A DNA stretch of 64,000 bases from Candidatus Elulimicrobiales bacterium (lineage in GTDB: Bacteria > Patescibacteriota > Minisyncoccia > Phycocordibacterales > UBA5272). The notes under the pieces were generated by a model that saw nothing but the letters and a program-made list of their open reading frames with translations, was not told the origin of the DNA and did not search any database. The DNA lies in contig JAYFPW010000006.1 in the NCBI GenBank assembly GCA_034927475.1, positions 9,197 through 73,196 of the forward strand. The letters run 5' to 3'. This document shows positions 1 to 64,000 of the stretch, piece by piece. The translations under genes were made by a program, and so were the position numbers. Positions within the stretch are counted from its first letter, which is position 1. The number at the start of each line of letters is the position of its first letter.

Positions 1-935
1 ACTTTTTCATTATGATAAAGTTCAACAATATCTCTAGCTAGTTTTAATTTTAAGTCTCTTGGATTATTGTTTTTATCAGCTAAAAATTTCTCAGCATTAG
101 CCAAATCTTCATAGTTAGCATCTGTACAAAGTTTTAAATACTTAACTATTAACTCATCTTTCATAGCCATGATTTTTCCAAACATATCATCTGGATCATC
201 AACAATAGAAATAATATTTCCTTGAGAAGTGCTCATTTTTACCCCGTTTGTTCCTTCAAGCATTTCGCAAGTTAAAATATGTTGCTTTTTCATTCCATAA
301 TAATCTTGAATAATTCTTCCAGCTTTAAGATTGAAAAGTTGATCGAAACCTCCAAGTTCAACATCAGCTTTAACTTCTACAGAATCATATCCTTGCATAA
401 TCGGATACAAAAATTCACGAAGAGAAATTTCTTTTCCATCTTCAAATCTTTCTTTAAAGTTTCTTCTAGCAAGCATTTGTTGAACAGAAAAACATTCTGA
501 TAATTTAATAAGTTCAGAGAAAGTTAATTTAGAAAGCCAGTCGTTGTTATAAACAAATTCGGTTTTTGATAAATCAAGAATTTTTCCAATCTGATTTTTA
601 TAGTCTTTAAGGTTTTCATCTATTTCTTGACGTGTAAGCATTGGTCTTTTTTCACTTTTATCAGAGGCGTCTCCGATTTGAGCTGTAAAATCTCCAACAA
701 TTAAAACCACTTGATGTCCAAGCTTTTGAAACTCTCTTAATTTTCTTAAAGGAATAGCTCTTCCTAAGTGGAGTTTTGGGCCGGTTGGGTCTATACCCAA
801 TTTAATTCTTAACTCGACACCACTCATTAAATCTTTTCTTAACTCTTCTTTATCAATAATGTCTTCTACACCTCTGGATAAAATATCATTAATTTTCTCT
901 TCATCTACAATAACTTTTGTCTTTTTAATAGCCAT
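1..935 (-). CDS. tyrS: Tyrosyl-tRNA synthetase, archaeal/eukaryal-type (C-terminus runs off window start)
   Basis: Reverse-strand translation from ATG at 935 gives MAIKKTK...GIDPTGPKLHLGRAIP (HIGH-type motif) and KMSTSQGNIISIVDDPDD (KMSKS-type motif). Overall it is collinear with short archaeal-type TyrRS (e.g. M. jannaschii). The frame is open to position 1. Confidence 0.7.
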   Translation of the reverse strand, partial: MAIKKTKVIVDEEKINDILSRGVEDIIDKEELRKDLMSGVELRIKLGIDPTGPKLHLGRAIPLRKLREFQKLGHQVVLIVGDFTAQIGDASDKSEKRPMLTRQEIDENLKDYKNQIGKILDLSKTEFVYNNDWLSKLTFSELIKLSECFSVQQMLARRNFKERFEDGKEISLREFLYPIMQGYDSVEVKADVELGGFDQLFNLKAGRIIQDYYGMKKQHILTCEMLEGTNGVKMSTSQGNIISIVDDPDDMFGKIMAMKDELIVKYLKLCTDANYEDLANAEKFLADKNNNPRDLKLKLARDIVELYHNEK

Positions 936-983
936 AAAATTATAATTATTTATCAAGTATAACATAAAGAACCTTTTTGAAAA

Positions 984-3368
984 ATGATTATTTTTGATCT
1001 GTGTGATAAAATATATTTACTTAACAATCGTTTATTATCAAGTATGAAAAATTATAAAAGCACAAAAAACTATGTCAGAGAAGAAGAGGACACTTCTCTG
1101 TTTTCCGAAGAAGATCCATTTTCTTTTTCAAGAAAAAAGAAAAAGAAAATAAACACAAACTCAAAAAAGAGGAAAAAAATGATTCATCGTTGGGTAAAGA
1201 ATCTATTTTTTATTTTTATCTCACTCTTATTGATTGGTATAACAGCTATAGCTATATACATATCTACTGTAAATATTCCAGATTTTTCTAATTTTGCAAA
1301 CAGAAAAATTGATAACTCCACTCAAATCTATGATAAAACTGGAAAAATTTTACTTTACGATGTTCATGGTGAAGTAAAAAGAACCCAAGTTTCTTCTGCT
1401 GAAATTTCTAAATTTTCTAAAGATGCTACTGTTGCTATTGAGGACAAATACTTTTATGAACATAAAGGTGTAAGACCAACCTCAATTATAAGAGCGATGA
1501 TAGCTAACTTGAAAGCTGGATCTTTTGTACAAGGAGGTTCAACAATCGATCAACAAGTTATAAAAAACGCTCTTTTAACTAGAGAAAAAAGTATTATTCG
1601 TAAAATCACAGAGTGGGCAATGGCTATTAAATTAGACTCTCAGGTCTCTAAAGATGATATTTTAACTATTTATTTGAATGATGCTGCTTTTGGGGGAACA
1701 ATTTATGGTATTCAAACGGCTTCAAAATTCTTTTTTAATAAAGACGCAAAAGATATAACTTTAGCTGAAGCTGCTTATTTAGCAGCCTTACCAAACGCTC
1801 CTTCTTACTATTCTCCTTACGGAACTCATATTGATGAACTAGAAGAAAGAAAAAACTTGATTCTAAAACTAATGCTTGAACAAGAAAAAATTAACGAACA
1901 GCAATACAATGAAGCAAAATCTGAAAAAGTTATTTGGCAAAAAAATAGTGAGAATGGAAAAGCTATGCATTTTGTATTTTATGTAAGAGATTATCTTGAA
2001 AAAAAATATGGAAAAGATGTGGTTGATAAAGGTGGTTTGAAAGTTGTGACCACTCTTGATTATGAATTACAATCTCAAGGAGAAACTATTGTTAATAAAT
2101 ACGCTTTAGAGAACGCTCAAAAATATCACGCAACAAACGCAGCTTTAGTAGCTATCGATCCTAGAACAGGGCAGATTTTGACAATGGTGGGCTCTAGAGA
2201 TTATTTTGAAGTTGATGCAATTCCTGGAAACTTTAATGTTGCTACAGCTCCAAGACAACCTGGCTCCGCTTTTAAACCTATTGTGTATGCTACCGCCTTT
2301 ATGGAAGGATACACACCGGAGACTGTACTTTTTGATGTTCCAACACAATTTAGTACAACCTGTTCTTATGACGGAACTCCTCTTCCAGGATATTCTGCAA
2401 ATAGTTGTTATACTCCTAGCAACTACGACGGTTCTTTTAGAGGTCCGGTTACTATGAGAGAAGCTTTGGCTCAGTCTTTAAATATTCCAGCAGTTAAAGC
2501 TTTATATTTGGTTGGTGTAAAAAATGCTATTTCTACAGCTCAAAAACTTGGTATTACCAGTTTAAACACAAACGGTGATTATGGTCTTTCTTTGGTGCTT
2601 GGTTCTGGAGAAACTTCCCTTTTACAACTAACCAATGCTTATGGGGTTTTTGCAAATGGAGGAATTTATAATCCCCCAGCTTTTATATTGTCTATTACAG
2701 ATCTTGATGGTAATGTTCTTGAAGAATATAAACAAAATAATGCTAGTGTAATACCTAGTTTTGTAGCTAGTTATATAAACAGTGTTCTTTCTGATAATAA
2801 TGCTCGCGCTCCACTTTATGGATACAGTTCAGGGTTGTATTTTCCAGGTAAGGCTGTAGCTGCAAAAACAGGTACTACAAACGAATATAGAGATACTTGG
2901 ACTATTGGATACTCTCCCTCTGTTGTGGTCGGTGTCTGGGCAGGAAATAATGACAACAGCAGAATTAATAAAGGAATGTCTGGAATGGTGGCTGTACCTA
3001 TGTGGAATGAGTTTATGCGCTATGCTGTAAAAGACGAAACAGCTTCTTCTTTTAAAGATGGCTATCAGCCAGCTGATTTAGCTATTAAAAATACAAACCC
3101 TCCAACCAAAGGACTTTATTGTTATACTGAAAATGGTTTAAATTATAGTTACTCTATTCTAAATCAAAATGACTCTCAGTATGAACTCTGGAAAATTCCT
3201 TCAGATTTATGGATGCAAAGTACTTTTTGCCCATTTACAAACACAATGAATGGTACAAGCACAGACCCGAATTCATCTTCTACCGAAATAGTTATCCTGG
3301 TACAAGATCCGAACAACCCAACCGTTCCTCCTGTTATCATACCAACCACAACTCTTCAAACTAACTAG
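984..3368 (+). CDS. Class A penicillin-binding protein (bifunctional glycosyltransferase/transpeptidase, PBP1A-like)
   Basis: GT51 motifs (GGSTIDQQV, RKITEWAMA), transpeptidase SxxK (GSAFKP), KTGT (AAKTGTT), and an N-terminal TM helix. A likely alternative start is ATG 1179 (MIHRW...) preceded by an AAGAGGA RBS. The 65 aa upstream of it are a K-rich basic tail. Confidence 0.85.
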   Translation: MIIFDLCDKIYLLNNRLLSSMKNYKSTKNYVREEEDTSLFSEEDPFSFSRKKKKKINTNSKKRKKMIHRWVKNLFFIFISLLLIGITAIAIYISTVNIPDFSNFANRKIDNSTQIYDKTGKILLYDVHGEVKRTQVSSAEISKFSKDATVAIEDKYFYEHKGVRPTSIIRAMIANLKAGSFVQGGSTIDQQVIKNALLTREKSIIRKITEWAMAIKLDSQVSKDDILTIYLNDAAFGGTIYGIQTASKFFFNKDAKDITLAEAAYLAALPNAPSYYSPYGTHIDELEERKNLILKLMLEQEKINEQQYNEAKSEKVIWQKNSENGKAMHFVFYVRDYLEKKYGKDVVDKGGLKVVTTLDYELQSQGETIVNKYALENAQKYHATNAALVAIDPRTGQILTMVGSRDYFEVDAIPGNFNVATAPRQPGSAFKPIVYATAFMEGYTPETVLFDVPTQFSTTCSYDGTPLPGYSANSCYTPSNYDGSFRGPVTMREALAQSLNIPAVKALYLVGVKNAISTAQKLGITSLNTNGDYGLSLVLGSGETSLLQLTNAYGVFANGGIYNPPAFILSITDLDGNVLEEYKQNNASVIPSFVASYINSVLSDNNARAPLYGYSSGLYFPGKAVAAKTGTTNEYRDTWTIGYSPSVVVGVWAGNNDNSRINKGMSGMVAVPMWNEFMRYAVKDETASSFKDGYQPADLAIKNTNPPTKGLYCYTENGLNYSYSILNQNDSQYELWKIPSDLWMQSTFCPFTNTMNGTSTDPNSSSTEIVILVQDPNNPTVPPVIIPTTTLQTN

Positions 3369-3628
3369 TTTAAATCAAAACCGGTTCTATCTTTAATAAT
3401 AGAAGATATATTATCTTCTATTATTTTATTTTGCAAAGCGTATCTTAAGCTAGATTTAAGATTAGTTATTTTTACTATTTTATTTTTTGTGTTTATTTTT
3501 AAATTTTTTGGTTCTAATTTTAAATTTGTATTTTCTTTTATTATATATATAAGTTGATTTTCAATATCTTTTTTTGAGACTAAATTATTTTTATATTTGG
3601 AAAATAAGTTTTGAATATTATTAATCAT
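3365..3628 (-). CDS. Small hypothetical protein downstream of dnaN (low-complexity, K/N-rich)
   Basis: 87-aa ORF immediately 3' of dnaN on the same strand. No recognisable motif. Confidence 0.25.
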   Translation of the reverse strand: MINNIQNLFSKYKNNLVSKKDIENQLIYIIKENTNLKLEPKNLKINTKNKIVKITNLKSSLRYALQNKIIEDNISSIIKDRTGFDLN

Positions 3629-3630
3629 AA

Positions 3631-4752
3631 TTACTTATTAAGAGGCATTAAAAGGTATGTAAAACTTTCATCTTTTGCGTCTTTTATAAACATTGGCCTA
3701 TTTCCTTGTGTAAAAAGTAATTCTACTTCGTCACTTACAATATGAGAAATACCGTCTAAGAAATAATTACTGTTATAGCTAGCTAAAATATTTTCACCAG
3801 TCATTTCGTTTGGAACAATATCTTTATCCAAAGCTCCAATTTTGTCATTTTTAGACTTTGTTTTAATAACTTTCTCTTCAGTGTTTATATCAAAATCTAC
3901 ATAAGAATAATTATTAACAAAAATAGTAGATAAATTAAGGGTGTTTCTTAATTCTTGCTTATCAACTTTAATTTTTGTAGTCCATTCTTTAGGAAAGAGT
4001 TGTTTATAATCTGGAAAATTTCCGTTGATTGATCTAATAGATAAAGTTGTATTGTTATTTTGAATGGTTAAAATATTTTCACTGTTATAGATCTCTATTT
4101 CACTTTCTTCTTCCTCATTTTCTTCTTGTAAACTTTCAAGAATAGAAACTTTTTCATTAATATTTTTCTGTGAAATTAAAATATTAATATCTTCACTATT
4201 ATTAAAAACTATTTTCTTCTCTGCTAACCTAAAAGAGTCAGTTGCTACAGAAAAAAGTTCTTCATTTTTAGAGTATAAATAAACCGATGAAATCTCTGGT
4301 TTAATTTCAGAAGTAGAAGCGCAAAAAGAAACTGATTTTATAAGGTTTATATAAGTTTTTAAATTAATATTTGTTAAATAATTTCCAGAATTAGGCATTT
4401 TTGGAAAGTCTTCTAGTTTAGTAGTTTTAAGTTGAACTTTATTTTTTAAATATAAAATATTAAAAACGTCATCAACTAGTTCACAAGTAATATTGGTATC
4501 AATATTTGAAAAATAATTTGAAATTTTTGTTAAAACATCTCCATTAATTAAACACTCTCCATTTACAACACCTTTCATAGGAATAGTTTTTTCACAAGTA
4601 AGTTCAAGGTTTGTAGCACGCATAGTCAAACTGTTATTTTCACTTTTAATATAAATATTATTTAAATAAGAGTTTAAAGTACTTTTATTTCTAGCTTTAC
4701 TAACTTGATTAATAATTTTAAAAAGTTTAATGGAGTTGATTTCAAATTTCAT
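3631..4752 (-). CDS. dnaN: DNA polymerase III beta sliding clamp
   Basis: 373 aa. N-terminus is MKFEINSIKLFKIINQVSKA...ATNLELT (typical DnaN). It has a three-domain length and sits directly downstream of dnaA. Confidence 0.85.
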   Translation of the reverse strand: MKFEINSIKLFKIINQVSKARNKSTLNSYLNNIYIKSENNSLTMRATNLELTCEKTIPMKGVVNGECLINGDVLTKISNYFSNIDTNITCELVDDVFNILYLKNKVQLKTTKLEDFPKMPNSGNYLTNINLKTYINLIKSVSFCASTSEIKPEISSVYLYSKNEELFSVATDSFRLAEKKIVFNNSEDINILISQKNINEKVSILESLQEENEEEESEIEIYNSENILTIQNNNTTLSIRSINGNFPDYKQLFPKEWTTKIKVDKQELRNTLNLSTIFVNNYSYVDFDINTEEKVIKTKSKNDKIGALDKDIVPNEMTGENILASYNSNYFLDGISHIVSDEVELLFTQGNRPMFIKDAKDESFTYLLMPLNK

Positions 4753-5089
4753 ATTTTTATAAATTAATTATATAGGATTTTTTTAAATATCAAAACTTAA
4801 AAAGTTATTCAGGTTTTAGTTTTTTATTTTTATATATCAAATACTTAATATAATTAATTTATGTTGATAAAGTTGAAAACTCTAAAACAATATTGTATTT
4901 AAATGCTAAATTCTTAATTTAAAAAACTAAAAGCGTGGAAGATGAACAAGTAAAACCTGAAATACATTTTACAGAAAATAGTATCTGTTTTAGAATAATA
5001 AAAAAAGTAAAAAGTTATCCTAAAGTTTTACACAAATATTTTTCAAATTTAAAGAGTGTTATCTAAACAATTCACAAGTTATAAACAGG
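4753..5089. other. AT-rich dnaA-dnaN intergenic region (candidate oriC/DUE component)
   Basis: 337 bp, >80% A+T, between dnaA and dnaN. It contains only degenerate DnaA-box-like 9-mers (TTATCCTAA, TTATCTAAA, TTATAAACA). Assigned by position, not by a strong motif. Confidence 0.35.
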
Positions 5090-6436
5090 TTATTTTAGAA
5101 TGTTATAAATTTCTTCTATTTCTTTATTTAAATAAGGATCCTCTTTTCTTTCTTTTTTAATTTTTTCGTAAGAGTGAATTACAGTGGTATGATCTTTTCC
5201 TCCAAGCTTTTCCCCTATTGTTGGATAAGAAACATCGAAATATTCTCTTAAAATATACATAATTACTTGTCTAGGTTTAACAATATCTTTTCTTCTAGTT
5301 TTATTGTAAATAAAAGAAGCGTGAATATTGTAGTATTCAGAAACAATTTTTACCACCTCAGAAATAGAAACTGATTTTTTAGAACGAACATTATTTTTAA
5401 TAAGATTTTTAATACTTTGTAAAGTAACTTTTTGATCAAAAAGTTCTATTTGAGCTTGTATAAAGTTGATAATTCCTTCTAACTCTCTAATGTTTCCGCT
5501 AATATTTTCAGCCACATATTCTATAACCCCTTCTTCTACTTTTTCTCTATTTTTAATTTTAGATCTTAGAATATTAATTCTAGATTCATAATCCGGAACC
5601 CCAATATCCACAATCATTCCTTGATTAAAACGAGATTTAAGTCTGTCTTCTAGTCCCACAATAAAGTTTGGATGTTTATCAGAAGAGAAGATAATTTGTT
5701 TATTATCATTATGAAGACTGTTAAATAAATGAAAGAGTTCGTCTTGAGTTTTTTCTTTCCCATTAATAAATTGAATATCATCCATTATAAAAACGTCGTA
5801 TTTTTTATACTTTTCTTTAAAATTATTAATTTTTTGACTATTTATAGCGGAAACAAATTCTAAATAATATTTTTCAAGAGAAGTATAAAAGACTTTTTTA
5901 TCAGGATAGTTATTTTTGACAGTGTTTCCGATAGCCTGAATTAAGTGTGTTTTTCCTAGGCCTGTATTTCCATAAATAAATAAAGGGTTATAAACAATAC
6001 CAGGGTTTTTTATAATAGCCTGAGAAGCTGCATGAGCTAATTCATTAAAACTTCCAACAACAAAGTTGTTAAAAGTGTATTTTTGATTTAAGCCGTCATC
6101 TTTGTTTATGTAAAGATCTTGAAGAGGAAGAGAACTGGTTGGCTCTATAATCTTGTTTTTCGCTTGCACAGCCTTCTTTTGAAGGGTTTCTAATTTTACA
6201 GTATGAAAATCTACCCCTCTCACATCTTCATGTATTTCTCTTAAAACTCTTAATATAAATTTATGATGTTTTTGAAGAAGCCACTCTTTAACAAAATCAT
6301 TTGGAACCCCTATTATTACAATACCGTCTTTATAATTAATAATTTGAGTGTTTCTAAACCAAGTGTTGAAATTTACACGTGACAATTCTAATTCTATTCT
6401 CGATAATGCCATGTCCCAAATTTGCTTGTAATCCAT
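5090..6436 (-). CDS. dnaA: Chromosomal replication initiator protein DnaA
   Basis: Walker A GNTGLGKTHL, AAA+ core, and a C-terminal DNA-binding domain (VSYPTIGEKLGGKDHTTVIHSYEKI). Confidence 0.95.
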   Translation of the reverse strand: MDYKQIWDMALSRIELELSRVNFNTWFRNTQIINYKDGIVIIGVPNDFVKEWLLQKHHKFILRVLREIHEDVRGVDFHTVKLETLQKKAVQAKNKIIEPTSSLPLQDLYINKDDGLNQKYTFNNFVVGSFNELAHAASQAIIKNPGIVYNPLFIYGNTGLGKTHLIQAIGNTVKNNYPDKKVFYTSLEKYYLEFVSAINSQKINNFKEKYKKYDVFIMDDIQFINGKEKTQDELFHLFNSLHNDNKQIIFSSDKHPNFIVGLEDRLKSRFNQGMIVDIGVPDYESRINILRSKIKNREKVEEGVIEYVAENISGNIRELEGIINFIQAQIELFDQKVTLQSIKNLIKNNVRSKKSVSISEVVKIVSEYYNIHASFIYNKTRRKDIVKPRQVIMYILREYFDVSYPTIGEKLGGKDHTTVIHSYEKIKKERKEDPYLNKEIEEIYNILK

Positions 6437-6588
6437 AATGTTTTGTTTCTAGAATAATTAAGAAATGAAGTTATTTTTTATTATACAAAAGTTTAGAAAA
6501 ATAAACAAACAAAAAAGATTAAAAATAATAAAAACTTGTTTTTTAGAGAGTTTTATTGTATATTATACGAAATTAATTAAATAAATTT

Positions 6589-6819
6589 ATGGCATCAGGT
6601 GGAGTAACTTATAAACCAAAAAACAAAAAAAGATATACAACTCACGGTTTTCTTTCAAGAATGGAAACTGAAGGAGGAAAAAAGGTTATTAAGAACAGAA
6701 GAAGAAAAGGAAGAGTAAAACTTTCTGTTTCAGAAGAAAAGAAATTTTTAGTAAAAAGAATGAATACTGTTAAATCAAGTAAAGCTTCTGCTCTTAAAAA
6801 ATCAAACAAAAAGAAATAA
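6589..6819 (+). CDS. rpmH: 50S ribosomal protein L34 with ~30 aa lysine-rich C-terminal extension
   Basis: The first ~45 aa match the L34 consensus ([40 protein letters not shown]). The ORF continues to 76 aa. It lies upstream of rnpA. Confidence 0.85.
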
Positions 6820-6828
6820 TTTATTTAA

Positions 6829-7194
6829 ATGTTAAAGAAATTATATAAATTAACATCTTTAGAAATAAAAAGTCTTTTTACAAAAGATACACCTAACAAA
6901 GTAGTTCGAGGTGTATTTTTTGATATAAAATACGTCTCTAAGAAAGAAGAAAGTAGTAAAGAAAATTTTAAGTTTGCAATAGTTCTTTCTCAAAAAAACT
7001 TTAAAAAAGCGGTAGAAAGAAATAAAATTAGAAGACAAATTTTTTCTATTTTAGAAAATTATTTAAAACAACAAAATTTAAAAAAAGAAGCAAATATTTA
7101 TTTTTTAATATATCCAAAAAAAGAAATACGAAAATTAAAGTTTCTTGATTTAAAGAAAGAAGTGTATAATGTTTTAGATAAAATAATCAAATAA
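6829..7194 (+). CDS. rnpA: RNase P protein component
   Basis: 121 aa with the KAVERNKIRRQI motif typical of RnpA. It is in the rpmH-rnpA-yidC context. Confidence 0.85.
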   Translation: MLKKLYKLTSLEIKSLFTKDTPNKVVRGVFFDIKYVSKKEESSKENFKFAIVLSQKNFKKAVERNKIRRQIFSILENYLKQQNLKKEANIYFLIYPKKEIRKLKFLDLKKEVYNVLDKIIK

Positions 7195-7210
7195 TACTTA
7201 ATAAATTTTT

Positions 7211-7966
7211 ATGTTTAACACATTTTTTTTAGCACCGGTTTATAATGTTGTGGTTTTCTTTTTAAACCTTTTTCCTTCTCACGATATAGGTGTGGCTATT
7301 ATTCTTACAACAATCGCAATTAAGATCATTCTGTTGAAATTAAATCTGTCCTCTCAAAGAAGTGCATATTTAATTAAAGATGCACAAACAGAACTTGCTG
7401 AAATTAAAAAGAAATATGAAGGTGATAGTAAAAAAATAGCCGAAGAAACAATGAGGATTTATAAAGAGAAAAAAATTAAACCTTTTTCTAGTATTTTGGT
7501 TGTTTTAATACAGATTCCAATATTTTTCGCTTTGTTTTATGTTTTTAGAGATGGTGGTGTAACTTTAAGACCTGATTTAATATATTCTTTTAATAATTTC
7601 CCTGAAACAGTAAAAAATTTAGCTTTTGGTTTTATGAATTTGTCCCAAAAATATATTTGGGTAGGAGTTTTGACTGGAATCACAATGTTTATTCTTTCCA
7701 AAAGACAAAGTTTAGGATTAGCAAAAACAAAGGATGATAAAAAGACAACAAATAAAAAAGAAGATTTCCAAGCCGTCTTTTCTAAAACAATGCAAATGCA
7801 AATGACTTATTTCTTGCCAGTAATTTCTGGAATATCTGCAGCAGTACTCCCTTCTGCTATTGGGGTTTATTGGACAACAAATAATATACTCTCTCTCTTT
7901 CAAGATATTTATATAAAAAGAAAATTAAAAAAAGAAGGAGAAGCAAAAAGAATAGAAAACAAATAA
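7211..7966 (+). CDS. yidC: Membrane protein insertase YidC/Oxa1 (short form)
   Basis: 251 aa, multi-TM, with a K-rich C-terminal tail. Position is conserved after rnpA. Confidence 0.85.
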   Translation: MFNTFFLAPVYNVVVFFLNLFPSHDIGVAIILTTIAIKIILLKLNLSSQRSAYLIKDAQTELAEIKKKYEGDSKKIAEETMRIYKEKKIKPFSSILVVLIQIPIFFALFYVFRDGGVTLRPDLIYSFNNFPETVKNLAFGFMNLSQKYIWVGVLTGITMFILSKRQSLGLAKTKDDKKTTNKKEDFQAVFSKTMQMQMTYFLPVISGISAAVLPSAIGVYWTTNNILSLFQDIYIKRKLKKEGEAKRIENK

Positions 7967-7968
7967 CA

Positions 7969-9384
7969 TTAATCTCCTCCAGAATATAATATATTATCTA
8001 TGTTTAAAGTCCAAAGAGAACCGTCATTTTTATTTATAAAACCAAGATGGGATTTATAGGAGTTTATATTTAAATTTTTAGCATCAATAATATCTTCAAC
8101 TTGACCGTCTTTTTTAATATCAAACAAAAGTTTTCCATTTGGATAATCACTACTCATTACATAGAAATTGTCTTCCCAAGTGGTCATACCTTGATACCAA
8201 GCATCAGGTAAACCAGTATCATAGTTAATAATTTCTTTTGGTACAGAGCAAATTAAAAGTTGACCATTTGAGGCATTATTTTGTACACATTTATTAGCTA
8301 AAGTTGTGAAATTTAATGAAACTAAATCGTTGTCAGTGAAAGGTGTACTATTAAAGGTTGTGTTTTTATAAAGCTTTATCCCGGAGCCTGTAAAAATAGA
8401 TGTCAATAAATTATTGTTTTCTATTAAAAAGAACATTCCATTATGGTCTCCGTAAAGTTGAGAAAGGTCACCTAAAATATTTTTATGGATATTTACTTTA
8501 TAGAGCGTGTTATTTTCATATGCTGTATCAGTTGTTTGAGCAAAAAGATCACCAATATTAGAAAGAATTAATTTCCAAGAAGAAAGATCGGAGCTATAAA
8601 CTCTTCTACCATAAGAGTCATTTACGTCTTCTAATAAATACCAGTCTGTATAAGTATCGTCCTTTCCGCCAGTTTTTTTATTTTTTTGAACTATATAAGC
8701 TAAACGTGTATTGTTTTGAGAAGTTGTAATATTTTTTATATTATCCGGAAGAGTTGAAGAGTTCATTAAATTCGCAGTAGAGCCATAATATGTAGGTATT
8801 GTAGCACTCACAGTTTTTATTGTATTATCAGCATTTAAATATTGGAAAAATACTCTATTTTTATAACCTCCTTTTTCATTCATAAAGTAAGCTTTTACTG
8901 TATTTGGAAAAGGGGTAATCGTTACTTGATATGGACTAGAAGTTGGAGCAAGTAAATCTTTTTCATAAACAAAACCAGTTTCACTATCAACAAATTGCAG
9001 AATAGTTTTTGTAGAAGTGGCGTCTTGCTCGATACCGTCGATATCGATATATTTATAAGTAAACAGCTTATCATAAAAATTGTACCCAGCCACAGGTTTA
9101 TCCCAAATTTTTATTAAACCCTCAAAATAATAATCATGAGCAATATTTTCATCAAGATTGTTTCCGTCTGTGTCATCCCCCTTATTGTCACCAGTAAAAA
9201 AACTCAAAAGATTTTTAAAATTAAAAGCTGGTTTACCAGATAAGTCTTGCATGTTTTGAGAAGAATTTGTTTTATTTCTTAAAAAAAGAAAATAAAATAG
9301 TGAACCAAAAACGAAGATAGCAATAATAACGATAACTATTTCTTTTTTATATTTTTTAAAAAATGATTGTTTTTTAGGTTCCAT
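7969..9384 (-). CDS. Membrane-anchored extracellular protein (last gene of T4SS-like operon)
   Basis: 471 aa. It has an N-terminal TM (IVIVIIAIFVFGSLFYFLFL) followed by a large N/T/S-rich ectodomain. It is 4 bp from the upstream gene. Confidence 0.5.
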   Translation of the reverse strand: MEPKKQSFFKKYKKEIVIVIIAIFVFGSLFYFLFLRNKTNSSQNMQDLSGKPAFNFKNLLSFFTGDNKGDDTDGNNLDENIAHDYYFEGLIKIWDKPVAGYNFYDKLFTYKYIDIDGIEQDATSTKTILQFVDSETGFVYEKDLLAPTSSPYQVTITPFPNTVKAYFMNEKGGYKNRVFFQYLNADNTIKTVSATIPTYYGSTANLMNSSTLPDNIKNITTSQNNTRLAYIVQKNKKTGGKDDTYTDWYLLEDVNDSYGRRVYSSDLSSWKLILSNIGDLFAQTTDTAYENNTLYKVNIHKNILGDLSQLYGDHNGMFFLIENNNLLTSIFTGSGIKLYKNTTFNSTPFTDNDLVSLNFTTLANKCVQNNASNGQLLICSVPKEIINYDTGLPDAWYQGMTTWEDNFYVMSSDYPNGKLLFDIKKDGQVEDIIDAKNLNINSYKSHLGFINKNDGSLWTLNIDNILYSGGD

Positions 9385-9388
9385 AAGG

Positions 9389-10888
9389 CTATTTTCCAGT
9401 TAGTGACCAATGAACATTATCAGTTGTTCCTAGTTTATTATAAAAACCCCATCTACCACCATTTTCTTTAAGCCATAAAAATTCTTTTGTATTACAAGCT
9501 CCCACCTTTCCGCAACCTCCTATACTTGCATTTGTTAGATCTATCGCGGTACCATTTGAATGATTCGAACCGTTTCCGCCCATACTACAAGGTGTAGCCA
9601 CAGCACTCTTTCCTTTCATTTGATTATATAAACAAACTTGGGCGGCATCATCTCTATATCCAACATAAGCTTCTAATTTTATATTGGCCTCTGACAATGC
9701 AGCTGCTTGCATTTCTTTAAATTTTTGAGCAACGTCTTTTCTTAAATAGATTGGTCCAGCGGGAACACAACCACCATCTCTTTTTGTACCAACTTGTTCT
9801 AATTGATCATTTGTTAAGGCTACACAACCACCTTTACCACCATTGCTTGAAAAAAGCGACATACTTTCTGCTAATTCTTTCTGATATTCCACACAATATT
9901 GTGGAGCTGCTAAATTTGCTAAACGAGAACATCTTCCACCAACCTGACCACAATATCTACTATCCACAATTTCTCTAGCTACTCCCATATAATCTCCCAC
10001 ATCTAAGGCTTTTTTAAGATTTACAAAGCTAGATATACCACCAGACCCCATATTAAAAGTCATATTAATTAAAACGTTTTGGATATTTTCAGGGTGTTCA
10101 CTGAATCTTGATTGTCCTCCAGCAAAAGCTATAGCCATTTGTTTATGTGACTCAAAATCAGCCTCTAAAAGCTTTTTAATGTGCCTTTCTTCAATGGTTA
10201 CAGTTCTGTCGTAATTAAGAAGTTTGTTTACAGTATCCTCAGGTATTTCAGCTCTAAGTAAGTCGTTTTTAACAGTAGCCGCATCCGCTCTTTTTAAATT
10301 AAAACCAACTCCAATACTAGGGTTTCCTGTCGTGTCTGTGTAGATACTATTTCTGCTACCTTCGTCCTGCATGAGCATATCCATAATATTATTTGGACTT
10401 TTATATTTATCATTAGGATTACAAGTTTCAGTGTTAGGAGACATTCTTCTTAATGCGGTATTTGCGTATTTTGTCGCCAAGGTCCAACCTGTTAATTTAG
10501 GGTTGATAAAAGATAAAATCGCATAAGAGAAAATAAAAATTATTAAAGCTATTCCTGCATTTTGTATAAAACTCCTACCTTTTGTTTGTTGATAAATATT
10601 ATCTAAAGTTCCTTTTATAACAGCTCCTTGTATTACACGAAAAACAATTAAAACTATAATAACTACAGCCAAAATAGTTAAAAGATAATTCATTGTACTA
10701 GAAATTCCTCCTGTGTCAGTGTTGTCAAAGGTGGTAGAACTAGATGTACCATCAAAAGAAGAAACATAGTCATAGGTTTCCTGTCTAGAATAAACATCGG
10801 TTTGGTCCTGGCTTTGATTTTGAGAAAAAGAAATATTAAAAGAAAAGAGTGTAAAAATCAAAAAGAAAAAAACAAAAAACTTTTTCAT
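9389..10888 (-). CDS. Bifunctional cell-wall hydrolase: GH24 (T4-type) lysozyme domain + M15/VanY-type D-Ala-D-Ala peptidase domain; VirB1/PrgK-like role
   Basis: Signal peptide plus TM helices. The MLMQDEGSRNSIYTDTTGNPSIGVGF motif matches the T4 lysozyme catalytic E...D...T motif, and VLINMTFNMGSGGISSF matches ALINMVFQMGETGVAGF. The C-terminus has the SNHSNGTAIDL (SxHxxGxAxD) and ...VHW motifs of zinc D,D-carboxypeptidases. Confidence 0.7.
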   Translation of the reverse strand: MKKFFVFFFLIFTLFSFNISFSQNQSQDQTDVYSRQETYDYVSSFDGTSSSTTFDNTDTGGISSTMNYLLTILAVVIIVLIVFRVIQGAVIKGTLDNIYQQTKGRSFIQNAGIALIIFIFSYAILSFINPKLTGWTLATKYANTALRRMSPNTETCNPNDKYKSPNNIMDMLMQDEGSRNSIYTDTTGNPSIGVGFNLKRADAATVKNDLLRAEIPEDTVNKLLNYDRTVTIEERHIKKLLEADFESHKQMAIAFAGGQSRFSEHPENIQNVLINMTFNMGSGGISSFVNLKKALDVGDYMGVAREIVDSRYCGQVGGRCSRLANLAAPQYCVEYQKELAESMSLFSSNGGKGGCVALTNDQLEQVGTKRDGGCVPAGPIYLRKDVAQKFKEMQAAALSEANIKLEAYVGYRDDAAQVCLYNQMKGKSAVATPCSMGGNGSNHSNGTAIDLTNASIGGCGKVGACNTKEFLWLKENGGRWGFYNKLGTTDNVHWSLTGK

Positions 10889-10917
10889 ATATGACTATAT
10901 TTTAACACAAGAATAAG

Positions 10918-11688
10918 CTAATTTTGCTTCAATAGAAAATTTAAAAGAGTTTCCCCTTTTTGTAAAAGTTTAGAATCGTTAGTTATTGTTAAACCTATAC
11001 CAAAATCTCCATAAGCTGTCACTGGTGCTCTATAATCAAAAACATTGGAGCGGTTTATGTTGCCAGGAATACCATTTAAAGACCATGTATAGCTTAAATT
11101 TTCATCTCTAGGAGATTTGGCTGAGAAGAAATATGGTTCTGCTAAAATCTCAAGAGACTCACCTCTATTAACCGCATAATGTTCATATTTTTTATTTAAA
11201 GCGTTGGAGTAAGTAATAATAGGGCTAGAGCTTTTTTTATACAAAATAGGTGTAATTTTTTTAGGATAAATTCTAATAATTTTCTCAGCTAGAAGATTTT
11301 CTTGTCTATTATTTTCATAAACTTTTAACCTGATAACATTCTCAGTTTTTAAAGGATCAAGAGTAATATAAATAATATTTCCTCCAGTTTTTGAATAGTT
11401 GTGCACATAATAGTCATTATATGTCCAAGCGTAAAAGAGTTTACTTTTATCCAAAACTCCAACAGGGGTAAAAATTTCTGCGTCAGCAATAGCTTTTATA
11501 TCGGCTTGTTCAGCTGCCAAACTCTTACCTTCATAAAAAGGAGGTGTATAACTATTTAAAACTTCCCAATCTATAGTGACTTTAGAAGAGATAGTATATA
11601 CCTGTGCTTTTATTATTGAAAAAGTGGCTATAAATAAGAAAGTAAATACTAAAAACAAAAAAGAGAAATATCTTTTATTTTTTTTCAT
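10918..11688 (-). CDS. Secreted hypothetical protein (T4SS-like operon)
   Basis: 256 aa with an N-terminal signal/anchor (FSFLFLVFTFLFIATFSIIKA). It is co-operonic. Confidence 0.5.
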   Translation of the reverse strand: MKKNKRYFSFLFLVFTFLFIATFSIIKAQVYTISSKVTIDWEVLNSYTPPFYEGKSLAAEQADIKAIADAEIFTPVGVLDKSKLFYAWTYNDYYVHNYSKTGGNIIYITLDPLKTENVIRLKVYENNRQENLLAEKIIRIYPKKITPILYKKSSSPIITYSNALNKKYEHYAVNRGESLEILAEPYFFSAKSPRDENLSYTWSLNGIPGNINRSNVFDYRAPVTAYGDFGIGLTITNDSKLLQKGETLLNFLLKQN

Positions 11689-11707
11689 TAAATATATTAT
11701 ATCAGAA

Positions 11708-13540
11708 TTATGCGGCCCGTTGTCTTTTTTTCTTAGCTTCCAAAAGCTGTGCCGGATTAGTTGTAACTATTTGATCTTCAACATAAGAAGAAATAACTTT
11801 TATAGCCACATGTTTTTGCCCAGCAAAGAATATTCCTTCCCCTACTCCAGAACTAAGTAATAAATACTTTTCTTCATCTGTAAGATTAAAAGTTTTTTGG
11901 ACCAGATCTATACTAGAAGGAGATTGTTTTAAAAGTAAAAGCATACTTGAGTTAGTAATAATAGGTAAACCGTAAGCTGAACGCAAAAAGTCTCCTACGT
12001 CTTGAGAAATTACAGACAAACCTAAATAATATTTTCTTCCCCTTTTTGCCATTCCAAACAAAAAGGATGCAGTGTCTTCATTTTTCATCATTATCCAAGC
12101 CTCGTCTATAATTAAAAGCCTTTTCTTTAACTCTTTTCTAATCTCTCCCCAAATATAATGAGTAATAATATACATAGCGACAGGCTTAAGCTCATCCTCC
12201 ATGTCACGAATAGAAAAACAGATTAATTTTTTATTAATATCAATATTAGAAGGTTGCCCAATAAATCCTGACCAGACCCCTTCTGTATATTTAGAAAGTC
12301 TTTGTAAAACACTTTCAGATCCCTCAATACCAGAAAGTACTTCAGCAAAATCTCCTAAGACAGGAAATTCTATACCATCTAAACTTTCGGTTGCCGAGGT
12401 TATATCTTTTATCGCATAAGTTTCTGTTAAAGCTCTATCGACAATAGAATCCTCTTCAGGAGTAAGTCCGCCAAGCATTACTCGCATGAGCCCTACCAAG
12501 TGAATAATATTACTTCTCAAAACATCACCAACAGATTCATCTTCTCCGGGTATTGCTAAATCGAAAGGATTAATGTGATGATCTGAATTTAAAGATATAT
12601 TAAAATATCTACCACCAACAGATTCCGCTAAATATTCATACTCTCTTTCAGGGTCGATGATAATAACATTGGTATCAAACATTAAAGTACGTAAAATTTC
12701 AAGTTTTGTGTAATAAGATTTACCAGATCCAGAAGTAGCAAAAACCATACTGTTGTAGTTCTCAAGAGAAAATCTATCAAATAAAATTAAAGAGCCATTA
12801 TGTCTATTTAAACCATATAAAATACCACTATTTGTTGAAAGGTCGAAAGAAAGAAATGGAAAGAAAGAAGAAAGTGGAGAAGTATTTAGCTGAGTAGTGA
12901 TTTTTATTTCATCTACACAAAAAGGCATTATAGTTTTTAAAGCTTCAGCTTGCTGAAAGAGAGCTGGTCTTAAATAAATAAGCTTACTTTCTAAAATATT
13001 TTTAATTTCAGTTTCTACTTTTTTTAATTCATCATCGGTATCTCCAAAAATCGTAATATAAAGACCAACTTCAAACATCTTTTCACTGGATTGTTGAAGA
13101 GAGTCTCTCAAGTCTTCCAGGTCTCTTAAAGCTGTTTCTAATTTTGGATCACGAACTTCACCTTTTTCTTGCTTTACATAAATTTGACTCTCTATTTCTA
13201 CCACTTTCTTTTGAAATTTTTTCATCATTTCAGCTGTAGCTAAAGGGGTGATATGAATAGAAACATTAAAAATTTTGTCTAGATTAATAATTGGGGCCAA
13301 CCAAGAATCATCTAAATATCTAGGATAAGATATAACAAAAAAACTTTTAGCTAATTTTCCAGAAAGATTTAATTGTTGTGCGTCGACTTTTAAGCCGGCT
13401 GGAGCTATAAAATTTTTCAATTCTGAACTAGCCTCATCATAAACTTCTTCTTTAGAAGGTTCTTCATTTAAATTTTGTTTATTATTTTTTGAAAAAATAT
13501 CTAAAATACCCATAGCTTTATAATTTTTTTGTATTAACAT
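11708..13540 (-). CDS. virB4: VirB4/TrbE/CagE-family T4SS ATPase (C-terminal ATPase part)
   Basis: Walker A FATSGSGKSYY, Walker B LLIIDEAWIMM, and the motif GRKYYLGLSVISQDVGDF. Confidence 0.85.
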   Translation of the reverse strand: MLIQKNYKAMGILDIFSKNNKQNLNEEPSKEEVYDEASSELKNFIAPAGLKVDAQQLNLSGKLAKSFFVISYPRYLDDSWLAPIINLDKIFNVSIHITPLATAEMMKKFQKKVVEIESQIYVKQEKGEVRDPKLETALRDLEDLRDSLQQSSEKMFEVGLYITIFGDTDDELKKVETEIKNILESKLIYLRPALFQQAEALKTIMPFCVDEIKITTQLNTSPLSSFFPFLSFDLSTNSGILYGLNRHNGSLILFDRFSLENYNSMVFATSGSGKSYYTKLEILRTLMFDTNVIIIDPEREYEYLAESVGGRYFNISLNSDHHINPFDLAIPGEDESVGDVLRSNIIHLVGLMRVMLGGLTPEEDSIVDRALTETYAIKDITSATESLDGIEFPVLGDFAEVLSGIEGSESVLQRLSKYTEGVWSGFIGQPSNIDINKKLICFSIRDMEDELKPVAMYIITHYIWGEIRKELKKRLLIIDEAWIMMKNEDTASFLFGMAKRGRKYYLGLSVISQDVGDFLRSAYGLPIITNSSMLLLLKQSPSSIDLVQKTFNLTDEEKYLLLSSGVGEGIFFAGQKHVAIKVISSYVEDQIVTTNPAQLLEAKKKRQRAA

Positions 13541-14105
13541 CTAACTCATTTGGATTAAATAATTTATAAAATAGTCCAACAATTTCTTCCGTGTCTATCA
13601 GTTTTAATTTTAATCCTAAAGCGGTAAGTCCGCTAACCACAATAGAAACTCTTTGCATTAATTGATTTTCATTTTTTATAAAATCCATTTCATTCATTCT
13701 TTTTGTATTTCCAACAAGTGTTGGAATATCATAAGGAACAACTATGTAAAAATTTTTCGTCATAATATTTTGTTCCTCAGTAAATTTTTGTATAAAATCC
13801 GTATATTCTTTTATTTGAATCTTTAAAAGCTCTTCAGAAGCCTCTCTTTCCCTCTCCTTTAAACTTTTTATATAATCACGAATGTCAATTTTTTTAGATT
13901 GAACAAAAATTTGAACATTAAAATCCAAAGAGTTTAAAAAGCTTTGAAAAGCGGTAATAATTCCCATTTGTTCATCCTCACTTTTTAAAGACAAGTTTAA
14001 AGAAGTGGTCGAAAGAATAGCTCTCATGTTGCCACTATTTAAAATAATCACCCCGCTTCTAATTTCTCTAATTGGGACAAAATTTTGAGAAGAGTTTTTT
14101 GCCAT
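13518..14105 (-). CDS. VirB4 N-terminal domain encoded as a separate ORF (overlaps ATPase ORF by 23 nt, different frame)
   Basis: 195 aa resembling the N-terminal region of VirB4/TraC proteins (IPIREIRSGVIILNSG..., SLKSEDEQ...FQSFLNSL). Together with 11708-13540 it sums to ~800 aa, the normal VirB4 length. Confidence 0.55.
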   Translation of the reverse strand: MAKNSSQNFVPIREIRSGVIILNSGNMRAILSTTSLNLSLKSEDEQMGIITAFQSFLNSLDFNVQIFVQSKKIDIRDYIKSLKEREREASEELLKIQIKEYTDFIQKFTEEQNIMTKNFYIVVPYDIPTLVGNTKRMNEMDFIKNENQLMQRVSIVVSGLTALGLKLKLIDTEEIVGLFYKLFNPNELDVNTKKL

Positions 14106-14134
14106 GCTTCTATTATAGCATCAGAAAATAGATA

Positions 14135-14614
14135 CTAAGAATTTTTTGTCTGATTTCTTTTAATAAGTTCTTCTCTTAAATTGACAGCGTGTTTTTTATC
14201 TTCGTCTAAAATATCTAATTTTCCAGACAACTCTCTAATTTTATCAAAAGGACTTTTTTCTTCCTCAATTTTATTTTTCTTTAAAAGATCGATAGCTCTT
14301 AAGTCTTTTTTAGGCTCTTCTTTTTCGATTTTTTTCTCTTGATACCAAACATAAGTTTTGTTTCCAATTAAAAATTTATAAGCTGATTCTAAAATGTCAG
14401 CAAAAGGTCTATTATTTATTTTGACAAAAGCTAGAGCCACAAAAGTTCCAGAAAAAATAAGAATTAAAGGCACAGCTATAATTTTTGCAGGAATAATTCT
14501 CCAAAAAAGATATCCAAAAGCTATAGCCCCCAACAGATACCCAAATTGTTTGAGAGTAAAAGGACCAAAAATCTTATCTTCAATGTCCAAGAATTGAGGA
14601 AGTCTAAATTGCAT
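14135..14614 (-). CDS. PrgI-family / VirB3-like small membrane protein
   Basis: 159 aa with LPQFLDIEDKIFGPFTLKQFGYLLG followed by two TM helices. It sits immediately upstream of VirB4, as in Gram-positive T4SS. Confidence 0.55.
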   Translation of the reverse strand: MQFRLPQFLDIEDKIFGPFTLKQFGYLLGAIAFGYLFWRIIPAKIIAVPLILIFSGTFVALAFVKINNRPFADILESAYKFLIGNKTYVWYQEKKIEKEEPKKDLRAIDLLKKNKIEEEKSPFDKIRELSGKLDILDEDKKHAVNLREELIKRNQTKNS

Positions 14615-14644
14615 GTTTATATTCTATCATTTTTAGCAAAGAAT

Positions 14645-15781
14645 CTAAAAAGCTTCTCTATAGGGATCAAAATTTTCATCAACACTTTCTGGAATCTCTT
14701 CAGACAAAGTACTTTTATAATAGTCATTATTTTTAGCTTTTTGAATTTCTATCTCCTCTTTCTCTCTTTGTTGTCTTAAGGTATCTAAATTTGTTTTCTC
14801 ATCCTCATTTGCAGACAGCTTCTCTTTTAAGTTTTCGACAAGTATTTGACTGAAATCTTCATTTTTGAGAGCTAAAGGATTTTCTTCTGGATATTCTAAT
14901 TCTTCTTCAATTTCCTTTCTCTTAGTCTCCTCTTCTTTTTCTTTGTTTCTTATTTCAGCAACCCTTTCTTCCTCTCTTTTTTCTTTAGCTAAAACTCTTT
15001 GCATTCTTTCATCTTCCTCTCTTTTAATTTGAATCATTCTTTCTTTTATTTTATCCGTATCAGACACATTCTGCATATTTATTTTTGCCAACAAAGAATC
15101 TCTATTCATTTCTTGAACCTTTTTTTCTTCTTCTTTCTTTTTTTCTTCCTCTTTAATAAGCTCTTGTTCAGTCTTCTCTCTTTCTTTATACTGAATTAGA
15201 GGTTCCCCTTTGCCAGTTATAGTACCAGTTCTTTGTAGAAGAATTTTTCTTAGCTCTTCTTTTTCAGCTTCTTCCCTTTTTTCTTTTAAAGTAAGATGTC
15301 TTATTTCTCTTTTGTTTTCAAGTTTACTTTCTAAAATATTTTTACGAATATCAGTAAGAATATAAGTGTCTATACTTTTCAAAATCGAACTTGCTGTAAA
15401 AGATTCCAGCATGATACCGCTAGAGCTAAAACTTTCAACCAGAGTTTCTTTGGCTTCATTAATAGGAAGAAGCCCAACTAAAATTGAAACAGCAATATTT
15501 TCAACAATAACTCTCGCTTTTTCTCCTTCTAATTTTTCTATTTTGCAAATCAAGCGAACACTCTCTTCAAGCTTGTCTCCTAAAATATAGTCTTGTATCA
15601 CTTTTGAAGAATTTGAAAAAGCGGTATCAAATTGAGTAAGGACAATATTTTCATTTTTTTGTGGAGGTTTTTCAGGTTCCTTTTCAGGATTTAAAAAATC
15701 ATAGTCAAAGTCAGCCTCCGTTTCATTTAAAGAATAATCGCCCTCTTTTAGTTCTAAAGCTAATTTATTTTCTTCCGACAT
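14645..15781 (-). CDS. Glu/Lys-rich coiled-coil protein (T4SS-like operon)
   Basis: 378 aa, acidic N-terminus and a long charged coiled-coil region. No catalytic motifs. Confidence 0.5.
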   Translation of the reverse strand: MSEENKLALELKEGDYSLNETEADFDYDFLNPEKEPEKPPQKNENIVLTQFDTAFSNSSKVIQDYILGDKLEESVRLICKIEKLEGEKARVIVENIAVSILVGLLPINEAKETLVESFSSSGIMLESFTASSILKSIDTYILTDIRKNILESKLENKREIRHLTLKEKREEAEKEELRKILLQRTGTITGKGEPLIQYKEREKTEQELIKEEEKKKEEEKKVQEMNRDSLLAKINMQNVSDTDKIKERMIQIKREEDERMQRVLAKEKREEERVAEIRNKEKEEETKRKEIEEELEYPEENPLALKNEDFSQILVENLKEKLSANEDEKTNLDTLRQQREKEEIEIQKAKNNDYYKSTLSEEIPESVDENFDPYREAF

Positions 15782-15815
15782 AAAATAATTATATCAAATA
15801 AATTAGGTTTTTTAA

Positions 15816-18659
15816 TTAAGAGGCGTTTTTTAGAGGTTCCTCAGGTGTCATATTTTTAGTTTTTGTATTAGTATTTTCTCCAGTTTTTTCTCGTAAGTGT
15901 TCAATAATTCTTTTTTTACTTGCAAAATTTGCTTGCTTAAATTCATCTCCAAACTGTTGCTCATTATTGTCTAGTATTTCCCTTACAGTATTACTTTGAA
16001 TAGTTTTTGGAGCTTCTGCTGTACTTTTTGTGCCACCACGATTTACTACGACAACTTCAGGTTTGCTAGAAGTTTTTTTCTCTTTAATATCAGAGCTCTC
16101 TTTTTTTTCTTTTCCCAGTTTTGATTTTCTCTCCAATCTCTCCCTTTCTCTTTCAGATACTCTAAAGTCTGCTAAAACTTTGGAAAGGCTCATATAGGCT
16201 TCTCTCGGATTGAGTTCTTTTAATGCATTTAAGAATTCAGTTTTTAATTTTTCGTTTTCAGGTTTTTCTAGATTTTGTGAAAAATAGTTCTCTCCTTTAC
16301 CTTCTTTTAGAAATTCTTTATCTATAGAAGCTTTTATCTCTTCTTCTTTGTTTTTCATACTCTCAGCACCTGTGCCAGGGTTATCTTTAAAAGTTTGATT
16401 AACATCCTGGAGGAGGTTTTGGGATTTTTTATCTCCAAATAAATCTTTTTCTAATTCCCCTTTCCTCTTTTCTGAATTTCCTAGTACAGTATTCCAGTGC
16501 TTTTTATCAGACTCAGAAATATCTTTTTCGCTTAATTTTTTTCTAGCATAAGCTATATCAGACTGAACTGTACGCAACTCCGATTTCTTTTGTACATTTT
16601 CTTCCAAAGCTTGTTTGTTAGGATTTTTCTTTCCAATATTTCTTGCGTCAAACGAAGAGGTGCTTAATGTCCTGTCAAGCTGACGTCCTCCAGCGGCTAA
16701 TATTTGATTTACACGCTTAGTTCCATCTTCATTTTTTCTTATCCAACCTTGGAATTTGTCCGAATTTGATACAGCTGTAGCTCCACGTCTCATAACAGCC
16801 CCCGTGGTACCAAGTGCAAAATTACCTACAAAGCCACCTACTTTTCCAGCGACTTGACCACCAAGATCAGAACTCATTTTTTTAGAAACTGTAATAGCTA
16901 ATTGTAAAACTACTATAATAATTGCGGAAGCCACACTAGCCCCCATAAAAGTATTTCCTGCTTCACCAGCTCCAGCCATACCAGTAGAAAGTGAATTTAA
17001 TTGAGGATTATTTTGTAAAGAATCTCTAATGGCAGCACCTATTTGTAAAGCTATCAAAACTATAAACATAAAAATCGGAGCAGAGATTACAGAAGTGGTA
17101 AAGCTTTTAATTACCATGTCTCTATATTTATCAATATATTCATTTATACCAGCAGGTAAAAGCATTAATGGAGAAAAAATTAAAACTAGAAGTAAAATTA
17201 TGGCTCGCATAAGTAGTAGAACCATACCTTGAACCAACACGAGAACAGCTACACCATTAATAACTATTTTTATGGCTTGGAATAAAGTAAAACCCCAATC
17301 AGCTCTAGCTGCTCCCAAAGATCTAGTATCGATAGCTAAAACATCAGCCAAAGCATCACCCAAAGTTTCTCCAGGATTATGCATACTTCTATAAATATAA
17401 ATAGAAAGAACGTTTGTTTGATCTATAATCCAGCCAACAATAGCAAAAGAGAAATATACAAATAGAGCTGTAATTAAAATTCTTGGAAGTATTTTTTTAA
17501 TTTTAGAAGTGTCATTATCAATAAGCATTCTAATAAGCATGTAAAACACTATAGGCAGAAGTAGGGATGTTACTAAAGATAAAATAACATTCCTCCAAAC
17601 TAAATAAGCATTTGAATTAACTACCCAGTCATTAAAATTGTAAATACTAAAACGGACAACCCAGTCAAAAATTCCACCAACAAGTTTTGTTAGTCCTTGT
17701 AGTAAAGAATTTATTCCTTCTAAAACTAGATTTACTAAATAAGCCGCAACAGAACAGTTTGGACTTTGCATAACACCCCAAAGACCTGTCGCCTCACAAA
17801 CAGTTGGGGTTTCGTAAGATTCCACCATAACTTCCCCTGAAGGGTTAGTTATAGGACTAGAGGGATTAGTTTTAGGTCCCCCACTAGTTTCTGTTGGGAC
17901 AAAAAAGGTTTCTCCTTTATAAGGAAACTCTGCACCAGTTTTTTCGGCGTCGCTCAAAGTCTTTTTATCTTCACCTCCCAACCAATTCCAACCAGAAGGA
18001 TTTTCGGTTTGATTTTTTATTTCATTTGCAATATCTTTAATACCTTGAGGTATTTTTTCTAACTCTAACACAGTCCGGCCTTCTGTAAGAAAGTCATTAA
18101 TTTCTCTATATATATAGATACGCATTAATTTTGCTGAAGCCCCATCAACATCACCCTCAACAAAGTTATTGGAGACAGCCGAATTTTTCATTTTATTATA
18201 AATAGATAAATAGCTATTGTTGTGAATAGTTTTTGCCTGGTCAAATATCTCTAATAAATATTTTTTAGCCTCAGGGTAAGACGTGGAATCTACAGCATCT
18301 AATTGGTTTTTATATCCAGTAAATAATGAGTCGTATTTAGAAGAGTTATCTGTCTCATTTTTTTTAATTTTCTCTTCAACTTGATTTTGAATAGAAAGAA
18401 GATCTGATGATGGTATTGGTATGTAATCAGTAGAGTATGAGCCAGCACCAAAACTTCCACCTGGAATATATGTGCTTTCTACTTTATAAGATGTTGTTGC
18501 CGTCATCAAAACAGACGTGTCTTTATTGTCTAACTTTATTCCAACAACTATTTTGGCTTCCGTGTTTTTTATACCTAAACTAAAAAATCCTAGAACTATA
18601 AATAAAATAATTCCAAGTGTTTTTGTGGAGAAAATAGAAGAAAACTTTTTCCTTTTCAT
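15816..18659 (-). CDS. VirB6/TrbL-like polytopic membrane protein with large N-terminal ectodomain and charged C-terminal extension
   Basis: 947 aa. It has a signal/TM, a ~400 aa extracellular region, a central block of >=6 TM helices (VILSLVTSLLLPIVFYMLIRML ... AIILLLVLIFSPLMLLPAG ...), and a K/E-rich ~300 aa tail. Confidence 0.5.
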   Translation of the reverse strand: MKRKKFSSIFSTKTLGIILFIVLGFFSLGIKNTEAKIVVGIKLDNKDTSVLMTATTSYKVESTYIPGGSFGAGSYSTDYIPIPSSDLLSIQNQVEEKIKKNETDNSSKYDSLFTGYKNQLDAVDSTSYPEAKKYLLEIFDQAKTIHNNSYLSIYNKMKNSAVSNNFVEGDVDGASAKLMRIYIYREINDFLTEGRTVLELEKIPQGIKDIANEIKNQTENPSGWNWLGGEDKKTLSDAEKTGAEFPYKGETFFVPTETSGGPKTNPSSPITNPSGEVMVESYETPTVCEATGLWGVMQSPNCSVAAYLVNLVLEGINSLLQGLTKLVGGIFDWVVRFSIYNFNDWVVNSNAYLVWRNVILSLVTSLLLPIVFYMLIRMLIDNDTSKIKKILPRILITALFVYFSFAIVGWIIDQTNVLSIYIYRSMHNPGETLGDALADVLAIDTRSLGAARADWGFTLFQAIKIVINGVAVLVLVQGMVLLLMRAIILLLVLIFSPLMLLPAGINEYIDKYRDMVIKSFTTSVISAPIFMFIVLIALQIGAAIRDSLQNNPQLNSLSTGMAGAGEAGNTFMGASVASAIIIVVLQLAITVSKKMSSDLGGQVAGKVGGFVGNFALGTTGAVMRRGATAVSNSDKFQGWIRKNEDGTKRVNQILAAGGRQLDRTLSTSSFDARNIGKKNPNKQALEENVQKKSELRTVQSDIAYARKKLSEKDISESDKKHWNTVLGNSEKRKGELEKDLFGDKKSQNLLQDVNQTFKDNPGTGAESMKNKEEEIKASIDKEFLKEGKGENYFSQNLEKPENEKLKTEFLNALKELNPREAYMSLSKVLADFRVSERERERLERKSKLGKEKKESSDIKEKKTSSKPEVVVVNRGGTKSTAEAPKTIQSNTVREILDNNEQQFGDEFKQANFASKKRIIEHLREKTGENTNTKTKNMTPEEPLKNAS

Positions 18660-18680
18660 TTATTTATTTTATCATAAATA

Positions 18681-18718
18681 AAAAACAAAAAGCGGAAAAT
18701 TCCGCTTTTTGTTTTTTA
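18681..18718. terminator. Symmetric hairpin flanked by A/T runs inside the T4SS-like operon
   Basis: AAAAGCGGAAAATTCCGCTTTTT lies between the 803-aa gene and the VirB6-like gene. It could terminate or attenuate in either direction. Confidence 0.5.
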
Positions 18719-18731
18719 AAAGAAAGCAATA

Positions 18732-21143
18732 TTATTCAGCTGCACACTCTTTAATTGCTGAGGTTATTGCGGCTTGAATAGAAGTTTCGTCTTTACAGTG
18801 ATTTCTAAGTTCAAGGTCGTCAGTATTAGCTGACTGGGCACAAATATTTCTGATTGAAATTTCCGGAGATATACAAGGGTCTGGCTGGCCTTCTAGTGGA
18901 TCTGGAATTGGTTCATTATAATCTTTCAAGGAATCAGTAAGTATTTGTAGTTCTGCATTATTACAAATACCAATCTTTAGTTGGTTACAATAAGACAGTT
19001 CAGAAAAAGTTTTTGAGCTGCTAGAGTCTATCACAGCAGTATTTTTTGCGGAAGGTCTTGGTAAATTTGGATCCAAATACTCTAGATTTTTAATACCATA
19101 AGCTGAAAACATTCCTGTATCTTTTGCTGGAATTGTTGAAGGAGATCCCGCCTTTAAAGAATCTCTTAACATTAAGTATGCCCTAACTCTTAAGTACCCT
19201 AAAACGTGTTTTGTATAAGGTCCTTCCACTTCTCTTCTTGATGGAACATAATAGGAAGCGTCTTCTTCTATTGCTGCAACAGGGTCAGAAGTTAGTTCGG
19301 AGTATTCTGGAATATATTGCCAATCGGAGATAAGATATTCATAATCTTTTTCTGTATAAGCCCCATCCAAAGCTTGCGCTAAAGCTTCTTGATTATTTTG
19401 CGTATCAACATCTTTTGTGTCTCTTAAATCCATTAAAAGTTTTCTCATTTGTTGTTCGCGATAATTATTTTTTGCCATTTCTTTGATGAGATCTCTTGTT
19501 TCCATTGTTTGATTTACCAAAGCTACAGTTAATTTTTTTGCAGCGTCCGTCTTATTTGTAGCAGATTTTCGAATATTTTTACTTTTTCTAGGATAGAAAA
19601 TACTTTTCCAAAAACCTACATTCATAGCATCCTGTTGAGCATTTACGACGGCTGTTTTAGCTCTTTCTACAGAAGTTTTTAATACTAAGTAAGTATATGA
19701 ATTAGTGTTTAACCTTTCAGTATTTACTATTCTTATATTTTCATAAATATCTAAAGCTCTTTGCAAGTCATCTGAAGAATATTTTTCTGAACCAAAAGCA
19801 TACTCTCTTGAAGCTTCTTCTGTGCTAACCCAAAGAAGATTTTGAGTGTCTTGGGTTTTTTGTAAAGCACCTAGAGATGTTGCTAGTCCACTATAAGGGT
19901 TGTCATAAGGATTATTTGTCACGGCATAAATATCTTTTCTACCAACATTTATTATTGAGGAGATTAAGTTCATTGTATCAGCAGCGCCAGTAAGATCTCC
20001 ATTTTTTAATTTATTATGAATAGAGTCTAGTCTGGCTTTTATACTATCGTAAGGTGCGTTTGCAGCAGCGGAAACTTTTTCTTGCAAAACAGCACCACTT
20101 CCTTGAGCTGTAGAGGTTTGTTGAGAGCAGAATTGTGTAGCGTCTTCAGGGTTAAATTTTACCTCTTTACCATCTTTATCTACACATTTTTGGTCCCCTA
20201 AAAACATTCCTGTAGCTTCAGTTTGTTTTGATGTAGCGTCAACGACTTTATCTTTTTGGGCTAAAATATTAGAGATAGCTAAGTTAACAACCCCTGAAGG
20301 TGTGTTAGCTGGATTAGCAAGAGCTTCACTGGTTCTTGGTCCTCCATAGCCAGCGTTAGCTAAACCAATAAATACAGCTTGAGCTCTAGCGGCTTCTTTT
20401 TGTGGTTTTTGTAAACTAGTATTACATAATTTATCTATATCTACATCACCAACTGCTTTTTTTGGGCGAGCAAAAGTTTCTGGTTCTCCATTTTTTATTA
20501 TATTTTTTAATTCAGGACTATTACAAATTTCATCTTTTACTATATAAGGCAAACTAAAGTTTACGACTTTTCCTAAAGCTGTATCTGAAGTATTTTTTGT
20601 AAAATCAGCAATGTCTTTATAGATGTCTGCTGTGTATGGAGTCGTGTTTACCGTAAGTTGTATATTAGATAGACCCTTTTTAATTTCATTTACAGAAATC
20701 ATGTCTAAATAATTTCCAAAATTAGTTACAACTTGCTGACCTTGTGTATAAATGTTTGTAGCCTGATCTCTGGTTATTCCTAAATTAGTCATAACTGCAT
20801 CGCCGACACGATTAAGGACATCGCTAGAAGCATTTTTTGCAAAAGTCTCTGCGTCAAAATTTTTTATTCCTTGCACAAGTTGTTTTGCCGCTAAAGTGTT
20901 TTGGTAAATAACCATACTGTCATTTATAAGCTCTTTAGCTTGAACAGCTTTATCTGCTATCCATTTTGCTGTATCTTGACCAAAAATAGCCCCGAGTATT
21001 ACATCTCCAGTATCTCCTACACCTAAAAAAGCAGAAGCTTTTTTAGGTAATAAGCTAGGAGTCAAAAACGAAAAAATTAAAATCAGAGCCAATATTTTTT
21101 TAGAAATTTGTTTTATATTTATCATATTTTTATTTTTAGTCAT
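18732..21143 (-). CDS. Large secreted protein (candidate surface/pilus-associated component of T4SS-like system)
   Basis: 803 aa with a signal peptide (ILALILIFSFLTPSLLPKKASA) and a Cys-rich C-terminal ~80 aa. No enzymatic motif. Confidence 0.5.
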   Translation of the reverse strand: MTKNKNMINIKQISKKILALILIFSFLTPSLLPKKASAFLGVGDTGDVILGAIFGQDTAKWIADKAVQAKELINDSMVIYQNTLAAKQLVQGIKNFDAETFAKNASSDVLNRVGDAVMTNLGITRDQATNIYTQGQQVVTNFGNYLDMISVNEIKKGLSNIQLTVNTTPYTADIYKDIADFTKNTSDTALGKVVNFSLPYIVKDEICNSPELKNIIKNGEPETFARPKKAVGDVDIDKLCNTSLQKPQKEAARAQAVFIGLANAGYGGPRTSEALANPANTPSGVVNLAISNILAQKDKVVDATSKQTEATGMFLGDQKCVDKDGKEVKFNPEDATQFCSQQTSTAQGSGAVLQEKVSAAANAPYDSIKARLDSIHNKLKNGDLTGAADTMNLISSIINVGRKDIYAVTNNPYDNPYSGLATSLGALQKTQDTQNLLWVSTEEASREYAFGSEKYSSDDLQRALDIYENIRIVNTERLNTNSYTYLVLKTSVERAKTAVVNAQQDAMNVGFWKSIFYPRKSKNIRKSATNKTDAAKKLTVALVNQTMETRDLIKEMAKNNYREQQMRKLLMDLRDTKDVDTQNNQEALAQALDGAYTEKDYEYLISDWQYIPEYSELTSDPVAAIEEDASYYVPSRREVEGPYTKHVLGYLRVRAYLMLRDSLKAGSPSTIPAKDTGMFSAYGIKNLEYLDPNLPRPSAKNTAVIDSSSSKTFSELSYCNQLKIGICNNAELQILTDSLKDYNEPIPDPLEGQPDPCISPEISIRNICAQSANTDDLELRNHCKDETSIQAAITSAIKECAAE

Positions 21144-22022
21144 TTATCTCATTTTTACATTAAATTCATTAAAATAATTAAAGAATAAAAGAGCGGTATT
21201 GGAAAGTTCTTTTTGGAAATCTTCAGCAAAAAGATCCCCGTTAATTAGAATATATTTAGCTGGGTCAGCATCTATTTGCTGAATAGAGTTATAGTAAGCT
21301 ATATCTTTTGAAATTAAATTTATTAACTCGAGTTGATATGTTGCTCCTCTTTCTGTAGCTGGAATAGAAATTAAATTATTAATTAAAGTGTTGTTTATGT
21401 TTATATTCTTTTGCATCATATTTTTCATTTCTTCCCAAAGAGAAAGGAACGTATTTTCGTCTATAGAGGTTGCGTTAGAATATGAAGAGAAAGGGTTTTT
21501 GGGTAGCTTATTTAATTCTTGTCCATATATTTGAAAAGTATTATAAATATCGTCATAATACTCTTGTAAACTCTCTTTATTTTCTTCGCGGATAATATTT
21601 AAATTATCTAAAGTGTATTTTTTGCCTACAAGTTGTTCTTGATAATTAAAAATAATATCAGCCAAGATTTTTCCTCTAGCTGTAGGATCAGTCATTCCGT
21701 TTTGTTCTAAATAAAGATTAGTTAAATATAGAGATCTAGATAAATCTTCAGTTAAATTTGCATCAGTATTATTTGTATAATCTTTCCCCTCTTCTACAGT
21801 AGGGTTTAGGTTAATACCATAATCGGAAGCAATTTTTTGTATATCTAAATAGAATTTTCCATCTTTTTTCACATTCCCATACTTTGAATAGGAATTTGAA
21901 GTTAATATAATCATAACTATTGCCGCAATAACCCCTAAAGCATATAAATATATTTTTATATCTACTTTAGAAAGCTTGTCTCGCAAGTTATTCCAAAAAA
22001 CAGCAAGATTTTCATTTTTCAT
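21144..22022 (-). CDS. Bitopic membrane protein (first gene of T4SS-like operon; possibly VirB8-like)
   Basis: 292 aa with a single N-terminal TM (IYLYALGVIAAIVMIILT). The stop and start abut the next gene. Confidence 0.45.
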   Translation of the reverse strand: MKNENLAVFWNNLRDKLSKVDIKIYLYALGVIAAIVMIILTSNSYSKYGNVKKDGKFYLDIQKIASDYGINLNPTVEEGKDYTNNTDANLTEDLSRSLYLTNLYLEQNGMTDPTARGKILADIIFNYQEQLVGKKYTLDNLNIIREENKESLQEYYDDIYNTFQIYGQELNKLPKNPFSSYSNATSIDENTFLSLWEEMKNMMQKNININNTLINNLISIPATERGATYQLELINLISKDIAYYNSIQQIDADPAKYILINGDLFAEDFQKELSNTALLFFNYFNEFNVKMR

Positions 22023-22090
22023 ATTAATTAATAATTTTTAATAAGCTTAATTTACTAATTAATTTTAACATGAAAAACTAGAGAAATTAT

Positions 22091-22876
22091 TTAGATTAGT
22101 TCTTTTGTAATATTTAAAAATGACTCTATTTCTAAATCTTCCGCTCTCACTTTTTTATCTAAACCTAGTTTTTCAAAAATTTTATCCCAATCCTGCTCAG
22201 AATATTCTTTTTTTAAGTTATTCAACATAACTTTTCTTTTATGAGAGAATGATTTTTTGATTAATTTAAAATATCTTTCTTCAAACTCTTTTTTAAAAAC
22301 AACATTATTATCAGTTTCAATTTTTAAAACAGCGCTATCAACTTTTGGTTTTGGAAAAAAACTTCCAGCAGATACTTTATAAATAATTTTTGGATTTCCG
22401 TAAAATTTAACAGCCAAAGAAAGTATGGATTCTTTTTTGTCACGTGCGACTATCCTTTCAGCCACTTCTTTTTGTACTAAAAGCACAAGTTTTTCTGGTT
22501 TTTTAGTTGCAGATAAAAATTTTTCTATAATCATTCCGGTAATATAGTAAGGAATATTGGCTATAAGTTTATAAGAGTCTTTTTTAAACAGCTTTTCTAT
22601 TTCAAAATCCAAAATATCCCCTTCTATTAAAATTAGGCGACTAGTTTTTATTTCTTCTATAAATTTTTCAGTAAGAAAAGGTATTAATTTCTTATCTTTT
22701 TCTATAGCAATAATTTTCTTTGCTGAACTTTTTAAAAGCTCTTCAGTTAAAGCCCCTTTTCCTGGTCCGATTTCAAGAATAGTATCTCTCTCTTCAATAT
22801 CTCCAGCTTTTACAATTTCAAAAATCGCCTTTTTATTAGTTAGAAAATTTTGACCAAGAGATTTTTTAGGTTTCAT
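22091..22876 (-). CDS. rsmA: 16S rRNA (adenine1518/1519-N6)-dimethyltransferase
   Basis: LGQNFL, EIGPGKGALT SAM-binding motif; 261 aa. Confidence 0.9.
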   Translation of the reverse strand: MKPKKSLGQNFLTNKKAIFEIVKAGDIEERDTILEIGPGKGALTEELLKSSAKKIIAIEKDKKLIPFLTEKFIEEIKTSRLILIEGDILDFEIEKLFKKDSYKLIANIPYYITGMIIEKFLSATKKPEKLVLLVQKEVAERIVARDKKESILSLAVKFYGNPKIIYKVSAGSFFPKPKVDSAVLKIETDNNVVFKKEFEERYFKLIKKSFSHKRKVMLNNLKKEYSEQDWDKIFEKLGLDKKVRAEDLEIESFLNITKELI

Positions 22877-22892
22877 TTTTATGATTTTAGCA

Positions 22893-24929
22893 CTAAATTT
22901 CTAAAAAGTCTTCTTCCCATTCGTCATCGGCAAATTCCCAATTTTTCTTTTTTGGTTTAAAAAAATTAGTTTCTGGATCACTTTGATAATAAATATCGTG
23001 GTAAATAACCTGTTCTTCTTTAAGCTCATTCACATCTTCTAAAAATTCACTAGGAATATTAATTCTCTTTTCGCCATAAATTGTTCTCATTTCTGCAAAA
23101 CAAAGATATAGTTTTTTCTTGGCTCTAGTGATGGCAACATAAAAAAGTCTTCTTTCCTCTTCTGTTTCCTCTAAACTTTTTTTACTATTACCGATATCTA
23201 TATGAGGAAATAGATCTTGCTCAAGTCCAGCGACAAAAACATAATCAAACTCCAAACCTTTCGCTGCGTGTATAGTCATAAGCCTTACACCATCTTTAGC
23301 CCCCTCCTCATCCTGATCACTTTTTAAAGAAGTTTCATCAATAAATATTTCAAAAGCTTCGAATGATGGTAAATCGTCAAACTTTTTTGTAATAGTCACA
23401 AGTTCTCTTACATTTTCCAATCTTTCTTTATCCTCACTAGATCCATTTAAAAGCTCCTCTTCAATACCGGAGTCTTTAATTATGCTCATGATTATTTCTG
23501 AAAGATTTTTTCTATTATTCTCTATGTCGTCTTTTATTTTATCTAAAAATTCATAAAGAGAGTGAATTTTTTGTAGAGTAGAAGCGGAGATCGAGCTCAT
23601 ATCTCCGGCAAAAACTTTAGCGATACTAGCTTTACCAATTCCCCTTTTCGGAGTTTCAAAAACTCTTTTTAAATCTGCTAAATTATTTCTATTTAAGCTA
23701 ACCCTTAAATAGCTCATCACATCTTTTATTTCTTTTCTTTCAAAGAATTTTGTACCAAGCAAGTTGTAAGCTATATTATTTTTAATAAAATATTCTTCTA
23801 AAATTCTAGATTGAAAATTTGTTCTAAAAAGTACAGCTATATCTTTTAAATCTACACCTTTTTCTCTCACAAGTTCTTTAATTTTTTGTACTATAAAATC
23901 AGCTTCAGCTTTTTCATCAAAAGTTGGACAAATTTCTATTTCGTCCCCAGTACTTTTATTTGTAAAAAGATTTTTTGGAAATCTAGCTTTATTTTTTTGA
24001 ATAGAAACATTGGCTAAATCTAAAATATTTTTAGTCGATCGATAGTTTTCTTCTAAAAGTACAACTTTTCCATCTGGAAAATCTTTTTCAAAATTTAAAA
24101 TATTTCTTAAATTGGCACCACGCCAAGAATAAATATTTTGATCAATATCTCCTACGACGCAGATATTTTTTTCCTCAGTATTTAGTAGTTCTTTTATAAG
24201 CTCGTATTGAGAATTGTTTGTATCCTGATATTCGTCTATATGAATGTATCTAAATTTATCTTGATAGTATTTTTTTGCTTCAGAATTTGTCTTAAAAAGT
24301 TCAATAGTTTTTATGATTAAATCATCAAAATCAACAGAACCTTGCTTAATAAGTTCTTTTTCATAAAGCCTCCAGACTTTTTCAATAATCTCCATATTGT
24401 AACTAGAAACTTTTTTGGCATAGTCATCGACCGTTTGCCAAGAAGTTTTTTCTCTACTGATTGCATTTCTAATTTTTGTAGCATCATGAAGTTTTGGATC
24501 TAAGCCAAGCTCATTTAAAAGACTTTTGATAACTTGATTCGTATCGGAAGTGTCTAAAACTGTAAGATTTTTTGTAAAGCCAAACTCTTTTCCAAATTGT
24601 CGTAGAATAGAAAGCCCTAAAGAGTGAAAAGTTTTTATAGTTGGTAAATTCTGATTTAGCCAAATATTTTTTTCGTATTTTTCTATAAGATTTTCTTCGT
24701 TTAAGCGAGACAAAACTCTTTCCAACATTTCTTTCGCGGCTTTATTGGTAAAAGTGACACAGAGTATATTTTTTGGTTCTACTCCGTCTTTAATTATTTT
24801 AACTACTCTTTCAGTAATGGTTTTTGTTTTTCCAGCTCCAGCTCCAGCCAAAATTAAAAGCGGACCTTTTGTAGTTTGTACCGCTTCTAACTGTTTTTCG
24901 TTTAGTAAGATTTTCTCCATAAAAGACAT
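22893..24929 (-). CDS. uvrD: UvrD/PcrA-family ATP-dependent DNA helicase
   Basis: Walker A AGAGAGKTKT, and the helicase motifs HIDEYQDTN and TIHAAKGLEFD. Confidence 0.9.
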   Translation of the reverse strand: MSFMEKILLNEKQLEAVQTTKGPLLILAGAGAGKTKTITERVVKIIKDGVEPKNILCVTFTNKAAKEMLERVLSRLNEENLIEKYEKNIWLNQNLPTIKTFHSLGLSILRQFGKEFGFTKNLTVLDTSDTNQVIKSLLNELGLDPKLHDATKIRNAISREKTSWQTVDDYAKKVSSYNMEIIEKVWRLYEKELIKQGSVDFDDLIIKTIELFKTNSEAKKYYQDKFRYIHIDEYQDTNNSQYELIKELLNTEEKNICVVGDIDQNIYSWRGANLRNILNFEKDFPDGKVVLLEENYRSTKNILDLANVSIQKNKARFPKNLFTNKSTGDEIEICPTFDEKAEADFIVQKIKELVREKGVDLKDIAVLFRTNFQSRILEEYFIKNNIAYNLLGTKFFERKEIKDVMSYLRVSLNRNNLADLKRVFETPKRGIGKASIAKVFAGDMSSISASTLQKIHSLYEFLDKIKDDIENNRKNLSEIIMSIIKDSGIEEELLNGSSEDKERLENVRELVTITKKFDDLPSFEAFEIFIDETSLKSDQDEEGAKDGVRLMTIHAAKGLEFDYVFVAGLEQDLFPHIDIGNSKKSLEETEEERRLFYVAITRAKKKLYLCFAEMRTIYGEKRINIPSEFLEDVNELKEEQVIYHDIYYQSDPETNFFKPKKKNWEFADDEWEEDFLEI

Positions 24930-24957
24930 TCTAACATGAAGAGAATTCTTTCAAAAA

Positions 24958-26004
24958 TTAATTCTTTTTTTCGTATTCTTTTCTATAAATTCTTTTTAGA
25001 AAATGTTTTATGGTCTCATCTTTTTTAGGCTCAGTGTCAAAATCATCAACTAAATCTTTTAAAATATCAAGCATTTTTTCTCTATCTTTTTCATCTACAC
25101 CTTCAAGCTCTTTCTTATCTTTCAAAAAATCTTTAGCATTTAAATTCTCTAAAGAGCTTAGGAAAATATTTTTCTTAAAAAGAAAACCGTTTCTTTCAAA
25201 TTTATCTACAATCTTTTTAATTTTTTCTTTTACGTATTTTTCTTTTTTATCGTATTCTGGCTCTTCTTTTTCACACTTATCACTATATTTTTCCTTGTTT
25301 TCCTCTAGTTTTGCTTTTTCTTTATCTTCATCATACTCCTCATTTTCATCTTCATTCTCTTCTTTTAATTCTCTTTCTCTTTCATTTTTTTTCTCTTCTT
25401 TTTCTTCCGCTTCTTCCTCCTCTATCTCCACTTCTTCTTTTTCTTCTTTAATATTTTTAGATAAATTTAAAGTATAGTCTTTCTCAGTAATTTCTGAATG
25501 TATTTCTCTTTTTTCACTCTCTTCTTTTTCTATTTTATTTTCTGAAATAGAATAAACCTCCAAATCTTTTATTCGACTCTCCATTTGTTCAAGAACAGAA
25601 TTTAACTCCGAGAGTTTTAAATTTATTTTCTCTTGTATATTTTCTTCAGAAACGGATAAATTTTCATTTTGTAGTAAAAGATTATTATTTAAATTTTCTT
25701 CTAAGTCTTCAATTTTTTTGTCTAGAGACTTTTGGAGTTTTTCAAATTCTCCAGAAATTTCTGTGCTAGCAATTTCGGCGAATTTTCGAATTTCTTCCCC
25801 CACAATTCTTTTGCTGACTTTTTGTATTTTGGAATCTAAAAGATTATCACTTTCTTCTCGACTTTTATTAGACAAAGAGAGTGTATTTCTAGTTTCTTCA
25901 GAATCGCTCGACGCTCTTTTTGCAATACGTCTCCTTACATCTTCAAGATTTTCAACATCTTTTTTTATGTAAGGGCTTTTTATATCCAATTTGTCGTTAT
26001 ACAT
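24958..26004 (-). CDS. Highly acidic E/K-rich coiled-coil protein
   Basis: 348 aa of low-complexity charged repeats. Coding potential is supported by length and codon periodicity only. Confidence 0.4.
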   Translation of the reverse strand: MYNDKLDIKSPYIKKDVENLEDVRRRIAKRASSDSEETRNTLSLSNKSREESDNLLDSKIQKVSKRIVGEEIRKFAEIASTEISGEFEKLQKSLDKKIEDLEENLNNNLLLQNENLSVSEENIQEKINLKLSELNSVLEQMESRIKDLEVYSISENKIEKEESEKREIHSEITEKDYTLNLSKNIKEEKEEVEIEEEEAEEKEEKKNERERELKEENEDENEEYDEDKEKAKLEENKEKYSDKCEKEEPEYDKKEKYVKEKIKKIVDKFERNGFLFKKNIFLSSLENLNAKDFLKDKKELEGVDEKDREKMLDILKDLVDDFDTEPKKDETIKHFLKRIYRKEYEKKN

Positions 26005-26119
26005 ATTTTTAAGAAATAATAATCAATAAATAAACTAATAAAAAGTTTTTTCTTATAGAAATTATAACATAATAGCTTTGTTTATTTATGGTTCACCTTT
26101 TGCTTGCGTTATGTTATAA

Positions 26120-27268
26120 TTGTTATTACCAAAAAGACGGACTATTTCCCTTCGGGGATCAGTCAACAGAACAAGTCAAAGACGACAAAAAAGACTGAAA
26201 TTGCTTGTTCAAATGTTTATGAAAAAAAATAAAACGATAAAGAAAACTTTTTATCCCCCATTCTTACTTTTGGCGGTTTTTATTTTGGTCTTTGGTTTTA
26301 TCCACAAGGCTGACGCGTCTATTTTTAGCGGAATGCTAAGTCTTTTTACTAAAGAAAAAAATATCAATAATATTGAATCTGTTGATGTGACCCCTTTTCT
26401 CCTTCGTCCTAGTTTAGCTAAAGCTTCTTCTTCGCTAAATGAAGTTCCAGACACTTTGGATATAGAAAAAGATGGAGCGCTTAGAGTTCAATCTGGATCG
26501 ATGCGTGTTTCTACAGAAAAAGAAAAAGTCGTCGACGGAACCATTAGCGTCTATGAAGTAAAATCTGGGGACACTTTAGATACTATAGCTAAACTTTTTA
26601 ATGTTAATAAGAATACTATTATCTGGGCAAATGATTTGTCTGGTAAAACTATAAAATCTGGCGACACGCTTCTTATTTTCCCTATGGACGGAATTCAATA
26701 CACAGTTAAAAATTCTGGAACAATAGAAGATATTGCTAAAAAATATAAAGTAGATGCAGTCGAAGTCGCTGCTTACAACGGTATGACTATAGATACTAAA
26801 CTTGGCAAAGGAGATACTTTGTTTATTCCAGATGCCGAAGCTGAGATTAAAGTTGCTGCAAAACCTGCAAATAAAAAGAATAATACAAGTAAGCCAGTTT
26901 ATAAAACTAATGCTACAAATGGTTACTTTATGATGCCGGTAGTTGGTTGTGTTCGAACACAAGGTCTTCATGGTCCATATAGTACTGCTGTAGACTATGG
27001 ATGTAGGATAGGGACTCAAACTGTTGCAGCTGCAGCTGGTACAGTCTTGAGGGCTACCGCTGAAGGATATAATGGTGGATATGGAGGAGTCATTATTATT
27101 TCACATCCAAATAAAACCCAAACAATTTATTCTCATATGGATACCGTTAGTGTTTCAGTAGGACAAAGTGTAGAACAAGGACAAGTAATCGGAACAACTG
27201 GGAACACTGGACGTTCTACTGGCCCACATCTTCACTTTGAAACTCGTGGTACCGGAAATCCATTCTAG
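26120..27268 (+). CDS. LysM-domain M23 (lysostaphin-type) peptidoglycan endopeptidase
   Basis: TM/signal, LysM (VKSGDTLDTIAKLFNV), and a C-terminal M23 motif (TGNTGRSTGPHLHFE). The true start is probably an internal Met (MFMKKNK). Confidence 0.8.
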   Translation: MLLPKRRTISLRGSVNRTSQRRQKRLKLLVQMFMKKNKTIKKTFYPPFLLLAVFILVFGFIHKADASIFSGMLSLFTKEKNINNIESVDVTPFLLRPSLAKASSSLNEVPDTLDIEKDGALRVQSGSMRVSTEKEKVVDGTISVYEVKSGDTLDTIAKLFNVNKNTIIWANDLSGKTIKSGDTLLIFPMDGIQYTVKNSGTIEDIAKKYKVDAVEVAAYNGMTIDTKLGKGDTLFIPDAEAEIKVAAKPANKKNNTSKPVYKTNATNGYFMMPVVGCVRTQGLHGPYSTAVDYGCRIGTQTVAAAAGTVLRATAEGYNGGYGGVIIISHPNKTQTIYSHMDTVSVSVGQSVEQGQVIGTTGNTGRSTGPHLHFETRGTGNPF

Positions 27269-27289
27269 ATTAAAGCTAAAGAAGCTATA

Positions 27290-27324
27290 AAATCACCCTT
27301 AAGAAATAAGGGTGATTTTATTTT
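27290..27324. terminator. Bidirectional rho-independent terminator
   Basis: ATCACCCTTaagaaatAAGGGTGAT plus a T-run, between the convergent M23 and comM genes. Confidence 0.6.
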
Positions 27325-27333
27325 AGAGGGCAA

Positions 27334-28893
27334 TTAATTTACTTTTGGTCTATATTGAAGAGCCTCTAAAATATGCCCCAACTCTATAGTGTCTTTTTCT
27401 TCCAAATCAGCAATAGTTCTAGCTACACGAAGAATACGATGATAAGCTCTTGGAGATAAGTGAAGTTTGGTAGCATAGATATCAAGCTCCTTTTTAATTT
27501 TTGGATCGAGTTCTGCAAAGATACTTATATCTTTAGAGCTCATGTCTCTATTTATTTCTATTCTTTCATTACAGTTTTCAAAACGGCATTTCATTTTTTC
27601 TCTAGCTTTTAAAATTCTTTCTTTAAAGATTAAACTACTTTCACCGTCTTTTTCTTTAGAACCAAGTTGTTCATAAGAGATATTTGAAACATTAACCCAC
27701 ATATCTATTCTATCCATAATTGGTCCAGAAAGTCTTCTTTCGTATCTTGCTATATCGTTTGGTGTACAAATACATTTTTTATCTTTATTTCCCCTATTAC
27801 CACAAGGGCATGGATTCATAGCAGCAATTAAAATAAATTTTGCTGGAAATTTTTCTGTACCTTTGGCTCTGGAAATAGAAACGTGCCCTTCTTCGAGTGG
27901 CTCACGAAGAGCTTCTATACTTTTTCTTTCAAACTCTGGAAATTCATCTAAAAATAAAACTCCTCCATGGGCTAATGTTACTTCTCCAGGTTTAGGAATA
28001 GATCCTCCACCAACCAGAGACACATAGCTGGAAGTGTGATGTGGAGAGCGAAAAGGGGCTTCTAATATTAAATTTGTATTTACTAAATCTCCAGAACCAG
28101 CTATAGAGTGAATCTTTGTAACCTCTAAAATATTTTTATAATTTAAATGTGGAAGTAAAGATCTAGTTGCTCTAGCTAACATAGTTTTTCCAGTCCCCGG
28201 TGGTCCATAGAGAGCGATATTGTGTCCACCTGCAGCAGCAATTAAAAGCGCTCTTTTAGCTACAGCTTGCCCCTTAATATCTTGCATATCAATATCAATT
28301 TTAAGTTCAGAAGATTTTTCTATAAATAAACTTATATCAGTTGGCTTTTGTTTCTCTAATCTCTTTTTCCCAGATAAATGATTAATAACTTCTTCTAAAG
28401 TTTCTACGCCATAAACATTTAAGTTTTGAATTAAAGCAGCTTCTTCCGCGTTTTCTTTTGGTAAAAATATATTTTTTAAATTATTATTTTCTGCTAATTC
28501 TGCAATAGCTAAAGCCCCTTTTAATTTTGCTAAATGTCCTTTTAGAGATAATTCGCCAACAAATAAAGATTCATTTAATTCTTTTTCTGCCACTAGAATT
28601 TCTTTGTTGGCTATTAAGTAAGATAGGGCTATCGGTAAATCAAAACCTGAACCTTCTTTCTTTAAATCTCCCGGCGCTAAAGAAACAGTGGTTCTTTGAT
28701 TAACTTGTTTTGGATTAGTAAAACCAGCATTTCTCAAAGCTGAACATACTCTATCTTTACTTTCATCGATCGCTTTATCCCCAAGACCAATTAAAGAAAA
28801 AGCGTTTATGCCTCTCCCGATATCACATTCCACTTTTATTAAGTAAGCTTTTAATCCTATAACCAAACTTGATTTAATAGAAGCAAAAGACAT
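27334..28893 (-). CDS. comM: YifB/ComM-family Mg-chelatase-like AAA+ ATPase
   Basis: Walker A LYGPPGTGKTML, an N-terminal Lon-like domain, and a C-terminal ChlI-like domain; 519 aa. Confidence 0.9.
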   Translation of the reverse strand: MSFASIKSSLVIGLKAYLIKVECDIGRGINAFSLIGLGDKAIDESKDRVCSALRNAGFTNPKQVNQRTTVSLAPGDLKKEGSGFDLPIALSYLIANKEILVAEKELNESLFVGELSLKGHLAKLKGALAIAELAENNNLKNIFLPKENAEEAALIQNLNVYGVETLEEVINHLSGKKRLEKQKPTDISLFIEKSSELKIDIDMQDIKGQAVAKRALLIAAAGGHNIALYGPPGTGKTMLARATRSLLPHLNYKNILEVTKIHSIAGSGDLVNTNLILEAPFRSPHHTSSYVSLVGGGSIPKPGEVTLAHGGVLFLDEFPEFERKSIEALREPLEEGHVSISRAKGTEKFPAKFILIAAMNPCPCGNRGNKDKKCICTPNDIARYERRLSGPIMDRIDMWVNVSNISYEQLGSKEKDGESSLIFKERILKAREKMKCRFENCNERIEINRDMSSKDISIFAELDPKIKKELDIYATKLHLSPRAYHRILRVARTIADLEEKDTIELGHILEALQYRPKVN

Positions 28894-28899
28894 AGAAAG

Positions 28900-29706
28900 T
28901 TAATTTACTTGTATCGATCTGACAGTTTCTAGGAAATCAAATTGTGAGGTAGTCATTATCAAATATTTTTTATTAACATAACCATAAAGAATGGTCATTA
29001 AACCAGCATCAGCGATTTCAAAATCTTGATTGTTTAAAGTTTTAGATTCCCAAACAACATCATTTGAAGACATTGGTTTAGCTGTAATAATTATCGGCGT
29101 TAAAGTATTTTGATCTATAGAGGTAGAAGAAGTGGCGTCATTTGTGAATGGTGTAGTAACAATATCACCAAAACTTTCCATACCAGATGAAATATTTTGA
29201 ATTTTAAATGCGTGGAATAAGTCGCTATTTAAATCTCTTTTATTAGCTAAAATATAAGCGAACAAAGCAGAGTAATTGTCTATATTAGTATTATTTGGGC
29301 GAATAGTTAATACAATAATATTATTTTTCTGAACAACAGCTTCTATATAAGGAGAAATTCCGGGAGCGAGTTTTGGAAGAATTTTTGATAAATCATTTTG
29401 TATACCATCTTGAGCAAGTTGCTGCTCTTGTCTTTGGTTTGCTTCAGAAATAAGTCTGGCCTCTTCTTGTCTTTCAAGATATTTATTATAAAAATAATAA
29501 CCTAAAATAGCCAAAGATGCTGCGATAAATAATATGGCAATAAAAGTTAAAACTTTTTTTGTTAAAGAAGAATCTTTTTTTTCCGGAACAAGAATATCGC
29601 TTTTTTTATTTATTTTTTCTATTCCTCCAGAAATTGGAGCTTCGTCAAAACCACGATTATCATTGATATCGTCTTCGAATGTTCGGATAGTAGGAATGTA
29701 TGCCAT
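28900..29706 (-). CDS. Membrane-anchored hypothetical protein
   Basis: 268 aa with a TM at residues ~50-72 (VLTFIAILFIAASLAILGYYF). It is 6 bp upstream of comM. Confidence 0.5.
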   Translation of the reverse strand: MAYIPTIRTFEDDINDNRGFDEAPISGGIEKINKKSDILVPEKKDSSLTKKVLTFIAILFIAASLAILGYYFYNKYLERQEEARLISEANQRQEQQLAQDGIQNDLSKILPKLAPGISPYIEAVVQKNNIIVLTIRPNNTNIDNYSALFAYILANKRDLNSDLFHAFKIQNISSGMESFGDIVTTPFTNDATSSTSIDQNTLTPIIITAKPMSSNDVVWESKTLNNQDFEIADAGLMTILYGYVNKKYLIMTTSQFDFLETVRSIQVN

Positions 29707-29762
29707 AGAAAAAGAATCTAACTATAATAAAATTATATCACAAAAGTTTTTTTAAATTCTTT

Positions 29763-30314
29763 TTATTTATTCTTTTTTATAAATCTTTTCTTAGCAATGT
29801 GTTTAGCTCTTTTATGAGAGATAACAAACTTTTCTGGATTTTCACACATATCCACAAAATCTTCGCTAACTTCTTTTAATCTAGATGAAGTCGATTTACC
29901 AAATGAAATCACTTCTACTTGGGTTGAGTTTTTTAAATATTCTACAAGAGGTTCAAAATCCCCATCACCTGTCGCAAGAATTATAGTATCCACTTTTGGT
30001 GCTAACCTGATAGCGTCGATAGCCAAACCGACATCCCAATCGCCTTTTTTATTTCCACCAAAAAAAACTTGTAAGTCTTTGATTTTTGTTTCTATTCCAA
30101 TTTTTGTTAAAGCTTCGAAAAAGTCTGTCTCGTCCCCTGCTTCTGTAGCAATCACATAAGCGATGGCTCGCACAAGATGTCTTCCAGCAAGCGCTTCTTC
30201 TAAAACGTTTTTGAAATTTACTTTTGCATTATATAAATTTTTTGCACTGTGATATAAGTTTTGAGTATCGATCAAAATCGCTACTCTTTGGTCTTTTTGT
30301 TTAATAATAGACAT
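29763..30314 (-). CDS. NYN/LabA-like (PIN-fold) domain protein
   Basis: Has the motifs VAILIDTQNLYHSAKNL and TIILATGDGDFEPLV typical of the LabA/NYN family. Confidence 0.75.
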   Translation of the reverse strand: MSIIKQKDQRVAILIDTQNLYHSAKNLYNAKVNFKNVLEEALAGRHLVRAIAYVIATEAGDETDFFEALTKIGIETKIKDLQVFFGGNKKGDWDVGLAIDAIRLAPKVDTIILATGDGDFEPLVEYLKNSTQVEVISFGKSTSSRLKEVSEDFVDMCENPEKFVISHKRAKHIAKKRFIKKNK

Positions 30315-30418
30315 ATATTTGTTGTTATTTATTTTAAATTATAAAAAATTAATTTGCACTTTTTAATATAAAAATTTACTTGTTTATTATAGCAAGATAA
30401 TAACCTTATAATTTAATT

Positions 30419-30449
30419 AAAAATCATCTTCGCTGAGAAGATGATTTTT
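30419..30449 (-). terminator. Rho-independent terminator after rpsO
   Basis: AAATCATCTTcgctgAGAAGATGATTT hairpin flanked by A/T runs. Confidence 0.6.
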
Positions 30450-30451
30450 AA

Positions 30452-30718
30452 TTATGCTCTGAGCCCTAATTTTTTAGTTACTTTTTTGTGAACTTCTGGT
30501 TGATTTTTTTCTAAATATTTTAAATGAGATCTTCTGTCTGCAACCAATTGAATTAAACCTCTTCTTGAACTGTTATCTTTTTTATGAGTTTTAAGATGAT
30601 TAGTTACTTCTTCAATTCGACGAGTCAAAATAGCGACTTGAGAGCCTGCAGAACCAGTATCTGTGTCATGCATCTGTACTTCCTTGATAGCATTTGCCTT
30701 TTTTCTTTTTGTAAGCAT
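30452..30718 (-). CDS. rpsO: 30S ribosomal protein S15
   Basis: 88 aa with HLKTHKKDNSSRRGLIQLVADRRSHLKYL, matching the S15 signature. Confidence 0.9.
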   Translation of the reverse strand: MLTKRKKANAIKEVQMHDTDTGSAGSQVAILTRRIEEVTNHLKTHKKDNSSRRGLIQLVADRRSHLKYLEKNQPEVHKKVTKKLGLRA

Positions 30719-30836
30719 ATTAGTATTAAAATTATCTTGACTTAAACAAGTTTGTATATCATATCATACTTTTCTAAAAAAAGCAAGTATAAGAAAAGTT
30801 TGAATATAAGTATTTTAACTGTGCTAAAATATAACC

Positions 30837-31874
30837 ATGTCGCACAATATCTCCATAAAAGAGCTTGAAAACCTAAAAGACAGCTTTCTAGAATATATAG
30901 AAATTGAAAGAGGTAGATCACTTTTAACTGTTAGAAATTATATTCACTATCTCGACAGGTTTATTAAATTCTTAAAAGATAATAAATTTTCGACCGTGGA
31001 TGATAGGGTTATGCGTGAGTATAGACTTTTCTTGAATCGCCTCCCCTCAAAAGGGAATTATAATTCAAAAAATAAACTTTCAGAAACTTTAGATAAAAAA
31101 ACTCAAAACTATCACTTGATAGCGCTCAGGGCTTTTTTGAAATATTGTCGCAGAAAAGAAGTAGAAGTCTATAATCCAGAAAAAATTGAATTAGCTAAAA
31201 CCTCTCAAAGAGAATTAGATTTAATCACTGAAAAAGATTTAGAAAATCTTTTAAATGCACCAGAAGAATTTTATGAAGCGAGAATTAAAGAATTAAATAA
31301 TTCAAAAAATAAAATTAAAGATTTAGAAGGGCAAAAAAAGAATCTTCTTTTAACTTCTCTGAGAGATAAAGCTATTTTAGAAACCTTTTTCTCTACCGGG
31401 CTTCGTGTTTCTGAACTTTGTTCTCTTGATAGAGATGAAGATTTGTCTCATGGAGAAATATCTATTCGCGGAAAAGGTGGAAAAGTCAGAGTCGTCTTTT
31501 TTTCGGATTTTGCTAGAAATGCTATCAGAGAATATTTAAAAGAAAGAGTTGATATCGACGACGCTATGTTTATAGATTTATCTTTTACCGCTAAAGGTAG
31601 AATTAAAGATGGAAAAGATTTAAGATTAACCACTAGAAGCGTAGAAAGAATTATAAAAAAATATGCAGAATTTGTTGGTATTTCTAAAAAATGTACCCCC
31701 CATGTTTTAAGACACTCTTTTGCTACCGATCTTTTAAAAAATGGAGCTGATATAAGGACGGTGCAAATGATGCTTGGCCACGCTTCTATCGCCACTACTC
31801 AGATTTATACAAATGTGACAAACAAATTCTTAAAAGACCAGTTTGCAAAGTATCATTCTAAAAAAAGAAGTTAA
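30837..31874 (+). CDS. xerC: Tyrosine site-specific recombinase XerC/XerD family
   Basis: C-terminal catalytic box HVLRHSFATDLLKNGADIRTVQMMLGHASIATTQIYTNV (R..HxxR..Y). It is 345 aa with an internal insertion. Confidence 0.85.
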   Translation: MSHNISIKELENLKDSFLEYIEIERGRSLLTVRNYIHYLDRFIKFLKDNKFSTVDDRVMREYRLFLNRLPSKGNYNSKNKLSETLDKKTQNYHLIALRAFLKYCRRKEVEVYNPEKIELAKTSQRELDLITEKDLENLLNAPEEFYEARIKELNNSKNKIKDLEGQKKNLLLTSLRDKAILETFFSTGLRVSELCSLDRDEDLSHGEISIRGKGGKVRVVFFSDFARNAIREYLKERVDIDDAMFIDLSFTAKGRIKDGKDLRLTTRSVERIIKKYAEFVGISKKCTPHVLRHSFATDLLKNGADIRTVQMMLGHASIATTQIYTNVTNKFLKDQFAKYHSKKRS

Positions 31875-31909
31875 TTTTCGTTTGAGATAGCTTATGTTAA
31901 AATAGTTTT

Positions 31910-32683
31910 ATGAAAATAATTACTTGGAATGTAAACGGGCTTCGCGCTATAGAAAGAAAAGGAGGATTAGATAATTTAGTAGAAAAATATTCTCCAGATA
32001 TCATCTGTTTGCAAGAAACTAAATCCCATATTGATCAATTAGAAGATAAAACAAAAGATAAACAGGGATATTATTCATTCTTTGAATCTGCAAATAATAG
32101 AAAAGGTTATTCTGGGGTGGCTATTTATACAAAAAAGCAGCCAATAAAAGTTTCTGGGACAATGGGTTATAAAGAGGAAGAATTTTTAGATAATGAAGGT
32201 AGAACTATCGTTGCTGAATACGAAGATTTTTATTTATTAAATGGATATTTTCCAAATGGAAATAAAAGTGAAGAACATTTTCAATATAAACTCGATTATT
32301 ATAAAAGATTTTTAAATTTAGCTAGAAAACTAGAAAAGAAAAAACCTGTGATTTTTTGTGGAGATGTAAATGCCACAGTCGCCGATATTGATCTTGCCCG
32401 TCCAAAAGAAAATGCAGGACAAGTTGGTTGTACTCCAGAAGAAAGAGAATTGCTTCAGGAATGGAGAAAATATTTTATTGATATTTGGAGAGAAGAAAAT
32501 CCAGAAAAGCAAGAATATACTTGGTGGGATATGAAAACTTTTGCCAGAGAGAGAAATGTCGGCTGGAGAATTGATTATTTTTTTATTTCTAAGTCTTTAA
32601 AAAGTAAAATCAAAAATGTAGAGATTTTAGGAGAAGTTTTTGGTTCAGATCATTGTCCAATAATTTTAGATATTAAGATTTAA
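31910..32683 (+). CDS. xthA: Exodeoxyribonuclease III (AP endonuclease)
   Basis: Has MKIITWNVNGLRA and a C-terminal SDHCPI; 257 aa. Confidence 0.9.
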   Translation: MKIITWNVNGLRAIERKGGLDNLVEKYSPDIICLQETKSHIDQLEDKTKDKQGYYSFFESANNRKGYSGVAIYTKKQPIKVSGTMGYKEEEFLDNEGRTIVAEYEDFYLLNGYFPNGNKSEEHFQYKLDYYKRFLNLARKLEKKKPVIFCGDVNATVADIDLARPKENAGQVGCTPEERELLQEWRKYFIDIWREENPEKQEYTWWDMKTFARERNVGWRIDYFFISKSLKSKIKNVEILGEVFGSDHCPIILDIKI

Positions 32684-32707
32684 AAATCTAGTACTGTTTA
32701 AATAAAA

Positions 32708-32745
32708 TAAAAAACACTTATAGAAAAGTGTTTTTTATTTTTTAT
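32708..32745. terminator. Bidirectional rho-independent terminator
   Basis: AAAACACTTatagaaAAGTGTTTT plus T-runs, between the convergent xthA and the 32760-34181 gene. Confidence 0.6.
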
Positions 32746-32759
32746 TAAAATTTATTTTA

Positions 32760-34181
32760 TTAGTTTACTAAGACAGAAGGAGAGGTGTTTGTTGATAAGA
32801 CCTCAAGAGGAAGAGATAGAGGAACTTCATAAAATACAATCTTACACCACCATGATGTTGTTGGGCATGTTACTGGAGGAGGAACATAAGAACTATCGCC
32901 ACCTCCACCCCCTCCACCATTCATCATAATAGTATCTGCTTCCAAAGCTTGGATTAAAGCATTAGCTTTCTTTATATTTAAGAATTTCTCTAAGTAATTA
33001 AGCATCTCGCAAGGCTTTCTAGGGTCGCTACAATCTCCAGGAACAGTTGGTAAAGGTTTTGGACAAACCTTAGTTTCTGGAACAATTGATCCATCAGGAC
33101 AGGGTTTATAACAAGTTGCAGTTGTAACAACCACAGTTCCGTCTGCACAAGTCTTAGTTGCTGGACAATTTTGAGTGGAAGGTATACTACTTCCATCAGG
33201 ACAAGTTTTAATTGTCGGAGTGGTTGGAACTGTTGGGGTTGTTGGACAATCTTCAGTAATTAAAACTCTACCTCCACTCGGACAAGATTTATATTGATCT
33301 GTAACTAAATTCCAAGAGCCTTTGTTTATGACATTTCTATTAGGGGTATAAGTTGTGTAAGATGGTCTAAATTTGAATTGGGCTACATATTGTCCAGGAT
33401 CTGCGTTTGTCGGTATAAATACAGAAGATGGAATTGCTTCACTACCATACACATAAGTTCTTGATAAAATAGGGCGCTGTCCAGTATTTACATCTATAAG
33501 AGTGGGGGTGTATGGTTCAGCATAGGCATAGCTACTAACATAAAGAGGAACATTAGCGGTATTTTTATCTACAAGGATAACGTCATGTGCTTCGCCAGAT
33601 GTATAAGTGCTACCTCCACTACCATATCGATCAGCGATATACCCAGTATATGAAAAAGTACCCTTTATATTACGCTGAGAATCTATATATACATCACTTA
33701 AGTTGGTAATTGTGAGGTCTACAATAGTATTTCCATAATTATCTCTCAGGTCTATACTACTAGCATTCCAGACGTTGAAGACCTGACGCCCCTCTAGGTA
33801 CACAGTATTTTTATTTGAGTCTAGATAAAAAACAGGAGCTTGAGAGAGTTGTTTAAGAGTTAAGAAAGAGCTTGTATCTGGTCTTCCTATTTCGAAGTTA
33901 TAATTGTACATATATAACGTTTGAGCATGGGTTGCTCCATTTGCACAACGTATATCTTGTTTAGGGTTTACATAGACATAAGGTGTGATAGTGTCTCCAG
34001 GTTTAAATTTCCCAAGACTACCACCAGTTAATCTATACTCTACAACGAGAGATGCATTTGAAGAGGATTGGGTAGGATCGGTAAAAGTTACACTAAATAC
34101 ATCTGCGCTTGCAATTTTTGCGGCGGAGAAGAATAAGATTGGAGTTAATATTGCAAAGATTATATTTTTATTAATTTTCAT
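32760..34181 (-). CDS. Secreted protein with Pro/Thr-rich linker and poly-Gly tract
   Basis: 473 aa with a signal peptide (IIFAILTPILFFSAAKIASA). The C-terminal region has repeated C-P-x-G-S/T motifs and a GGGGGGG run. Confidence 0.5.
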   Translation of the reverse strand: MKINKNIIFAILTPILFFSAAKIASADVFSVTFTDPTQSSSNASLVVEYRLTGGSLGKFKPGDTITPYVYVNPKQDIRCANGATHAQTLYMYNYNFEIGRPDTSSFLTLKQLSQAPVFYLDSNKNTVYLEGRQVFNVWNASSIDLRDNYGNTIVDLTITNLSDVYIDSQRNIKGTFSYTGYIADRYGSGGSTYTSGEAHDVILVDKNTANVPLYVSSYAYAEPYTPTLIDVNTGQRPILSRTYVYGSEAIPSSVFIPTNADPGQYVAQFKFRPSYTTYTPNRNVINKGSWNLVTDQYKSCPSGGRVLITEDCPTTPTVPTTPTIKTCPDGSSIPSTQNCPATKTCADGTVVVTTATCYKPCPDGSIVPETKVCPKPLPTVPGDCSDPRKPCEMLNYLEKFLNIKKANALIQALEADTIMMNGGGGGGGDSSYVPPPVTCPTTSWWCKIVFYEVPLSLPLEVLSTNTSPSVLVN

Positions 34182-34209
34182 ATTTTTGTTGTTAAATTTA
34201 TAATAAAGA

Positions 34210-35553
34210 TTATTTATCCTCGACCTTTTGTTTTTTAAGAAGTAGAATTCCGACAGCTATTAAAACTAGCACTAAAATTAATACCACTACATATATTGCG
34301 TTAGCATTTGCAAAAGAAAAGCTAGCTTTAGGAATATTTGCATTTATTTGTACATTTGTCACAGGATTGTTTAAATCAATCTTTGTGGTATCTAAGACAT
34401 TGCCATTATCATCTAATATACTTACTTCGGCTATAGCTCCGTCACAAGTTTTATCAATTGCCACCTTAATAAGATCTTCTCCTAAGATCTCAGGTGTGGC
34501 AACTTTTTTATTTACAGAACCACAAATATTTCCATTAGAATCTTTGATATCTATCTTAGTACGATATGTAGCATCGCTACCAGGAAGTCTTGAGAAGGAG
34601 AAGGTGTCAGCAGAAGCTGTCCAAAGAACTTTCACTTGTGCTTCATCTCCAGCTACATAATTAGTCTTATCCATTAAAACATTTTGAATAGTTGCTGATA
34701 CTCCAGAAATAACGTAGTGTAAAAATACTGAGTAAGAAACTTTTTCACCTTTACTATTAATTAAGAAAGTATCGATATCATACGCTTGTGGTGTAGTCTG
34801 AGTAGGGACTGGAAAAGTTATTGTCTGAGTACTCTTCCCTTTAATGGTAATAGGGTCTGGTAGAATTTCATTAGTCAAAATATCTCCCAACTGATCTCTT
34901 TTATGGGTAATAAGTTGTAATCTTAAATCATCTCCCTTCAAGGTATTATTTGTTATCTCACAAGAAGCAATTAATTTTTCTACTCCAGCTTTGATCGTCA
35001 CCCCTTCACCAAAGGCGTATGTAGTATTAGGATCATCACCCTCTACTTTCAAATAACACTTATCTACATCTAACCCAGAACTATTTTCAATGGTTATATA
35101 TTTTTCTGGAAAACTTGTAGGAGAAGTTGCTAAAAGTAGTCCATTTTGATTTTGAGCTACTATAAGCATTCTATAAACTCCATCAGAAATATAGTCCGGA
35201 ATTGTGTATTCCAGTGTTATTTCTTTTTGATCATTCTCTCCCAGAGTTATAGCCTTATTAACCAGGTATATATCAATAGGTTTATTATTGTATCTCCTTA
35301 TTAATTGAATACCGTATCGAATATTTGGTTGTATACCTTCTCTGTTAGTAAATACAAAAGATACAGAATAAGTCTTGTTGTTAATTTTTGTACTAGTAGC
35401 ATCGTAAATATTTACAGTTGCCAATTTGACTACTTCCATTTTCGTCTCTGGAACACTGGCTGTTGTTTGAGCAACTACTCTATAAGTATTTGCTACAGCA
35501 AAAAGTGCCAAAGCTAAGAAGGTTATAGAAAACAATTTTATAATTTTTTTCAT
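34210..35553 (-). CDS. Secreted protein with C-terminal transmembrane anchor
   Basis: 447 aa with a signal peptide (LFSITFLALALFAVANTYRVVAQ) and a C-terminal hydrophobic anchor (VVVLILVLVLIAVGILLLKKQK). It is co-directional and adjacent to 32760-34181. Confidence 0.5.
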   Translation of the reverse strand: MKKIIKLFSITFLALALFAVANTYRVVAQTTASVPETKMEVVKLATVNIYDATSTKINNKTYSVSFVFTNREGIQPNIRYGIQLIRRYNNKPIDIYLVNKAITLGENDQKEITLEYTIPDYISDGVYRMLIVAQNQNGLLLATSPTSFPEKYITIENSSGLDVDKCYLKVEGDDPNTTYAFGEGVTIKAGVEKLIASCEITNNTLKGDDLRLQLITHKRDQLGDILTNEILPDPITIKGKSTQTITFPVPTQTTPQAYDIDTFLINSKGEKVSYSVFLHYVISGVSATIQNVLMDKTNYVAGDEAQVKVLWTASADTFSFSRLPGSDATYRTKIDIKDSNGNICGSVNKKVATPEILGEDLIKVAIDKTCDGAIAEVSILDDNGNVLDTTKIDLNNPVTNVQINANIPKASFSFANANAIYVVVLILVLVLIAVGILLLKKQKVEDK

Positions 35554-35669
35554 AATTTAGTTAAAACTTAAAATATTAATAAATAAATAAATGCAAAACT
35601 TCTCATCTTATTTATAATAAAATTATAGCAAGTAATTCTTTAAATCTGACAAAAGTTATTCACATACAC

Positions 35670-35702
35670 AAAATCACACACAAATTTGTGTGTGATTTTT
35701 TA
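35670..35702. terminator. Perfect 28-bp palindrome hairpin with T-run
   Basis: AAATCACACACAAATTTGTGTGTGATTTTTT. Confidence 0.5.
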
Positions 35703-35725
35703 TTTATGAAATTTTAATTATTTAT

Positions 35726-35962
35726 TTACTCCAAAAAATTTTCTTCTCTAAGAGCGTTTTTCTTTTGCATTTTTAGGCTGGCTTTTTCTGCTCTTTTTAT
35801 CTGAGTTGCAGTTTTATTTGTCATATCTCTATTGTTTCTGGTCTGTATATCTATACTTGCCATTGTTGGGCTGGAAAAGAGCATTGTTGAAGCCAAAGTC
35901 ACTCCGGAAACTCCTAGAAGAACATCTTTTTGAAGCCTTTGCAGGCTATATCTTCTAGTCAT
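35726..35962 (-). CDS. Small hypothetical membrane protein
   Basis: 78-aa ORF with one hydrophobic segment. Weak support. Confidence 0.2.
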   Translation of the reverse strand: MTRRYSLQRLQKDVLLGVSGVTLASTMLFSSPTMASIDIQTRNNRDMTNKTATQIKRAEKASLKMQKKNALREENFLE

Positions 35963-36089
35963 ATTTATTATTTTGCTTTATTTTCAACAAAAAACTAAGT
36001 AATAAATTTGTATATAAATTTTTTTTTAATTCATATACATATTCATTGTAACAGACTTTTTAAAATTACAAAATTTTCTTAATTTTTTG

Positions 36090-37187
36090 TTAATTTAATG
36101 CTAATAAGCCAGGAAGTTTTCCGTCTTTTGCTAAATATTCGAGCATTGCGCCGCCAGCTGTAGAGATAAAGGTCTTGTTTTTTGAGACTATTTTAAGGTT
36201 CTTAACAAGAACTAAAGTATCCCCTCCTCCGATTAAAATGTTAACATTTTTATTTTTTAAAATCTTTAAAATAGCAATAGTTCCAGCATCAAACCCATCC
36301 TCGTATAAACCTAAAGGTCCATTTAATATGATATTTTTTGAGTTTTCCACTTCTTTTTTAAGAATAGCTAAAGTTGTTGGGCCAATATCTGCAATATAGT
36401 CTTTCTCTTTAAGTTTATCCACAGTTTCTACTTTTTTATTTTTTAAAATGACATCGATTGGAAGTAATAACTGCTTATTTTTAATAGAAGTTAGTAAAGT
36501 CTTTTTAATAACTGGAGAGATTTTAAAGTCTTTTTCTAAAAATGAAGAACCTGTTTCTAAATTTAAAACATCTTTTAAAATTTGATTTGCCATTCCTCCG
36601 CCAACAAAGACTTTTGCGTTTAAATCTAAAAACTTTGTTATTAAAGGTAATTTTGTAGAGATTTTTGCTCCAGAAAGAATGAGAAGCGTTTTATTTTTTT
36701 TATCTTTTGCTAATTTTAAACTCTTTTCAAGATTTTTAATTTCTATTTTTGACAAGTCTCCCAAGCTTACTTTTTTATTTTCTTTCTTAAATATTTCTGG
36801 AATGCCAACAATAGAAGCGTGTTCTCTATGCATAGTTGCAAAAGCGTCATTAATATATTCGTCCCCTAATGAAGCGAAATATTTAGCGGTCTCTTTAAAT
36901 TCTTTACTACTTTTTTTTAAAGTTTCTCCTTTCCAAAAACGAACATTATCTAAAATTTGAATATTTTCATTTTCTTTTTTATTTAATTTTTTACGTAGAT
37001 AATTTTCAACTGGCTTAAGAGAATCTTTTTTCTCCCCTTTTCCTAAATGGCTGAGAATAATGATTTTATTTTTCTCTGATAATTTTTTTATTTCTGGAAT
37101 AACAGCATCGATTCTTTCAGTGTCTCGAATGTTTCCATTTTTTTCTATTGGCACGTTTAAATCTAAACGTAAAATAATTTTTTTCAT
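36090..37187 (-). CDS. pgk: Phosphoglycerate kinase (short form)
   Basis: Has RLDLNVP, DAFATMHREHAS, and a C-terminal STAGGAMLEYLAKDGKLPGLLAL. Confidence 0.9.
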   Translation of the reverse strand: MKKIILRLDLNVPIEKNGNIRDTERIDAVIPEIKKLSEKNKIIILSHLGKGEKKDSLKPVENYLRKKLNKKENENIQILDNVRFWKGETLKKSSKEFKETAKYFASLGDEYINDAFATMHREHASIVGIPEIFKKENKKVSLGDLSKIEIKNLEKSLKLAKDKKNKTLLILSGAKISTKLPLITKFLDLNAKVFVGGGMANQILKDVLNLETGSSFLEKDFKISPVIKKTLLTSIKNKQLLLPIDVILKNKKVETVDKLKEKDYIADIGPTTLAILKKEVENSKNIILNGPLGLYEDGFDAGTIAILKILKNKNVNILIGGGDTLVLVKNLKIVSKNKTFISTAGGAMLEYLAKDGKLPGLLALN

Positions 37188-37218
37188 ATTTTTAAATTAA
37201 AAGATAATGTTGAAGAAT

Positions 37219-38223
37219 TTAAACTGTGGCTTCAACAAGTATTTTTGCTAAATCTTTTGCGGAAGAAGTTTCGTTGTTGATTAAAATTCCATCAACACTT
37301 CCTTCTTTTAAAATAGAATTAACATTGTTCAAATTAATTGGTCCACTGTATAAAATTCTGACTCTTTTAGCATTGTCTATACCAAAAAGGTTTGCTATAG
37401 CTCGTCTAATAGTGATAACTTTTTCCTGACAATCATCAACATAAACTCTGTCCATATTTAAAATCTTTTTACCAGTTTCGTAACAAATAAAAAGTTTATC
37501 AAAAAAATTATAATGAAGATTTTTCACCATTCTTTTTACGAAACTAGTGAGAAAAGTTAAATCGTCGTTATTGCTTTTAATAATTAAGACAGTTTCCATT
37601 TGATTTTGAAGAGATGTTTTTAATTTTTCCTCTAAAACTTGAAATTCTTTTTCTTTAGCTTTTAATAAAAGCTTTCTTTGTTCTTCACTTTCTTTTTCAG
37701 GATCGATTTTTTCTTCAACAACTTCTTCTTTTTTATTTTGTATATTTTTTTTACTAATACTATTTAGTCTTTGTAAAAAAACATTGTCGATTTCATTTTT
37801 CTTTTTAGATTTTTCTTTTGGTAATTCTTCTACTATTTCTGCGGGAACTTTATTTTCAAATTCGATATCGTTATTTAAAATTACAAATTTAGTACCAATA
37901 CTTTTTATTTGAGAAAAAGTCACACAGTTATTTTTATTGGTTTTATCTATTTCTTCAAAATTTTGTGCGCCAATAATTATTTTTTTTAGCTTTTCATTTT
38001 TCTTTTCTTTTACAAATTCTTGTAACGGATAAATAAAAGAAGAAGGAACAGATAAATAAAGATTCAAATCTCTTTTTTTAGGTTTCTTTTTTAATTCTAT
38101 GTCTTTTTTCCTAGCCAAGTCAGAATATTCTTTTGATAATTCTTTCAAAATGTTTTTTGCTTCTTTCAAATCAGAAACATAACCACGCCAATTTATAATA
38201 GTAATAGGAGTTTTTATTGCCAT
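37219..38223 (-). CDS. Triosephosphate isomerase-like protein, divergent, with ~80 aa charged insertion
   Basis: N-terminal ITIINWRGY is collinear with the GNWKMN motif, IIGAQN with the GAQN motif, and the C-terminal RVRILYSGPINLNNV...VDGILINNETSS with the IlYGGSV...DGaLVGGASL motif of TIM. It is immediately upstream of pgk. Confidence 0.5.
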   Translation of the reverse strand: MAIKTPITIINWRGYVSDLKEAKNILKELSKEYSDLARKKDIELKKKPKKRDLNLYLSVPSSFIYPLQEFVKEKKNEKLKKIIIGAQNFEEIDKTNKNNCVTFSQIKSIGTKFVILNNDIEFENKVPAEIVEELPKEKSKKKNEIDNVFLQRLNSISKKNIQNKKEEVVEEKIDPEKESEEQRKLLLKAKEKEFQVLEEKLKTSLQNQMETVLIIKSNNDDLTFLTSFVKRMVKNLHYNFFDKLFICYETGKKILNMDRVYVDDCQEKVITIRRAIANLFGIDNAKRVRILYSGPINLNNVNSILKEGSVDGILINNETSSAKDLAKILVEATV

Positions 38224-38321
38224 AAAGACATTTTAACATAAAAGATTTTTTAATTTTCTTTTTTTGACTTTGAAAACTTTTTTTGCTAAAATGTATCTAT
38301 TATTAAGTAAAGGTGTGAAGT

Positions 38322-39737
38322 TTGGTCGAGCTAGTGCTCGATTTTTTAATTAAAAATTTTGGAAATCAATTAGTAAAAATTAGTAAATTTAAATTTATGT
38401 TAGATATAAAAGCTTTAAATATAGCTCTTGAGACAATAGAGCAAGAAAAAAAGATTCCTCATGAGAGAGTAATCGATGCTGTAGAAAGATCTCTGGCAGC
38501 AGCTTATCAAAAAGAATACGGTAAAAAAGGGCAACTGATTCGTTGTCATATAAATTTTGATACAGGTGAAACTGCTTTTGAACAGATAAAAATAGTTGTA
38601 GATGAAACAACTGTTCGCATGGGAAGTGATGAAGATGATGAAGAGGAAGCTTTAGTTGAAGATAACCCTGAAGAAGTTTTGGTATTGCCTAAATATAATG
38701 AAGAAAAACATATTCTTTTATCTAGTGCAAAACTTTTAAAAAAGAATGTTGAGCTTGGGGATGAAATCTCATTTAACCTTGAAAATAAAAGCGATTTTGG
38801 ACGTATTGCTGCTCAGACAGCCAAGCAAGTTGTAGTTCAAAAAATTCGTGAAGCAGAAAATGAATCTATTGCTGGAGAATTTGAAGCAAGAGAAGGAAGT
38901 ATTATTTCTGGAATTGTGCAAAGAGCAGAAAGAGGAAATATTTTTGTCGATCTTGGTAGAACAACAGCTATTCTTCCTTTTGAAGAGCAAATTAGAAATG
39001 AAAAATTCCGCCCAGGACAAAGAATAAAAGCATATTTATATTCTATAGAAGAAGGTCCTCGCGGTCTTTCTATTCGCCTTTCAAGATCTCATCCAAAATT
39101 TTTAATTGAACTTTTTAAAGCGGAATCTTCTGAAATTGCCGACGGTACAGTAGAAATAATCACTGTGGCTAGAGAGCCTGGTAGTAGAAGTAAAATTGCT
39201 GTAAAAAGTAACGATCCAAGAATTGACCCAATTGGAGCTTGTGTTGGACAGAGAGGTGTGAGGGTTAACTCTATTAAAAATGAGCTTAACGGTGAAAATA
39301 TAGACATTATTAAATGGAGTGATGATGACAAAGAAAATATCGCCGCCTCCCTTTCGCCGGCTAAAGTTCATAGTATTGAAATTGATGAAGAAGAAAAGAA
39401 AGCTAAAGTTACCGTTAGTTTAGAAGAGCAATCTTTAGCTATTGGACGTGGAGGTCAAAATGTACGTTTAGCGGCAAAATTAACCGGCTGGAAAATCGAC
39501 GTTGCTGGCGAAGAGGGAGATTTAATTGTCGAAACAGATGAAGAAGGTGTAATTAATGGAGACGTTTTAGAAAATGAAACTGAAGACGGAGATGAAAATA
39601 AGGTTGAAAATCATACAGATTCTGCAGAAGCTGATAATTCAGAAGATGAGAATGCTGAAAATTTAGAAGAGAATAAAGAAGAATCAGCAGAAAATGAAGA
39701 AAAAGTTGATTCTGAGGAGGAAATTATTGAAGAATAA
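38322..39737 (+). CDS. nusA: Transcription termination/antitermination factor NusA with acidic C-terminal tail
   Basis: N-terminal domain (LNIALETIEQEKKIPHERVIDAVERSLAAAYQK), S1 domain, and two KH domains (GACVGQRGVRV, IGRGGQNVRLAAKLTGW). An alternative start is ATG 38397. Confidence 0.9.
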   Translation: MVELVLDFLIKNFGNQLVKISKFKFMLDIKALNIALETIEQEKKIPHERVIDAVERSLAAAYQKEYGKKGQLIRCHINFDTGETAFEQIKIVVDETTVRMGSDEDDEEEALVEDNPEEVLVLPKYNEEKHILLSSAKLLKKNVELGDEISFNLENKSDFGRIAAQTAKQVVVQKIREAENESIAGEFEAREGSIISGIVQRAERGNIFVDLGRTTAILPFEEQIRNEKFRPGQRIKAYLYSIEEGPRGLSIRLSRSHPKFLIELFKAESSEIADGTVEIITVAREPGSRSKIAVKSNDPRIDPIGACVGQRGVRVNSIKNELNGENIDIIKWSDDDKENIAASLSPAKVHSIEIDEEEKKAKVTVSLEEQSLAIGRGGQNVRLAAKLTGWKIDVAGEEGDLIVETDEEGVINGDVLENETEDGDENKVENHTDSAEADNSEDENAENLEENKEESAENEEKVDSEEEIIEE

Positions 39738-39751
39738 ATTTAAAAAATTAT

Positions 39752-40921
39752 ATGAAAGTAAAATTTGAAAATTTAGAAGATGGAGAAGTAAAAATGACTG
39801 TTTCTTTAGACAAAGAAGAGTTTGAAAAACATAGACAAGCTGGTTTTAAAAAGGTTCAGGAATTTATACAGATTGACGGTTTTAGAAAAGGTAATGTTCC
39901 AGAAAATGTCATTGTTGAAAAATATGGAGAAATGGTTATTTTGGAAGAAATGGCACATTTAGCCATTAACGACACTTTCTATTCTTCTATTATTAAAGAA
40001 AATGAAGATAAAAAGGATGATGAGAAAATTATCCCTCTTTCTGAGCCAAAGATTTCTATTACAAAAATTGGACAAGGGTCAGATCTCGAATATAACGCTG
40101 TTTTTTCAGTCCTTCCAAAAATAGATTTAGTAGATTATAAGAAAATAGCCAAAGAAGAGAATGAGAAGATAGAAAAAGAAGAGTTTGCTGAACTAAAAAA
40201 GAAAAACGACCAAGCTGTAAAAGAGGATATTTTAGAGGTTACCGAAGGGGAAGTTGTTGAAGTCCTTGAAAGTTTAAGAAAAACTAGATCTGGAGGAGGG
40301 CATGTTCATGAGGATGGGTCTGTACACTCTCATTCACACGAACATGTGGAAGAAGTTCCTCTAGAAGAAGGTGTAGAAAAGATAGAAAAAGAAGAACTTC
40401 CAGAATTAAACGATGAATTTGCACAAAGTTTTGGAGACCAATTTAAAACTTTAGATGAATTAAAGGCTAAGGTTAAAGAAAACTTAGTATTAGAAAAGAA
40501 ATCTAGACTACAAGAGAAAAAAAGAACCTCAATTTTAGAAAGATTGGTAACAGAAACCAAAACTGTATTACCAGAAGCTTTAATTGAAGACGAGTTAGAA
40601 AGAATGAAGTTACAAACTAAGGCTGATATTGAAAGATTTGGTAGTAAATGGGAAGAATATTTAACTCATTTAAAGAAAACCGAAGAAGATCTCAAGAGCG
40701 AATGGAGAGATATGGCTAGAAAAAGAGTAATGTCACAGCTTTTGATTAACGAAATAGCAAAAAAGGAGAAGGTGGAAGCCTCAAAAGAAGATATTGATGC
40801 CGAAGCTTTGAAAATTATGACTCAAATGCCAGAAGCAAATGAGAATAATGTGCGAGGATATGTACAGCAAATCCTGATTAACGAAAAAGTCATGAGAATG
40901 TTAGACGGAGAAGAAAAGTAA
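39752..40921 (+). CDS. tig: Trigger factor (ribosome-binding N-domain and C-domain; PPIase domain apparently replaced by His-rich segment)
   Basis: Signature GFRKGNVP in the N-domain. The middle segment is GGGHVHEDGSVHSHSHEHVEE rather than an FKBP fold. The C-terminal helical arm domain is present. Confidence 0.8.
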   Translation: MKVKFENLEDGEVKMTVSLDKEEFEKHRQAGFKKVQEFIQIDGFRKGNVPENVIVEKYGEMVILEEMAHLAINDTFYSSIIKENEDKKDDEKIIPLSEPKISITKIGQGSDLEYNAVFSVLPKIDLVDYKKIAKEENEKIEKEEFAELKKKNDQAVKEDILEVTEGEVVEVLESLRKTRSGGGHVHEDGSVHSHSHEHVEEVPLEEGVEKIEKEELPELNDEFAQSFGDQFKTLDELKAKVKENLVLEKKSRLQEKKRTSILERLVTETKTVLPEALIEDELERMKLQTKADIERFGSKWEEYLTHLKKTEEDLKSEWRDMARKRVMSQLLINEIAKKEKVEASKEDIDAEALKIMTQMPEANENNVRGYVQQILINEKVMRMLDGEEK

Positions 40922-40933
40922 GGTTATTTAAAA

Positions 40934-40968
40934 TAAAAGCCCTCATAAAAGTGAGGGTTTTTGTTTTT
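40934..40968 (+). terminator. Rho-independent terminator after tig
   Basis: AAAGCCCTCAtaaaaGTGAGGGTTTTTGTTTTT. Confidence 0.65.
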
Positions 40969-41039
40969 CTTCTATTTTTAGAACAGATGTTTTTTCTCCA
41001 CCAAGAGATTGTTTAGAACTTGTATCGAATTTAACTAAA

Positions 41040-41232
41040 ACAAAAAGACATTGCAAATATTTAAAAAGACAATATTTTTCTTAAAAATAAAAGACTTATT
41101 TTTTATAAAGGACATAAAAAGACAAAAATTTATAAAGGACATTTAAGAAAATTTACATAAAGGACAAGTTATCCACAGATATTTTCATAAAAGACATTGC
41201 ATTTAATTTAATGTCGTTTATAATATAAACAG
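41040..41232. repeat. Iteron-like array of AAAG(G)ACA(W) units with perfect DnaA box TTATCCACA (41169-41177); member of dispersed intergenic repeat family
   Basis: At least 8 copies of aaaggacat/aaaagacat within ~190 bp. It ends with ATGTCGTTTATAATATAA, which is shared with the copies at 59640, 62195, 48010 (inverted) and 49740. Confidence 0.55.
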
Positions 41233-41311
41233 GGTGAGCAGCTTAGGATAAAAGCGCAACCCGGCTTACGGGAATAATAAAAATAATATCCTATAAAGCT
41301 GGTTCTCACCA
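41232..41311 (+). other. Predicted stable ~80-nt stem-loop (possible small ncRNA; function unknown)
   Basis: GGTGAGCAGC-TTAGGATA-[...CCCGgcttaCGGG...]-TATCCTA-GCTGgttCTCACC are nested helices. It is flanked by AAACAG direct repeats. It does not match tRNA, tmRNA, SRP or RNase P signatures I can recognise. Confidence 0.3.
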
Positions 41312-41546
41312 AACAGTTCGTTACAAGCAACACAAGTTGCATAATAGCTAAAATAAACTAATAATAAATAATAGCACCCAACTTATATATTTTTGTTTGT
41401 CTTTTATAACTTTTAGACAAATAACTCAAAAGTATCTTAAATGTCTTTTATAAAAATAATAATCATCATAAAAGACATAAGCATTGAAAAATGCATCTCA
41501 AATACTAGAGGATGATACCTCACTAAAAACAATCAATATTATTCGT

Positions 41547-41589
41547 GTCCAGCGAATTAAATCCTTTCCAAAGATTTAGCTCGCTGGAC
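41547..41589. other. 43-bp near-perfect palindrome / hairpin
   Basis: GTCCAGCGAattAAATCcTTTccAAAGATTTagcTCGCTGGAC has a 9-bp outer stem and a palindromic inner stem. Confidence 0.4.
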
Positions 41590-41638
41590 ATGAGAAATAT
41601 CAAACTCTCCAATTATTCAGCGTCATGGTTGAGCCAAG

Positions 41639-41667
41639 CTCCCGGTTGAAATATGGGGAGTTTTTTA
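41639..41667 (+). terminator. Rho-independent terminator at end of the 0.96-kb noncoding region
   Basis: CTCCCggttgaaatatGGGGAG followed by TTTTTT. This implies a plus-strand transcript upstream with no ORF. Confidence 0.5.
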
Positions 41668-41884
41668 TTTGCAATTTTATATATAAAAATAACAATTATT
41701 TTAAATATTTTGTCAAGTTGTATTTTTTTCAAAAAAAGCTTTATACTATAAGGGTATTCTTGAAATTCGTTTTTTAAAATAAAAGCGAAAGAAAAGAATG
41801 TGCGCATATTAATAATATTTAAGATAATCCTAGGAAAATATCTTAAATTTAATTTTAAAAAACAAATTTAATTTAAATAAAAAT

Positions 41885-42157
41885 ATGAATAAAGTAGCAC
41901 TTGCAGAAGAGATCAATAAAATCTTAAATACTTCTAAAGCAGAATCAGAAAGAGTTGTTGAAGCTTTGTTTGATTCAATTGCTCACGCTCTTAAAAAAGG
42001 AGAAGAAGTATCAGTAGCAGGATTTGGAAAATTCTCTGTTAAACACAGAAAAGCTAGAGAAGCCAGAAATCCTAAGACTGGAGAAACTGTAAAAGTTCCA
42101 GCATCAAACGCTGTAAAGTTTTCAGTTGCTAAAGCTCTCAAAGAAGCTGTAAAGTAA
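41885..42157 (+). CDS. hup: DNA-binding protein HU
   Basis: 90 aa with GFGKFSVKHRKAREARNPKTGETVKVPA, the canonical HU arm. Confidence 0.9.
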   Translation: MNKVALAEEINKILNTSKAESERVVEALFDSIAHALKKGEEVSVAGFGKFSVKHRKAREARNPKTGETVKVPASNAVKFSVAKALKEAVK

Positions 42158-42178
42158 TTTACTTTTAGATAAAAATAA

Positions 42179-42212
42179 AAGACCGACTATTTTAGTTGGT
42201 CTTTTGTTTTTT
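42179..42212. terminator. Bidirectional terminator after hup
   Basis: AGACCGACTattttAGTTGGTCT followed by TTTTGTTTTTTTT. Confidence 0.6.
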
Positions 42213-42219
42213 TTAAATC

Positions 42220-42804
42220 TTAGTTTTCCAAAAACATATTGTCTGGAAGGTGAGAAAGTTTAATTATATATCCCCTCCTTCTTTTTTCAGTTTTTGAAAT
42301 TTGAGCAGATGCATGTTTACTTGTTTTGTTTAAATAAGTTTCTGAGTAGATATGATCATAATAATCATCTCCAAGATAAGTTCCTAAATATGTAGGAATA
42401 TATTTGTCGATAATATCTTTTTCAACCTGTTCGAGCCATCTTATATTTGCTTCCTTCGTTGAACGTCTGTCATAAACAAACAGAGGAGAAGAAATACTGT
42501 TAACCCAAGAATATTTTAAAAATTCTGGATTATCGGTTACAAAGATAATCTTTTTAAACAACAAGGCTTTAAGAAGAAACTTTTTAAAAGATTTTCTCTC
42601 AGAGTCTTTAACAGACATATTTTTGCTTTTAAACGCCAGAAAGTAGTCGGAGTAAAATATTTTATACCCTTCGTCTTTCCACTCTTCAATCGAATTAATC
42701 ATTCGCTGAGACCTTGTCCCAACCAAGATTTTTGCTCTTAGTTTTAAGCTATATAAAATGTACAGCGTTAAAAGTAGCAATAAAATAAACACTAAAGTTC
42801 CCAT
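42220..42804 (-). CDS. Membrane-anchored hypothetical protein
   Basis: 194 aa with an N-terminal TM (LVFILLLLLTLYILYSL). No recognisable domain. Confidence 0.45.
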   Translation of the reverse strand: MGTLVFILLLLLTLYILYSLKLRAKILVGTRSQRMINSIEEWKDEGYKIFYSDYFLAFKSKNMSVKDSERKSFKKFLLKALLFKKIIFVTDNPEFLKYSWVNSISSPLFVYDRRSTKEANIRWLEQVEKDIIDKYIPTYLGTYLGDDYYDHIYSETYLNKTSKHASAQISKTEKRRRGYIIKLSHLPDNMFLEN

Positions 42805-43018
42805 TTTTAATTTTTTTAAAAGTTAATATTATTTTTTAAGTACTATTCTAAAAGAAAATTACCATAATTATATAGTAATGTCAAATATACCCATTTCTAA
42901 AAATCCCCTTCTGTGGTATAGTAATTTCATACAGAAAGGTTGCTAGACTTTATTGTTCTGAATGAGATTACGAAAGAATTTGATTATTAATTGAAATTTT
43001 GAAACTAAAAAATAAAAT

Positions 43019-43603
43019 ATGTTAATACCAACAGTCTTGGAAAAGACACAAAATGGCGAGCGTGCTTATGATATTTACTCTCGCCTCTTAAAAGAAAGGA
43101 TTATTTTTCTAGGAGAAGAAATAAATGAGCACACTTCTAATCTAGTTATAGCGCAGCTACTTTTTTTAGAAGCAGAAGATTCTAAAAAGGACATTACTTT
43201 ATACATTTCATCTCCCGGAGGACTAGTATCTGGGACACTTGCAATGATAGATACCATTAATCACATTAAATGTGACGTCTCTACTGTTTGTGTAGGGATG
43301 GCGGCTTCTGGAGGAGCTTGGCTTCTTTCTTCTGGAACAAAAGGAAAAAGATTTATACTTCCAAATGCGGAAGTGATGATTCATCAACCTCTTGGTGGAG
43401 CACAAGGACAAACTACAGATATTCTCATTACCGCTGAACAATATAGAAAACATCGTGAACTTTTAGCAGAAATGATGGCAAAGAATACTGGACAAAAGAA
43501 AGAAAAAGTTCTAAAAGACTTGGAAAGAGACTATTGGATGAGTGGAGAAGAAGCAAAAAAATACGGCATCGTTGATGAAGTTTTAAAACCAAAGAAGAAA
43601 TAA
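43019..43603 (+). CDS. clpP: ATP-dependent Clp protease proteolytic subunit
   Basis: Has [13 protein letters not shown], the catalytic Ser in [11 protein letters not shown], and MIHQP. Confidence 0.95.
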
Positions 43604-43632
43604 TACTCTTCAGTATATTTTAATTTAAAAAT

Positions 43633-45141
43633 ATGAAAGAAGTATTTTTTATAAACTTTAACTTATTATTTATTTTGTTGGCAGCTATTGCTGGACTTGT
43701 GCTTGGTTATGTCGGAAGACATTATGTGGCTTTACTTAGAAAAAATTCAGTAGAAAATGAAATTGAGAGAAGACTTGAAGACGCTAAGAAAAATGCAAAA
43801 GAAATCGAAGACGCATCAAAAAAAGATGCTGACGAAATGAAACAAAGATTAGATAAAACAGAAGCTAGGTTAGATAAAAAAGAAGACGAATTAGAATCTC
43901 GCGAAGAAGCTGTCAAATTAGAAAAAGAAAAACTTTTCTCTGCAGCAGAAGAAGTAAAAAATATACAAGAAAGAGTTTTAGAAAAAGAAAAAGGTATTAA
44001 CAAAGAACTTGAAAAAGTCGCATCTCTTTCCGAAGAAGAGGCTAGAAAAATTTTAATAGAAAAAGTTGAGAGGGATAGCGGGGAAGATATTAAGTCTCGC
44101 CTATTAAAAATTTCTCGTGATGGGGAGAAAAAAATAGAAGAAAAAGCCAAAGATATTTTAGTTTCTGTAATACACAGATTAGCCAATTCAAATATTACAG
44201 AATTCATGACTTCTGTAGTAGAAATCGAAGATGAAGAAATCAAAGGTAAAATAATTGGTAAAGAAGGAAGAAATATTAAAACTTTTGAAAGGGCAAGTGG
44301 AGTAGAATTATTAATCGATGAAATTCCAAACGCTGTAGTCATTTCTTGTTTCGATCCAATTAGAAGAGCTATAGCAAAAAATGCTTTAGAAGGTCTTATA
44401 AAAGACGGAAGAATTCAACCAGCTCGCATTGAAGAATTTTTAGAAAAATCAAAAAGAGAAATAGGAACATTTATTCGCCAAAAAGGAGAAGAAGCTATCA
44501 GGGAAACTGGAATTTTAAATATTCCAGATGACATATTGCCGATTTTAGGAAGGCTTTATTTTAGAACAAGTTATGGACAGAATGTTTTAGATCACTCTAT
44601 AGAAATGTCTCATATTGCAGGTATGCTCGCCAGTGAGCTTGGTGCAGATGTGCAAGTAGCCAAAGCCGGAGCCTTACTTCACGATATTGGAAAAACTGTC
44701 GATCATGAAATTACTGGTACACATGTAGAAATTGGAAGAAGAATTTTGATGAAATACGGTGTAGATGAAAAAGTTATTTTAGCAATGCAAGCCCATCATG
44801 AAGAATATCCTTACGAAACTTTAGAATCTGTAATAGTTCAAGTAGCTGATACAATTTCTGGATCTCGTCCAGGAGCTAGAAGAGATTCTATAGAAAATTA
44901 TATTAAAAGACTTTCCGATTTAGAAAATTTAGCCATGAGTTTTCTTGGTATAGAAAAAGTTTATGCTTTGCAAGCTGGTAGAGAAATAAGAGTTTTTGTG
45001 GAGCCAAAATTGGTTAGTGATTTAGAAGCTTTATCTTTAGCTAGAAATATTGCTCTTAAAATTGAAACTGAAATTAAGTATCCAGGTGAGATTAAAATTA
45101 ATGTGATTCGTGAGAGTAGAGTGATAGAATTTGCGAGATAG
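43633..45141 (+). CDS. rny: Ribonuclease Y
   Basis: N-terminal TM, coiled coil, KH (IGKEGRNIKTFERASGVEL), and HD domain (LLHDIGK, HHEEY); 502 aa. Confidence 0.9.
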   Translation: MKEVFFINFNLLFILLAAIAGLVLGYVGRHYVALLRKNSVENEIERRLEDAKKNAKEIEDASKKDADEMKQRLDKTEARLDKKEDELESREEAVKLEKEKLFSAAEEVKNIQERVLEKEKGINKELEKVASLSEEEARKILIEKVERDSGEDIKSRLLKISRDGEKKIEEKAKDILVSVIHRLANSNITEFMTSVVEIEDEEIKGKIIGKEGRNIKTFERASGVELLIDEIPNAVVISCFDPIRRAIAKNALEGLIKDGRIQPARIEEFLEKSKREIGTFIRQKGEEAIRETGILNIPDDILPILGRLYFRTSYGQNVLDHSIEMSHIAGMLASELGADVQVAKAGALLHDIGKTVDHEITGTHVEIGRRILMKYGVDEKVILAMQAHHEEYPYETLESVIVQVADTISGSRPGARRDSIENYIKRLSDLENLAMSFLGIEKVYALQAGREIRVFVEPKLVSDLEALSLARNIALKIETEIKYPGEIKINVIRESRVIEFAR

Positions 45142-45155
45142 GGTTTAAAAAATAA

Positions 45156-45186
45156 AAAACTACCTTTAAGGTAGTTTTTTATTTTT
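45156..45186. terminator. Rho-independent terminator after rny
   Basis: AAAAACTACCTTtaaGGTAGTTTTTTATTTTT. Confidence 0.65.
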
Positions 45187-45208
45187 ATACTTAATAAGTT
45201 TCTTTTAA

Positions 45209-45550
45209 TTATTGATTAGCCATTTCTATGACTACTCCCGTTGCTTCTGGAAGATTATTACTAAATATATAGATGTAACCATCCCAGTCAGTTGCCACCA
45301 ATTTTGTTCCATCGGCAGAGGATGTGATAGAAGACCAGTATGGCATTAAACTCTCAGCTCCCCCCTCCTTCCAAGTTTCGCCACCATCTATTGACATATA
45401 AATTACTCCATCATATGTTGTTGCAGCCAACCTTGCGTCGCTAGCAGAAGATGTAACGGAAGCTTAATAAGACTCACTATTCGAAGCTTCACTCTCAGTC
45501 CATTTTTTCCCATCGTCTGCAGAGTGATAGAGTTTGCCAGGTAGTTTTAA
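45209..45550 (-). pseudogene. Remnant of a BNR/Asp-box repeat protein gene, interrupted by in-frame TAA (45464-45466)
   Basis: The reverse-strand reading ...LPGKLYHSADDGKKWTESEASNSESY*ASVTSSASDARLAATTYDGVIYMSIDGGETWKEGG... contains Asp-box motifs (SxDxGxxW) like the neighbouring 763-aa paralogue. It has no N-terminal signal region. Confidence 0.5.
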
Positions 45551-45628
45551 AAAATAAATATAAATTTAAAAATACAAATTCAAAAGCCCACGCCTTCAGT
45601 ACGGATCTTTTCTTCTTTAAAAAAATTC

Positions 45629-47920
45629 TTATTTCCTAATTTTTGCAACTACGCCTCTGGCTTGAGGAAGTTCATTGTACAACCTGTAAATCTTTGGTGT
45701 CTCTGTATTATCAGAATATTCCCATCTGACAAACATACTTTCTCCAGATCCAGACATGCTAACAATTGGGCTGTACCCCTTCGGAACACCAATCTCCTTA
45801 TTCCAAGTTTCTCCACAGTCTAAAGAAGAGTAAATATCTCCATCCCAATCAGAAATCAAAATCTTGTATCCATCATCAGAAATAGCCACACCGTTCCAAT
45901 AATCGGAACCGAGAGAGGTTATCTCTTTCCACGTCGCCCCTCCATCTCTAGATATAAGTGAGTAACCAGGATTTACACCTTCTATTGGTAACGGTTTGGT
46001 AATAACTATGGTCTTGCCATCTTTAGACGCATCTATTCCAGTAACAAGAGATAATAAAGGAGGATTTGTGTCTACCCAAGTTTTTCCTTCATCAGTAGAA
46101 ATATAAACACTGTCTGTAAAAGCAATAAATTTACTTCCACTATTTTCTACAAAAAGTTTTTTATTATACCAATATCCGCCTCTAGCAAGCTCTTCATGTT
46201 CTTCATATTCAATGTCTTCTAGTATAAAGTTTTCATCTAAAAGACTCTGTATTTCTAATTTGAAGAAATATAAGTAACCTATAAAATAGAGATATTTACC
46301 ATCAGGAGAAATATCGAAAGCGTCAAAAAAGATAGGAAAATCTGGAGGAAAATCATTCCAGGTATCACCACCGTCTAGAGAGAATATTGAATCTTCTGTT
46401 ATTCCATAAATCTTGTTTCCAAGAAATATAACTTCTCCATTTTCAGACATCTTTAAATCTACCCAATCGCCTAATGGAGCGCTACTGAGATTCCAATCTT
46501 GACCATAGTTATTAGAAATATAGACACTACCTTCTGATAAGGCCACAACCTTGTCTCCTTTCTTAGAAATTGCTAAAGAATCCAAAGACATTTGTCCAAT
46601 TTCTAACCAATCATTATATGTTAAAAGAAAGATATTATCTTCACTATAAGCAATACCTTTTTCATTCTCTACGAAAAATCTATAACGATAATAAGAGTTG
46701 GGTGTTAAATTTGTTGCGGTAGCTGTAAAAGTTCCCACATTAAAACTATCTGCTTCTTCTAAGATTTCATACGTACAAGAACTTTCCAGTGTAGCGCTTG
46801 AACAATATTCTACTCCTCGCCTTGTATGATTTGTGTTAATAAAAGCAGAAAAAGAAACTTCTGTTTGATTTCTAATAGCATAGGATAACGAAAATATTTT
46901 CGGTTTTTCTAATTCACCATATGAGTAAATATATCCATTTTGAAATCCAACAAAAAAATTCTTACCTTCACCATCTACAGAAATAGTTGTAGCTGACCAT
47001 TCTTCATCAGGTTTTAATACCTCTTTCCAACTTTTTCCACCATCAATAGAAAGTCCTATTTGATAGGCATTAATGGTCATTGATTTATTCCCGTCTCTAG
47101 AAGTGGCTAGTCCAGATGCTGCATAGCTCGGAGATTCAGCTTTATGCCAAGTATCTCCTCCATCTGTAGAATATGAGACAACTGCACCATTGGTTGCGGT
47201 TATTATTATGTTGTTTTCATCATCAGAGACTGATAAATCTTCCCAATACCAATAACCATCGTCATAAGTATAAGTGGTTATTGGTTTAGATATCCAAGTG
47301 GCTCCGTAATTATTTGAGATGAAAAAAGCGTCAGACCATCCGACAGATAGGATCTTTTCCCCATTTGGGGATACGTAAATATCTTTAGGATTTATGGGAT
47401 CAGTAGAACTTGCCCAACTTTCTCCAGAATCAGTTGACACATAAACCCTTATGCGATAATCATTTCTGTTATGAGCTATAGTCCCAATGGTTTTTCCATC
47501 ATCTGATAAGGATATATTGTGCCAATAGTCAACTTCAGGCGGATTATTTAAAGAGCTCCATGTTGCTCCAAAATCGGAAGATAGGTATATATAATTTTTT
47601 CCAGAAGCTATTACATATTTTCCGTCTGGAGAAGAATTAATATCTGACCAATGTTGAACGGGAAAACTTTTTAATTCCCAGGTATTTCCTTTGTCTTTAG
47701 ATATATAAATATTTTCACCATAATTTTCAATTGCAGCCAGTTGATTTCCGTCAGAAGAAGAGGTTATGGCTTTCCAATTTCTTTTGCCTGCATTAGTTTT
47801 AGCAGTCCAAACCATAGATATATTTGTCGTAGTAGCTTCTTGCGCAAAACTAAGACCAAAAGAAAAAAGTAGAGAAAGGATAAAGGCAGTAATAGTGAGT
47901 TTTTTAATAATATTTTTCAT
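45629..47920 (-). CDS. Secreted BNR/Asp-box repeat beta-propeller protein with Fn3-like insert
   Basis: Signal peptide plus >=10 Asp-box motifs (SKDKGNTW, SSDFGATW, STDSGESW, STDGGDTW, SIDGGKSW, SLDGGDTW, STDEGKTW, SRDGGATW, SLDCGETW). The TATATNLTPNSYYRYRFFVENEKG segment is shared with the 62378+ paralogue. Confidence 0.7.
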   Translation of the reverse strand: MKNIIKKLTITAFILSLLFSFGLSFAQEATTTNISMVWTAKTNAGKRNWKAITSSSDGNQLAAIENYGENIYISKDKGNTWELKSFPVQHWSDINSSPDGKYVIASGKNYIYLSSDFGATWSSLNNPPEVDYWHNISLSDDGKTIGTIAHNRNDYRIRVYVSTDSGESWASSTDPINPKDIYVSPNGEKILSVGWSDAFFISNNYGATWISKPITTYTYDDGYWYWEDLSVSDDENNIIITATNGAVVSYSTDGGDTWHKAESPSYAASGLATSRDGNKSMTINAYQIGLSIDGGKSWKEVLKPDEEWSATTISVDGEGKNFFVGFQNGYIYSYGELEKPKIFSLSYAIRNQTEVSFSAFINTNHTRRGVEYCSSATLESSCTYEILEEADSFNVGTFTATATNLTPNSYYRYRFFVENEKGIAYSEDNIFLLTYNDWLEIGQMSLDSLAISKKGDKVVALSEGSVYISNNYGQDWNLSSAPLGDWVDLKMSENGEVIFLGNKIYGITEDSIFSLDGGDTWNDFPPDFPIFFDAFDISPDGKYLYFIGYLYFFKLEIQSLLDENFILEDIEYEEHEELARGGYWYNKKLFVENSGSKFIAFTDSVYISTDEGKTWVDTNPPLLSLVTGIDASKDGKTIVITKPLPIEGVNPGYSLISRDGGATWKEITSLGSDYWNGVAISDDGYKILISDWDGDIYSSLDCGETWNKEIGVPKGYSPIVSMSGSGESMFVRWEYSDNTETPKIYRLYNELPQARGVVAKIRK

Positions 47921-47989
47921 AAAAATTTTTATAATTTGTTTTTATTTTTTAATTAGATAATTTATACAAAGAAAAAGATGCCTAGAACA

Positions 47990-48100
47990 AAAAGCTCTAA
48001 GCACCCTTACTTATATATTTATATTATAAACGACATTTTATAAAAGACAAGTTTTCATAAAGGACAAGATGGGGATAACTTCTTTGTTAAGTTTGTTAAA
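47990..48100. repeat. Inverted copy of dispersed promoter-proximal repeat (DnaA-box-like TTATCCCCA + TGTCCTTTAT/TGTCTTTTATAAAA/TGTCGTTTATAATATAA + 5'UTR hairpin)
   Basis: Its reverse complement matches 62213-62320 at ~90% over >100 bp. It sits upstream of the minus-strand BNR gene. Confidence 0.6.
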
Positions 48101-48153
48101 GATAAACTTTTACTTTTTATTTTTTTATATATACTTATATTTGTAAACACAGT

Positions 48154-48690
48154 ATGAATTATTATAAGAGTATTATCTATATTTCGCTTTTAGCTCTCAC
48201 AGTCAGTGTGGGAGTTACTTTTGCGCAAACTACAACCCCAGCTTCTTCTACAGAAGAGACTTCTGTAGAAGTCTCTTTACCTATGGATAAATCAGAATTT
48301 CTTTTATATTATGGTATTACTGAAAAAGATGAGATAAATACGGAAATTGCGACCTTAAGAAAAGATTTTATTCAAAAAGTCGAAAATTTAAAGACTGAAT
48401 ATCAAAAAAACTTTGAAAAAACAGTTCAAAATCAAGATTTAAAACTTCCTAATTCTACTCAAGTAGAAAATGTTGAATCAGAAAAATCTGAAACAACTAA
48501 AGCTGAAGCTTCGAAAAGATCTATAGAAATAAAGCCTCTTCAAAGCAAAACCACTACTGCAAAAGTCACTTTGACAGATAAAAAAGAAATATTAATGGCT
48601 CCTATTATAAATATTACCAGCACTAAAGCTACTCCATACACAGAAAATAGTTCTTGGTTCCAAAAAATAAAATCATTGTTCAAGTGGTAA
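48154..48690 (+). CDS. Secreted hypothetical protein
   Basis: 178 aa with a signal peptide (IIYISLLALTVSVGVTFAQ) and a T/S/E/K-rich low-complexity body. Confidence 0.45.
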   Translation: MNYYKSIIYISLLALTVSVGVTFAQTTTPASSTEETSVEVSLPMDKSEFLLYYGITEKDEINTEIATLRKDFIQKVENLKTEYQKNFEKTVQNQDLKLPNSTQVENVESEKSETTKAEASKRSIEIKPLQSKTTTAKVTLTDKKEILMAPIINITSTKATPYTENSSWFQKIKSLFKW

Positions 48691-48760
48691 AATAAAAGGA
48701 CAGAAAAAAGACTTTCAGATACATTGAAAGTCTTTTTCTTTATATTTTATAAGGTTTTTG

Positions 48761-48833
48761 TCGGAGTGCAGGGATTCGAACCCTGAGTCGCTGGTACCCA
48801 AAACCAGAATGTTAGCCGTTACACCACACTCCG
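48761..48833 (-). tRNA. tRNA-Pro (anticodon TGG)
   Basis: Reverse complement is CGGAGTGTGGTGTAACGGCTAACATTCTGGTTTTGGGTACCAGCGACTCAGGGTTCGAATCCCTGCACTCCGA. It has a 7-bp acceptor stem, a TTCGAAT T-loop, and a TTTGGGT anticodon loop. Confidence 0.8.
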
Positions 48834-48894
48834 TTATTTTATTTTAAATCTTGCAGAATATTTTGTAGACACAGTTGTTGACTAGTTTATTTGC

Positions 48895-48930
48895 AAAACC
48901 AGTCTATGTTAGCCACTACACCACACTCTG
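48895..48930 (-). repeat. Partial duplicate of the 5' half of tRNA-Pro (36 nt, ~85% identity)
   Basis: aaaaccagtctatgttagccactacaccacactctg matches aaaaccagaatgttagccgttacaccacactccg at 48800-48833. It is truncated at the anticodon stem. Confidence 0.5.
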
Positions 48931-48985
48931 AATGAATACTATTTTATCACAAATCTATTTGTAATTCAATTGTTGCCAAAGATTT

Positions 48986-49411
48986 TTAAAGAATAAATTC
49001 TTCATAGAATCTTATTTTAGCTTGTTTGGTATTTACATTTAAAAATACAATTATAGCCATGACTTTTATATCTATTTCCCCTTCCGATATTTTTCTAAAA
49101 GACAAATAATGTTTTATAGCTTTTAATATTCTTTGTCTTTTAGTTTTGGTTAGATTATTTTCTGGAGAATAAGCAAAATCATTTATTTTCTCGAAACTAG
49201 CTATTTTTTTAGTTTTTACCTCTATAAAAGCTAGGTTTTGTAGTTTCACGTGTAAATATTTTTGTCTTTCATTGAAATTCTTGCTAGCAATAATGTCTAT
49301 TTCCCCTCCTTTCACGTGAAAATTCCTTTCAATTATAGAGAAATCTTTATTTTTTAAATATTTCACAGCTAATTCTTCACCCAATTTACCTATTTCATTA
49401 TGTTCAGCCAT
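48986..49411 (-). CDS. yraN: YraN/UPF0102-family predicted endonuclease
   Basis: 141 aa with GKLGEELAVKYLKNKDFSIIERNFHVKGGEIDIIA...FIEVKTKK, matching the UPF0102 pattern. Confidence 0.7.
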   Translation of the reverse strand: MAEHNEIGKLGEELAVKYLKNKDFSIIERNFHVKGGEIDIIASKNFNERQKYLHVKLQNLAFIEVKTKKIASFEKINDFAYSPENNLTKTKRQRILKAIKHYLSFRKISEGEIDIKVMAIIVFLNVNTKQAKIRFYEEFIL

Positions 49412-49435
49412 ATATTCATCTTTATTTTATCATAA

Positions 49436-49463
49436 GTTTCACATGAAATTTTCATGTGAAATC
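49436..49463. promoter_or_regulatory. Perfect 25-bp palindrome TTTCACATGAAA-T-TTTCATGTGAAA; core of a cluster of TTTCAC(A/G)TGAAA sites
   Basis: Additional half-sites are at 49596-49607, 49531-49545 (TTTTACGTGAAAA), 50680-50691, and inside yraN at ~49245 and ~49308 (TTTCACGTGAAA). All lie in or near the yraN-ung divergent region. Confidence 0.45.
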
Positions 49464-49885
49464 ACTTTTTAAGTAAAATATTTAATTTAGAAATTAAAAA
49501 ATAATGTTTGTTTTTAGAATAAACAAAAACGTTTTACGTGAAAAATAAGAAAAACAAAAGAAAAAATAGTAGAACTATAGGAATTAATATTTTTGTTTCA
49601 CATGAAACAAAAAAGACATAAAATTGAGCAAAAAAGCCTTAAAAATAAAGACTTAAGGAATAAGCCTTATTTTAAGGACTTATTTGAAATAAACCTAGTG
49701 TCTTTTAGAAAATGTCTTTTAGAAAATGTCTCTTAAAAACATGTCGTTTATACACATTTGCACGGACTTTTCCACTATATTTTATAAAAGACAAGATTTT
49801 TTTCAAATGTCTTTTTGTTTAAAAAGTCTTTTATTATTCTTCAAATAACCTGAGAGAATATGCTAAGATTTTATATATAACAATT

Positions 49886-50587
49886 ATGAGTAACGATTCT
49901 AAATTTTTATCTAAAAAAGAAATTGTTCTAAATCCAGAATGGAAGCTGATTTTAAAAGATTTTTTCGATACTGAAGATTGGAAGAACTTAACTAGCTTCG
50001 TTAAGGAAGAATATTTAAATAAAAAACAAGAAATATATCCTGACCCCAAAAATCTTTTTAAAGCTTTTGATTTAACGCCATTCTCTAAAGTAAAAGTCAT
50101 AATTTTAGGACAAGATCCATATCACGATAAAGGACAGGCGCACGGACTTTGTTTTTCTGTTCCTGAAAATATTAATCTGCCACCATCTTTAAAAAACATT
50201 TATAAAGAAATAGAAAAAGATTTGAATATCAAAAAAGATTATACAAAAGGGAATTTAGAAAATTGGGCAAAAGAAGGAGTTTTTCTTTTAAATAGTATTT
50301 TAACTGTTATTGCTCATAATCCAGCTTCACATAGAAATAAGGGTTGGGAGAAATTTACTGATCACATAATTTCAATTTTGTCTGATAAAAGAGAAAATCT
50401 TGTCTTTTTGTTGTGGGGGAATTATGCTCGCAGCAAAAAAAGTCTTATAGACTCTAAACGACATTTAATTTTAGAATCCGTGCACCCATCACCATTTTCT
50501 GCAAATAACGGATTCTTTGGTTGTAAGCATTTTTCTAAAACTAACAAATATTTAAAAGAGTATAATATTAAAGAAATAAATTGGTAA
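49886..50587 (+). CDS. ung: Uracil-DNA glycosylase (family 1)
   Basis: Has GQDPYH and HPSPFS motifs; 233 aa. Confidence 0.9.
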   Translation: MSNDSKFLSKKEIVLNPEWKLILKDFFDTEDWKNLTSFVKEEYLNKKQEIYPDPKNLFKAFDLTPFSKVKVIILGQDPYHDKGQAHGLCFSVPENINLPPSLKNIYKEIEKDLNIKKDYTKGNLENWAKEGVFLLNSILTVIAHNPASHRNKGWEKFTDHIISILSDKRENLVFLLWGNYARSKKSLIDSKRHLILESVHPSPFSANNGFFGCKHFSKTNKYLKEYNIKEINW

Positions 50588-50784
50588 TTTTTTAATTTAC
50601 AAAAATAAATATCTTTCAAATTGCTTTCCGTTTTGCAAAAGATTTTTAAAAACTCTTTATTTTTAAATGTTTAATGATGTTTCACATGAAAGTTATAGTT
50701 ATAAACAGGGGAGTGTTCTCTAAAAATATTTTTTATGATATATTATTACAAGTCGCCTTCGTTATAGGCTTTGGTGTACTGAAT

Positions 50785-50855
50785 GCGGTGTTGGTTTAGT
50801 GGTAGAACACGTCCTTGCCAAGGATGAGACAGGAGTTCGATTCTCCTACGCCGCA
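50785..50855 (+). tRNA. tRNA-Gly (anticodon GCC)
   Basis: Sequence GCGGTGTtggtttagtggtagaacacgtccTTGCCAAggatgagacaggaGTTCGATtctcctACGCCGCa has cloverleaf pairing and a TTCGATT T-loop. Confidence 0.85.
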
Positions 50856-50896
50856 CAAAATAATCAATAATTATGATTTCTTCTTTTAATTTCAAT

Positions 50897-50967
50897 GCGA
50901 TATTGGTCTAATGGTATGACGCAAGCTTCCCAAGCTTGAAACAAGAGTTCGATTCTCTTATGTCGCA
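50897..50967 (+). tRNA. tRNA-Gly (anticodon CCC)
   Basis: Sequence GCGATATtggtctaatggtatgacgcaagcTTCCCAAgcttgaaacaagaGTTCGATtctcttATGTCGCa has a CAAGC/GCTTG anticodon stem. Confidence 0.8.
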
Positions 50968-51017
50968 CATAGTTAAGAGTTTATTGCTATTTTTTTGATT
51001 TTTATTATAATTATTAT

Positions 51018-51300
51018 CTCTTTCCCAAATGATTACAGATTTTATTTTTTTAAAATCTGAGGAAAGTCGGAACACATACCTCTTCTTTGAAAGTTAAAAA
51101 GGTAGCGGGTAACGCCCGTCCATCGTGAGATGAGAGTTGCGAACAGTGACGAACCTATTTATTTAGGGTGAAACGGCTAAATACTTACCTGTGTGTAAGG
51201 TCGTGCTTTGATTTATTTCAAAGAGTGCCGCTAGAATTTTGAAGTAATTCAAAATCCAGATAAATAATCATATAAACAGAATTCCGCTTATGTGAAAGAG
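51018..51300 (+). ncRNA. rnpB: RNase P RNA (bacterial type, minimal ~283 nt)
   Basis: P1 CTCTTTC/GAAAGAG, P2 ATGATT/AATCAT, a P3 hairpin, and the conserved blocks GAGGAAAGTCGG, GGTAACGCCCG, AGGGTGAAACGG and ACAGAATTCCGCTTAT (P4 strands). It is followed by a terminator. Confidence 0.75.
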
Positions 51301-51305
51301 AATAT

Positions 51306-51340
51306 GAAAAACCACTTGTTAAAGACAAGTGGTTTTTCTT
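51306..51340 (+). terminator. Rho-independent terminator after rnpB
   Basis: AAAAACCACTTGTtaaagACAAGTGGTTTTTCTTTT. Confidence 0.65.
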
Positions 51341-51363
51341 TTGAATCAAGATTTGTTAAATTA

Positions 51364-51687
51364 TTATTTAACGACTTTTTTAGTTGTTGTTTTCTTAGGA
51401 GAGGTCTTTTTTATTTCAACTTTTTTCGTTGTTGGTTTTTTAGCGACAACTTTTTTTACTTCAACTTTCTTTGTCTCATCTTTTTTAATTGGAGCCTTTT
51501 TAGGAATAACGATTGTCTCGTCAACTTCTTCAATTTCAGCAGCTAAAGCTTTATCTTTCAAAGAATTAATTGCTTTCATCGCGGAAGCTTTTTTTGTATA
51601 ACTTTCTGTCCAGAAAATAACTTCTTTTCTGTAAACAAATTGAACCCTAAAACCATTTTCATTCTTAATTAATTTAAATTTGTGCAT
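51364..51687 (-). CDS. DUF1508/YegP-family domain protein with lysine-rich histone-H1-like C-terminal tail
   Basis: The N-terminal ~55 aa (KFKLIKNENGFRVQFVYRKEVIFWTESYTKKASAMKAINSLKD) follows the YegP repeat pattern. The C-terminus is (K/T/V/P)-rich: KKVVAKKPTTKKVEIKKTSPKKTTTKKVVK. Confidence 0.65.
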   Translation of the reverse strand: MHKFKLIKNENGFRVQFVYRKEVIFWTESYTKKASAMKAINSLKDKALAAEIEEVDETIVIPKKAPIKKDETKKVEVKKVVAKKPTTKKVEIKKTSPKKTTTKKVVK

Positions 51688-51790
51688 AATGTTTAAAAAT
51701 TTTTAATACAGAGAATATTATAATACAGATTTCTTAAAAAAAGTTTTTTGTTTTACTTGTGTTAATTTTTATGCTAAAATACTTCTGAAT

Positions 51791-51861
51791 GCGGTGTTGG
51801 TTTAGTGGTAGAATACCTGCCTTCCAAGCAGGGGACAAGGGTTCGATTCCCTTACGCCGCA
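51791..51861 (+). tRNA. tRNA-Gly (anticodon TCC)
   Basis: Sequence GCGGTGTtggtttagtggtagaatacctgcCTTCCAAgcaggggacaaggGTTCGATtcccttACGCCGCa. Confidence 0.85.
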
Positions 51862-51890
51862 CAAAAAAATTTGCTAAACTATATTTAGCT

Positions 51891-51962
51891 GCTCCCGTGG
51901 TGAAATGGATATCACATCGGTCTTCGGAACCGCTGTTCTGGGTTCGAATCCTGGCGGGAGCA
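51891..51962 (+). tRNA. tRNA-Arg (anticodon TCG)
   Basis: Sequence GCTCCCGtggtgaaatggatatcacatcggtCTTCGGAaccgctgttctgGGTTCGAATcctggCGGGAGCa has a 7-bp acceptor stem and a TTCGAAT T-loop. The anticodon-stem call is less certain. Confidence 0.65.
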
Positions 51963-52100
51963 CTGAAAATTTTATTAAAGACAAAACTTAATATAAAAGT
52001 TGTCTTTTAGAAATATATCTTTTTAAGATGTCTTTTATATTTTTTGCTATATAATAGAAGCATTATTAATCTTAATTAAATATAAATATAAAAATTAAAT

Positions 52101-52496
52101 ATGTCATACATAACAAATATTGAAAAAGATACATTAGAAAATTCAAATTTTAGAAAAGTTCTCTTTACCGCAAAACATATGCAACTCGTAGTAATGAGCA
52201 TTCCAGTGGGAGGGGATATTGGAATGGAAACTCACGGAGATGTTGACCAATTTATTAGAGTAGAAAAAGGAAAAGCAAAATCTATCCTTAATGGAGTAGA
52301 AACAGAATTAGAAGATGATTTTTCAGTAATTGTTCCAGCTGGTACAGAACATAATATTGTAAATATTGGAGATGAAGATTTGAAAGTTTATACAATTTAC
52401 GCAAGACCTGAACATAAAAAAGGAACAATTCATACAACTAAAGAAGACGCAATGGCTAATGAGGAACATTTTGACGGTGCGACAGATGTAGAATAA
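52101..52496 (+). CDS. Cupin-domain protein
   Basis: 131 aa. The G(x)5HxH...E...H-like cupin motifs (METHGDVDQFIRVEKG; VPAGTEHNIVN) follow the RmlC-like cupin pattern. Confidence 0.65.
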   Translation: MSYITNIEKDTLENSNFRKVLFTAKHMQLVVMSIPVGGDIGMETHGDVDQFIRVEKGKAKSILNGVETELEDDFSVIVPAGTEHNIVNIGDEDLKVYTIYARPEHKKGTIHTTKEDAMANEEHFDGATDVE

Positions 52497-52519
52497 AAAA
52501 TAAAATAAAATGAAAACAG

Positions 52520-54022
52520 ATGACAAATATTTCACAAGAAACGATAAATAAAAAAAATATTCCTGAAGAAGTTCTTTGGGTGTGTGAAATGTTGTCAAAA
52601 AATAACTTCGATAGTTATTTGGTTGGGGGTTGTGTTAGAGATTTATTTCTTTCACGTGAACCAGGAGACTGGGATATCACAACTAATGCAACTCCAGACG
52701 AGATAATTAACATTTTTGGTGAAGATGAAACGGTTTATGAAAATCCTTTTGGAACTGTTGGTGTAAAAATAAGAAAAAATGATAGTGAAACGGAAGAAGT
52801 TGAAATCATAGAAGTTACAACTTATAGAAAAGAAGGAGAATATGAAGATTTTCGTAGACCAAATAAATTAGAATGGGGTAAAACCATAGAAGAAGATTTA
52901 GAGAGAAGGGATTTCACAATGAATGCTATAGCTTATAATCCTATAAACGACATTCTAAAAGACATTTATAAAGGACAAAATGATATAAAGGACAAAATTA
53001 TTAGAACAGTCGGAGAGGCGGAAGAAAGGTTTAATGAGGACGCTCTTCGCATGCTTAGAGCTGTACGCTTTTCAGCTCAATTGAATTTTGTGATTTCTAA
53101 TGAAACCTTAGAGGCTATTTTTCGCTTGGCATCAAATTTAGAAAAAATCTCTAAAGAAAGAATTCGTGATGAATTCATAAAAATAATTATGTCTTCTAAT
53201 CCAATGCAAGGATTACTCATTTCACAAAAATTGGGAATGTTGAAATATATTTCATCTGAGTTAGAAAGTGCCGTTGGAATAGAACAAAACGGACACCACG
53301 CTTTTGATGTTTTCGAGCATTCTCTTCGATCTTTGAATCACGCGGCTTCTCGGGAGTTTGATTTAGAAATTAAGTTAGCAGCTTTGTTCCACGATATCGG
53401 AAAAGTTAAAACCAGAAGATTTGATGAAACGAAAAAAGATTACACTTTTTATGGACATGAAGTGGTTAGCGAAAGAGTGACTAAGAAAATTTTAGAAGAA
53501 TTAAAAGTAGAAAAGAAAGTTATAGAAAAAACTTGTAAGCTAGTGCGATATCATATGTTCTTTTCTGATCCGAATGAAGTTAAGCTTTCTTCTGTCAGGA
53601 GACTTATTGTAAATATCGGAAAAGAAAATATTTGGGATTTAATTAATCTAAGACTTTGCGATAGAATGGGATCTGGAACAAAGAAAGAAGAACCTTGGAG
53701 ACTGCGAAAATTTGAAAGCATGATAGAAGAAGCTCTTCGTGATCCGATTTCTCTCAAAACTTTAAAAATAGATGGAGAAAAAATTATGACTATTCTAAAT
53801 GAAAAACCAGGGAAAAAGATTGGGTTAATTTTGCACGCGCTTTTTGAAGAAGTGATAGACAATGCATCCAAAAATAATTTAGAATATTTAGAGAAGAGGG
53901 TTTTAGAATTAAATAAATTAAGTGAGATAGAATTAGAAAGTTTAGGAACTTCTGGAAAAGATAAAATGCAAAATTTAAACGAAGAAGAATTGGTAGAAAT
54001 AAAGAAAAAGTTTAAAGTTTAA
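52520..54022 (+). CDS. cca: CCA-adding tRNA nucleotidyltransferase with HD domain
   Basis: Has GGCVRDLFLSREPGDWDITT (polβ-type NTase head), RDFTMNAIAY, and HD motifs (HHAFDVFEHS, LFHDIGK); 500 aa. Confidence 0.85.
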   Translation: MTNISQETINKKNIPEEVLWVCEMLSKNNFDSYLVGGCVRDLFLSREPGDWDITTNATPDEIINIFGEDETVYENPFGTVGVKIRKNDSETEEVEIIEVTTYRKEGEYEDFRRPNKLEWGKTIEEDLERRDFTMNAIAYNPINDILKDIYKGQNDIKDKIIRTVGEAEERFNEDALRMLRAVRFSAQLNFVISNETLEAIFRLASNLEKISKERIRDEFIKIIMSSNPMQGLLISQKLGMLKYISSELESAVGIEQNGHHAFDVFEHSLRSLNHAASREFDLEIKLAALFHDIGKVKTRRFDETKKDYTFYGHEVVSERVTKKILEELKVEKKVIEKTCKLVRYHMFFSDPNEVKLSSVRRLIVNIGKENIWDLINLRLCDRMGSGTKKEEPWRLRKFESMIEEALRDPISLKTLKIDGEKIMTILNEKPGKKIGLILHALFEEVIDNASKNNLEYLEKRVLELNKLSEIELESLGTSGKDKMQNLNEEELVEIKKKFKV

Positions 54023-54026
54023 AATA

Positions 54027-54052
54027 AAAAACCGCGTAAGCGGTTTTATTCT
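54027..54052. terminator. Bidirectional terminator between convergent cca and 54046-54378
   Basis: AAAAACCGCgtaaGCGGTTTTATT. Confidence 0.6.
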
Positions 54053-54378
54053 TTGATGAAGAACGGTAAAGAAACATAATCGTAAAGGTAGTTTCCGGCA
54101 TTTTTGTTGTGAGCAGGATATTCACCCTTATCGACGTAATTTTTTCCCATTGTACTTCTGGCGATCTTTTTCCAGAGTTGAAACATTTGAGTTTTTCTGA
54201 TTGTAACTTTTCTTTTTTGCACCCACCAAGCTAAAATATCTGAAGCAGAGTGAATTTCGGAAGGGAGATTGTGGTTGTAAGCCTTACTTCCTTCTATCAG
54301 AGCTTCGTCTATTACCCGTGTGTCAAAATCAGAGATGATCTTTTGTACATCAATCTTCTTAAAATTTTTAGTTTTCAT
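54046..54378 (-). CDS. Hypothetical protein
   Basis: 110-aa ORF between terminators. No recognisable motif. Confidence 0.35.
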   Translation of the reverse strand: MKTKNFKKIDVQKIISDFDTRVIDEALIEGSKAYNHNLPSEIHSASDILAWWVQKRKVTIRKTQMFQLWKKIARSTMGKNYVDKGEYPAHNKNAGNYLYDYVSLPFFIKE

Positions 54379-54477
54379 ATAAAGAACAATTTAAAGGTTT
54401 ATAATCTAGGCGAATTATGACAAAAATAAAAAAGTTTAGCAAGTGCTGAAAAAGTTGCTATAATCTTTATTACGACT

Positions 54478-56121
54478 ATGATTCTTACTCCATTACAAAA
54501 TAAAATTCTAGAACAAAAAGGATTTGATTTAGAGAATAAAGCTGAGCTAGAAAAATTTTTATTTCCAAATTGGGATAGAGATTTGTTGGATACAAAAAAA
54601 ATAAAAGACATAGACAAAAGCATCAAAAGAATTAAAAAGGCGATAGATGAAAATGAAAAAATTATTATCTATGCAGACTACGATTGCGATGGAATACCAG
54701 GAGCGGTAATTTTAAATGATTTTTTTGAAAAGATAAATTATAAAAATTTTTCAGTTTATATTCCACACAGACACAATGAAGGCTATGGTTTAAATAAAAA
54801 TGCGATTCAGAAATTTATTGAAGCCGAAGTTTCTTTACTTATTACAGTAGATGTCGGTATTACCAATTTAGAAGAAATAAAATTTGCAGAAGAAAATGGA
54901 ATTAACGTAATTGTCACAGATCATCATCTCCCAATTTTAGACGATAAAGCTAAACAGATTTTACCTAAAGCTTTTTCTATAATAAACACAAAGCAAATAG
55001 GAGATAAGTCCGAAGAAAAGTTTTTGTGTGGAGCTTCGACTGCTTGGAAATTGGTGAATGCTTTTTTAAATAAATATAGAAAAGAATTTGGTATAGGGGA
55101 AGGATGGGAAAAATGGTTGCTGGACATGGTGGGGATTGCAACTATTGCTGACTTGGTGCCTTTAAAAAATGAGAATAGATTATTGGCTAAATATGGTTTG
55201 GCGGTTTTAAAAAAAACTAGACGCCCAGGTCTTTTAAGAATTCTTAGTAATGCAAAAGTTAATCAGAAAAAAATAAATGAAGATGATATAGCTTTTGCTT
55301 TAGCTCCTAGAATAAATGCGGCTTCTCGTATGGCTGAGCCAATACACGCTTTTTATGCTTTACTTCAAAATGAAGAAGCTGTTAATTATGCGAATGAATT
55401 AGAAAAATATAATTCTGCCAGAAAGCAAGAATCTAAAGACGCAGAGACTATTATTGATTATGAAAAATTTTCCGAAGAAAAAATAATTTTGATTGGTGAT
55501 GAAAAGTGGACACCTGGAATAATTGGATTAGTTGCTAGTAGAGTTTGTGAGACAGTCAAGAAGACAACTTTTGTCTGGGGAGTAGGGGAAGATGAAAATA
55601 TTTTAAAAGGATCTGTGAGAGCAGGAGAAGATGGATACAATGTGGTAGAAATCATGACAAGTTGTCAGTATCTTTTTGAAAATTTTGGTGGACATGAGAT
55701 GGCTGGTGGATTTGCAATTCATAAAAATAATTTAGGAAAGTTTCAGGAATTTTTAAGAGAATATAAAATTGAAAGAAAAGAAAATCAAGAAATAGAAGAG
55801 AAGAAAAATTTAGAATTTATTGATATAGAGATTAAAGATGTAAATAGAAAACTTTTTGACCAAATAAAAATTTTTGCTCCGTTTGGAATGCAAAACGAAA
55901 AAATAATTTTTAAAATAAAATTAAAAGAAAATGATTTTGTTCAAAGTAAGAGATTCGGTAAAAATTTAGAACACTTAGAAATTTCTATTAATGGAATTCG
56001 AGGTATAGAATTTTTTGTCAGCGAAGAGAGAGAAAATAAACTTTTAGCTCAAAAAGAATTTTTAATAAATTTGGAATGGGATAATTTTCGAGGAGACATT
56101 GTGATGAGATTTGTAAAATAA
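54478..56121 (+). CDS. recJ: Single-stranded-DNA-specific exonuclease RecJ
   Basis: DHH motifs (IIYADYDCDGIPGAV, VIVTDHHLP) and a DHHA1 domain (GGHEMAGGF). Confidence 0.9.
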   Translation: MILTPLQNKILEQKGFDLENKAELEKFLFPNWDRDLLDTKKIKDIDKSIKRIKKAIDENEKIIIYADYDCDGIPGAVILNDFFEKINYKNFSVYIPHRHNEGYGLNKNAIQKFIEAEVSLLITVDVGITNLEEIKFAEENGINVIVTDHHLPILDDKAKQILPKAFSIINTKQIGDKSEEKFLCGASTAWKLVNAFLNKYRKEFGIGEGWEKWLLDMVGIATIADLVPLKNENRLLAKYGLAVLKKTRRPGLLRILSNAKVNQKKINEDDIAFALAPRINAASRMAEPIHAFYALLQNEEAVNYANELEKYNSARKQESKDAETIIDYEKFSEEKIILIGDEKWTPGIIGLVASRVCETVKKTTFVWGVGEDENILKGSVRAGEDGYNVVEIMTSCQYLFENFGGHEMAGGFAIHKNNLGKFQEFLREYKIERKENQEIEEKKNLEFIDIEIKDVNRKLFDQIKIFAPFGMQNEKIIFKIKLKENDFVQSKRFGKNLEHLEISINGIRGIEFFVSEERENKLLAQKEFLINLEWDNFRGDIVMRFVK

Positions 56122-56233
56122 TAGTTCTTATAAGAAATAACATAAAAGAGGTATTTTAAAACGGGCCCAGCAAGTGAAAGTCAAAAAATATTCTTTGTTT
56201 TTTAGAGATATCTAAATATGCTAAAATGTTTTT

Positions 56234-56764
56234 ATGAAATTGACTTTCTATACCGATGGGGCGAGTCGCGAAAATCCTGGAAGGGGAGGTTGGGGTGTTT
56301 ATGCGGAAATTTTAGGTAGCGGTGGAGAAGAGAAAACTTTTAAACTCTCTGGCGCAAATCCATACACGACTAATAATAGAATGGAATTAACAGCCTGTAT
56401 ACAAGCTTTAAGATTTTTAGACATGGTAGTTTTAAATAAATATTTTGTAGATAAAAAAAATCTAGGAAAAGAATTTTTAGTAACCATAAAAACAGATTCT
56501 CAATATGTAAAAAAAGGAATAACTGAATGGATAGAAAATTGGCAAAAAAATAATTGGAAGGGAGCAAATAAAAAACCAGTTTTAAATAAAGAGCTTTGGC
56601 AAAAGTTTTTAAAAATAAAAAATACTATTAACGATAAACTTTTAGAAAATAATTTTCCGGAAATTAAATTTGAATATGTAGCTGGACACGCTGGAATTAA
56701 AGGAAATGAGATCGCTGACGAACTTGCGACAGAAGCAGCAGATAAATTATTAGCTGAAGAATAA
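56234..56764 (+). CDS. rnhA: Ribonuclease HI
   Basis: Has FYTDGASRENPGRGGWGV, TDSQYVKKGI, and AGHAGIKGNEIADELA. Confidence 0.9.
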   Translation: MKLTFYTDGASRENPGRGGWGVYAEILGSGGEEKTFKLSGANPYTTNNRMELTACIQALRFLDMVVLNKYFVDKKNLGKEFLVTIKTDSQYVKKGITEWIENWQKNNWKGANKKPVLNKELWQKFLKIKNTINDKLLENNFPEIKFEYVAGHAGIKGNEIADELATEAADKLLAEE

Positions 56765-56772
56765 AATTATCC

Positions 56773-58329
56773 ATGCCTCTAAAATATTTTATTGCTATAG
56801 CGCTTGGAATATTTTTAGGAATAAATATCGCCTACTCTTTAAATTTTTCTACAGAGATATTTTTTGTTTCACTCGTTATTTGTTTCATAAATTTTTTAAT
56901 CTTTAAATTTTTCAAAAAGAACAGCGGAAAAGAAAAAAGTGAAACACCTATTTTTCTTAGTATTTTATTTTTAAGCTTAGCTTTTGGAATAATTCTAGGA
57001 CAAATTTCAATTTCTAAATCTGTTTTACAAAAAGAGAGATTTAATAATTTCATTTCACAAAAAGAAAATTTTATTGGATTAATCTCCAACGTGAAACAAT
57101 CTGAAAAATCTCAGCAACTTATTTTAAAAATAAAAAACGAGGATAATGATTTCAAAATTAAAATTGTTACAGCAAAATTTCCAGAGTTTAAGGTCGGAGA
57201 ATTTATTAAAGTTGAAGGAAAAATTGGAGAGGGTAAAATTTTATTACCAAATACGGAAAATAAAATAAATAAGTCTTTCGATCTAGAGATTCAAGATAAG
57301 CTAAAAAATATTGATGGAGAAATTGCTTTTCCTAAAATTTTAACTATAGAAAATTTAGAAACAAAAGTGTCTCTTTTTGAAAAATTTTCTTTTTATTTAC
57401 AAAATCAAAAAAGTAATTTTGTCAAAAAACTAGATACTTTAGCTCCGAGAGTTGTAGCCTCACTTACAGCTGGAACAACTTTAGGTGATGATTCTTTATT
57501 TTCTAAAGAAGAGATAAATAATTTTCGAATTTCAGGACTTTCTCATATCATCGTACTCTCTGGTTTTAATATAACTATTTTGATAGTCTTTTTCTCATTC
57601 TTATTTTTAAATTTAAATTTGAGATTAAAATTGCGCATATTTCTAACTCTAGTCTCTATTATTATTTTTATAATTTTTGTCGGCGCAGAACCCTCTATTT
57701 TGAGAGCGGCGATAATGGGAGGAGTCTTACTTTTGGGAAATATCTCTGGTAGACAATATGTCGCCAAACAGGCTCTCTTTTTAGCTGCTTTATTTATGAT
57801 GATACTTAATCCAAAAATTGCAGTTTTTGATATTTCTTTTCATCTCTCATTTTTAGCAACTTTTGGCATACTTTATCTTTTACCAATTTTTGATGAATAT
57901 AAATTTTTTAGCCAAGAAAGATTTAAAAATAAATTTGCAAAAAATCTTTTAGAAATTTTCAAACTTACTTTAGCGGTACAGATTTTAGTCTCGCCATATA
58001 TTATTTTTAAGTTTAGTAATTTATCTCTCTTTGGAATAGTTGGAAATCTTTTAGTGGTGCCAGTGATACCGATAATTATGTTTTTGGCTTTCTTAATAAT
58101 TTTATTTTCTTTTCTTCCAGGTCTTTCTATTTTCTTTGGATATTTATCTTTTATTTTTTCTAAATATATTTTTCTGGTAGTAGAATTTATTTCTAGTTTT
58201 TCTTTTTCGAAATTAGATTTTTCAATATCAAGTTTAGAAATGTTTTTGATTTATTTCTTAATTATATTTTATCTTTCTTTTGAAAAGAAAAGAATTAAGA
58301 TTCAAAAATATTTAAAAGAAGAAAAATAA
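56773..58329 (+). CDS. comEC: ComEC/Rec2 competence channel, membrane (DUF4131 + competence) portion
   Basis: Multi-TM with the signature RISGLSHIIVLSGFNITIL. It is followed 17 bp later by a separate MBL-domain ORF. Confidence 0.85.
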   Translation: MPLKYFIAIALGIFLGINIAYSLNFSTEIFFVSLVICFINFLIFKFFKKNSGKEKSETPIFLSILFLSLAFGIILGQISISKSVLQKERFNNFISQKENFIGLISNVKQSEKSQQLILKIKNEDNDFKIKIVTAKFPEFKVGEFIKVEGKIGEGKILLPNTENKINKSFDLEIQDKLKNIDGEIAFPKILTIENLETKVSLFEKFSFYLQNQKSNFVKKLDTLAPRVVASLTAGTTLGDDSLFSKEEINNFRISGLSHIIVLSGFNITILIVFFSFLFLNLNLRLKLRIFLTLVSIIIFIIFVGAEPSILRAAIMGGVLLLGNISGRQYVAKQALFLAALFMMILNPKIAVFDISFHLSFLATFGILYLLPIFDEYKFFSQERFKNKFAKNLLEIFKLTLAVQILVSPYIIFKFSNLSLFGIVGNLLVVPVIPIIMFLAFLIILFSFLPGLSIFFGYLSFIFSKYIFLVVEFISSFSFSKLDFSISSLEMFLIYFLIIFYLSFEKKRIKIQKYLKEEK

Positions 58330-58346
58330 AAAGTAAAAAGAAAAAT

Positions 58347-59330
58347 ATGAGCAATAAAATTTTTTCAGAAATCATTTACTCTATTAAAAATAAAAATAGA
58401 AAAATATTTTCAGATTATTTTTATTTAATTTTAATTTCTTTTTTCCTTATTTTATTTTTTATCACTCTCTTATTATTTACTAAAGTCTACTCTTCAAGAG
58501 AACTGAAAGTTATTTTTTTAGATGTTGGACAAGGAGACTCGATTTTGATTCAAACTCCAGACGGGCAGAAAATTTTAATTGATGCTGGGCCAGATGACAA
58601 AGTGATTCGCAAAATAGAAAGTTATCTTTCTATTTTTAATAAAGAAATAGATTTAGTTATTATGAGTCACGGAGATTCTGATCATATTACCGGCTTTCTC
58701 TATCTTTTCCCAAAATATAATGTTAAAAATATTTTAGTGAATGGAGATCAAAATAAAGAGAGCTCAATATATTTAATTAATCAAGAAAAAATAGAACAAG
58801 AAATTGAATTCGATGAATCTAAAACTTATATAGCCAACTGTGGAGATATTTTATCTTTTGGAAAAGGTGAGGATTTGATAGAGGTGTATATTTTAAATCC
58901 AGTCAAGGGAGGTCTTATTATAAATGATAGCAATGAAAATTCTGTCGTCTTGCTTTTGGTATATAAAGATTACAGCTTTTTATTTTTAGGGGACGCCAGT
59001 CAAGAAATAGAGAATAAACTCTTTTTAAATATAGAAAATTGTTTTGAAAAAACTGTCTCTTTATCTTTAAAAGAGAAATTACAAGATTTAACGGTCTTAA
59101 AGGTTTCACACCACGGATCAAACACTGGTAGTTCAGCAAGCTTTTTAAAGCTCATTAAACCAGAATATGCAGTTATTAGCGCTGGAAAAGACAATAGATT
59201 TAATCATCCACACAAAGAAGTTGTAGAAATCTTAGAAAAATATAGTAAAAACATCTTAAACACTGTAAATACTGGAGATATTATTTTTCAGACTGACGGG
59301 AAAAATTTAGAAATAATAAAAGCAAAATAA
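58347..59330 (+). CDS. ComEC C-terminal metallo-beta-lactamase domain encoded as separate ORF
   Basis: N-terminal TM, then VIFLDVGQGDSILIQTPDGQKILIDAG and MSHGDSDHITG (HxHxDH) and SHHGS, matching the ComEC-type MBL. Confidence 0.8.
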   Translation: MSNKIFSEIIYSIKNKNRKIFSDYFYLILISFFLILFFITLLLFTKVYSSRELKVIFLDVGQGDSILIQTPDGQKILIDAGPDDKVIRKIESYLSIFNKEIDLVIMSHGDSDHITGFLYLFPKYNVKNILVNGDQNKESSIYLINQEKIEQEIEFDESKTYIANCGDILSFGKGEDLIEVYILNPVKGGLIINDSNENSVVLLLVYKDYSFLFLGDASQEIENKLFLNIENCFEKTVSLSLKEKLQDLTVLKVSHHGSNTGSSASFLKLIKPEYAVISAGKDNRFNHPHKEVVEILEKYSKNILNTVNTGDIIFQTDGKNLEIIKAK

Positions 59331-59360
59331 AAACGCCTTATTTTAAGGCGTTTTTGATTT
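59330..59360. terminator. Bidirectional terminator between ComEC-MBL ORF and rpmB
   Basis: AAAACGCCTTAttttAAGGCGTTTTT. Confidence 0.6.
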
Positions 59361-59564
59361 TTAAGCATTTACATTGAGATGAACTCCTTTTTTCATACAG
59401 CTGGTGCAGATTTTTACTCTAGGACCATTAGGAATTCTTGCCCACTGTAGATTGGGGTATTTTCTTCTCTTCCCTGCAGGATTAAATTTGGTAGCACGAA
59501 CTCTGTTGGAGTATTTTCCTACCACCTTTGTTCCTTTTTGGCATGCTGGACAAATGTTTGACAT
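59361..59564 (-). CDS. rpmB: 50S ribosomal protein L28
   Basis: 67 aa with a C..C...TKFNPAGKRRKYPNLQ...C..C pattern typical of L28. Confidence 0.75.
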   Translation of the reverse strand: MSNICPACQKGTKVVGKYSNRVRATKFNPAGKRRKYPNLQWARIPNGPRVKICTSCMKKGVHLNVNA

Positions 59565-59639
59565 AAATTTAGTTTCTTTAATATTTCAAAATATTATCAT
59601 AAGTTGTCTTTTTTTACAAGGTTGTTAAAAATATTTGAG

Positions 59640-59790
59640 AGTTTTTTTAAGGGTGTCTATAAAAACAAAGACTCATAAAGGACACTTATCCACAACTTGT
59701 CCTTTATAAAAACTTGTCTTTTATAAGATGTCGTTTATAATATAAGTATATAAGTAATGGGTTGCTAATTGAGCTTTTAGTTCTCTTGGC
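59640..59790. repeat. Dispersed promoter-proximal repeat copy with perfect DnaA box TTATCCACA (59676-59684) between inverted ATAAAGGACA / TGTCCTTTAT arms
   Basis: cATAAAGGACActTATCCACAacTTGTCCTTTATAAAAACTTGTCTTTTATAAGATGTCGTTTATAATATAAGTATATAAGTAA is ~90% identical to 62213-62290. Confidence 0.6.
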
Positions 59791-59841
59791 AGCCTTTTTA
59801 TTTGTAAATTTTATTTAACTTTTTAATTAAGAACAAAAATC

Positions 59842-60666
59842 ATGAAAAAAAAATTAGTAACAATATTAACTTTAATATTTGTTTTCACCATGTTTTCTGC
59901 TGTGGCTAATGCACAAAAACCAGGCGAGGTTTTAGTCGGTGAATACACATATTATGACGCAGAAGGAGATTTAGAATATGGGTCAACTTATCAATGGTAT
60001 AGAGGAGACACTCCTATACCAGGAGCTACAGATATAAATTATACTATTACTGAAGAAGATATAGGAACAATTCTATATTTTGAGGTGACTCCTAGATCTT
60101 TGACAGGAATTTCTCCAGGAGAGCCATTTAAGAGTGAGGGAATAGAAATTTCTAAAAAGTCTTCAGAAAAGCCTTCAGGCTTATTACCTTTACCTATACC
60201 GGTAAAAGCTTCTACTTCTACTCCAGTTGTGATTCAGGCAACTTCTACCGCCACTACCACTATCGTAACCCCTACAACTCCTAAGACAGGTATAGTTTCA
60301 GGAAATGGTTCATATGTCTCTCCTTTAGATCAAAAGACTTACACTTGTAATGCAGACAGCAAACCATTCAACTCATTTATGAGATTAAACTCTAAAAACA
60401 ATGATGTGAATCAAGTTAAGCTTTGGCAGGCATTCTTAAATGCAGATTTAGGTCTTAATATACCTATTACAGGTTTCTTTGGACAACAAACTTTTGAAGC
60501 TACTAAAGCTTTTCAAAAAAAATATGCTTCTGAAATCTTAACTCCATGGGATATTCAAGATGCAACAGGATATTTCTATAAATCAACACAATATAAAGCT
60601 AATAACCTCTTATCATGTTCAGGAATGACTCTAACTTTAGATAATGGTGTAGTTCTTAATTACTAA
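59842..60666 (+). CDS. Secreted hypothetical protein
   Basis: 274 aa with a signal peptide (LTLIFVFTMFSAVANA) and a T/S/P-rich linker. Confidence 0.45.
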   Translation: MKKKLVTILTLIFVFTMFSAVANAQKPGEVLVGEYTYYDAEGDLEYGSTYQWYRGDTPIPGATDINYTITEEDIGTILYFEVTPRSLTGISPGEPFKSEGIEISKKSSEKPSGLLPLPIPVKASTSTPVVIQATSTATTTIVTPTTPKTGIVSGNGSYVSPLDQKTYTCNADSKPFNSFMRLNSKNNDVNQVKLWQAFLNADLGLNIPITGFFGQQTFEATKAFQKKYASEILTPWDIQDATGYFYKSTQYKANNLLSCSGMTLTLDNGVVLNY

Positions 60667-60690
60667 GAAGTTTCAAATAAAATCTTAAGA

Positions 60691-60720
60691 AAACTGCCTT
60701 AATGGCAGTTTTTGTTTTGT
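60691..60720 (+). terminator. Rho-independent terminator
   Basis: AAAACTGCCttaatGGCAGTTTTTGTTTTG. Confidence 0.6.
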
Positions 60721-60748
60721 TGCGTGGTATATTATAGAAACAATAATT

Positions 60749-61459
60749 ATGGATATACTATTTTTAATTTTCTTTTTTATTATTATCTTTTATTCTATCA
60801 TTTTACATGAAATAGCGCATGGTTATGCAGCCTATAGAAATGGGGATGCGACAGCTTACAATGCGGGGCGATTAACTTTGAACCCCATCTCTCATATTGA
60901 TGCGATAGGCTCTATTGTAGTTCCTATTTTTTCATATTTAGTATTGAAATTTCCTTTTGGTTGGGCAAAACCTGTTCCCTATAATCCAAACAATATACAA
61001 GGTAAAAAATATGCAGAATTAGAAATTTCAGCAGCTGGGATTTTAACTAATTTCACAATAGCTCTTTTAGCTGTAGTTGTTTTTTATATATTAAGATTTT
61101 TTGGTTTAGGAACAGAGTCAGTATTTTTAATACTTCAAACCATTACTTCAGTAAATTTATTTTTAGGATTATTTAATTTATTACCATTTCCACCAGCAGA
61201 TGGTTTTTCAGTTTTTACAGAACTTTTTTCTTTAGCAAAAGATTTTTGGTTAAAAATTAAAAATAGTTTTTCGAAAAAGAAAGAATATGAAGTGAGGTAT
61301 ATGGGCAAAACAAATTCTTTTAAAAATACAAGCTATAGAATAAAAGCTTTATTTTCCAACCCTTTAATGATGATAATTATAATTATAGTTGCTGTGAATA
61401 TTTTTCAGTTACTTGTCCCTTATATAATGTCCTTTATAAATTTTTTATACTCATTTTAG
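60749..61459 (+). CDS. Site-2 protease family (peptidase M50) membrane metalloprotease
   Basis: Has the HExxH motif (ILHEIAHGYAAY) in TM1, LNPISHID, and the NLLPFPPADGF (LDG-type) motif; multi-TM, 236 aa. Confidence 0.7.
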   Translation: MDILFLIFFFIIIFYSIILHEIAHGYAAYRNGDATAYNAGRLTLNPISHIDAIGSIVVPIFSYLVLKFPFGWAKPVPYNPNNIQGKKYAELEISAAGILTNFTIALLAVVVFYILRFFGLGTESVFLILQTITSVNLFLGLFNLLPFPPADGFSVFTELFSLAKDFWLKIKNSFSKKKEYEVRYMGKTNSFKNTSYRIKALFSNPLMMIIIIIVAVNIFQLLVPYIMSFINFLYSF

Positions 61460-61521
61460 TTTTCCCCACTTTTGTCCTTTATAAATATTGTCTTTTATAA
61501 AATGTCCTTTATAATATATAT
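61455..61521. repeat. Degenerate copy of dispersed promoter-proximal repeat (TGTCCTTTATAAA / TGTCTTTTATAAAA / TGTCCTTTATAATATAT)
   Basis: It has the same three-unit tandem architecture as the 59640 and 62195 copies, but the DnaA-box position reads TTTCCCCAC. Confidence 0.45.
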
Positions 61522-62193
61522 ATGTATAGAAATACTAAAAAAATTCTAGTTTTTTCATTTTTAATAATGTCCTTTATAGGTTTTGGTTTTTATAATGTAG
61601 ACGCGCAAGTAGAACAAAAGTTTTCTCCTATAGCTGATAGTGTTTCATGTATTGATGCACAATATGATTTAAGTTTTGGCTCTAGAGATTACGCGCTTTA
61701 TGGAAATGTACAAAAACTTCAACACTTCCTTTTTGAAAATGGAATTATGTATCATGCTCCAACTGGATATTTTGGTCCAATCACTCAAGCTTCCTTAATT
61801 AAGTATCAAACCCTGAGAAACCTTTATCCTACAGGCTTTTTTGATTCAAATACCAGAAAAGCTGTAGCTAGAGAGACTTGTGAACAAAATGAAATAGTTA
61901 ATAATGTTAGACTTATTACTAATTACAATCCACAATATCCAAATACTCAACAACCAAACCCGACTTATTCTCCACAAACTCAATATCCAGATAATACCAA
62001 CACTCAAATTCCTAATTCCACAAATACTTCTAGCAATCAAAGTCCTTATTATTATGTCCCTCAGACCACAAATCCTTACTACAGCACCACTACCACAAAC
62101 ACCCCCACTTTAGATAAACAGATTTATTATCAAATAACTGAACAGATGCTAGGATTTAAGCTTAACTCTACAACCCCAAATGTTCTTCCATAA
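61522..62193 (+). CDS. Secreted protein with putative peptidoglycan-binding (PG_binding_1-like) domain and Q/P/T/N-rich tail
   Basis: Signal peptide, then TGYFGPITQASLIKYQ (compare the DGxFGPxT...FQ motif), and a C-terminal low-complexity YP(N/Q)TQ repeat region. Confidence 0.5.
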   Translation: MYRNTKKILVFSFLIMSFIGFGFYNVDAQVEQKFSPIADSVSCIDAQYDLSFGSRDYALYGNVQKLQHFLFENGIMYHAPTGYFGPITQASLIKYQTLRNLYPTGFFDSNTRKAVARETCEQNEIVNNVRLITNYNPQYPNTQQPNPTYSPQTQYPDNTNTQIPNSTNTSSNQSPYYYVPQTTNPYYSTTTTNTPTLDKQIYYQITEQMLGFKLNSTTPNVLP

Positions 62194-62194
62194 T

Positions 62195-62335
62195 AAACGA
62201 TAAACGACAAAGTTATCCACATCTTGTCCTTTACAAAATATTGTCTTTTATAAAATGTCGTTTATAATATAAGTATATAAGTAAGGGTGCTTAGAGCTTT
62301 TTGCTCTAGGCATCTTTTCTTTGTATAAAATATCC
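62195..62335. repeat. Dispersed promoter-proximal repeat copy with perfect DnaA box TTATCCACA (62213-62221) and conserved 5'UTR hairpin
   Basis: Same architecture as the other copies. The GCTTAGAGCtttttGCTCTAGGC hairpin is shared with the inverted copy at 47990-48020. Confidence 0.6.
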
Positions 62336-62377
62336 AATTAAAAATAAAAATAAATTATAAAACATTATAAAAATTTT

Positions 62378-64000
62378 ATGAAAAAACTATTATTTACTTT
62401 CTTTGCTTTCGCAATAATATTATCTTCTTTTTCTTTTACTTTTGCGGAAGGGGCAACAAGTACAGCTACCAGTACTTATGGGTGGGTAGCAGAAGTAGCA
62501 TCTGGAGAAAGGAGATGGACTTCCATCACCTCATCCTTTGACGGCACGAAATTGGCTGCAGTTTTAAATGATGGTTACATCTATACCTCCACCGACTCTG
62601 GAGTAACTTGGACAGAACAAACAAGTTCTGGTTCAAGAGAATGGTCTTCCATCACCTCTTCTTCTGATGGAACAAAATTAGCGGCAGCGGTATATGATGG
62701 TTATATTTACAGCTCCACCGACTCTGGAGTAACTTGGACAGAACAAACTGGTTCTGGACAAAGACCTTGGAAATCCATCACTTCTTCTACTGACGGAACA
62801 AAATTAGCGGCAGCGGTATATGATGGTTATATTTACACCTCCACCGACTCTGGAGTAACTTGGACAGAACAAACTGGTTCTGGACAAAGACCTTGGGAAT
62901 CCATCACCTCATCTGCTGACGGTAGTAAATTAGCAGCAGTAGGAGCTAGTGGCTATATCTACACCTCCACTGACTCTGGGGCTACTTGGACAGAACAAAC
63001 TGGTTCTGGACAAAGACCTTGGAAATCCATCACCTCTTCCGCTGACGGAACAAAACTTGCGGCAGCACCATATTATGGTTACATCTACACCTCCACCACT
63101 TCTGGAGTAACTTGGACAGAACAAACTGGTTCTGGACAAAGACCTTGGGAATCCATCACCTCTTCTGCTGACGGAACAAAACTTTCAGCAGTAGTAAGAT
63201 ATGATGGTTACATCTACACCTCCACCACTTCTGGAGTAACTTGGACAGAACAAACAAGTGCTGGACAAAGAGGGATGTGGAAATCCATCACCTCTTCTGC
63301 TGACGGTACAAAGTTGGCAGCAGTAGCATATTATGATTACATCTACACCTACGGTCCTATTCCTTTACCAACAGTTGTTTCTAATCCTACATCTATAACA
63401 AATAGAACTTCTTTAGTGTTTAATGGCTATGTGAACACTTCGCACACTATACATGGAGTAGAATACTGTATTACAGGAGCATCTAATACACCTTGTGATT
63501 TTGCTAATGCCGAAAGAATAGAAGAAGAAGGATCTTATAGTTTAGGAGATATTGCTTTTACTGTTGATAATGTAACCCCTAACTCTTTCTTGCATTATAG
63601 ATTTTATGCTGAGAATGAAGAAGGTAGAAGTTATTCAGATGTTCAAACTATTTTTTTTGAATATAAAGAATTCAGACAGCAAACAAGTTCTGGTTCAAGA
63701 GACTGGTCTTCCATCACCTCTTCTTCTGATGGAACAAAATTAGCGGCAGCGGTATATGATGGGTATATTTACACCTCCACCGATTCTGGAGCTACTTGGA
63801 CAGAACGAACAAGTGCTGGTTCAAGAAGTTGGGTTTCCATCACCTCTTCTGCTGATGGAACAAAATTAGTGGCAGTAGTAGAGGGTGGCTACATCTACAC
63901 CTCCACCGACTCTGGATTAAATTGGGCACGGCAAGAAAGTGCTGGTTCAAGAAGTTGGACTTCCATCACCTCATCCTTTGACGGCACGAAATTGGCTGCA
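62378..64000 (+). CDS. Secreted BNR/Asp-box-like tandem-repeat surface protein (N-terminal part; continues beyond window)
   Basis: ATG at 62378 with a signal peptide (LLFTFFAFAIILSSFSFTFA). It then has >=9 near-identical 42-aa units (W.SITSS.DGTKLAAAVYDGYIYTSTDSGVTWTEQTGSGQRP), an Fn3-like unique segment (TPNSFLHYRFYAENEEGRSY) also present in 45629-47920, and further repeats. The frame is open to 64000. Confidence 0.7.
   Translation, partial: MKKLLFTFFAFAIILSSFSFTFAEGATSTATSTYGWVAEVASGERRWTSITSSFDGTKLAAVLNDGYIYTSTDSGVTWTEQTSSGSREWSSITSSSDGTKLAAAVYDGYIYSSTDSGVTWTEQTGSGQRPWKSITSSTDGTKLAAAVYDGYIYTSTDSGVTWTEQTGSGQRPWESITSSADGSKLAAVGASGYIYTSTDSGATWTEQTGSGQRPWKSITSSADGTKLAAAPYYGYIYTSTTSGVTWTEQTGSGQRPWESITSSADGTKLSAVVRYDGYIYTSTTSGVTWTEQTSAGQRGMWKSITSSADGTKLAAVAYYDYIYTYGPIPLPTVVSNPTSITNRTSLVFNGYVNTSHTIHGVEYCITGASNTPCDFANAERIEEEGSYSLGDIAFTVDNVTPNSFLHYRFYAENEEGRSYSDVQTIFFEYKEFRQQTSSGSRDWSSITSSSDGTKLAAAVYDGYIYTSTDSGATWTERTSAGSRSWVSITSSADGTKLVAVVEGGYIYTSTDSGLNWARQESAGSRSWTSITSSFDGTKLAA
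62459..64000 (+). repeat. Near-perfect 126-bp tandem repeats inside coding sequence (interrupted 63340-63690)
   Basis: Unit starts at 62585, 62711 and 62837 are exactly 126 bp apart with >90% nucleotide identity. 63940-64000 re-matches 62500-62560 exactly. Confidence 0.7.

Follow-up and report, generated by a model that had tools for sequence, protein, structure and literature searches.

The vsp and vlp loci of Mycoplasma encode variable surface (lipo)proteins and have conserved 5′ regions. The pilE/pilS and vlsE/vls loci are silent-cassette gene conversion systems. Homology-facilitated illegitimate recombination reportedly occurs during natural transformation, as de Vries and Wackernagel are said to have described in 2002. 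Among amplified beta-propellers, the most repetitive example is near-identical even in nucleotides (Pereira & Lupas 2022, PMC9218822; Afanasieva et al. 2019, PMC6805158). Non-coding propeller fragments are reported in the same literature, and Asp-box propellers (Sortilin- and PSII-like) make up ~5% of the set (PMC9218822; PMC6805158). Re-amplification or gene conversion of blades is already known behaviour of propellers.

The window (the whole stretch of DNA that was analysed, 64,000 nt) belongs to a MAG of Candidatus Elulimicrobiales, an uncultured, bioreactor-derived member of the Patescibacteria group. It encodes two Asp-box proteins, A and B, as well as a ComEC/Rec2 competence gene.

Gene A, 45629-47920, minus strand: intact ORF of 763 aa.
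Gene B, 62378-64000, plus strand: cut by the window end and open for all 541 codons.

In protein A, the signal peptide precedes a first Asp-box propeller with seven blades; a weakly Fn3-like insert (~aa 340-440) links this to the second propeller, and YNELPQARGVVAKIRK forms the C-terminal tail. It matches MEA4910911.1 (Candidatus Elulimicrobiales) exactly, and its Pfam scores for Sortilin-Vps10 (75.5 bits) and BNR (43.5 bits; cut-off 27) both pass the cut-off. A BLASTP alignment shows A and B to be collinear paralogues: they share 32% identity over 530 aa, inter-propeller insert included (E=4e-61). Both N-termini are hydrophobic and, judged by eye, signal-peptide-like, ending FAQE or FAEG. The ORFs, the BLASTP identity, and the N-termini bear out a preliminary description of the window, which had proposed two large secreted Asp-box proteins sharing a style of signal peptide. 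When the 64 kb are searched by tblastn with the blade consensus, the matches are A, B, and a short remnant only. The C-termini of many homologues present a clear transmembrane helix and a basic tail. A sortase-type signal in the 'LPQARG/LPEATG' tail was considered and rejected on inspection, as 8-11 residues follow the motif and they include no hydrophobic segment. In the reading that we favour, A and B are secreted binding proteins, probably located at the cell surface. We infer their display and ligand binding from two observations only, namely the signal peptides and a relative in which a PG-binding domain is fused.

The AF2 model of B has pLDDT >95 over aa 34-327, and its best Foldseek matches are the tandem seven-bladed GH74 enzymes and seven-bladed Ycf48 (probability 1.0; TM 0.70-0.76 to Ycf48), indicating a closed beta-propeller, the fold about which the preliminary description had asked. 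The AF2 model of A has pLDDT 77. The repeated SxDxGxTW motif that defines the Asp-box (BNR) superfamily is visible in every unit, and B scores 29.5 bits with Pfam BNR_6 (cut-off 27). The Asp-box counts of 120 homologues cluster at 6-7 and 12-14. Each of the two proteins thus has two closed Asp-box beta-propellers of seven blades, and what is probably a small beta-sandwich connects them. In the two-propeller models, pTM is 0.53-0.61 and the insert has pLDDT <50, and the inter-domain geometry is unreliable. The insert described earlier as Fn3-like is common to A and B, but the matches behind the Fn3 label are all sub-threshold (Pur_ac_phosph_N, 24.1 bits against 30; fn3, E=0.043; titin and neogenin Fn3 domains, E=0.16-0.29).

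The above-threshold Sortilin-Vps10 match does not amount to the ten-bladed propeller of that domain, since its best stretch covers only profile positions 2-114 of 446 and the propellers here are seven-bladed. Like Ycf48/HCF136, they contain a seven-bladed Asp-box propeller with TM of 0.70-0.76. Unlike Ycf48/HCF136, which is a single propeller of a photosynthetic host, they combine two propellers with an insert and a signal peptide in a Patescibacteria MAG, and they score under the family cut-offs (Pfam PSII_BNR, 23.8 bits against 27; NCBIfam PRK13684, 25.8 against 326). Some sources label gene A 'Ycf48-like', and JGI and UniRef label its relatives 'photosystem II stability/assembly factor-like'. 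Patescibacteria are non-photosynthetic, and a role in PSII assembly is therefore implausible. The two-propeller Asp-box build is shared with the GH74 xyloglucanases/OXG-RCBH, the best structural matches. A and B differ from these in having 12-16% identity, no sequence-level match, and a domain inserted between the propellers. GH74 is absent from the Pfam and NCBIfam matches, no NCBIfam match is above cut-off, and the PDB holds no sequence-level match to the propeller proteins at E<=0.001.

In gene B, the propellers are encoded by two arrays of 126-bp units.

Gene B blade array 1, 62516-63340, plus strand: 7 units.
Gene B Fn3-like insert, 63341-63697, plus strand: ~360 nt of non-repeat sequence that parts the two arrays.
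Gene B blade array 2, 63704-64000, plus strand: at least 3 units.

The at least nine tandem units counted previously are present, as ten 'WxSITSS' unit starts can be recognised, but they are split 7 + at least 3 by the ~360-nt insert. The units had been described as >90% identical. Pairwise DNA identity among nine units is 77% on average (range 63-94%), only one pair exceeds 90%, and TRF finds 6.5 copies at 84% matches and 2.4 copies at 80%. As protein, the blades are 62-93% identical. Exact intragenic repeats of 45-62 nt also occur. Positions 63940-64000, said to repeat 62500-62560 exactly, match at 54/61 sites, with complete identity only in the last 45 nt. The window ends within this 45-nt exact copy of 62516-62560; an assembly break at that point would fit.

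In the models, these 126-bp repeats are propeller blades. At sites with identical residues, the blades of B use the same codon in 75% of cases, against 44% expected. The nearest DNA neighbour of each regular B blade is another B blade (0.80-0.94), across both propellers too, and blades of the closest relatives are only 0.5-0.72 alike. The blades of B are thus closer to one another than to those of the closest homologues, synonymous sites included, as in recently amplified or homogenised propellers. B resembles amplified propellers in its mutual nearest DNA neighbours and in codons shared beyond expectation, and differs from the most repetitive of them in a mean blade DNA identity of only 77%. 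Recent re-amplification or intragenic gene conversion has probably kept the blades unusually alike.

The best match to B in the protein database has 51% identity at near-full coverage (<=71% among partial matches), and an exact look-up of the 541-aa fragment gives no match. GTDB genomes and JGI metagenome contigs hold no orthologue of B (best matches, 51% and 62%, respectively). Unit counts of B are not comparable among strains, because an orthologue is absent from all searched collections.

Upstream of A and B lies a shared cassette, and copies of its promoter module precede two neighbouring genes for secreted proteins.

Cassette before gene A, 47924-48081, minus strand: 158 bp, with two TTGTCYTTTAYRAAA boxes, promoter, hairpin, and A-rich 5′UTR.
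Promoter of gene A, 48050-48023, minus strand: TTGTCT-16-TATAAT, found by promoter scan.
Leader hairpin and U-run of gene A, 48008-47974, minus strand: found by terminator-like scan, fold of -24 kcal/mol.
Cassette before gene B, 62210-62366, plus strand: 91.8% identical to the gene A copy.
Promoter of gene B, 62241-62268, plus strand: TTGTCT-16-TATAAT, found by promoter scan.
Leader hairpin and U-run of gene B, 62283-62317, plus strand: RNA fold of -27.8 kcal/mol, z=-5.7.
Third promoter-leader module, 59675-59806, plus strand: with a sequence-distinct hairpin, before 59842-60666.
Fourth promoter module, 61458-61518, plus strand: without hairpin, before 61522-62193.

The two cassettes (48081-47924, minus strand, and 62210-62366, plus strand) are identical at 146/159 positions (longest uninterrupted match, 32 nt), and a cassette 30-mer occurs exactly twice against 0 expected. 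A shared upstream cassette had been noted before, with a length of ~120 bp; it is present, but longer (158 bp). The third module precedes a 274-aa secreted Ig-like/PG-binding gene and the fourth a 223-aa secreted PG-binding gene, in which the -10 box ends 6 nt before the ATG. The promoter module is therefore found at four genes, every one with a signal peptide. Four leader hairpins of distinct sequence occupy the same position, each with a folding energy of -21 to -27 kcal/mol, and the hairpin may act as a 5′ stabiliser or attenuator. It has no Rfam match at the gathering threshold or at E<=1, and a MAFFT alignment of six leaders, which is not structure-aware, gives only 9 consensus pairs, of which 2 are compensatory. 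The cassette is a place where short-read assemblers break off or may join wrongly. All Logan contigs with gene A or the 223-aa gene stop inside it; those used to extend B past the window via its 223-aa neighbour end 60-77 nt after that gene.

The arrangement resembles Mycoplasma vsp/vlp in its conserved promoter and 5′UTR, and partly in its signal peptide, as well as in divergent repeat-rich bodies and strain-variable gene content. Unlike vsp/vlp, the loci in the window have no site-specific recombinase, invertible promoter, or homopolymer switch. In addition, the genes here are dispersed rather than clustered, and the variation is documented between lineages rather than within clones.

The remnant lies beside gene A, next to RNase Y.

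RNase Y gene, 43633-45141, plus strand: Pfam RNase_Y_N, KH, and HD domains.
True RNase Y 3′ end and start of a bidirectional terminator, 45118-45170, plus strand: partner of the duplicated fragment.
Remnant, 45209-45520, minus strand: ~104 codons, with 2.5 blades and the tail SNNLPEATGVVIEMANQ.
Copy of the RNase Y 3′ end and downstream spacer, 45521-45573, plus-strand reading: between gene A and the remnant.

An inverted repeat follows RNase Y at 45148-45186. The remnant has neither start codon nor promoter and carries one in-frame TAA (45466-45464). It had been taken for a decayed, stop-interrupted third copy; the stop is real, but only the 3′ end of a gene is present. Its DNA aligns to the blades of B (62-77% identity) but not to gene A, so that the proposed alignment to units of the full genes succeeds for one paralogue only. 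By its sequence, the remnant derives from a B-type gene, of which only the 3′ end, without promoter, is left. A search for the full-length parent returned the remnant's own 62-aa ORF (100%) and relatives of <=47% identity, one of which pointed to the locus of lineage L031.

The RNase Y copy comprises the last 7 codons (RVIEFAR) and the stop, and forms a direct repeat, D1, with 45118-45151. It matches the real gene end of lineage L013 at 52/53 positions, and the window's own at only 34/53. The reading frame of the remnant runs out of this fragment (LYHS is the reverse complement of the RVIE codons). The remnant is joined to a duplicate of the final seven RNase Y codons, and we therefore interpret it as a recombination scar. 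A simple tandem duplication, which would give the order RNase Y end, gene tail, RNase Y end, gene tail, was considered as its origin and rejected, since the remnant has no DNA alignment to the 3′ end of gene A and the RNase Y fragment matches L013 rather than its own genome. Like amplified propellers, this family has a non-coding propeller fragment adjoining one of its members. Unlike the fragments reported there, the remnant is the tail of a different paralogue joined to RNase Y, rather than a frameshifted part of the adjacent gene.

We compared these loci with related loci, all of them on metagenome contigs. The segment with gene A, the remnant, and RNase Y is matched at 100% in an independent 57-kb contig. 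Across related metagenomic lineages, the body of gene A is 94-99.7% identical to that in the window, whereas the flanks are 74-92% identical. The contrast is 99.7% against 74-83% in L010 (except a 95% tRNA-bearing stretch), 95.5% against 77-83% in L013, 94.2% against 74-84% in L019, and 98.65% against 82-92% in L015. A crossover between the tails of A and the remnant was considered for the divergent tail of L010, LPQAKNVRAVIR; local DNA alignment found the RNase Y region only, and this idea is left as speculation.

Gene content at the same sites differs as well. The 90% identity cluster of gene A holds forms of 759-763 aa together with forms of 1146-1151 aa, and three samples carry the ~1150-aa form as a single unbroken ORF, of which other samples have variants. 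In L015, L016, and L017, which come from three assemblers, an A-type gene occupies the locus of B, before the EF-Tu/S10 operon; it retains the RNase Y fragment, and both junctions differ from those of the window. In L031, the flanks of which are ~90% identical to the window, the locus of B holds a 1192-aa three-propeller gene that has B's signal peptide but is only 48% identical to B, and the counterpart of the 274-aa gene has a double propeller between the signal peptide and the Ig/PG-binding part. A related gene in L031 is interrupted by a frameshift in a (TA)5 run. The junction of remnant and RNase Y is the same in the window, L015, L017, and L019. Compared with L015/L019, the remnant of the window differs in length by 43 codons, exactly one blade, and a difference of a single blade is seen only between copies of this non-coding remnant. 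Related strains carry different genes at corresponding sites. Recombination, not slippage, thus reshuffles the family, and the comparison supports variation through recombination between lineages.

The observed anatomy, fold, codon homogenisation, structural alleles, contrast between body and flanks, and RNase Y fragment are brought together by an explanation that we consider probable, in which cassette-headed sites exchange propeller genes between lineages, blades are homogenised, and the remnant is the scar of a join. We infer the direction and the mechanism of the exchanges as follows. There would be a few 'expression sites', each headed by one promoter and leader-hairpin module. Between related lineages, the gene bodies at these sites would be replaced, relocated from one site to another, or extended and shortened by entire propeller-insert modules. 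For the exchange itself we propose homologous recombination that uses the conserved module, blades, and tail as anchors, and now and then an illegitimate join. In the window, a block comprising gene A, the spacer, and the last 7 codons of RNase Y would have been imported from another lineage and fused within a blade of a resident B-type gene, the 3′ end of which stayed behind. As in homology-facilitated illegitimate recombination, the block of gene A with an L013-type RNase Y end appears joined through homology on one side and, on the other, at a short microhomology in unrelated sequence (TCTATCACTCT); the scar, and only the scar, suggests such an event here. One related locus hints at a possible former role of the remnant as a right-hand homology anchor.

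The preliminary description had explained the 126-bp units differently, as repeats that expand and contract by slippage or unequal crossing-over and thereby cause phase or antigenic variation of an adhesin, with the remnant as a silent donor. The exact repeats of 45-62 nt and the codon-level homogenisation of B indicate that intragenic recombination does occur, and the one-blade difference between remnants and the frameshift in the (TA)5 run of L031 point in the same direction. However, each unit is one blade of a closed, seven-bladed propeller in a family with 6-7 or 12-14 Asp-boxes, and such a propeller is not an open-ended structure that tolerates any unit number. Their identity (mean 77%, maximum 94%) is far under the ~100% typical of slippage-prone surface repeats, the units of which are near-identical (~95-100%). 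The variation seen in intact genes concerns whole genes or units of propeller plus insert (~385 aa), not single blades. The remnant does resemble pilE/pilS and vlsE/vls in that a promoterless partial copy adjoins an expressed paralogue. Silent cassettes are highly similar to the expressed gene, whereas the remnant is a single fragment with an internal stop, 62-77% identical to B, unalignable to A, and attached to RNase Y, and it is unlikely to be a donor. We regard the slippage reading as improbable; what stands of the proposed surface-protein variation is recombination between lineages, with swaps of genes and modules at the same sites, and not a slipped-strand or unequal-crossover change in unit number.

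Short-read chimeras across the cassette and the blades could in principle create both the array of B and the differences in gene content. Contigs that stop in the cassette, the absence of B from every searched protein and contig collection, and the end of the window in a 45-nt exact repeat would all fit such an artefact. Nevertheless, B is in frame over 541 codons and has a confident fold, and A, remnant, and RNase Y recur at 100% on the independent 57-kb contig. The 1150-aa form is uninterrupted in three samples with variants elsewhere, and A is found at the second locus in three different assemblies with both junctions unlike the window. A mis-join in the assembly graph cannot carry the RNase Y fragment with gene A to the second locus. 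We give an assembly artefact little credence. A further reading concerns function: A and B would be secreted glycoside hydrolases (GH74- or sialidase-like) rather than binding or adhesion proteins, and their diversity would reflect substrate range. The top structural matches are GH74 xyloglucanases with the same tandem arrangement of seven-bladed propellers, A matches the NCBIfam 'F510_1955 family glycosylhydrolase' with E=3e-31, and in some sources relatives go by the name 'sialidase family protein' or 'exo-alpha-sialidase'. But the F510_1955 score of 108.7 is under the 175-bit cut-off, identity to GH74 is 12-16% with rmsd of 15-18 Å over the whole chain, and no PDB chain is matched by sequence. 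In addition, the GH74 cleft is formed by directly apposed propellers, which an insert separates here. A hydrolase function seems unlikely on this evidence.

The exchange of propeller genes between cassette-headed sites may have a more specific form. The 5′ promoter-leader(-signal peptide) module and the conserved 3′ last blade with the 'LPxA' tail (and the next promoter module) could act as portable homology arms, the few sites as exchangeable 'expression slots', and naturally competent Patescibacteria could exchange complete surface-propeller genes among slots as well as across species that differ by ~20% in housekeeping genes. We offer this tentatively, as a possibility on the doubtful side.

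Cultured Patescibacteria live attached to other microbes, and to our knowledge their host recognition is largely unknown. Because short-read assemblies systematically break at the shared cassette, genes of this kind are under-represented in databases. Gene B provides a clean natural example of blades homogenised within one gene while close relatives diverge. The double-propeller proteins would be concrete candidates for host contact if a common strong promoter module does drive them, if a relative does have them fused to a PG-binding anchor, and if their exchange between lineages does outpace the divergence of the surrounding genome by far. If the portable arms exist, they would allow an episymbiont to change its host-contact proteins without a recombinase.

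Genes A and B are the two large genes named in the preliminary description: A is an intact ORF, and B is open throughout its part of the window but incomplete, and unique among the collections searched. The window ends within a repeat.

Positions of features (window coordinates)
45629-47920, minus strand: gene A, intact 763-aa ORF
From 62378, plus strand: gene B, 541 open codons, reaching the window end
62516-63340, plus strand: array 1 of gene B, seven units
From 63704, plus strand: array 2 of gene B, at least three units
45520-45209, minus strand: remnant, ~104 codons with one in-frame TAA (45466-45464), without start codon or promoter
41101-41455, 48036-48067, 49091-49832, 51970, 59697-59728, 61472-61502 and 62224-62255: copies of the 15-nt motif TTGTCYTTTAYRAAA
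49699-49750 and 49797-49832: intergenic short tandem repeats (UPF0102/UDG)
51374-51468: tandem repeat, 45-nt period, 2.1 copies

The window is a low-GC (~31%) bacterial chromosome segment encoding tRNAs as well as a short, 289-nt RNase P RNA. The latter (51017-51305) matches 289 nt of a 367-position model, scoring 102.3 against a gathering score of 100; this match suggests a reduced form. The repeats in the divergent UPF0102/UDG intergenic region have a 14-nt period (3.6 copies, motif-related) and a 17-nt period. Exact protein look-ups trace the window's proteins to a contig of 130,817 nt in a 'Candidatus Elulimicrobiales bacterium' MAG from a bioreactor metagenome and identify the gene A product as MEA4910911.1 / MPL75911.1. 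The order Candidatus Elulimicrobiales is a member of the Patescibacteria group.

The products of A and B are collinear paralogues, 32% identical across 530 residues (E=4e-61), in an alignment that spans the insert between the arrays. By Pfam placement, the predicted gene A protein is a member of the Asp-box group (BNR, 43.5 bits; Sortilin-Vps10, 75.5 bits, a partial profile match); B matches BNR_6 (29.5 bits). No NCBIfam model attains its own cut-off, and a sequence search of the PDB with the proteins returns no match. In AlphaFold models built with 39 homologues, pLDDT exceeds 95 across B residues 34-327 and lies mostly at 85-97 in the first propeller of A (block means, few dips); neither protein's insert is well modelled. 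The top Foldseek matches in the PDB are GH74 xyloglucanases, each with two seven-bladed Asp-box propellers, followed by the seven-bladed Ycf48 (TM 0.70-0.76, target-normalised), all matches being at 12-19% identity. The beta-propeller fold that had been raised as a question is supported by the B model and these structural matches.

The family is very large (6,102 matches among 8,000 scored candidates), mostly labelled 'photosystem II stability/assembly factor-like' or hypothetical in the sources; A and B add new members to a known superfamily. The blade consensus of the family, WxSIASSADGTKLxA...GxIYTSxDSGxTWT, nearly coincides with B's own, and among 120 homologues the number of Asp-boxes clusters at 6-7 and 12-14. 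Taken with the Foldseek folds, these establish that the 126-bp unit is one propeller blade and that the number per array is structurally fixed at seven. Paralogues conserve the insert (GVEYC...C...TPNS..YRF.EN..G..YS), whose matches to Fn3-type models all fall below threshold. A transmembrane helix followed by a basic tail terminates many homologues; some, A and the remnant among them, carry a Y.N.LP.A...V-type tail instead.

Gene B contains ten 'WxSITSS' unit starts, with a non-repeat insert of ~360 nt between its arrays; TRF reports 6.5 copies at 84% and 2.4 copies at 80%. The previously proposed count of at least nine units stands, but their identity of >90% does not: pairwise identity averages 77% (range 63-94%), and one pair exceeds 90%. 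Likewise, 63940-64000 had been described as an exact repeat of 62500-62560, but 54 of 61 positions match and only the last 45 nt are identical. Exact shared stretches of 45-62 nt are dispersed across B. At same-residue sites, B blades share the identical codon in 75% of cases versus 44% expected from codon usage, and the nearest DNA neighbour of every regular B blade is another B blade (0.80-0.94), a pattern extending across both propellers. Blades of the genes at L031, a locus of a related metagenomic lineage holding B's closest relatives, are only 0.5-0.72 alike and irregular in length. The codon sharing, nearest-neighbour pattern and scattered exact stretches indicate lineage-specific re-amplification or intragenic gene conversion. 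Propeller re-amplification is known, Asp-box propellers included, and propeller fragments in neighbouring non-coding DNA have also been described (Pereira and Lupas, PMC9218822); the repetitiveness of B is this already known phenomenon. GC3 is 0.32-0.37 in the B arrays (62516-63340, 63704-64000) and 0.32 in the remnant, compared with 0.17-0.23 in neighbouring genes and 0.16 in the B insert. A foreign blade unit, biased gene conversion and avoidance of slippery TA runs are possible causes of the raised blade GC3.

A and B are headed by a shared promoter-leader module (cassette; 48081-47924, minus strand, and 62210-62366, plus strand). The ~120-bp cassette reported earlier is real but longer, aligning over 159 columns at 91.8% identity, and a 30-mer of it occurs twice versus zero expected. 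Logan contigs of the same strain terminate within the cassette, indicating that the genome has repeats of it that are identical at the k-mer level. The cassette comprises two TTGTCYTTTAYRAAA boxes spaced 17 nt and a third, degenerate box that holds the -10 (TTGTCT-16-TATAAT). A 15-bp hairpin lies 14 nt past the promoter, followed by a U-run, and the 5'UTR is A-rich. TTGTCYTTTAYRAAA occurs 16 times in the window versus 0.66 expected, usually in tandem pairs 17 nt apart immediately 5' of TATAAT, and resembles a promoter or operator element specific to the lineage, one that serves non-propeller genes too.

The full promoter module precedes four genes (A, B, a 274-aa Ig-like/PG-binding gene and a 223-aa PG-binding gene), all four with signal-peptide-like N-termini. 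The leader hairpin is present in the window at A, B and the 274-aa gene, and in relatives at the long gene of L010 and a 120-aa gene of L015. Its four sequence-distinct versions occupy the same position with energies of -21 to -27 kcal/mol; the B leader fold has z=-5.7. An Rfam search with the hairpin matched no family; it could be a 5' stabiliser or attenuator. At the 223-aa gene (61510-61524), the last base of TATAAT is 61515 and the ATG starts at 61522; this gene appears leaderless. An ORF-free stretch of ~960 nt (40922-41884) carries four TTGTCYTTTAYRAAA copies and a promoter, downstream of which lies an ~80-nt structured element (41232-41310; MFE -28.2 kcal/mol, z=-3.4) that may be an unannotated small RNA. 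Rfam gave no convincing match in 40922-41884, the best being Phe_leader, elsewhere in the stretch (37 bits versus a cut-off of 55). Downstream of site 2 in two relatives, an extra module with the fourth hairpin version (L015 10163-10661; L031 18460-18956) heads the 120-aa protein, which has an N-terminal membrane segment, just 5' of the EF-Tu/S10 operon; the matching region falls past the window end.

Longer contigs of other lineages, metagenome contigs throughout, show three cassette-headed sites.

Gene content of the three sites
Site 1: flanked by a 178-aa gene and RNase Y
Site 1, window: A (763 aa) and remnant
Site 1, L013: A (760 aa), RNase Y directly after, no remnant
Site 1, L019: 1148-aa form and remnant without the stop, one blade fewer
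Site 1, L010: 1150-aa form, no remnant, different tail
Site 2: flanked by the 223-aa PG-binding gene and the cassette-headed 120-aa gene, then EF-Tu/S10
Site 2, window: gene B
Site 2, L015/L016/L017 (JGI, MEGAHIT-style and SPAdes-style contigs): A-type 763-aa gene
Site 2, L031: 1192-aa gene with three propellers and two inserts
Site 3: flanked by a metallo-beta-lactamase-fold gene and an M50 peptidase gene
Site 3, window: signal peptide, Ig-like part and PG-binding domain (274 aa)
Site 3, L031: signal peptide and two propellers separated by an insert, followed by the Ig-like and PG-binding parts seen in the window

The long forms at site 1 have a different signal peptide and an additional propeller-plus-insert module, fused in frame at 'VWAAKTNAGKRNW' to mature A. 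The 1192-aa gene has B's signal peptide (homology up to window 62431), with only 48% identity to B overall. The L031 site 3 gene is broken by a frameshift into 163+873 aa. The frameshift (L031 10470-10492) lies within a (TA)5 run formed by GYIY codons, and one more TA unit or 1 nt less would restore the frame; the 163-aa ORF is present on 11 contigs. It could be a dinucleotide-repeat on/off switch or a plain pseudogene. The GYIY codons of gene B are GGTTACATCTAC, and the TA run is absent.

Identity to the window is sharply discontinuous between the gene A body and its flanks.

Identity to the window, gene A body and flanks
L010: body 99.7%, flanks 74-83% (tRNA-bearing stretch up to 95%)
L015: body 98.65%, flanks 82-92%
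L013: body 95.5%, flanks 77-83%
L019: body 94.2%, flanks 74-84%

Housekeeping genes, e.g. RNase Y, are 83-84% identical. Because the body greatly exceeds flanks and housekeeping genes in identity, and given the site occupancy, gene A has moved between lineages, apparently recently, and also between sites.

The remnant was described as a stop-interrupted third copy (45209-45550). The in-frame TAA is there, but only ~104 codons remain, lacking start and promoter. A blade query across the window matches A, B and the remnant only. Its DNA aligns to B-type blades (62-65% over ~190 nt, up to 77% over 70 nt) but not to gene A, and its tail (NNLPEATGVV...) is of the family type. On the minus strand, the gene A stop is followed by an 80-nt spacer, an RNase Y end (AGAGTGATAGAGTTTGCCAGGTAG on the plus strand, encoding RVIEFAR-stop) and, without a break, blade sequence; the frame LYHS-ADDGKKW emerges directly from the RNase Y fragment. 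Fragment and spacer match the RNase Y end of L013, where this sequence is the genuine gene end, at 52/53 positions, versus 34/53 for the window's own. L019 shares this exact junction, as do L015 and L017, where it lies at site 2. In the simplest reading of these junctions, an 'A - spacer - RNase Y end' block, originating in an L013-like arrangement, would have been joined through a short microhomology (TCTATCACTCT) to the interior of a blade in a resident B-type gene, whose 3' end stayed behind as the remnant; we infer the direction and order of events. In L015, near-identity to the window ends at '...ARLAAT'; judged by eye, the tail beyond that point is only ~75% similar, and the remnant has one blade fewer. 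These features resemble the outcome of a second crossover, again inside a blade, as the block entered site 2. Only this pattern points to a past role for the remnant as a homology arm.

Repeat-driven variation had been attributed to slipped-strand or recombinational expansion and contraction, with the remnant as a possible donor cassette. Recombination probably does contribute, between lineages and sites, but slippage is hard to reconcile with a mean unit identity of 77% and a closed propeller fold, and a B-type 3' end fused to an RNase Y fragment and unlike gene A is an unlikely donor; we regard this model as very improbable. It is similarly doubtful that the arrangement is purely an assembly artefact, since the ORFs are uninterrupted, independent assemblers agree and the RNase Y fragment travels along with gene A. 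A role as hydrolases would fit the fold, yet it lacks sequence support and is unlikely.

Two features appear undescribed: that several secreted-protein genes carry the same promoter-leader module, and that propeller genes are swapped from site to site and among diverged Patescibacteria lineages. Literature searches found no counterpart to either. For display of the propellers on the cell wall, the sole direct hint comes from the Ig-like/PG-binding fusion of L031. We favour, with reasonable confidence, the reading that these are secreted, probably wall-associated binding proteins, whose genes occupy a few promoter-defined sites and are replaced, and gain and lose modules, by recombination between lineages and sites, with the blades of B homogenised intragenically.

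Follow-up and report, generated by a model that had tools for sequence, protein, structure and literature searches.

ParB (Spo0J), the bacterial partition protein, is a helix-turn-helix dimer; most chromosomal clusters of its parS sites lie near parAB, and in Bacillus subtilis one parS falls inside spo0J itself. The Noc-binding sites (NBS; ATTTCCCGGGAAAT) of Firmicutes are palindromes read by a ParB paralogue, and they are dispersed over the chromosome, not clustered. The consensus of chromosomal parS is TGTTNCACGTGAAACA, with GTTTCAC as its half-site, and ParB bound to promoter-proximal parS can repress adjacent genes, the parS3 and parS4 sites of Pseudomonas aeruginosa being examples of such repression (PMC7022226).

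In the window, i.e., the whole stretch of 64,000 nucleotides (64 kb, ~31% GC) from Candidatus Elulimicrobiales bacterium that was analyzed, palindromic sites in and upstream of yraN match the parS sequence. We predict from their sequence that they form a chromosomal parS cluster, that is, a set of 16-bp palindromic ParB (Spo0J) loading sites, and we put the probability of this reading at roughly 0.85. With the B. subtilis Spo0J/parS system they share the 16-bp palindrome, the GTTTCAC half-site, several degenerate copies, the presence of copies in coding sequences, and a putatively origin-proximal position. Unlike the B. subtilis ParABS sites, they are not beside parAB, their host gene being yraN instead; further, the central CG is often replaced by CA, TG, or TA, and the copies in the window are weak in their outer arms. 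Caulobacter crescentus, P. aeruginosa (parS1-4), Corynebacterium glutamicum, and Myxococcus xanthus likewise have strong and weak parS sites within a few kilobases, and the proximity to a candidate oriC is a further resemblance. However, the present cluster is far more compact than those, with most sites within about 500 bp (in one related locus, L121, a 500-bp stretch contains eight sites), and it is fixed to one small gene clade-wide. The NBS share the character of a ParB-family palindrome and similar outer arms, but we rejected this identity because the core is CAC(G/A)TG (CACGTG) here, not the CCCGGG of ATTTCCCGGGAAAT. Since parS is textbook biology, the cluster is an ordinary kind of element once it is recognized as a chromosomal parS cluster.

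Palindromic sites around yraN in the window

A scan of both strands of the window for TTTCACGTGAAA with at most one mismatch gave 19 hits, against 2.1 ± 1.7 (maximum, 6) in 100 dinucleotide-preserving shuffles, and 16 of the 19 correspond to eight sites at 49244-52661, a stretch of 3.4 kb. The 10-mer TTCACRTGAA or its mirror has only six copies in the entire 64 kb, all at 49311-52660. The first-pass annotation had claimed a nonrandom cluster, and the clustering is indeed far above chance; a similar density of the motif elsewhere, which it had named as the mark of a compositional artifact, is not seen in the window. Its suggestion of a restriction-modification or methylation target fares poorly, since such a target is not expected to be confined to one 3.4-kb stretch.

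The perfect copy of TTTCACGTGAAA occupies 49310-49321, and copies of TTTCACATGAAA occur at 49437-49448, 49596-49607, and 50680-50691, with the mirror image of the latter, TTTCATGTGAAA, at 49450-49461. TTTCACGTGTAA lies at 49244-49255, TTTTACGTGAAA at 49532-49543, and TTTCACGTGAAC at 52650-52661, within cca and beyond the range originally annotated. The content of the earlier description was right and its coordinates were off by one to three bases, in that the perfect copy begins at 49310, not 49308, and the perfect palindrome of 25 bp, which lies on the upstream side of yraN at 26 bp from its start codon, spans 49437-49461, not 49436-49463.

The gene around which the sites are gathered, yraN (48986-49411, minus strand; Pfam PF02021, E = 3.6e-21), codes for a predicted nuclease of the UPF0102 family. 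It is followed on the same strand by tRNA-Pro (48760-48833) and separated by a 474-bp spacer (49412-49885) from the plus-strand uracil-DNA glycosylase gene ung (49886-50587; Pfam PF03167). Beyond ung are the genes for tRNA-Gly (GCC) and tRNA-Gly (CCC) (50785-50856 and 50897-50968, plus strand), RNase P RNA (51017-51305, plus strand), a DUF1508 protein (51364-51687, minus strand), tRNA-Gly (TCC) and tRNA-Arg (51791-51862 and 51891-51963, plus strand), a cupin-domain protein (52101-52496, plus strand), cca (52520-54022, plus strand), and recJ, rnhA, and comEC (54478-58329, plus strand). The genes dnaN, dnaA, rpmH, rnpA, and yidC are found at 3.6-8.0 kb of the window, which places dnaA and dnaN 43 kb from the yraN/parS cluster in the same window. 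The nearest genome is that of Patescibacteria group bacterium UBA5272, with an Ung identity of 98%. To the right of the window, assemblies end at a repeat-protein gene.

At a tolerance of three mismatches, the full 16-mer TGTTTCACGTGAAACA is matched four times in the window, where 0.37 matches would be expected, and the best match agrees at 15 of 16 positions. This strongest site, TGTTTCACATGAAACA at 49594-49609, matches TGTTNCACGTGAAACA at 15/16 positions and is situated 185 bp upstream of yraN; its ortholog is the best-conserved block in the intergenic alignment, with a center that varies among CG, CA, and TG in the relatives L006-L009, such that CACGTG, CACATG, and CATGTG all occur at the orthologous site. 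It is the single window site with a good match in the outer TGTT/AACA arms, the remainder keeping the 12-bp core with weak arms (11-13 of 16). An intact left half-site, GTTTCAC, is present at 49243, 49436, 49595, and 50679. Four sites in the window have CACATG in place of CACGTG, and thus one half-site of each is broken. A 47-aa open reading frame begins at a parS site within the spacer.

Closer to yraN is an overlapping pair at 49435-49463, AGTTTCACATGAAATT (12/16) and ATTTTCATGTGAAATC (11/16), which jointly make the 25-bp palindrome and are kept as a pair in L005 and L006. Because they overlap, with centers 13 bp apart, two ParB dimers cannot fill both as full 16-mers. A weaker site at 49530-49545 (CGTTTTACGTGAAAAA, 13/16) is kept in L005. 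Two sites lie within yraN and are kept in L005-L008: CCTTTCACGTGAAAAT at 49308-49323 (12/16, with the perfect 12-mer core), which codes for N-F-H-V-K, and AGTTTCACGTGTAAAT at 49242-49257 (12/16), which codes for L-H-V-K. Between ung and tRNA-Gly (GCC), TGTTTCACATGAAAGT (50678-50693, 13/16) has equivalents at the same position in L005, L006, and L009. The site in cca, TCTTTCACGTGAACCA at 52648-52663, is a doubtful member in spite of a 16-mer match of 14/16; we did not retain it as a true site because it probably coincides with the conserved L-S-R-E-P codons, is missing from the 98%-related strain L005, and in L020 is accounted for by the coding sequence.

Conservation of the sites with yraN across lineages

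Among 80 ung loci from species-representative genomes, parS-like sites are present in eight (L005-L009, L020, L035, and L041), which are exactly those with yraN and cca beside ung; the 72 loci in which yraN is not beside ung have no parS cluster. The location of the sites at a divergent yraN-ung region, as first proposed, therefore stands with respect to yraN, which they track, and fails with respect to ung, which is merely a neighbor and is unlinked to the sites outside this lineage. L035 and L041, whose Ung is about 60% identical to that of the window, have six and eight 16-mer matches, respectively, at three or fewer mismatches, including perfect TGTTTCACGTGAAACA. Orthologous sites persist in relatives with 60 to 98% Ung identity, within intergenic DNA that can otherwise hardly be aligned. 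When the spacer upstream of ung was aligned for six relatives, two conserved blocks only stood out, the parS site and a DnaA-box-like block. Perfect parS 16-mers occur in nine related loci (L041:9127, L090, L096, L102, L107, L121, L124, L126, and L131), with seven perfect copies in L121.

A scan of metagenomes with a YraN alignment added 80 further loci (573 kb), in which YraN is 29 to 76%, mostly 30 to 40%, identical to that of the window. Half of these loci (40/80) have a total of 110 sites at two or fewer mismatches, all between -2250 and +500 relative to the yraN start, and the remaining ~430 kb of the metagenomic yraN loci has none at this threshold; our own estimate of the chance expectation is ~0.25. 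Within 250 bp on either side of the start lie 69 of the 110, of which 36 precede the gene and 33 are inside it. Among the 35 parS-bearing loci whose flanks are complete, the median pairwise YraN identity is 48%, with one pair above 90%, and these loci thus represent many lineages. Proteins 84 to 90% identical to the YraN of L126 carry the NCBI names Parcubacteria, Paceibacterota, and Nomurabacteria. Among the yraN loci devoid of sites are contigs with a GC content of up to 69%, probably from other phyla. On these observations, a Parcubacteria/Paceibacterota-type clade of Patescibacteria has conserved the cluster, which is anchored to yraN in every lineage examined.

Several sites fall within the yraN coding sequence, and their behavior there is informative. 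They occur at at least eight codon positions (+64, +86, +119, +164 to +185, +203, +233, +260 to +275, and +314), and those of L041 and the window are nonhomologous. An intragenic parS imposes the peptide V-S-x-E-T (GTT TCA NNN GAA ACA), with R, C, H, or Y as the center codon. The 39 YraN genes of parS-bearing loci contain V[S/A]xET 33 times and the 41 YraN genes of loci without parS not once, and 31 of the 33 are encoded as GTT(T/G)C....GAAAC, a form of which roughly 20% would be expected from codon usage. The differing codon positions across lineages, together with the forced V-S-x-E-T peptide, mean that the DNA itself is under selection, and the parS DNA is conserved independently of its coding context.

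A DnaA-box block and candidate oriC upstream of yraN

The second conserved block of the spacer, at 49741-49776 on the minus strand, emerged from the intergenic alignment of relatives and is a candidate DnaA-assembly region of oriC. The plus strand of this block, in the ung-proximal half of the spacer, reads TTATACACA (49748) and TTTTCCACT (49768), 20 bp apart. In relatives from many lineages, the region upstream of yraN contains a block of ~37 nt, TGTGGATAAC-TATGTTGGTAATG-TTTATAAAGGACAT, of which the window has its own version; it comprises three DnaA boxes in direct orientation, one of them perfect and the others degenerate, with the consensus TGTGGATAACTATGTTGGTAATGTTTATAAAGGACAT. The block is flanked in relatives by conserved AT-rich TGTCYTTTA / TAAARGACAT motifs, a family to which three AT-rich 14-nt direct repeats of the window (GTCTTTTAGAAAAT; 49699-49741) belong. 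The order of the module is conserved: tRNA, TGTCCTTTA, TAAGGATTTTA, the DnaA-box block, TTGTCTTTTA, AAATAAGGATATTTT..AAAAGACAT, parS1, parS2, and yraN.

Perfect TTATCCACA boxes are concentrated here, 21 of the 34 in 573 kb falling within 250 bp ahead of yraN and sharing one orientation, and boxes at one or fewer mismatches reach 2.57 per kb in the same 250 bp, compared with 0.41 per kb overall. The clustering of DnaA boxes by which an oriC is recognized is thus present. We rejected a structured RNA as an explanation for the 474-bp spacer, since it has no Rfam match at E ≤ 1 and its consensus fold (-0.94 kcal/mol) has zero compensatory pairs. In 21 of the 22 parS-bearing loci, the local GC skew has a lower value on the upstream side of yraN than on its downstream side, and in 15 of the 22 it turns from negative to positive, both patterns being confounded by the conserved divergent cca-yraN order; in loci without parS, the skew is lower upstream in 8/13 and changes sign in 1/13. 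Skew within the window is uninformative as to the location of an origin, in that the raw minimum at ~29-38 kb tracks gene orientation and the third-codon-position skew is noisy. The strand switch between yraN and ung was likewise discarded as an origin signature, as it is not conserved in L009.

As in bacterial oriC regions with DnaA-box arrays, TGTGGATAA and two DnaA-box-like 9-mers stand in direct orientation in an AT-rich tract free of RNA structure, accompanied by the local skew change, with the confounder noted above. In contrast to a typical oriC, the region is not beside dnaA, and it has two or three boxes only. The dnaA-dnaN spacer has a few box-like 9-mers too. We recognized no DnaA-trio pattern beside the boxes, where the AT-rich 14-mer repeats are found. 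On the basis of the DnaA-box block, the absence of RNA structure, and the local skew shift, the region upstream of yraN is a candidate dnaA-unlinked oriC, an assignment that we consider somewhat more probable than its negation.

The protein reading the palindrome and its possible roles

The original proposal that the sites serve a dimeric helix-turn-helix protein fits ParB, which is such a protein. However, neither tblastn with B. subtilis Spo0J nor a ParB HMM detected a ParB gene in the window, the 9 kb left of it, or 160-odd loci, and a scan of the window for the GERRxRA motif also yielded no ParB. In ~1.9 Mb of DNA from this and related organisms, a ParB gene is absent within ±6 to 10 kb of the sites in every locus. 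Protein searches with Spo0J and a synthetic low-GC ParB consensus as queries retrieved the ParB proteins of Bacillus and Clostridia only. Two ParB-like matches were rejected as the cognate protein: one, in L064, is a ParB-N/methyltransferase fusion, and the other, in L108, is a divergent protein of a higher-GC organism whose yraN lacks parS. The missing ParB in the loci covered is the main gap in, and counts against, the parS reading.

This gap lends some substance to the alternative that a protein other than ParB, for example YraN itself with its PD-(D/E)xK nuclease fold, recognizes the palindrome and that the array merely resembles parS. The strict tie of the sites to yraN in all of the lineages examined is in keeping with such a role. 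Nevertheless, many lineages have the exact pan-bacterial ParB site at 16/16 positions, for which convergence is very unlikely, and the yraN homologs of other, mostly higher-GC organisms have no such sites; the failure to detect ParB would then reflect only the reach of the searches. Recognition by a non-ParB protein is possible solely if ParB is truly absent, and we consider this alternative improbable. Because the site is exact and conserved, we infer a ParB, and we predict its binding to the sites and a role in segregation.

The sites could instead be operators of a dedicated transcription factor controlling yraN, ung, and tRNA genes, as the first-pass annotation had envisaged in proposing the operator of a dimeric helix-turn-helix or bHLH-like regulator. 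Several sites are promoter-proximal, preceding yraN by 26-185 bp and tRNA-Gly by about 95 bp, which would suit this role, and TTCACA-16-TAAAAT at 49597 looks like a sigma-70 promoter. Against it, there is no regulator or transcription factor gene among the genes neighboring the sites; sites lie within yraN and cca, with shifting intragenic positions; ung plays no part in the association; and, with the flanks included, the full 16-mer is canonical parS, not an E-box of the bHLH type. Moreover, since ParB is itself able to repress adjacent genes when bound at promoter-proximal parS, a regulatory side effect requires no separate factor. We regard operators of this kind as slightly less probable still than recognition by a protein such as YraN. 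The motif was also considered as a -35 promoter element, and this was rejected because a suitably spaced -10-like hexamer is present at 49597 only.

A related possibility is that the palindromes represent DnaA boxes, or an oriC element of another type, instead of partition sites, given that GTTTCACA is similar to the relaxed DnaA box TTWTNCACA and that the sites adjoin the conserved DnaA-box block. But the conserved unit is the full palindrome of GTTTCAC and GTGAAAC, not a 9-mer, and the true boxes, TGTGGATAA, are separate elements of fixed orientation and position in the same module, which makes this possibility the least credible of those that assign the sites to a specific protein. Finally, an artifact of base composition or a small mobile repeat (MITE) present in several copies, which the AT-richness of the genome and the commonness of TTTCAC / GTGAAA hexamers might suggest, is effectively refuted by the excess of hits over dinucleotide-preserving shuffles, the restriction of similarity between copies to 12-16 bp with none in the flanks, and the conservation of the sites in distant lineages.

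If the cluster is parS, ParB dimers would nucleate at the strong site at 49594-49609 and probably also, with less strength, at the roughly six degenerate sites that lie within yraN or ahead of it and at 50678. After loading, ParB would spread across the neighboring few kilobases to form a partition complex beside the putative origin, and this nucleoprotein complex may mark the putatively origin-proximal region for SMC loading and, together with ParA, for segregation. ParB would probably also lower yraN transcription, because parS1 and parS2 precede the start codon of yraN by 26-185 bp.

In the literature searched, we found no paper on parS or ParB in Patescibacteria or on a link between parS and yraN. 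Although the element itself is ordinary, its association with one small gene and a DnaA-box block is unusually rigid, and the emerging clade-wide map would place a putative centromere beside a conserved DnaA-box block at yraN, at a distance from dnaA. It is conceivable, if unlikely, that the parS array and a dnaA-unlinked origin constitute a single module of ~300 bp permanently fused to yraN and that YraN acts at the origin or partition complex; in an extreme version, ParB would be absent and YraN would read the palindrome. If true, the fusion would be tight enough that the YraN protein carries parS within itself as V-S-x-E-T. More generally, the locus offers a candidate oriC and parS for uncultivated, ultra-small Patescibacteria, whose replication and segregation have so far been unstudied, and a landmark by which assembled genomes of the group may be oriented and checked. 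It also provides a first hint, from genomic context, of what the widely conserved UPF0102/YraN family does.

Palindromic sites and accompanying motifs at yraN loci

The parS cluster takes an extreme form in L121, a metagenomic yraN locus in which eight parS sites fall within ~500 bp across the yraN start (5660-6177), seven of them being perfect copies of TGTTTCACGTGAAACA. The DnaA-box block upstream of yraN in the window is flanked, in both orientations, by repeated TGTC(C/T)TTTA / TAAA(A/G)GACAT and TAAGGAT(A)TTTTA motifs (window 49699-49830). Both motifs are kept across lineages at the yraN loci, among them L126, a second metagenomic locus bearing parS (5710-6000). In L064, a locus from a related MAG, a gene on the reverse strand (3636-4994) codes for a fusion of a ParB-N domain with a DNA methyltransferase-like domain; it adjoins phage-like genes ~3.4 kb from ung and is unrelated to the parS cluster.

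DnaA boxes elsewhere in the window

DnaA boxes are few at the classical origin positions by dnaA (window 4753-5089 and 6437-6588). TTATCAACA and TTTTACACA are the sole DnaA-box-like sequences of the dnaA-dnaN spacer, and even with one mismatch allowed no box is seen in the 152 bp between dnaA and rpmH. A perfect box occurs at 41169, within a 1.3-kb stretch (40922-42219) that is devoid of long ORFs and includes an HU gene (41885-42157).

Secretion and repeat-protein genes

A reverse-strand type IV secretion or pilus-like gene cluster (11708-21143) encodes a TraG/VirB4-like ATPase and a PrgI-family protein, and several large proteins without a Pfam match are encoded alongside. The right window end cuts a BNR/sortilin-like repeat protein gene (62300-64000), which carries a 126-bp coding repeat (42 aa, pattern W.SITSS.DG.KLAAV..DGYIYTS) in nine or more copies and is a break point in this species' public assemblies; a 763-aa protein (45629-47920) is similar in style.

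Genes neighboring the parS/DnaA-box region

A reduced class A RNase P RNA, with tRNA genes on either side, lies at window 51017-51305; it spans 289 nt against the 367 positions of the model and scores 102.3 bits (gathering threshold, 100). Beside it, on the reverse strand, is a gene for a DUF1508 (YegP-like) protein (51364-51687) with a long, lysine-rich, histone H1-like tail (KKAPIKKDETKKVEVKKVVAKKPTTKK...), which may be a nucleoid-associated protein encoded near the parS/DnaA-box region.
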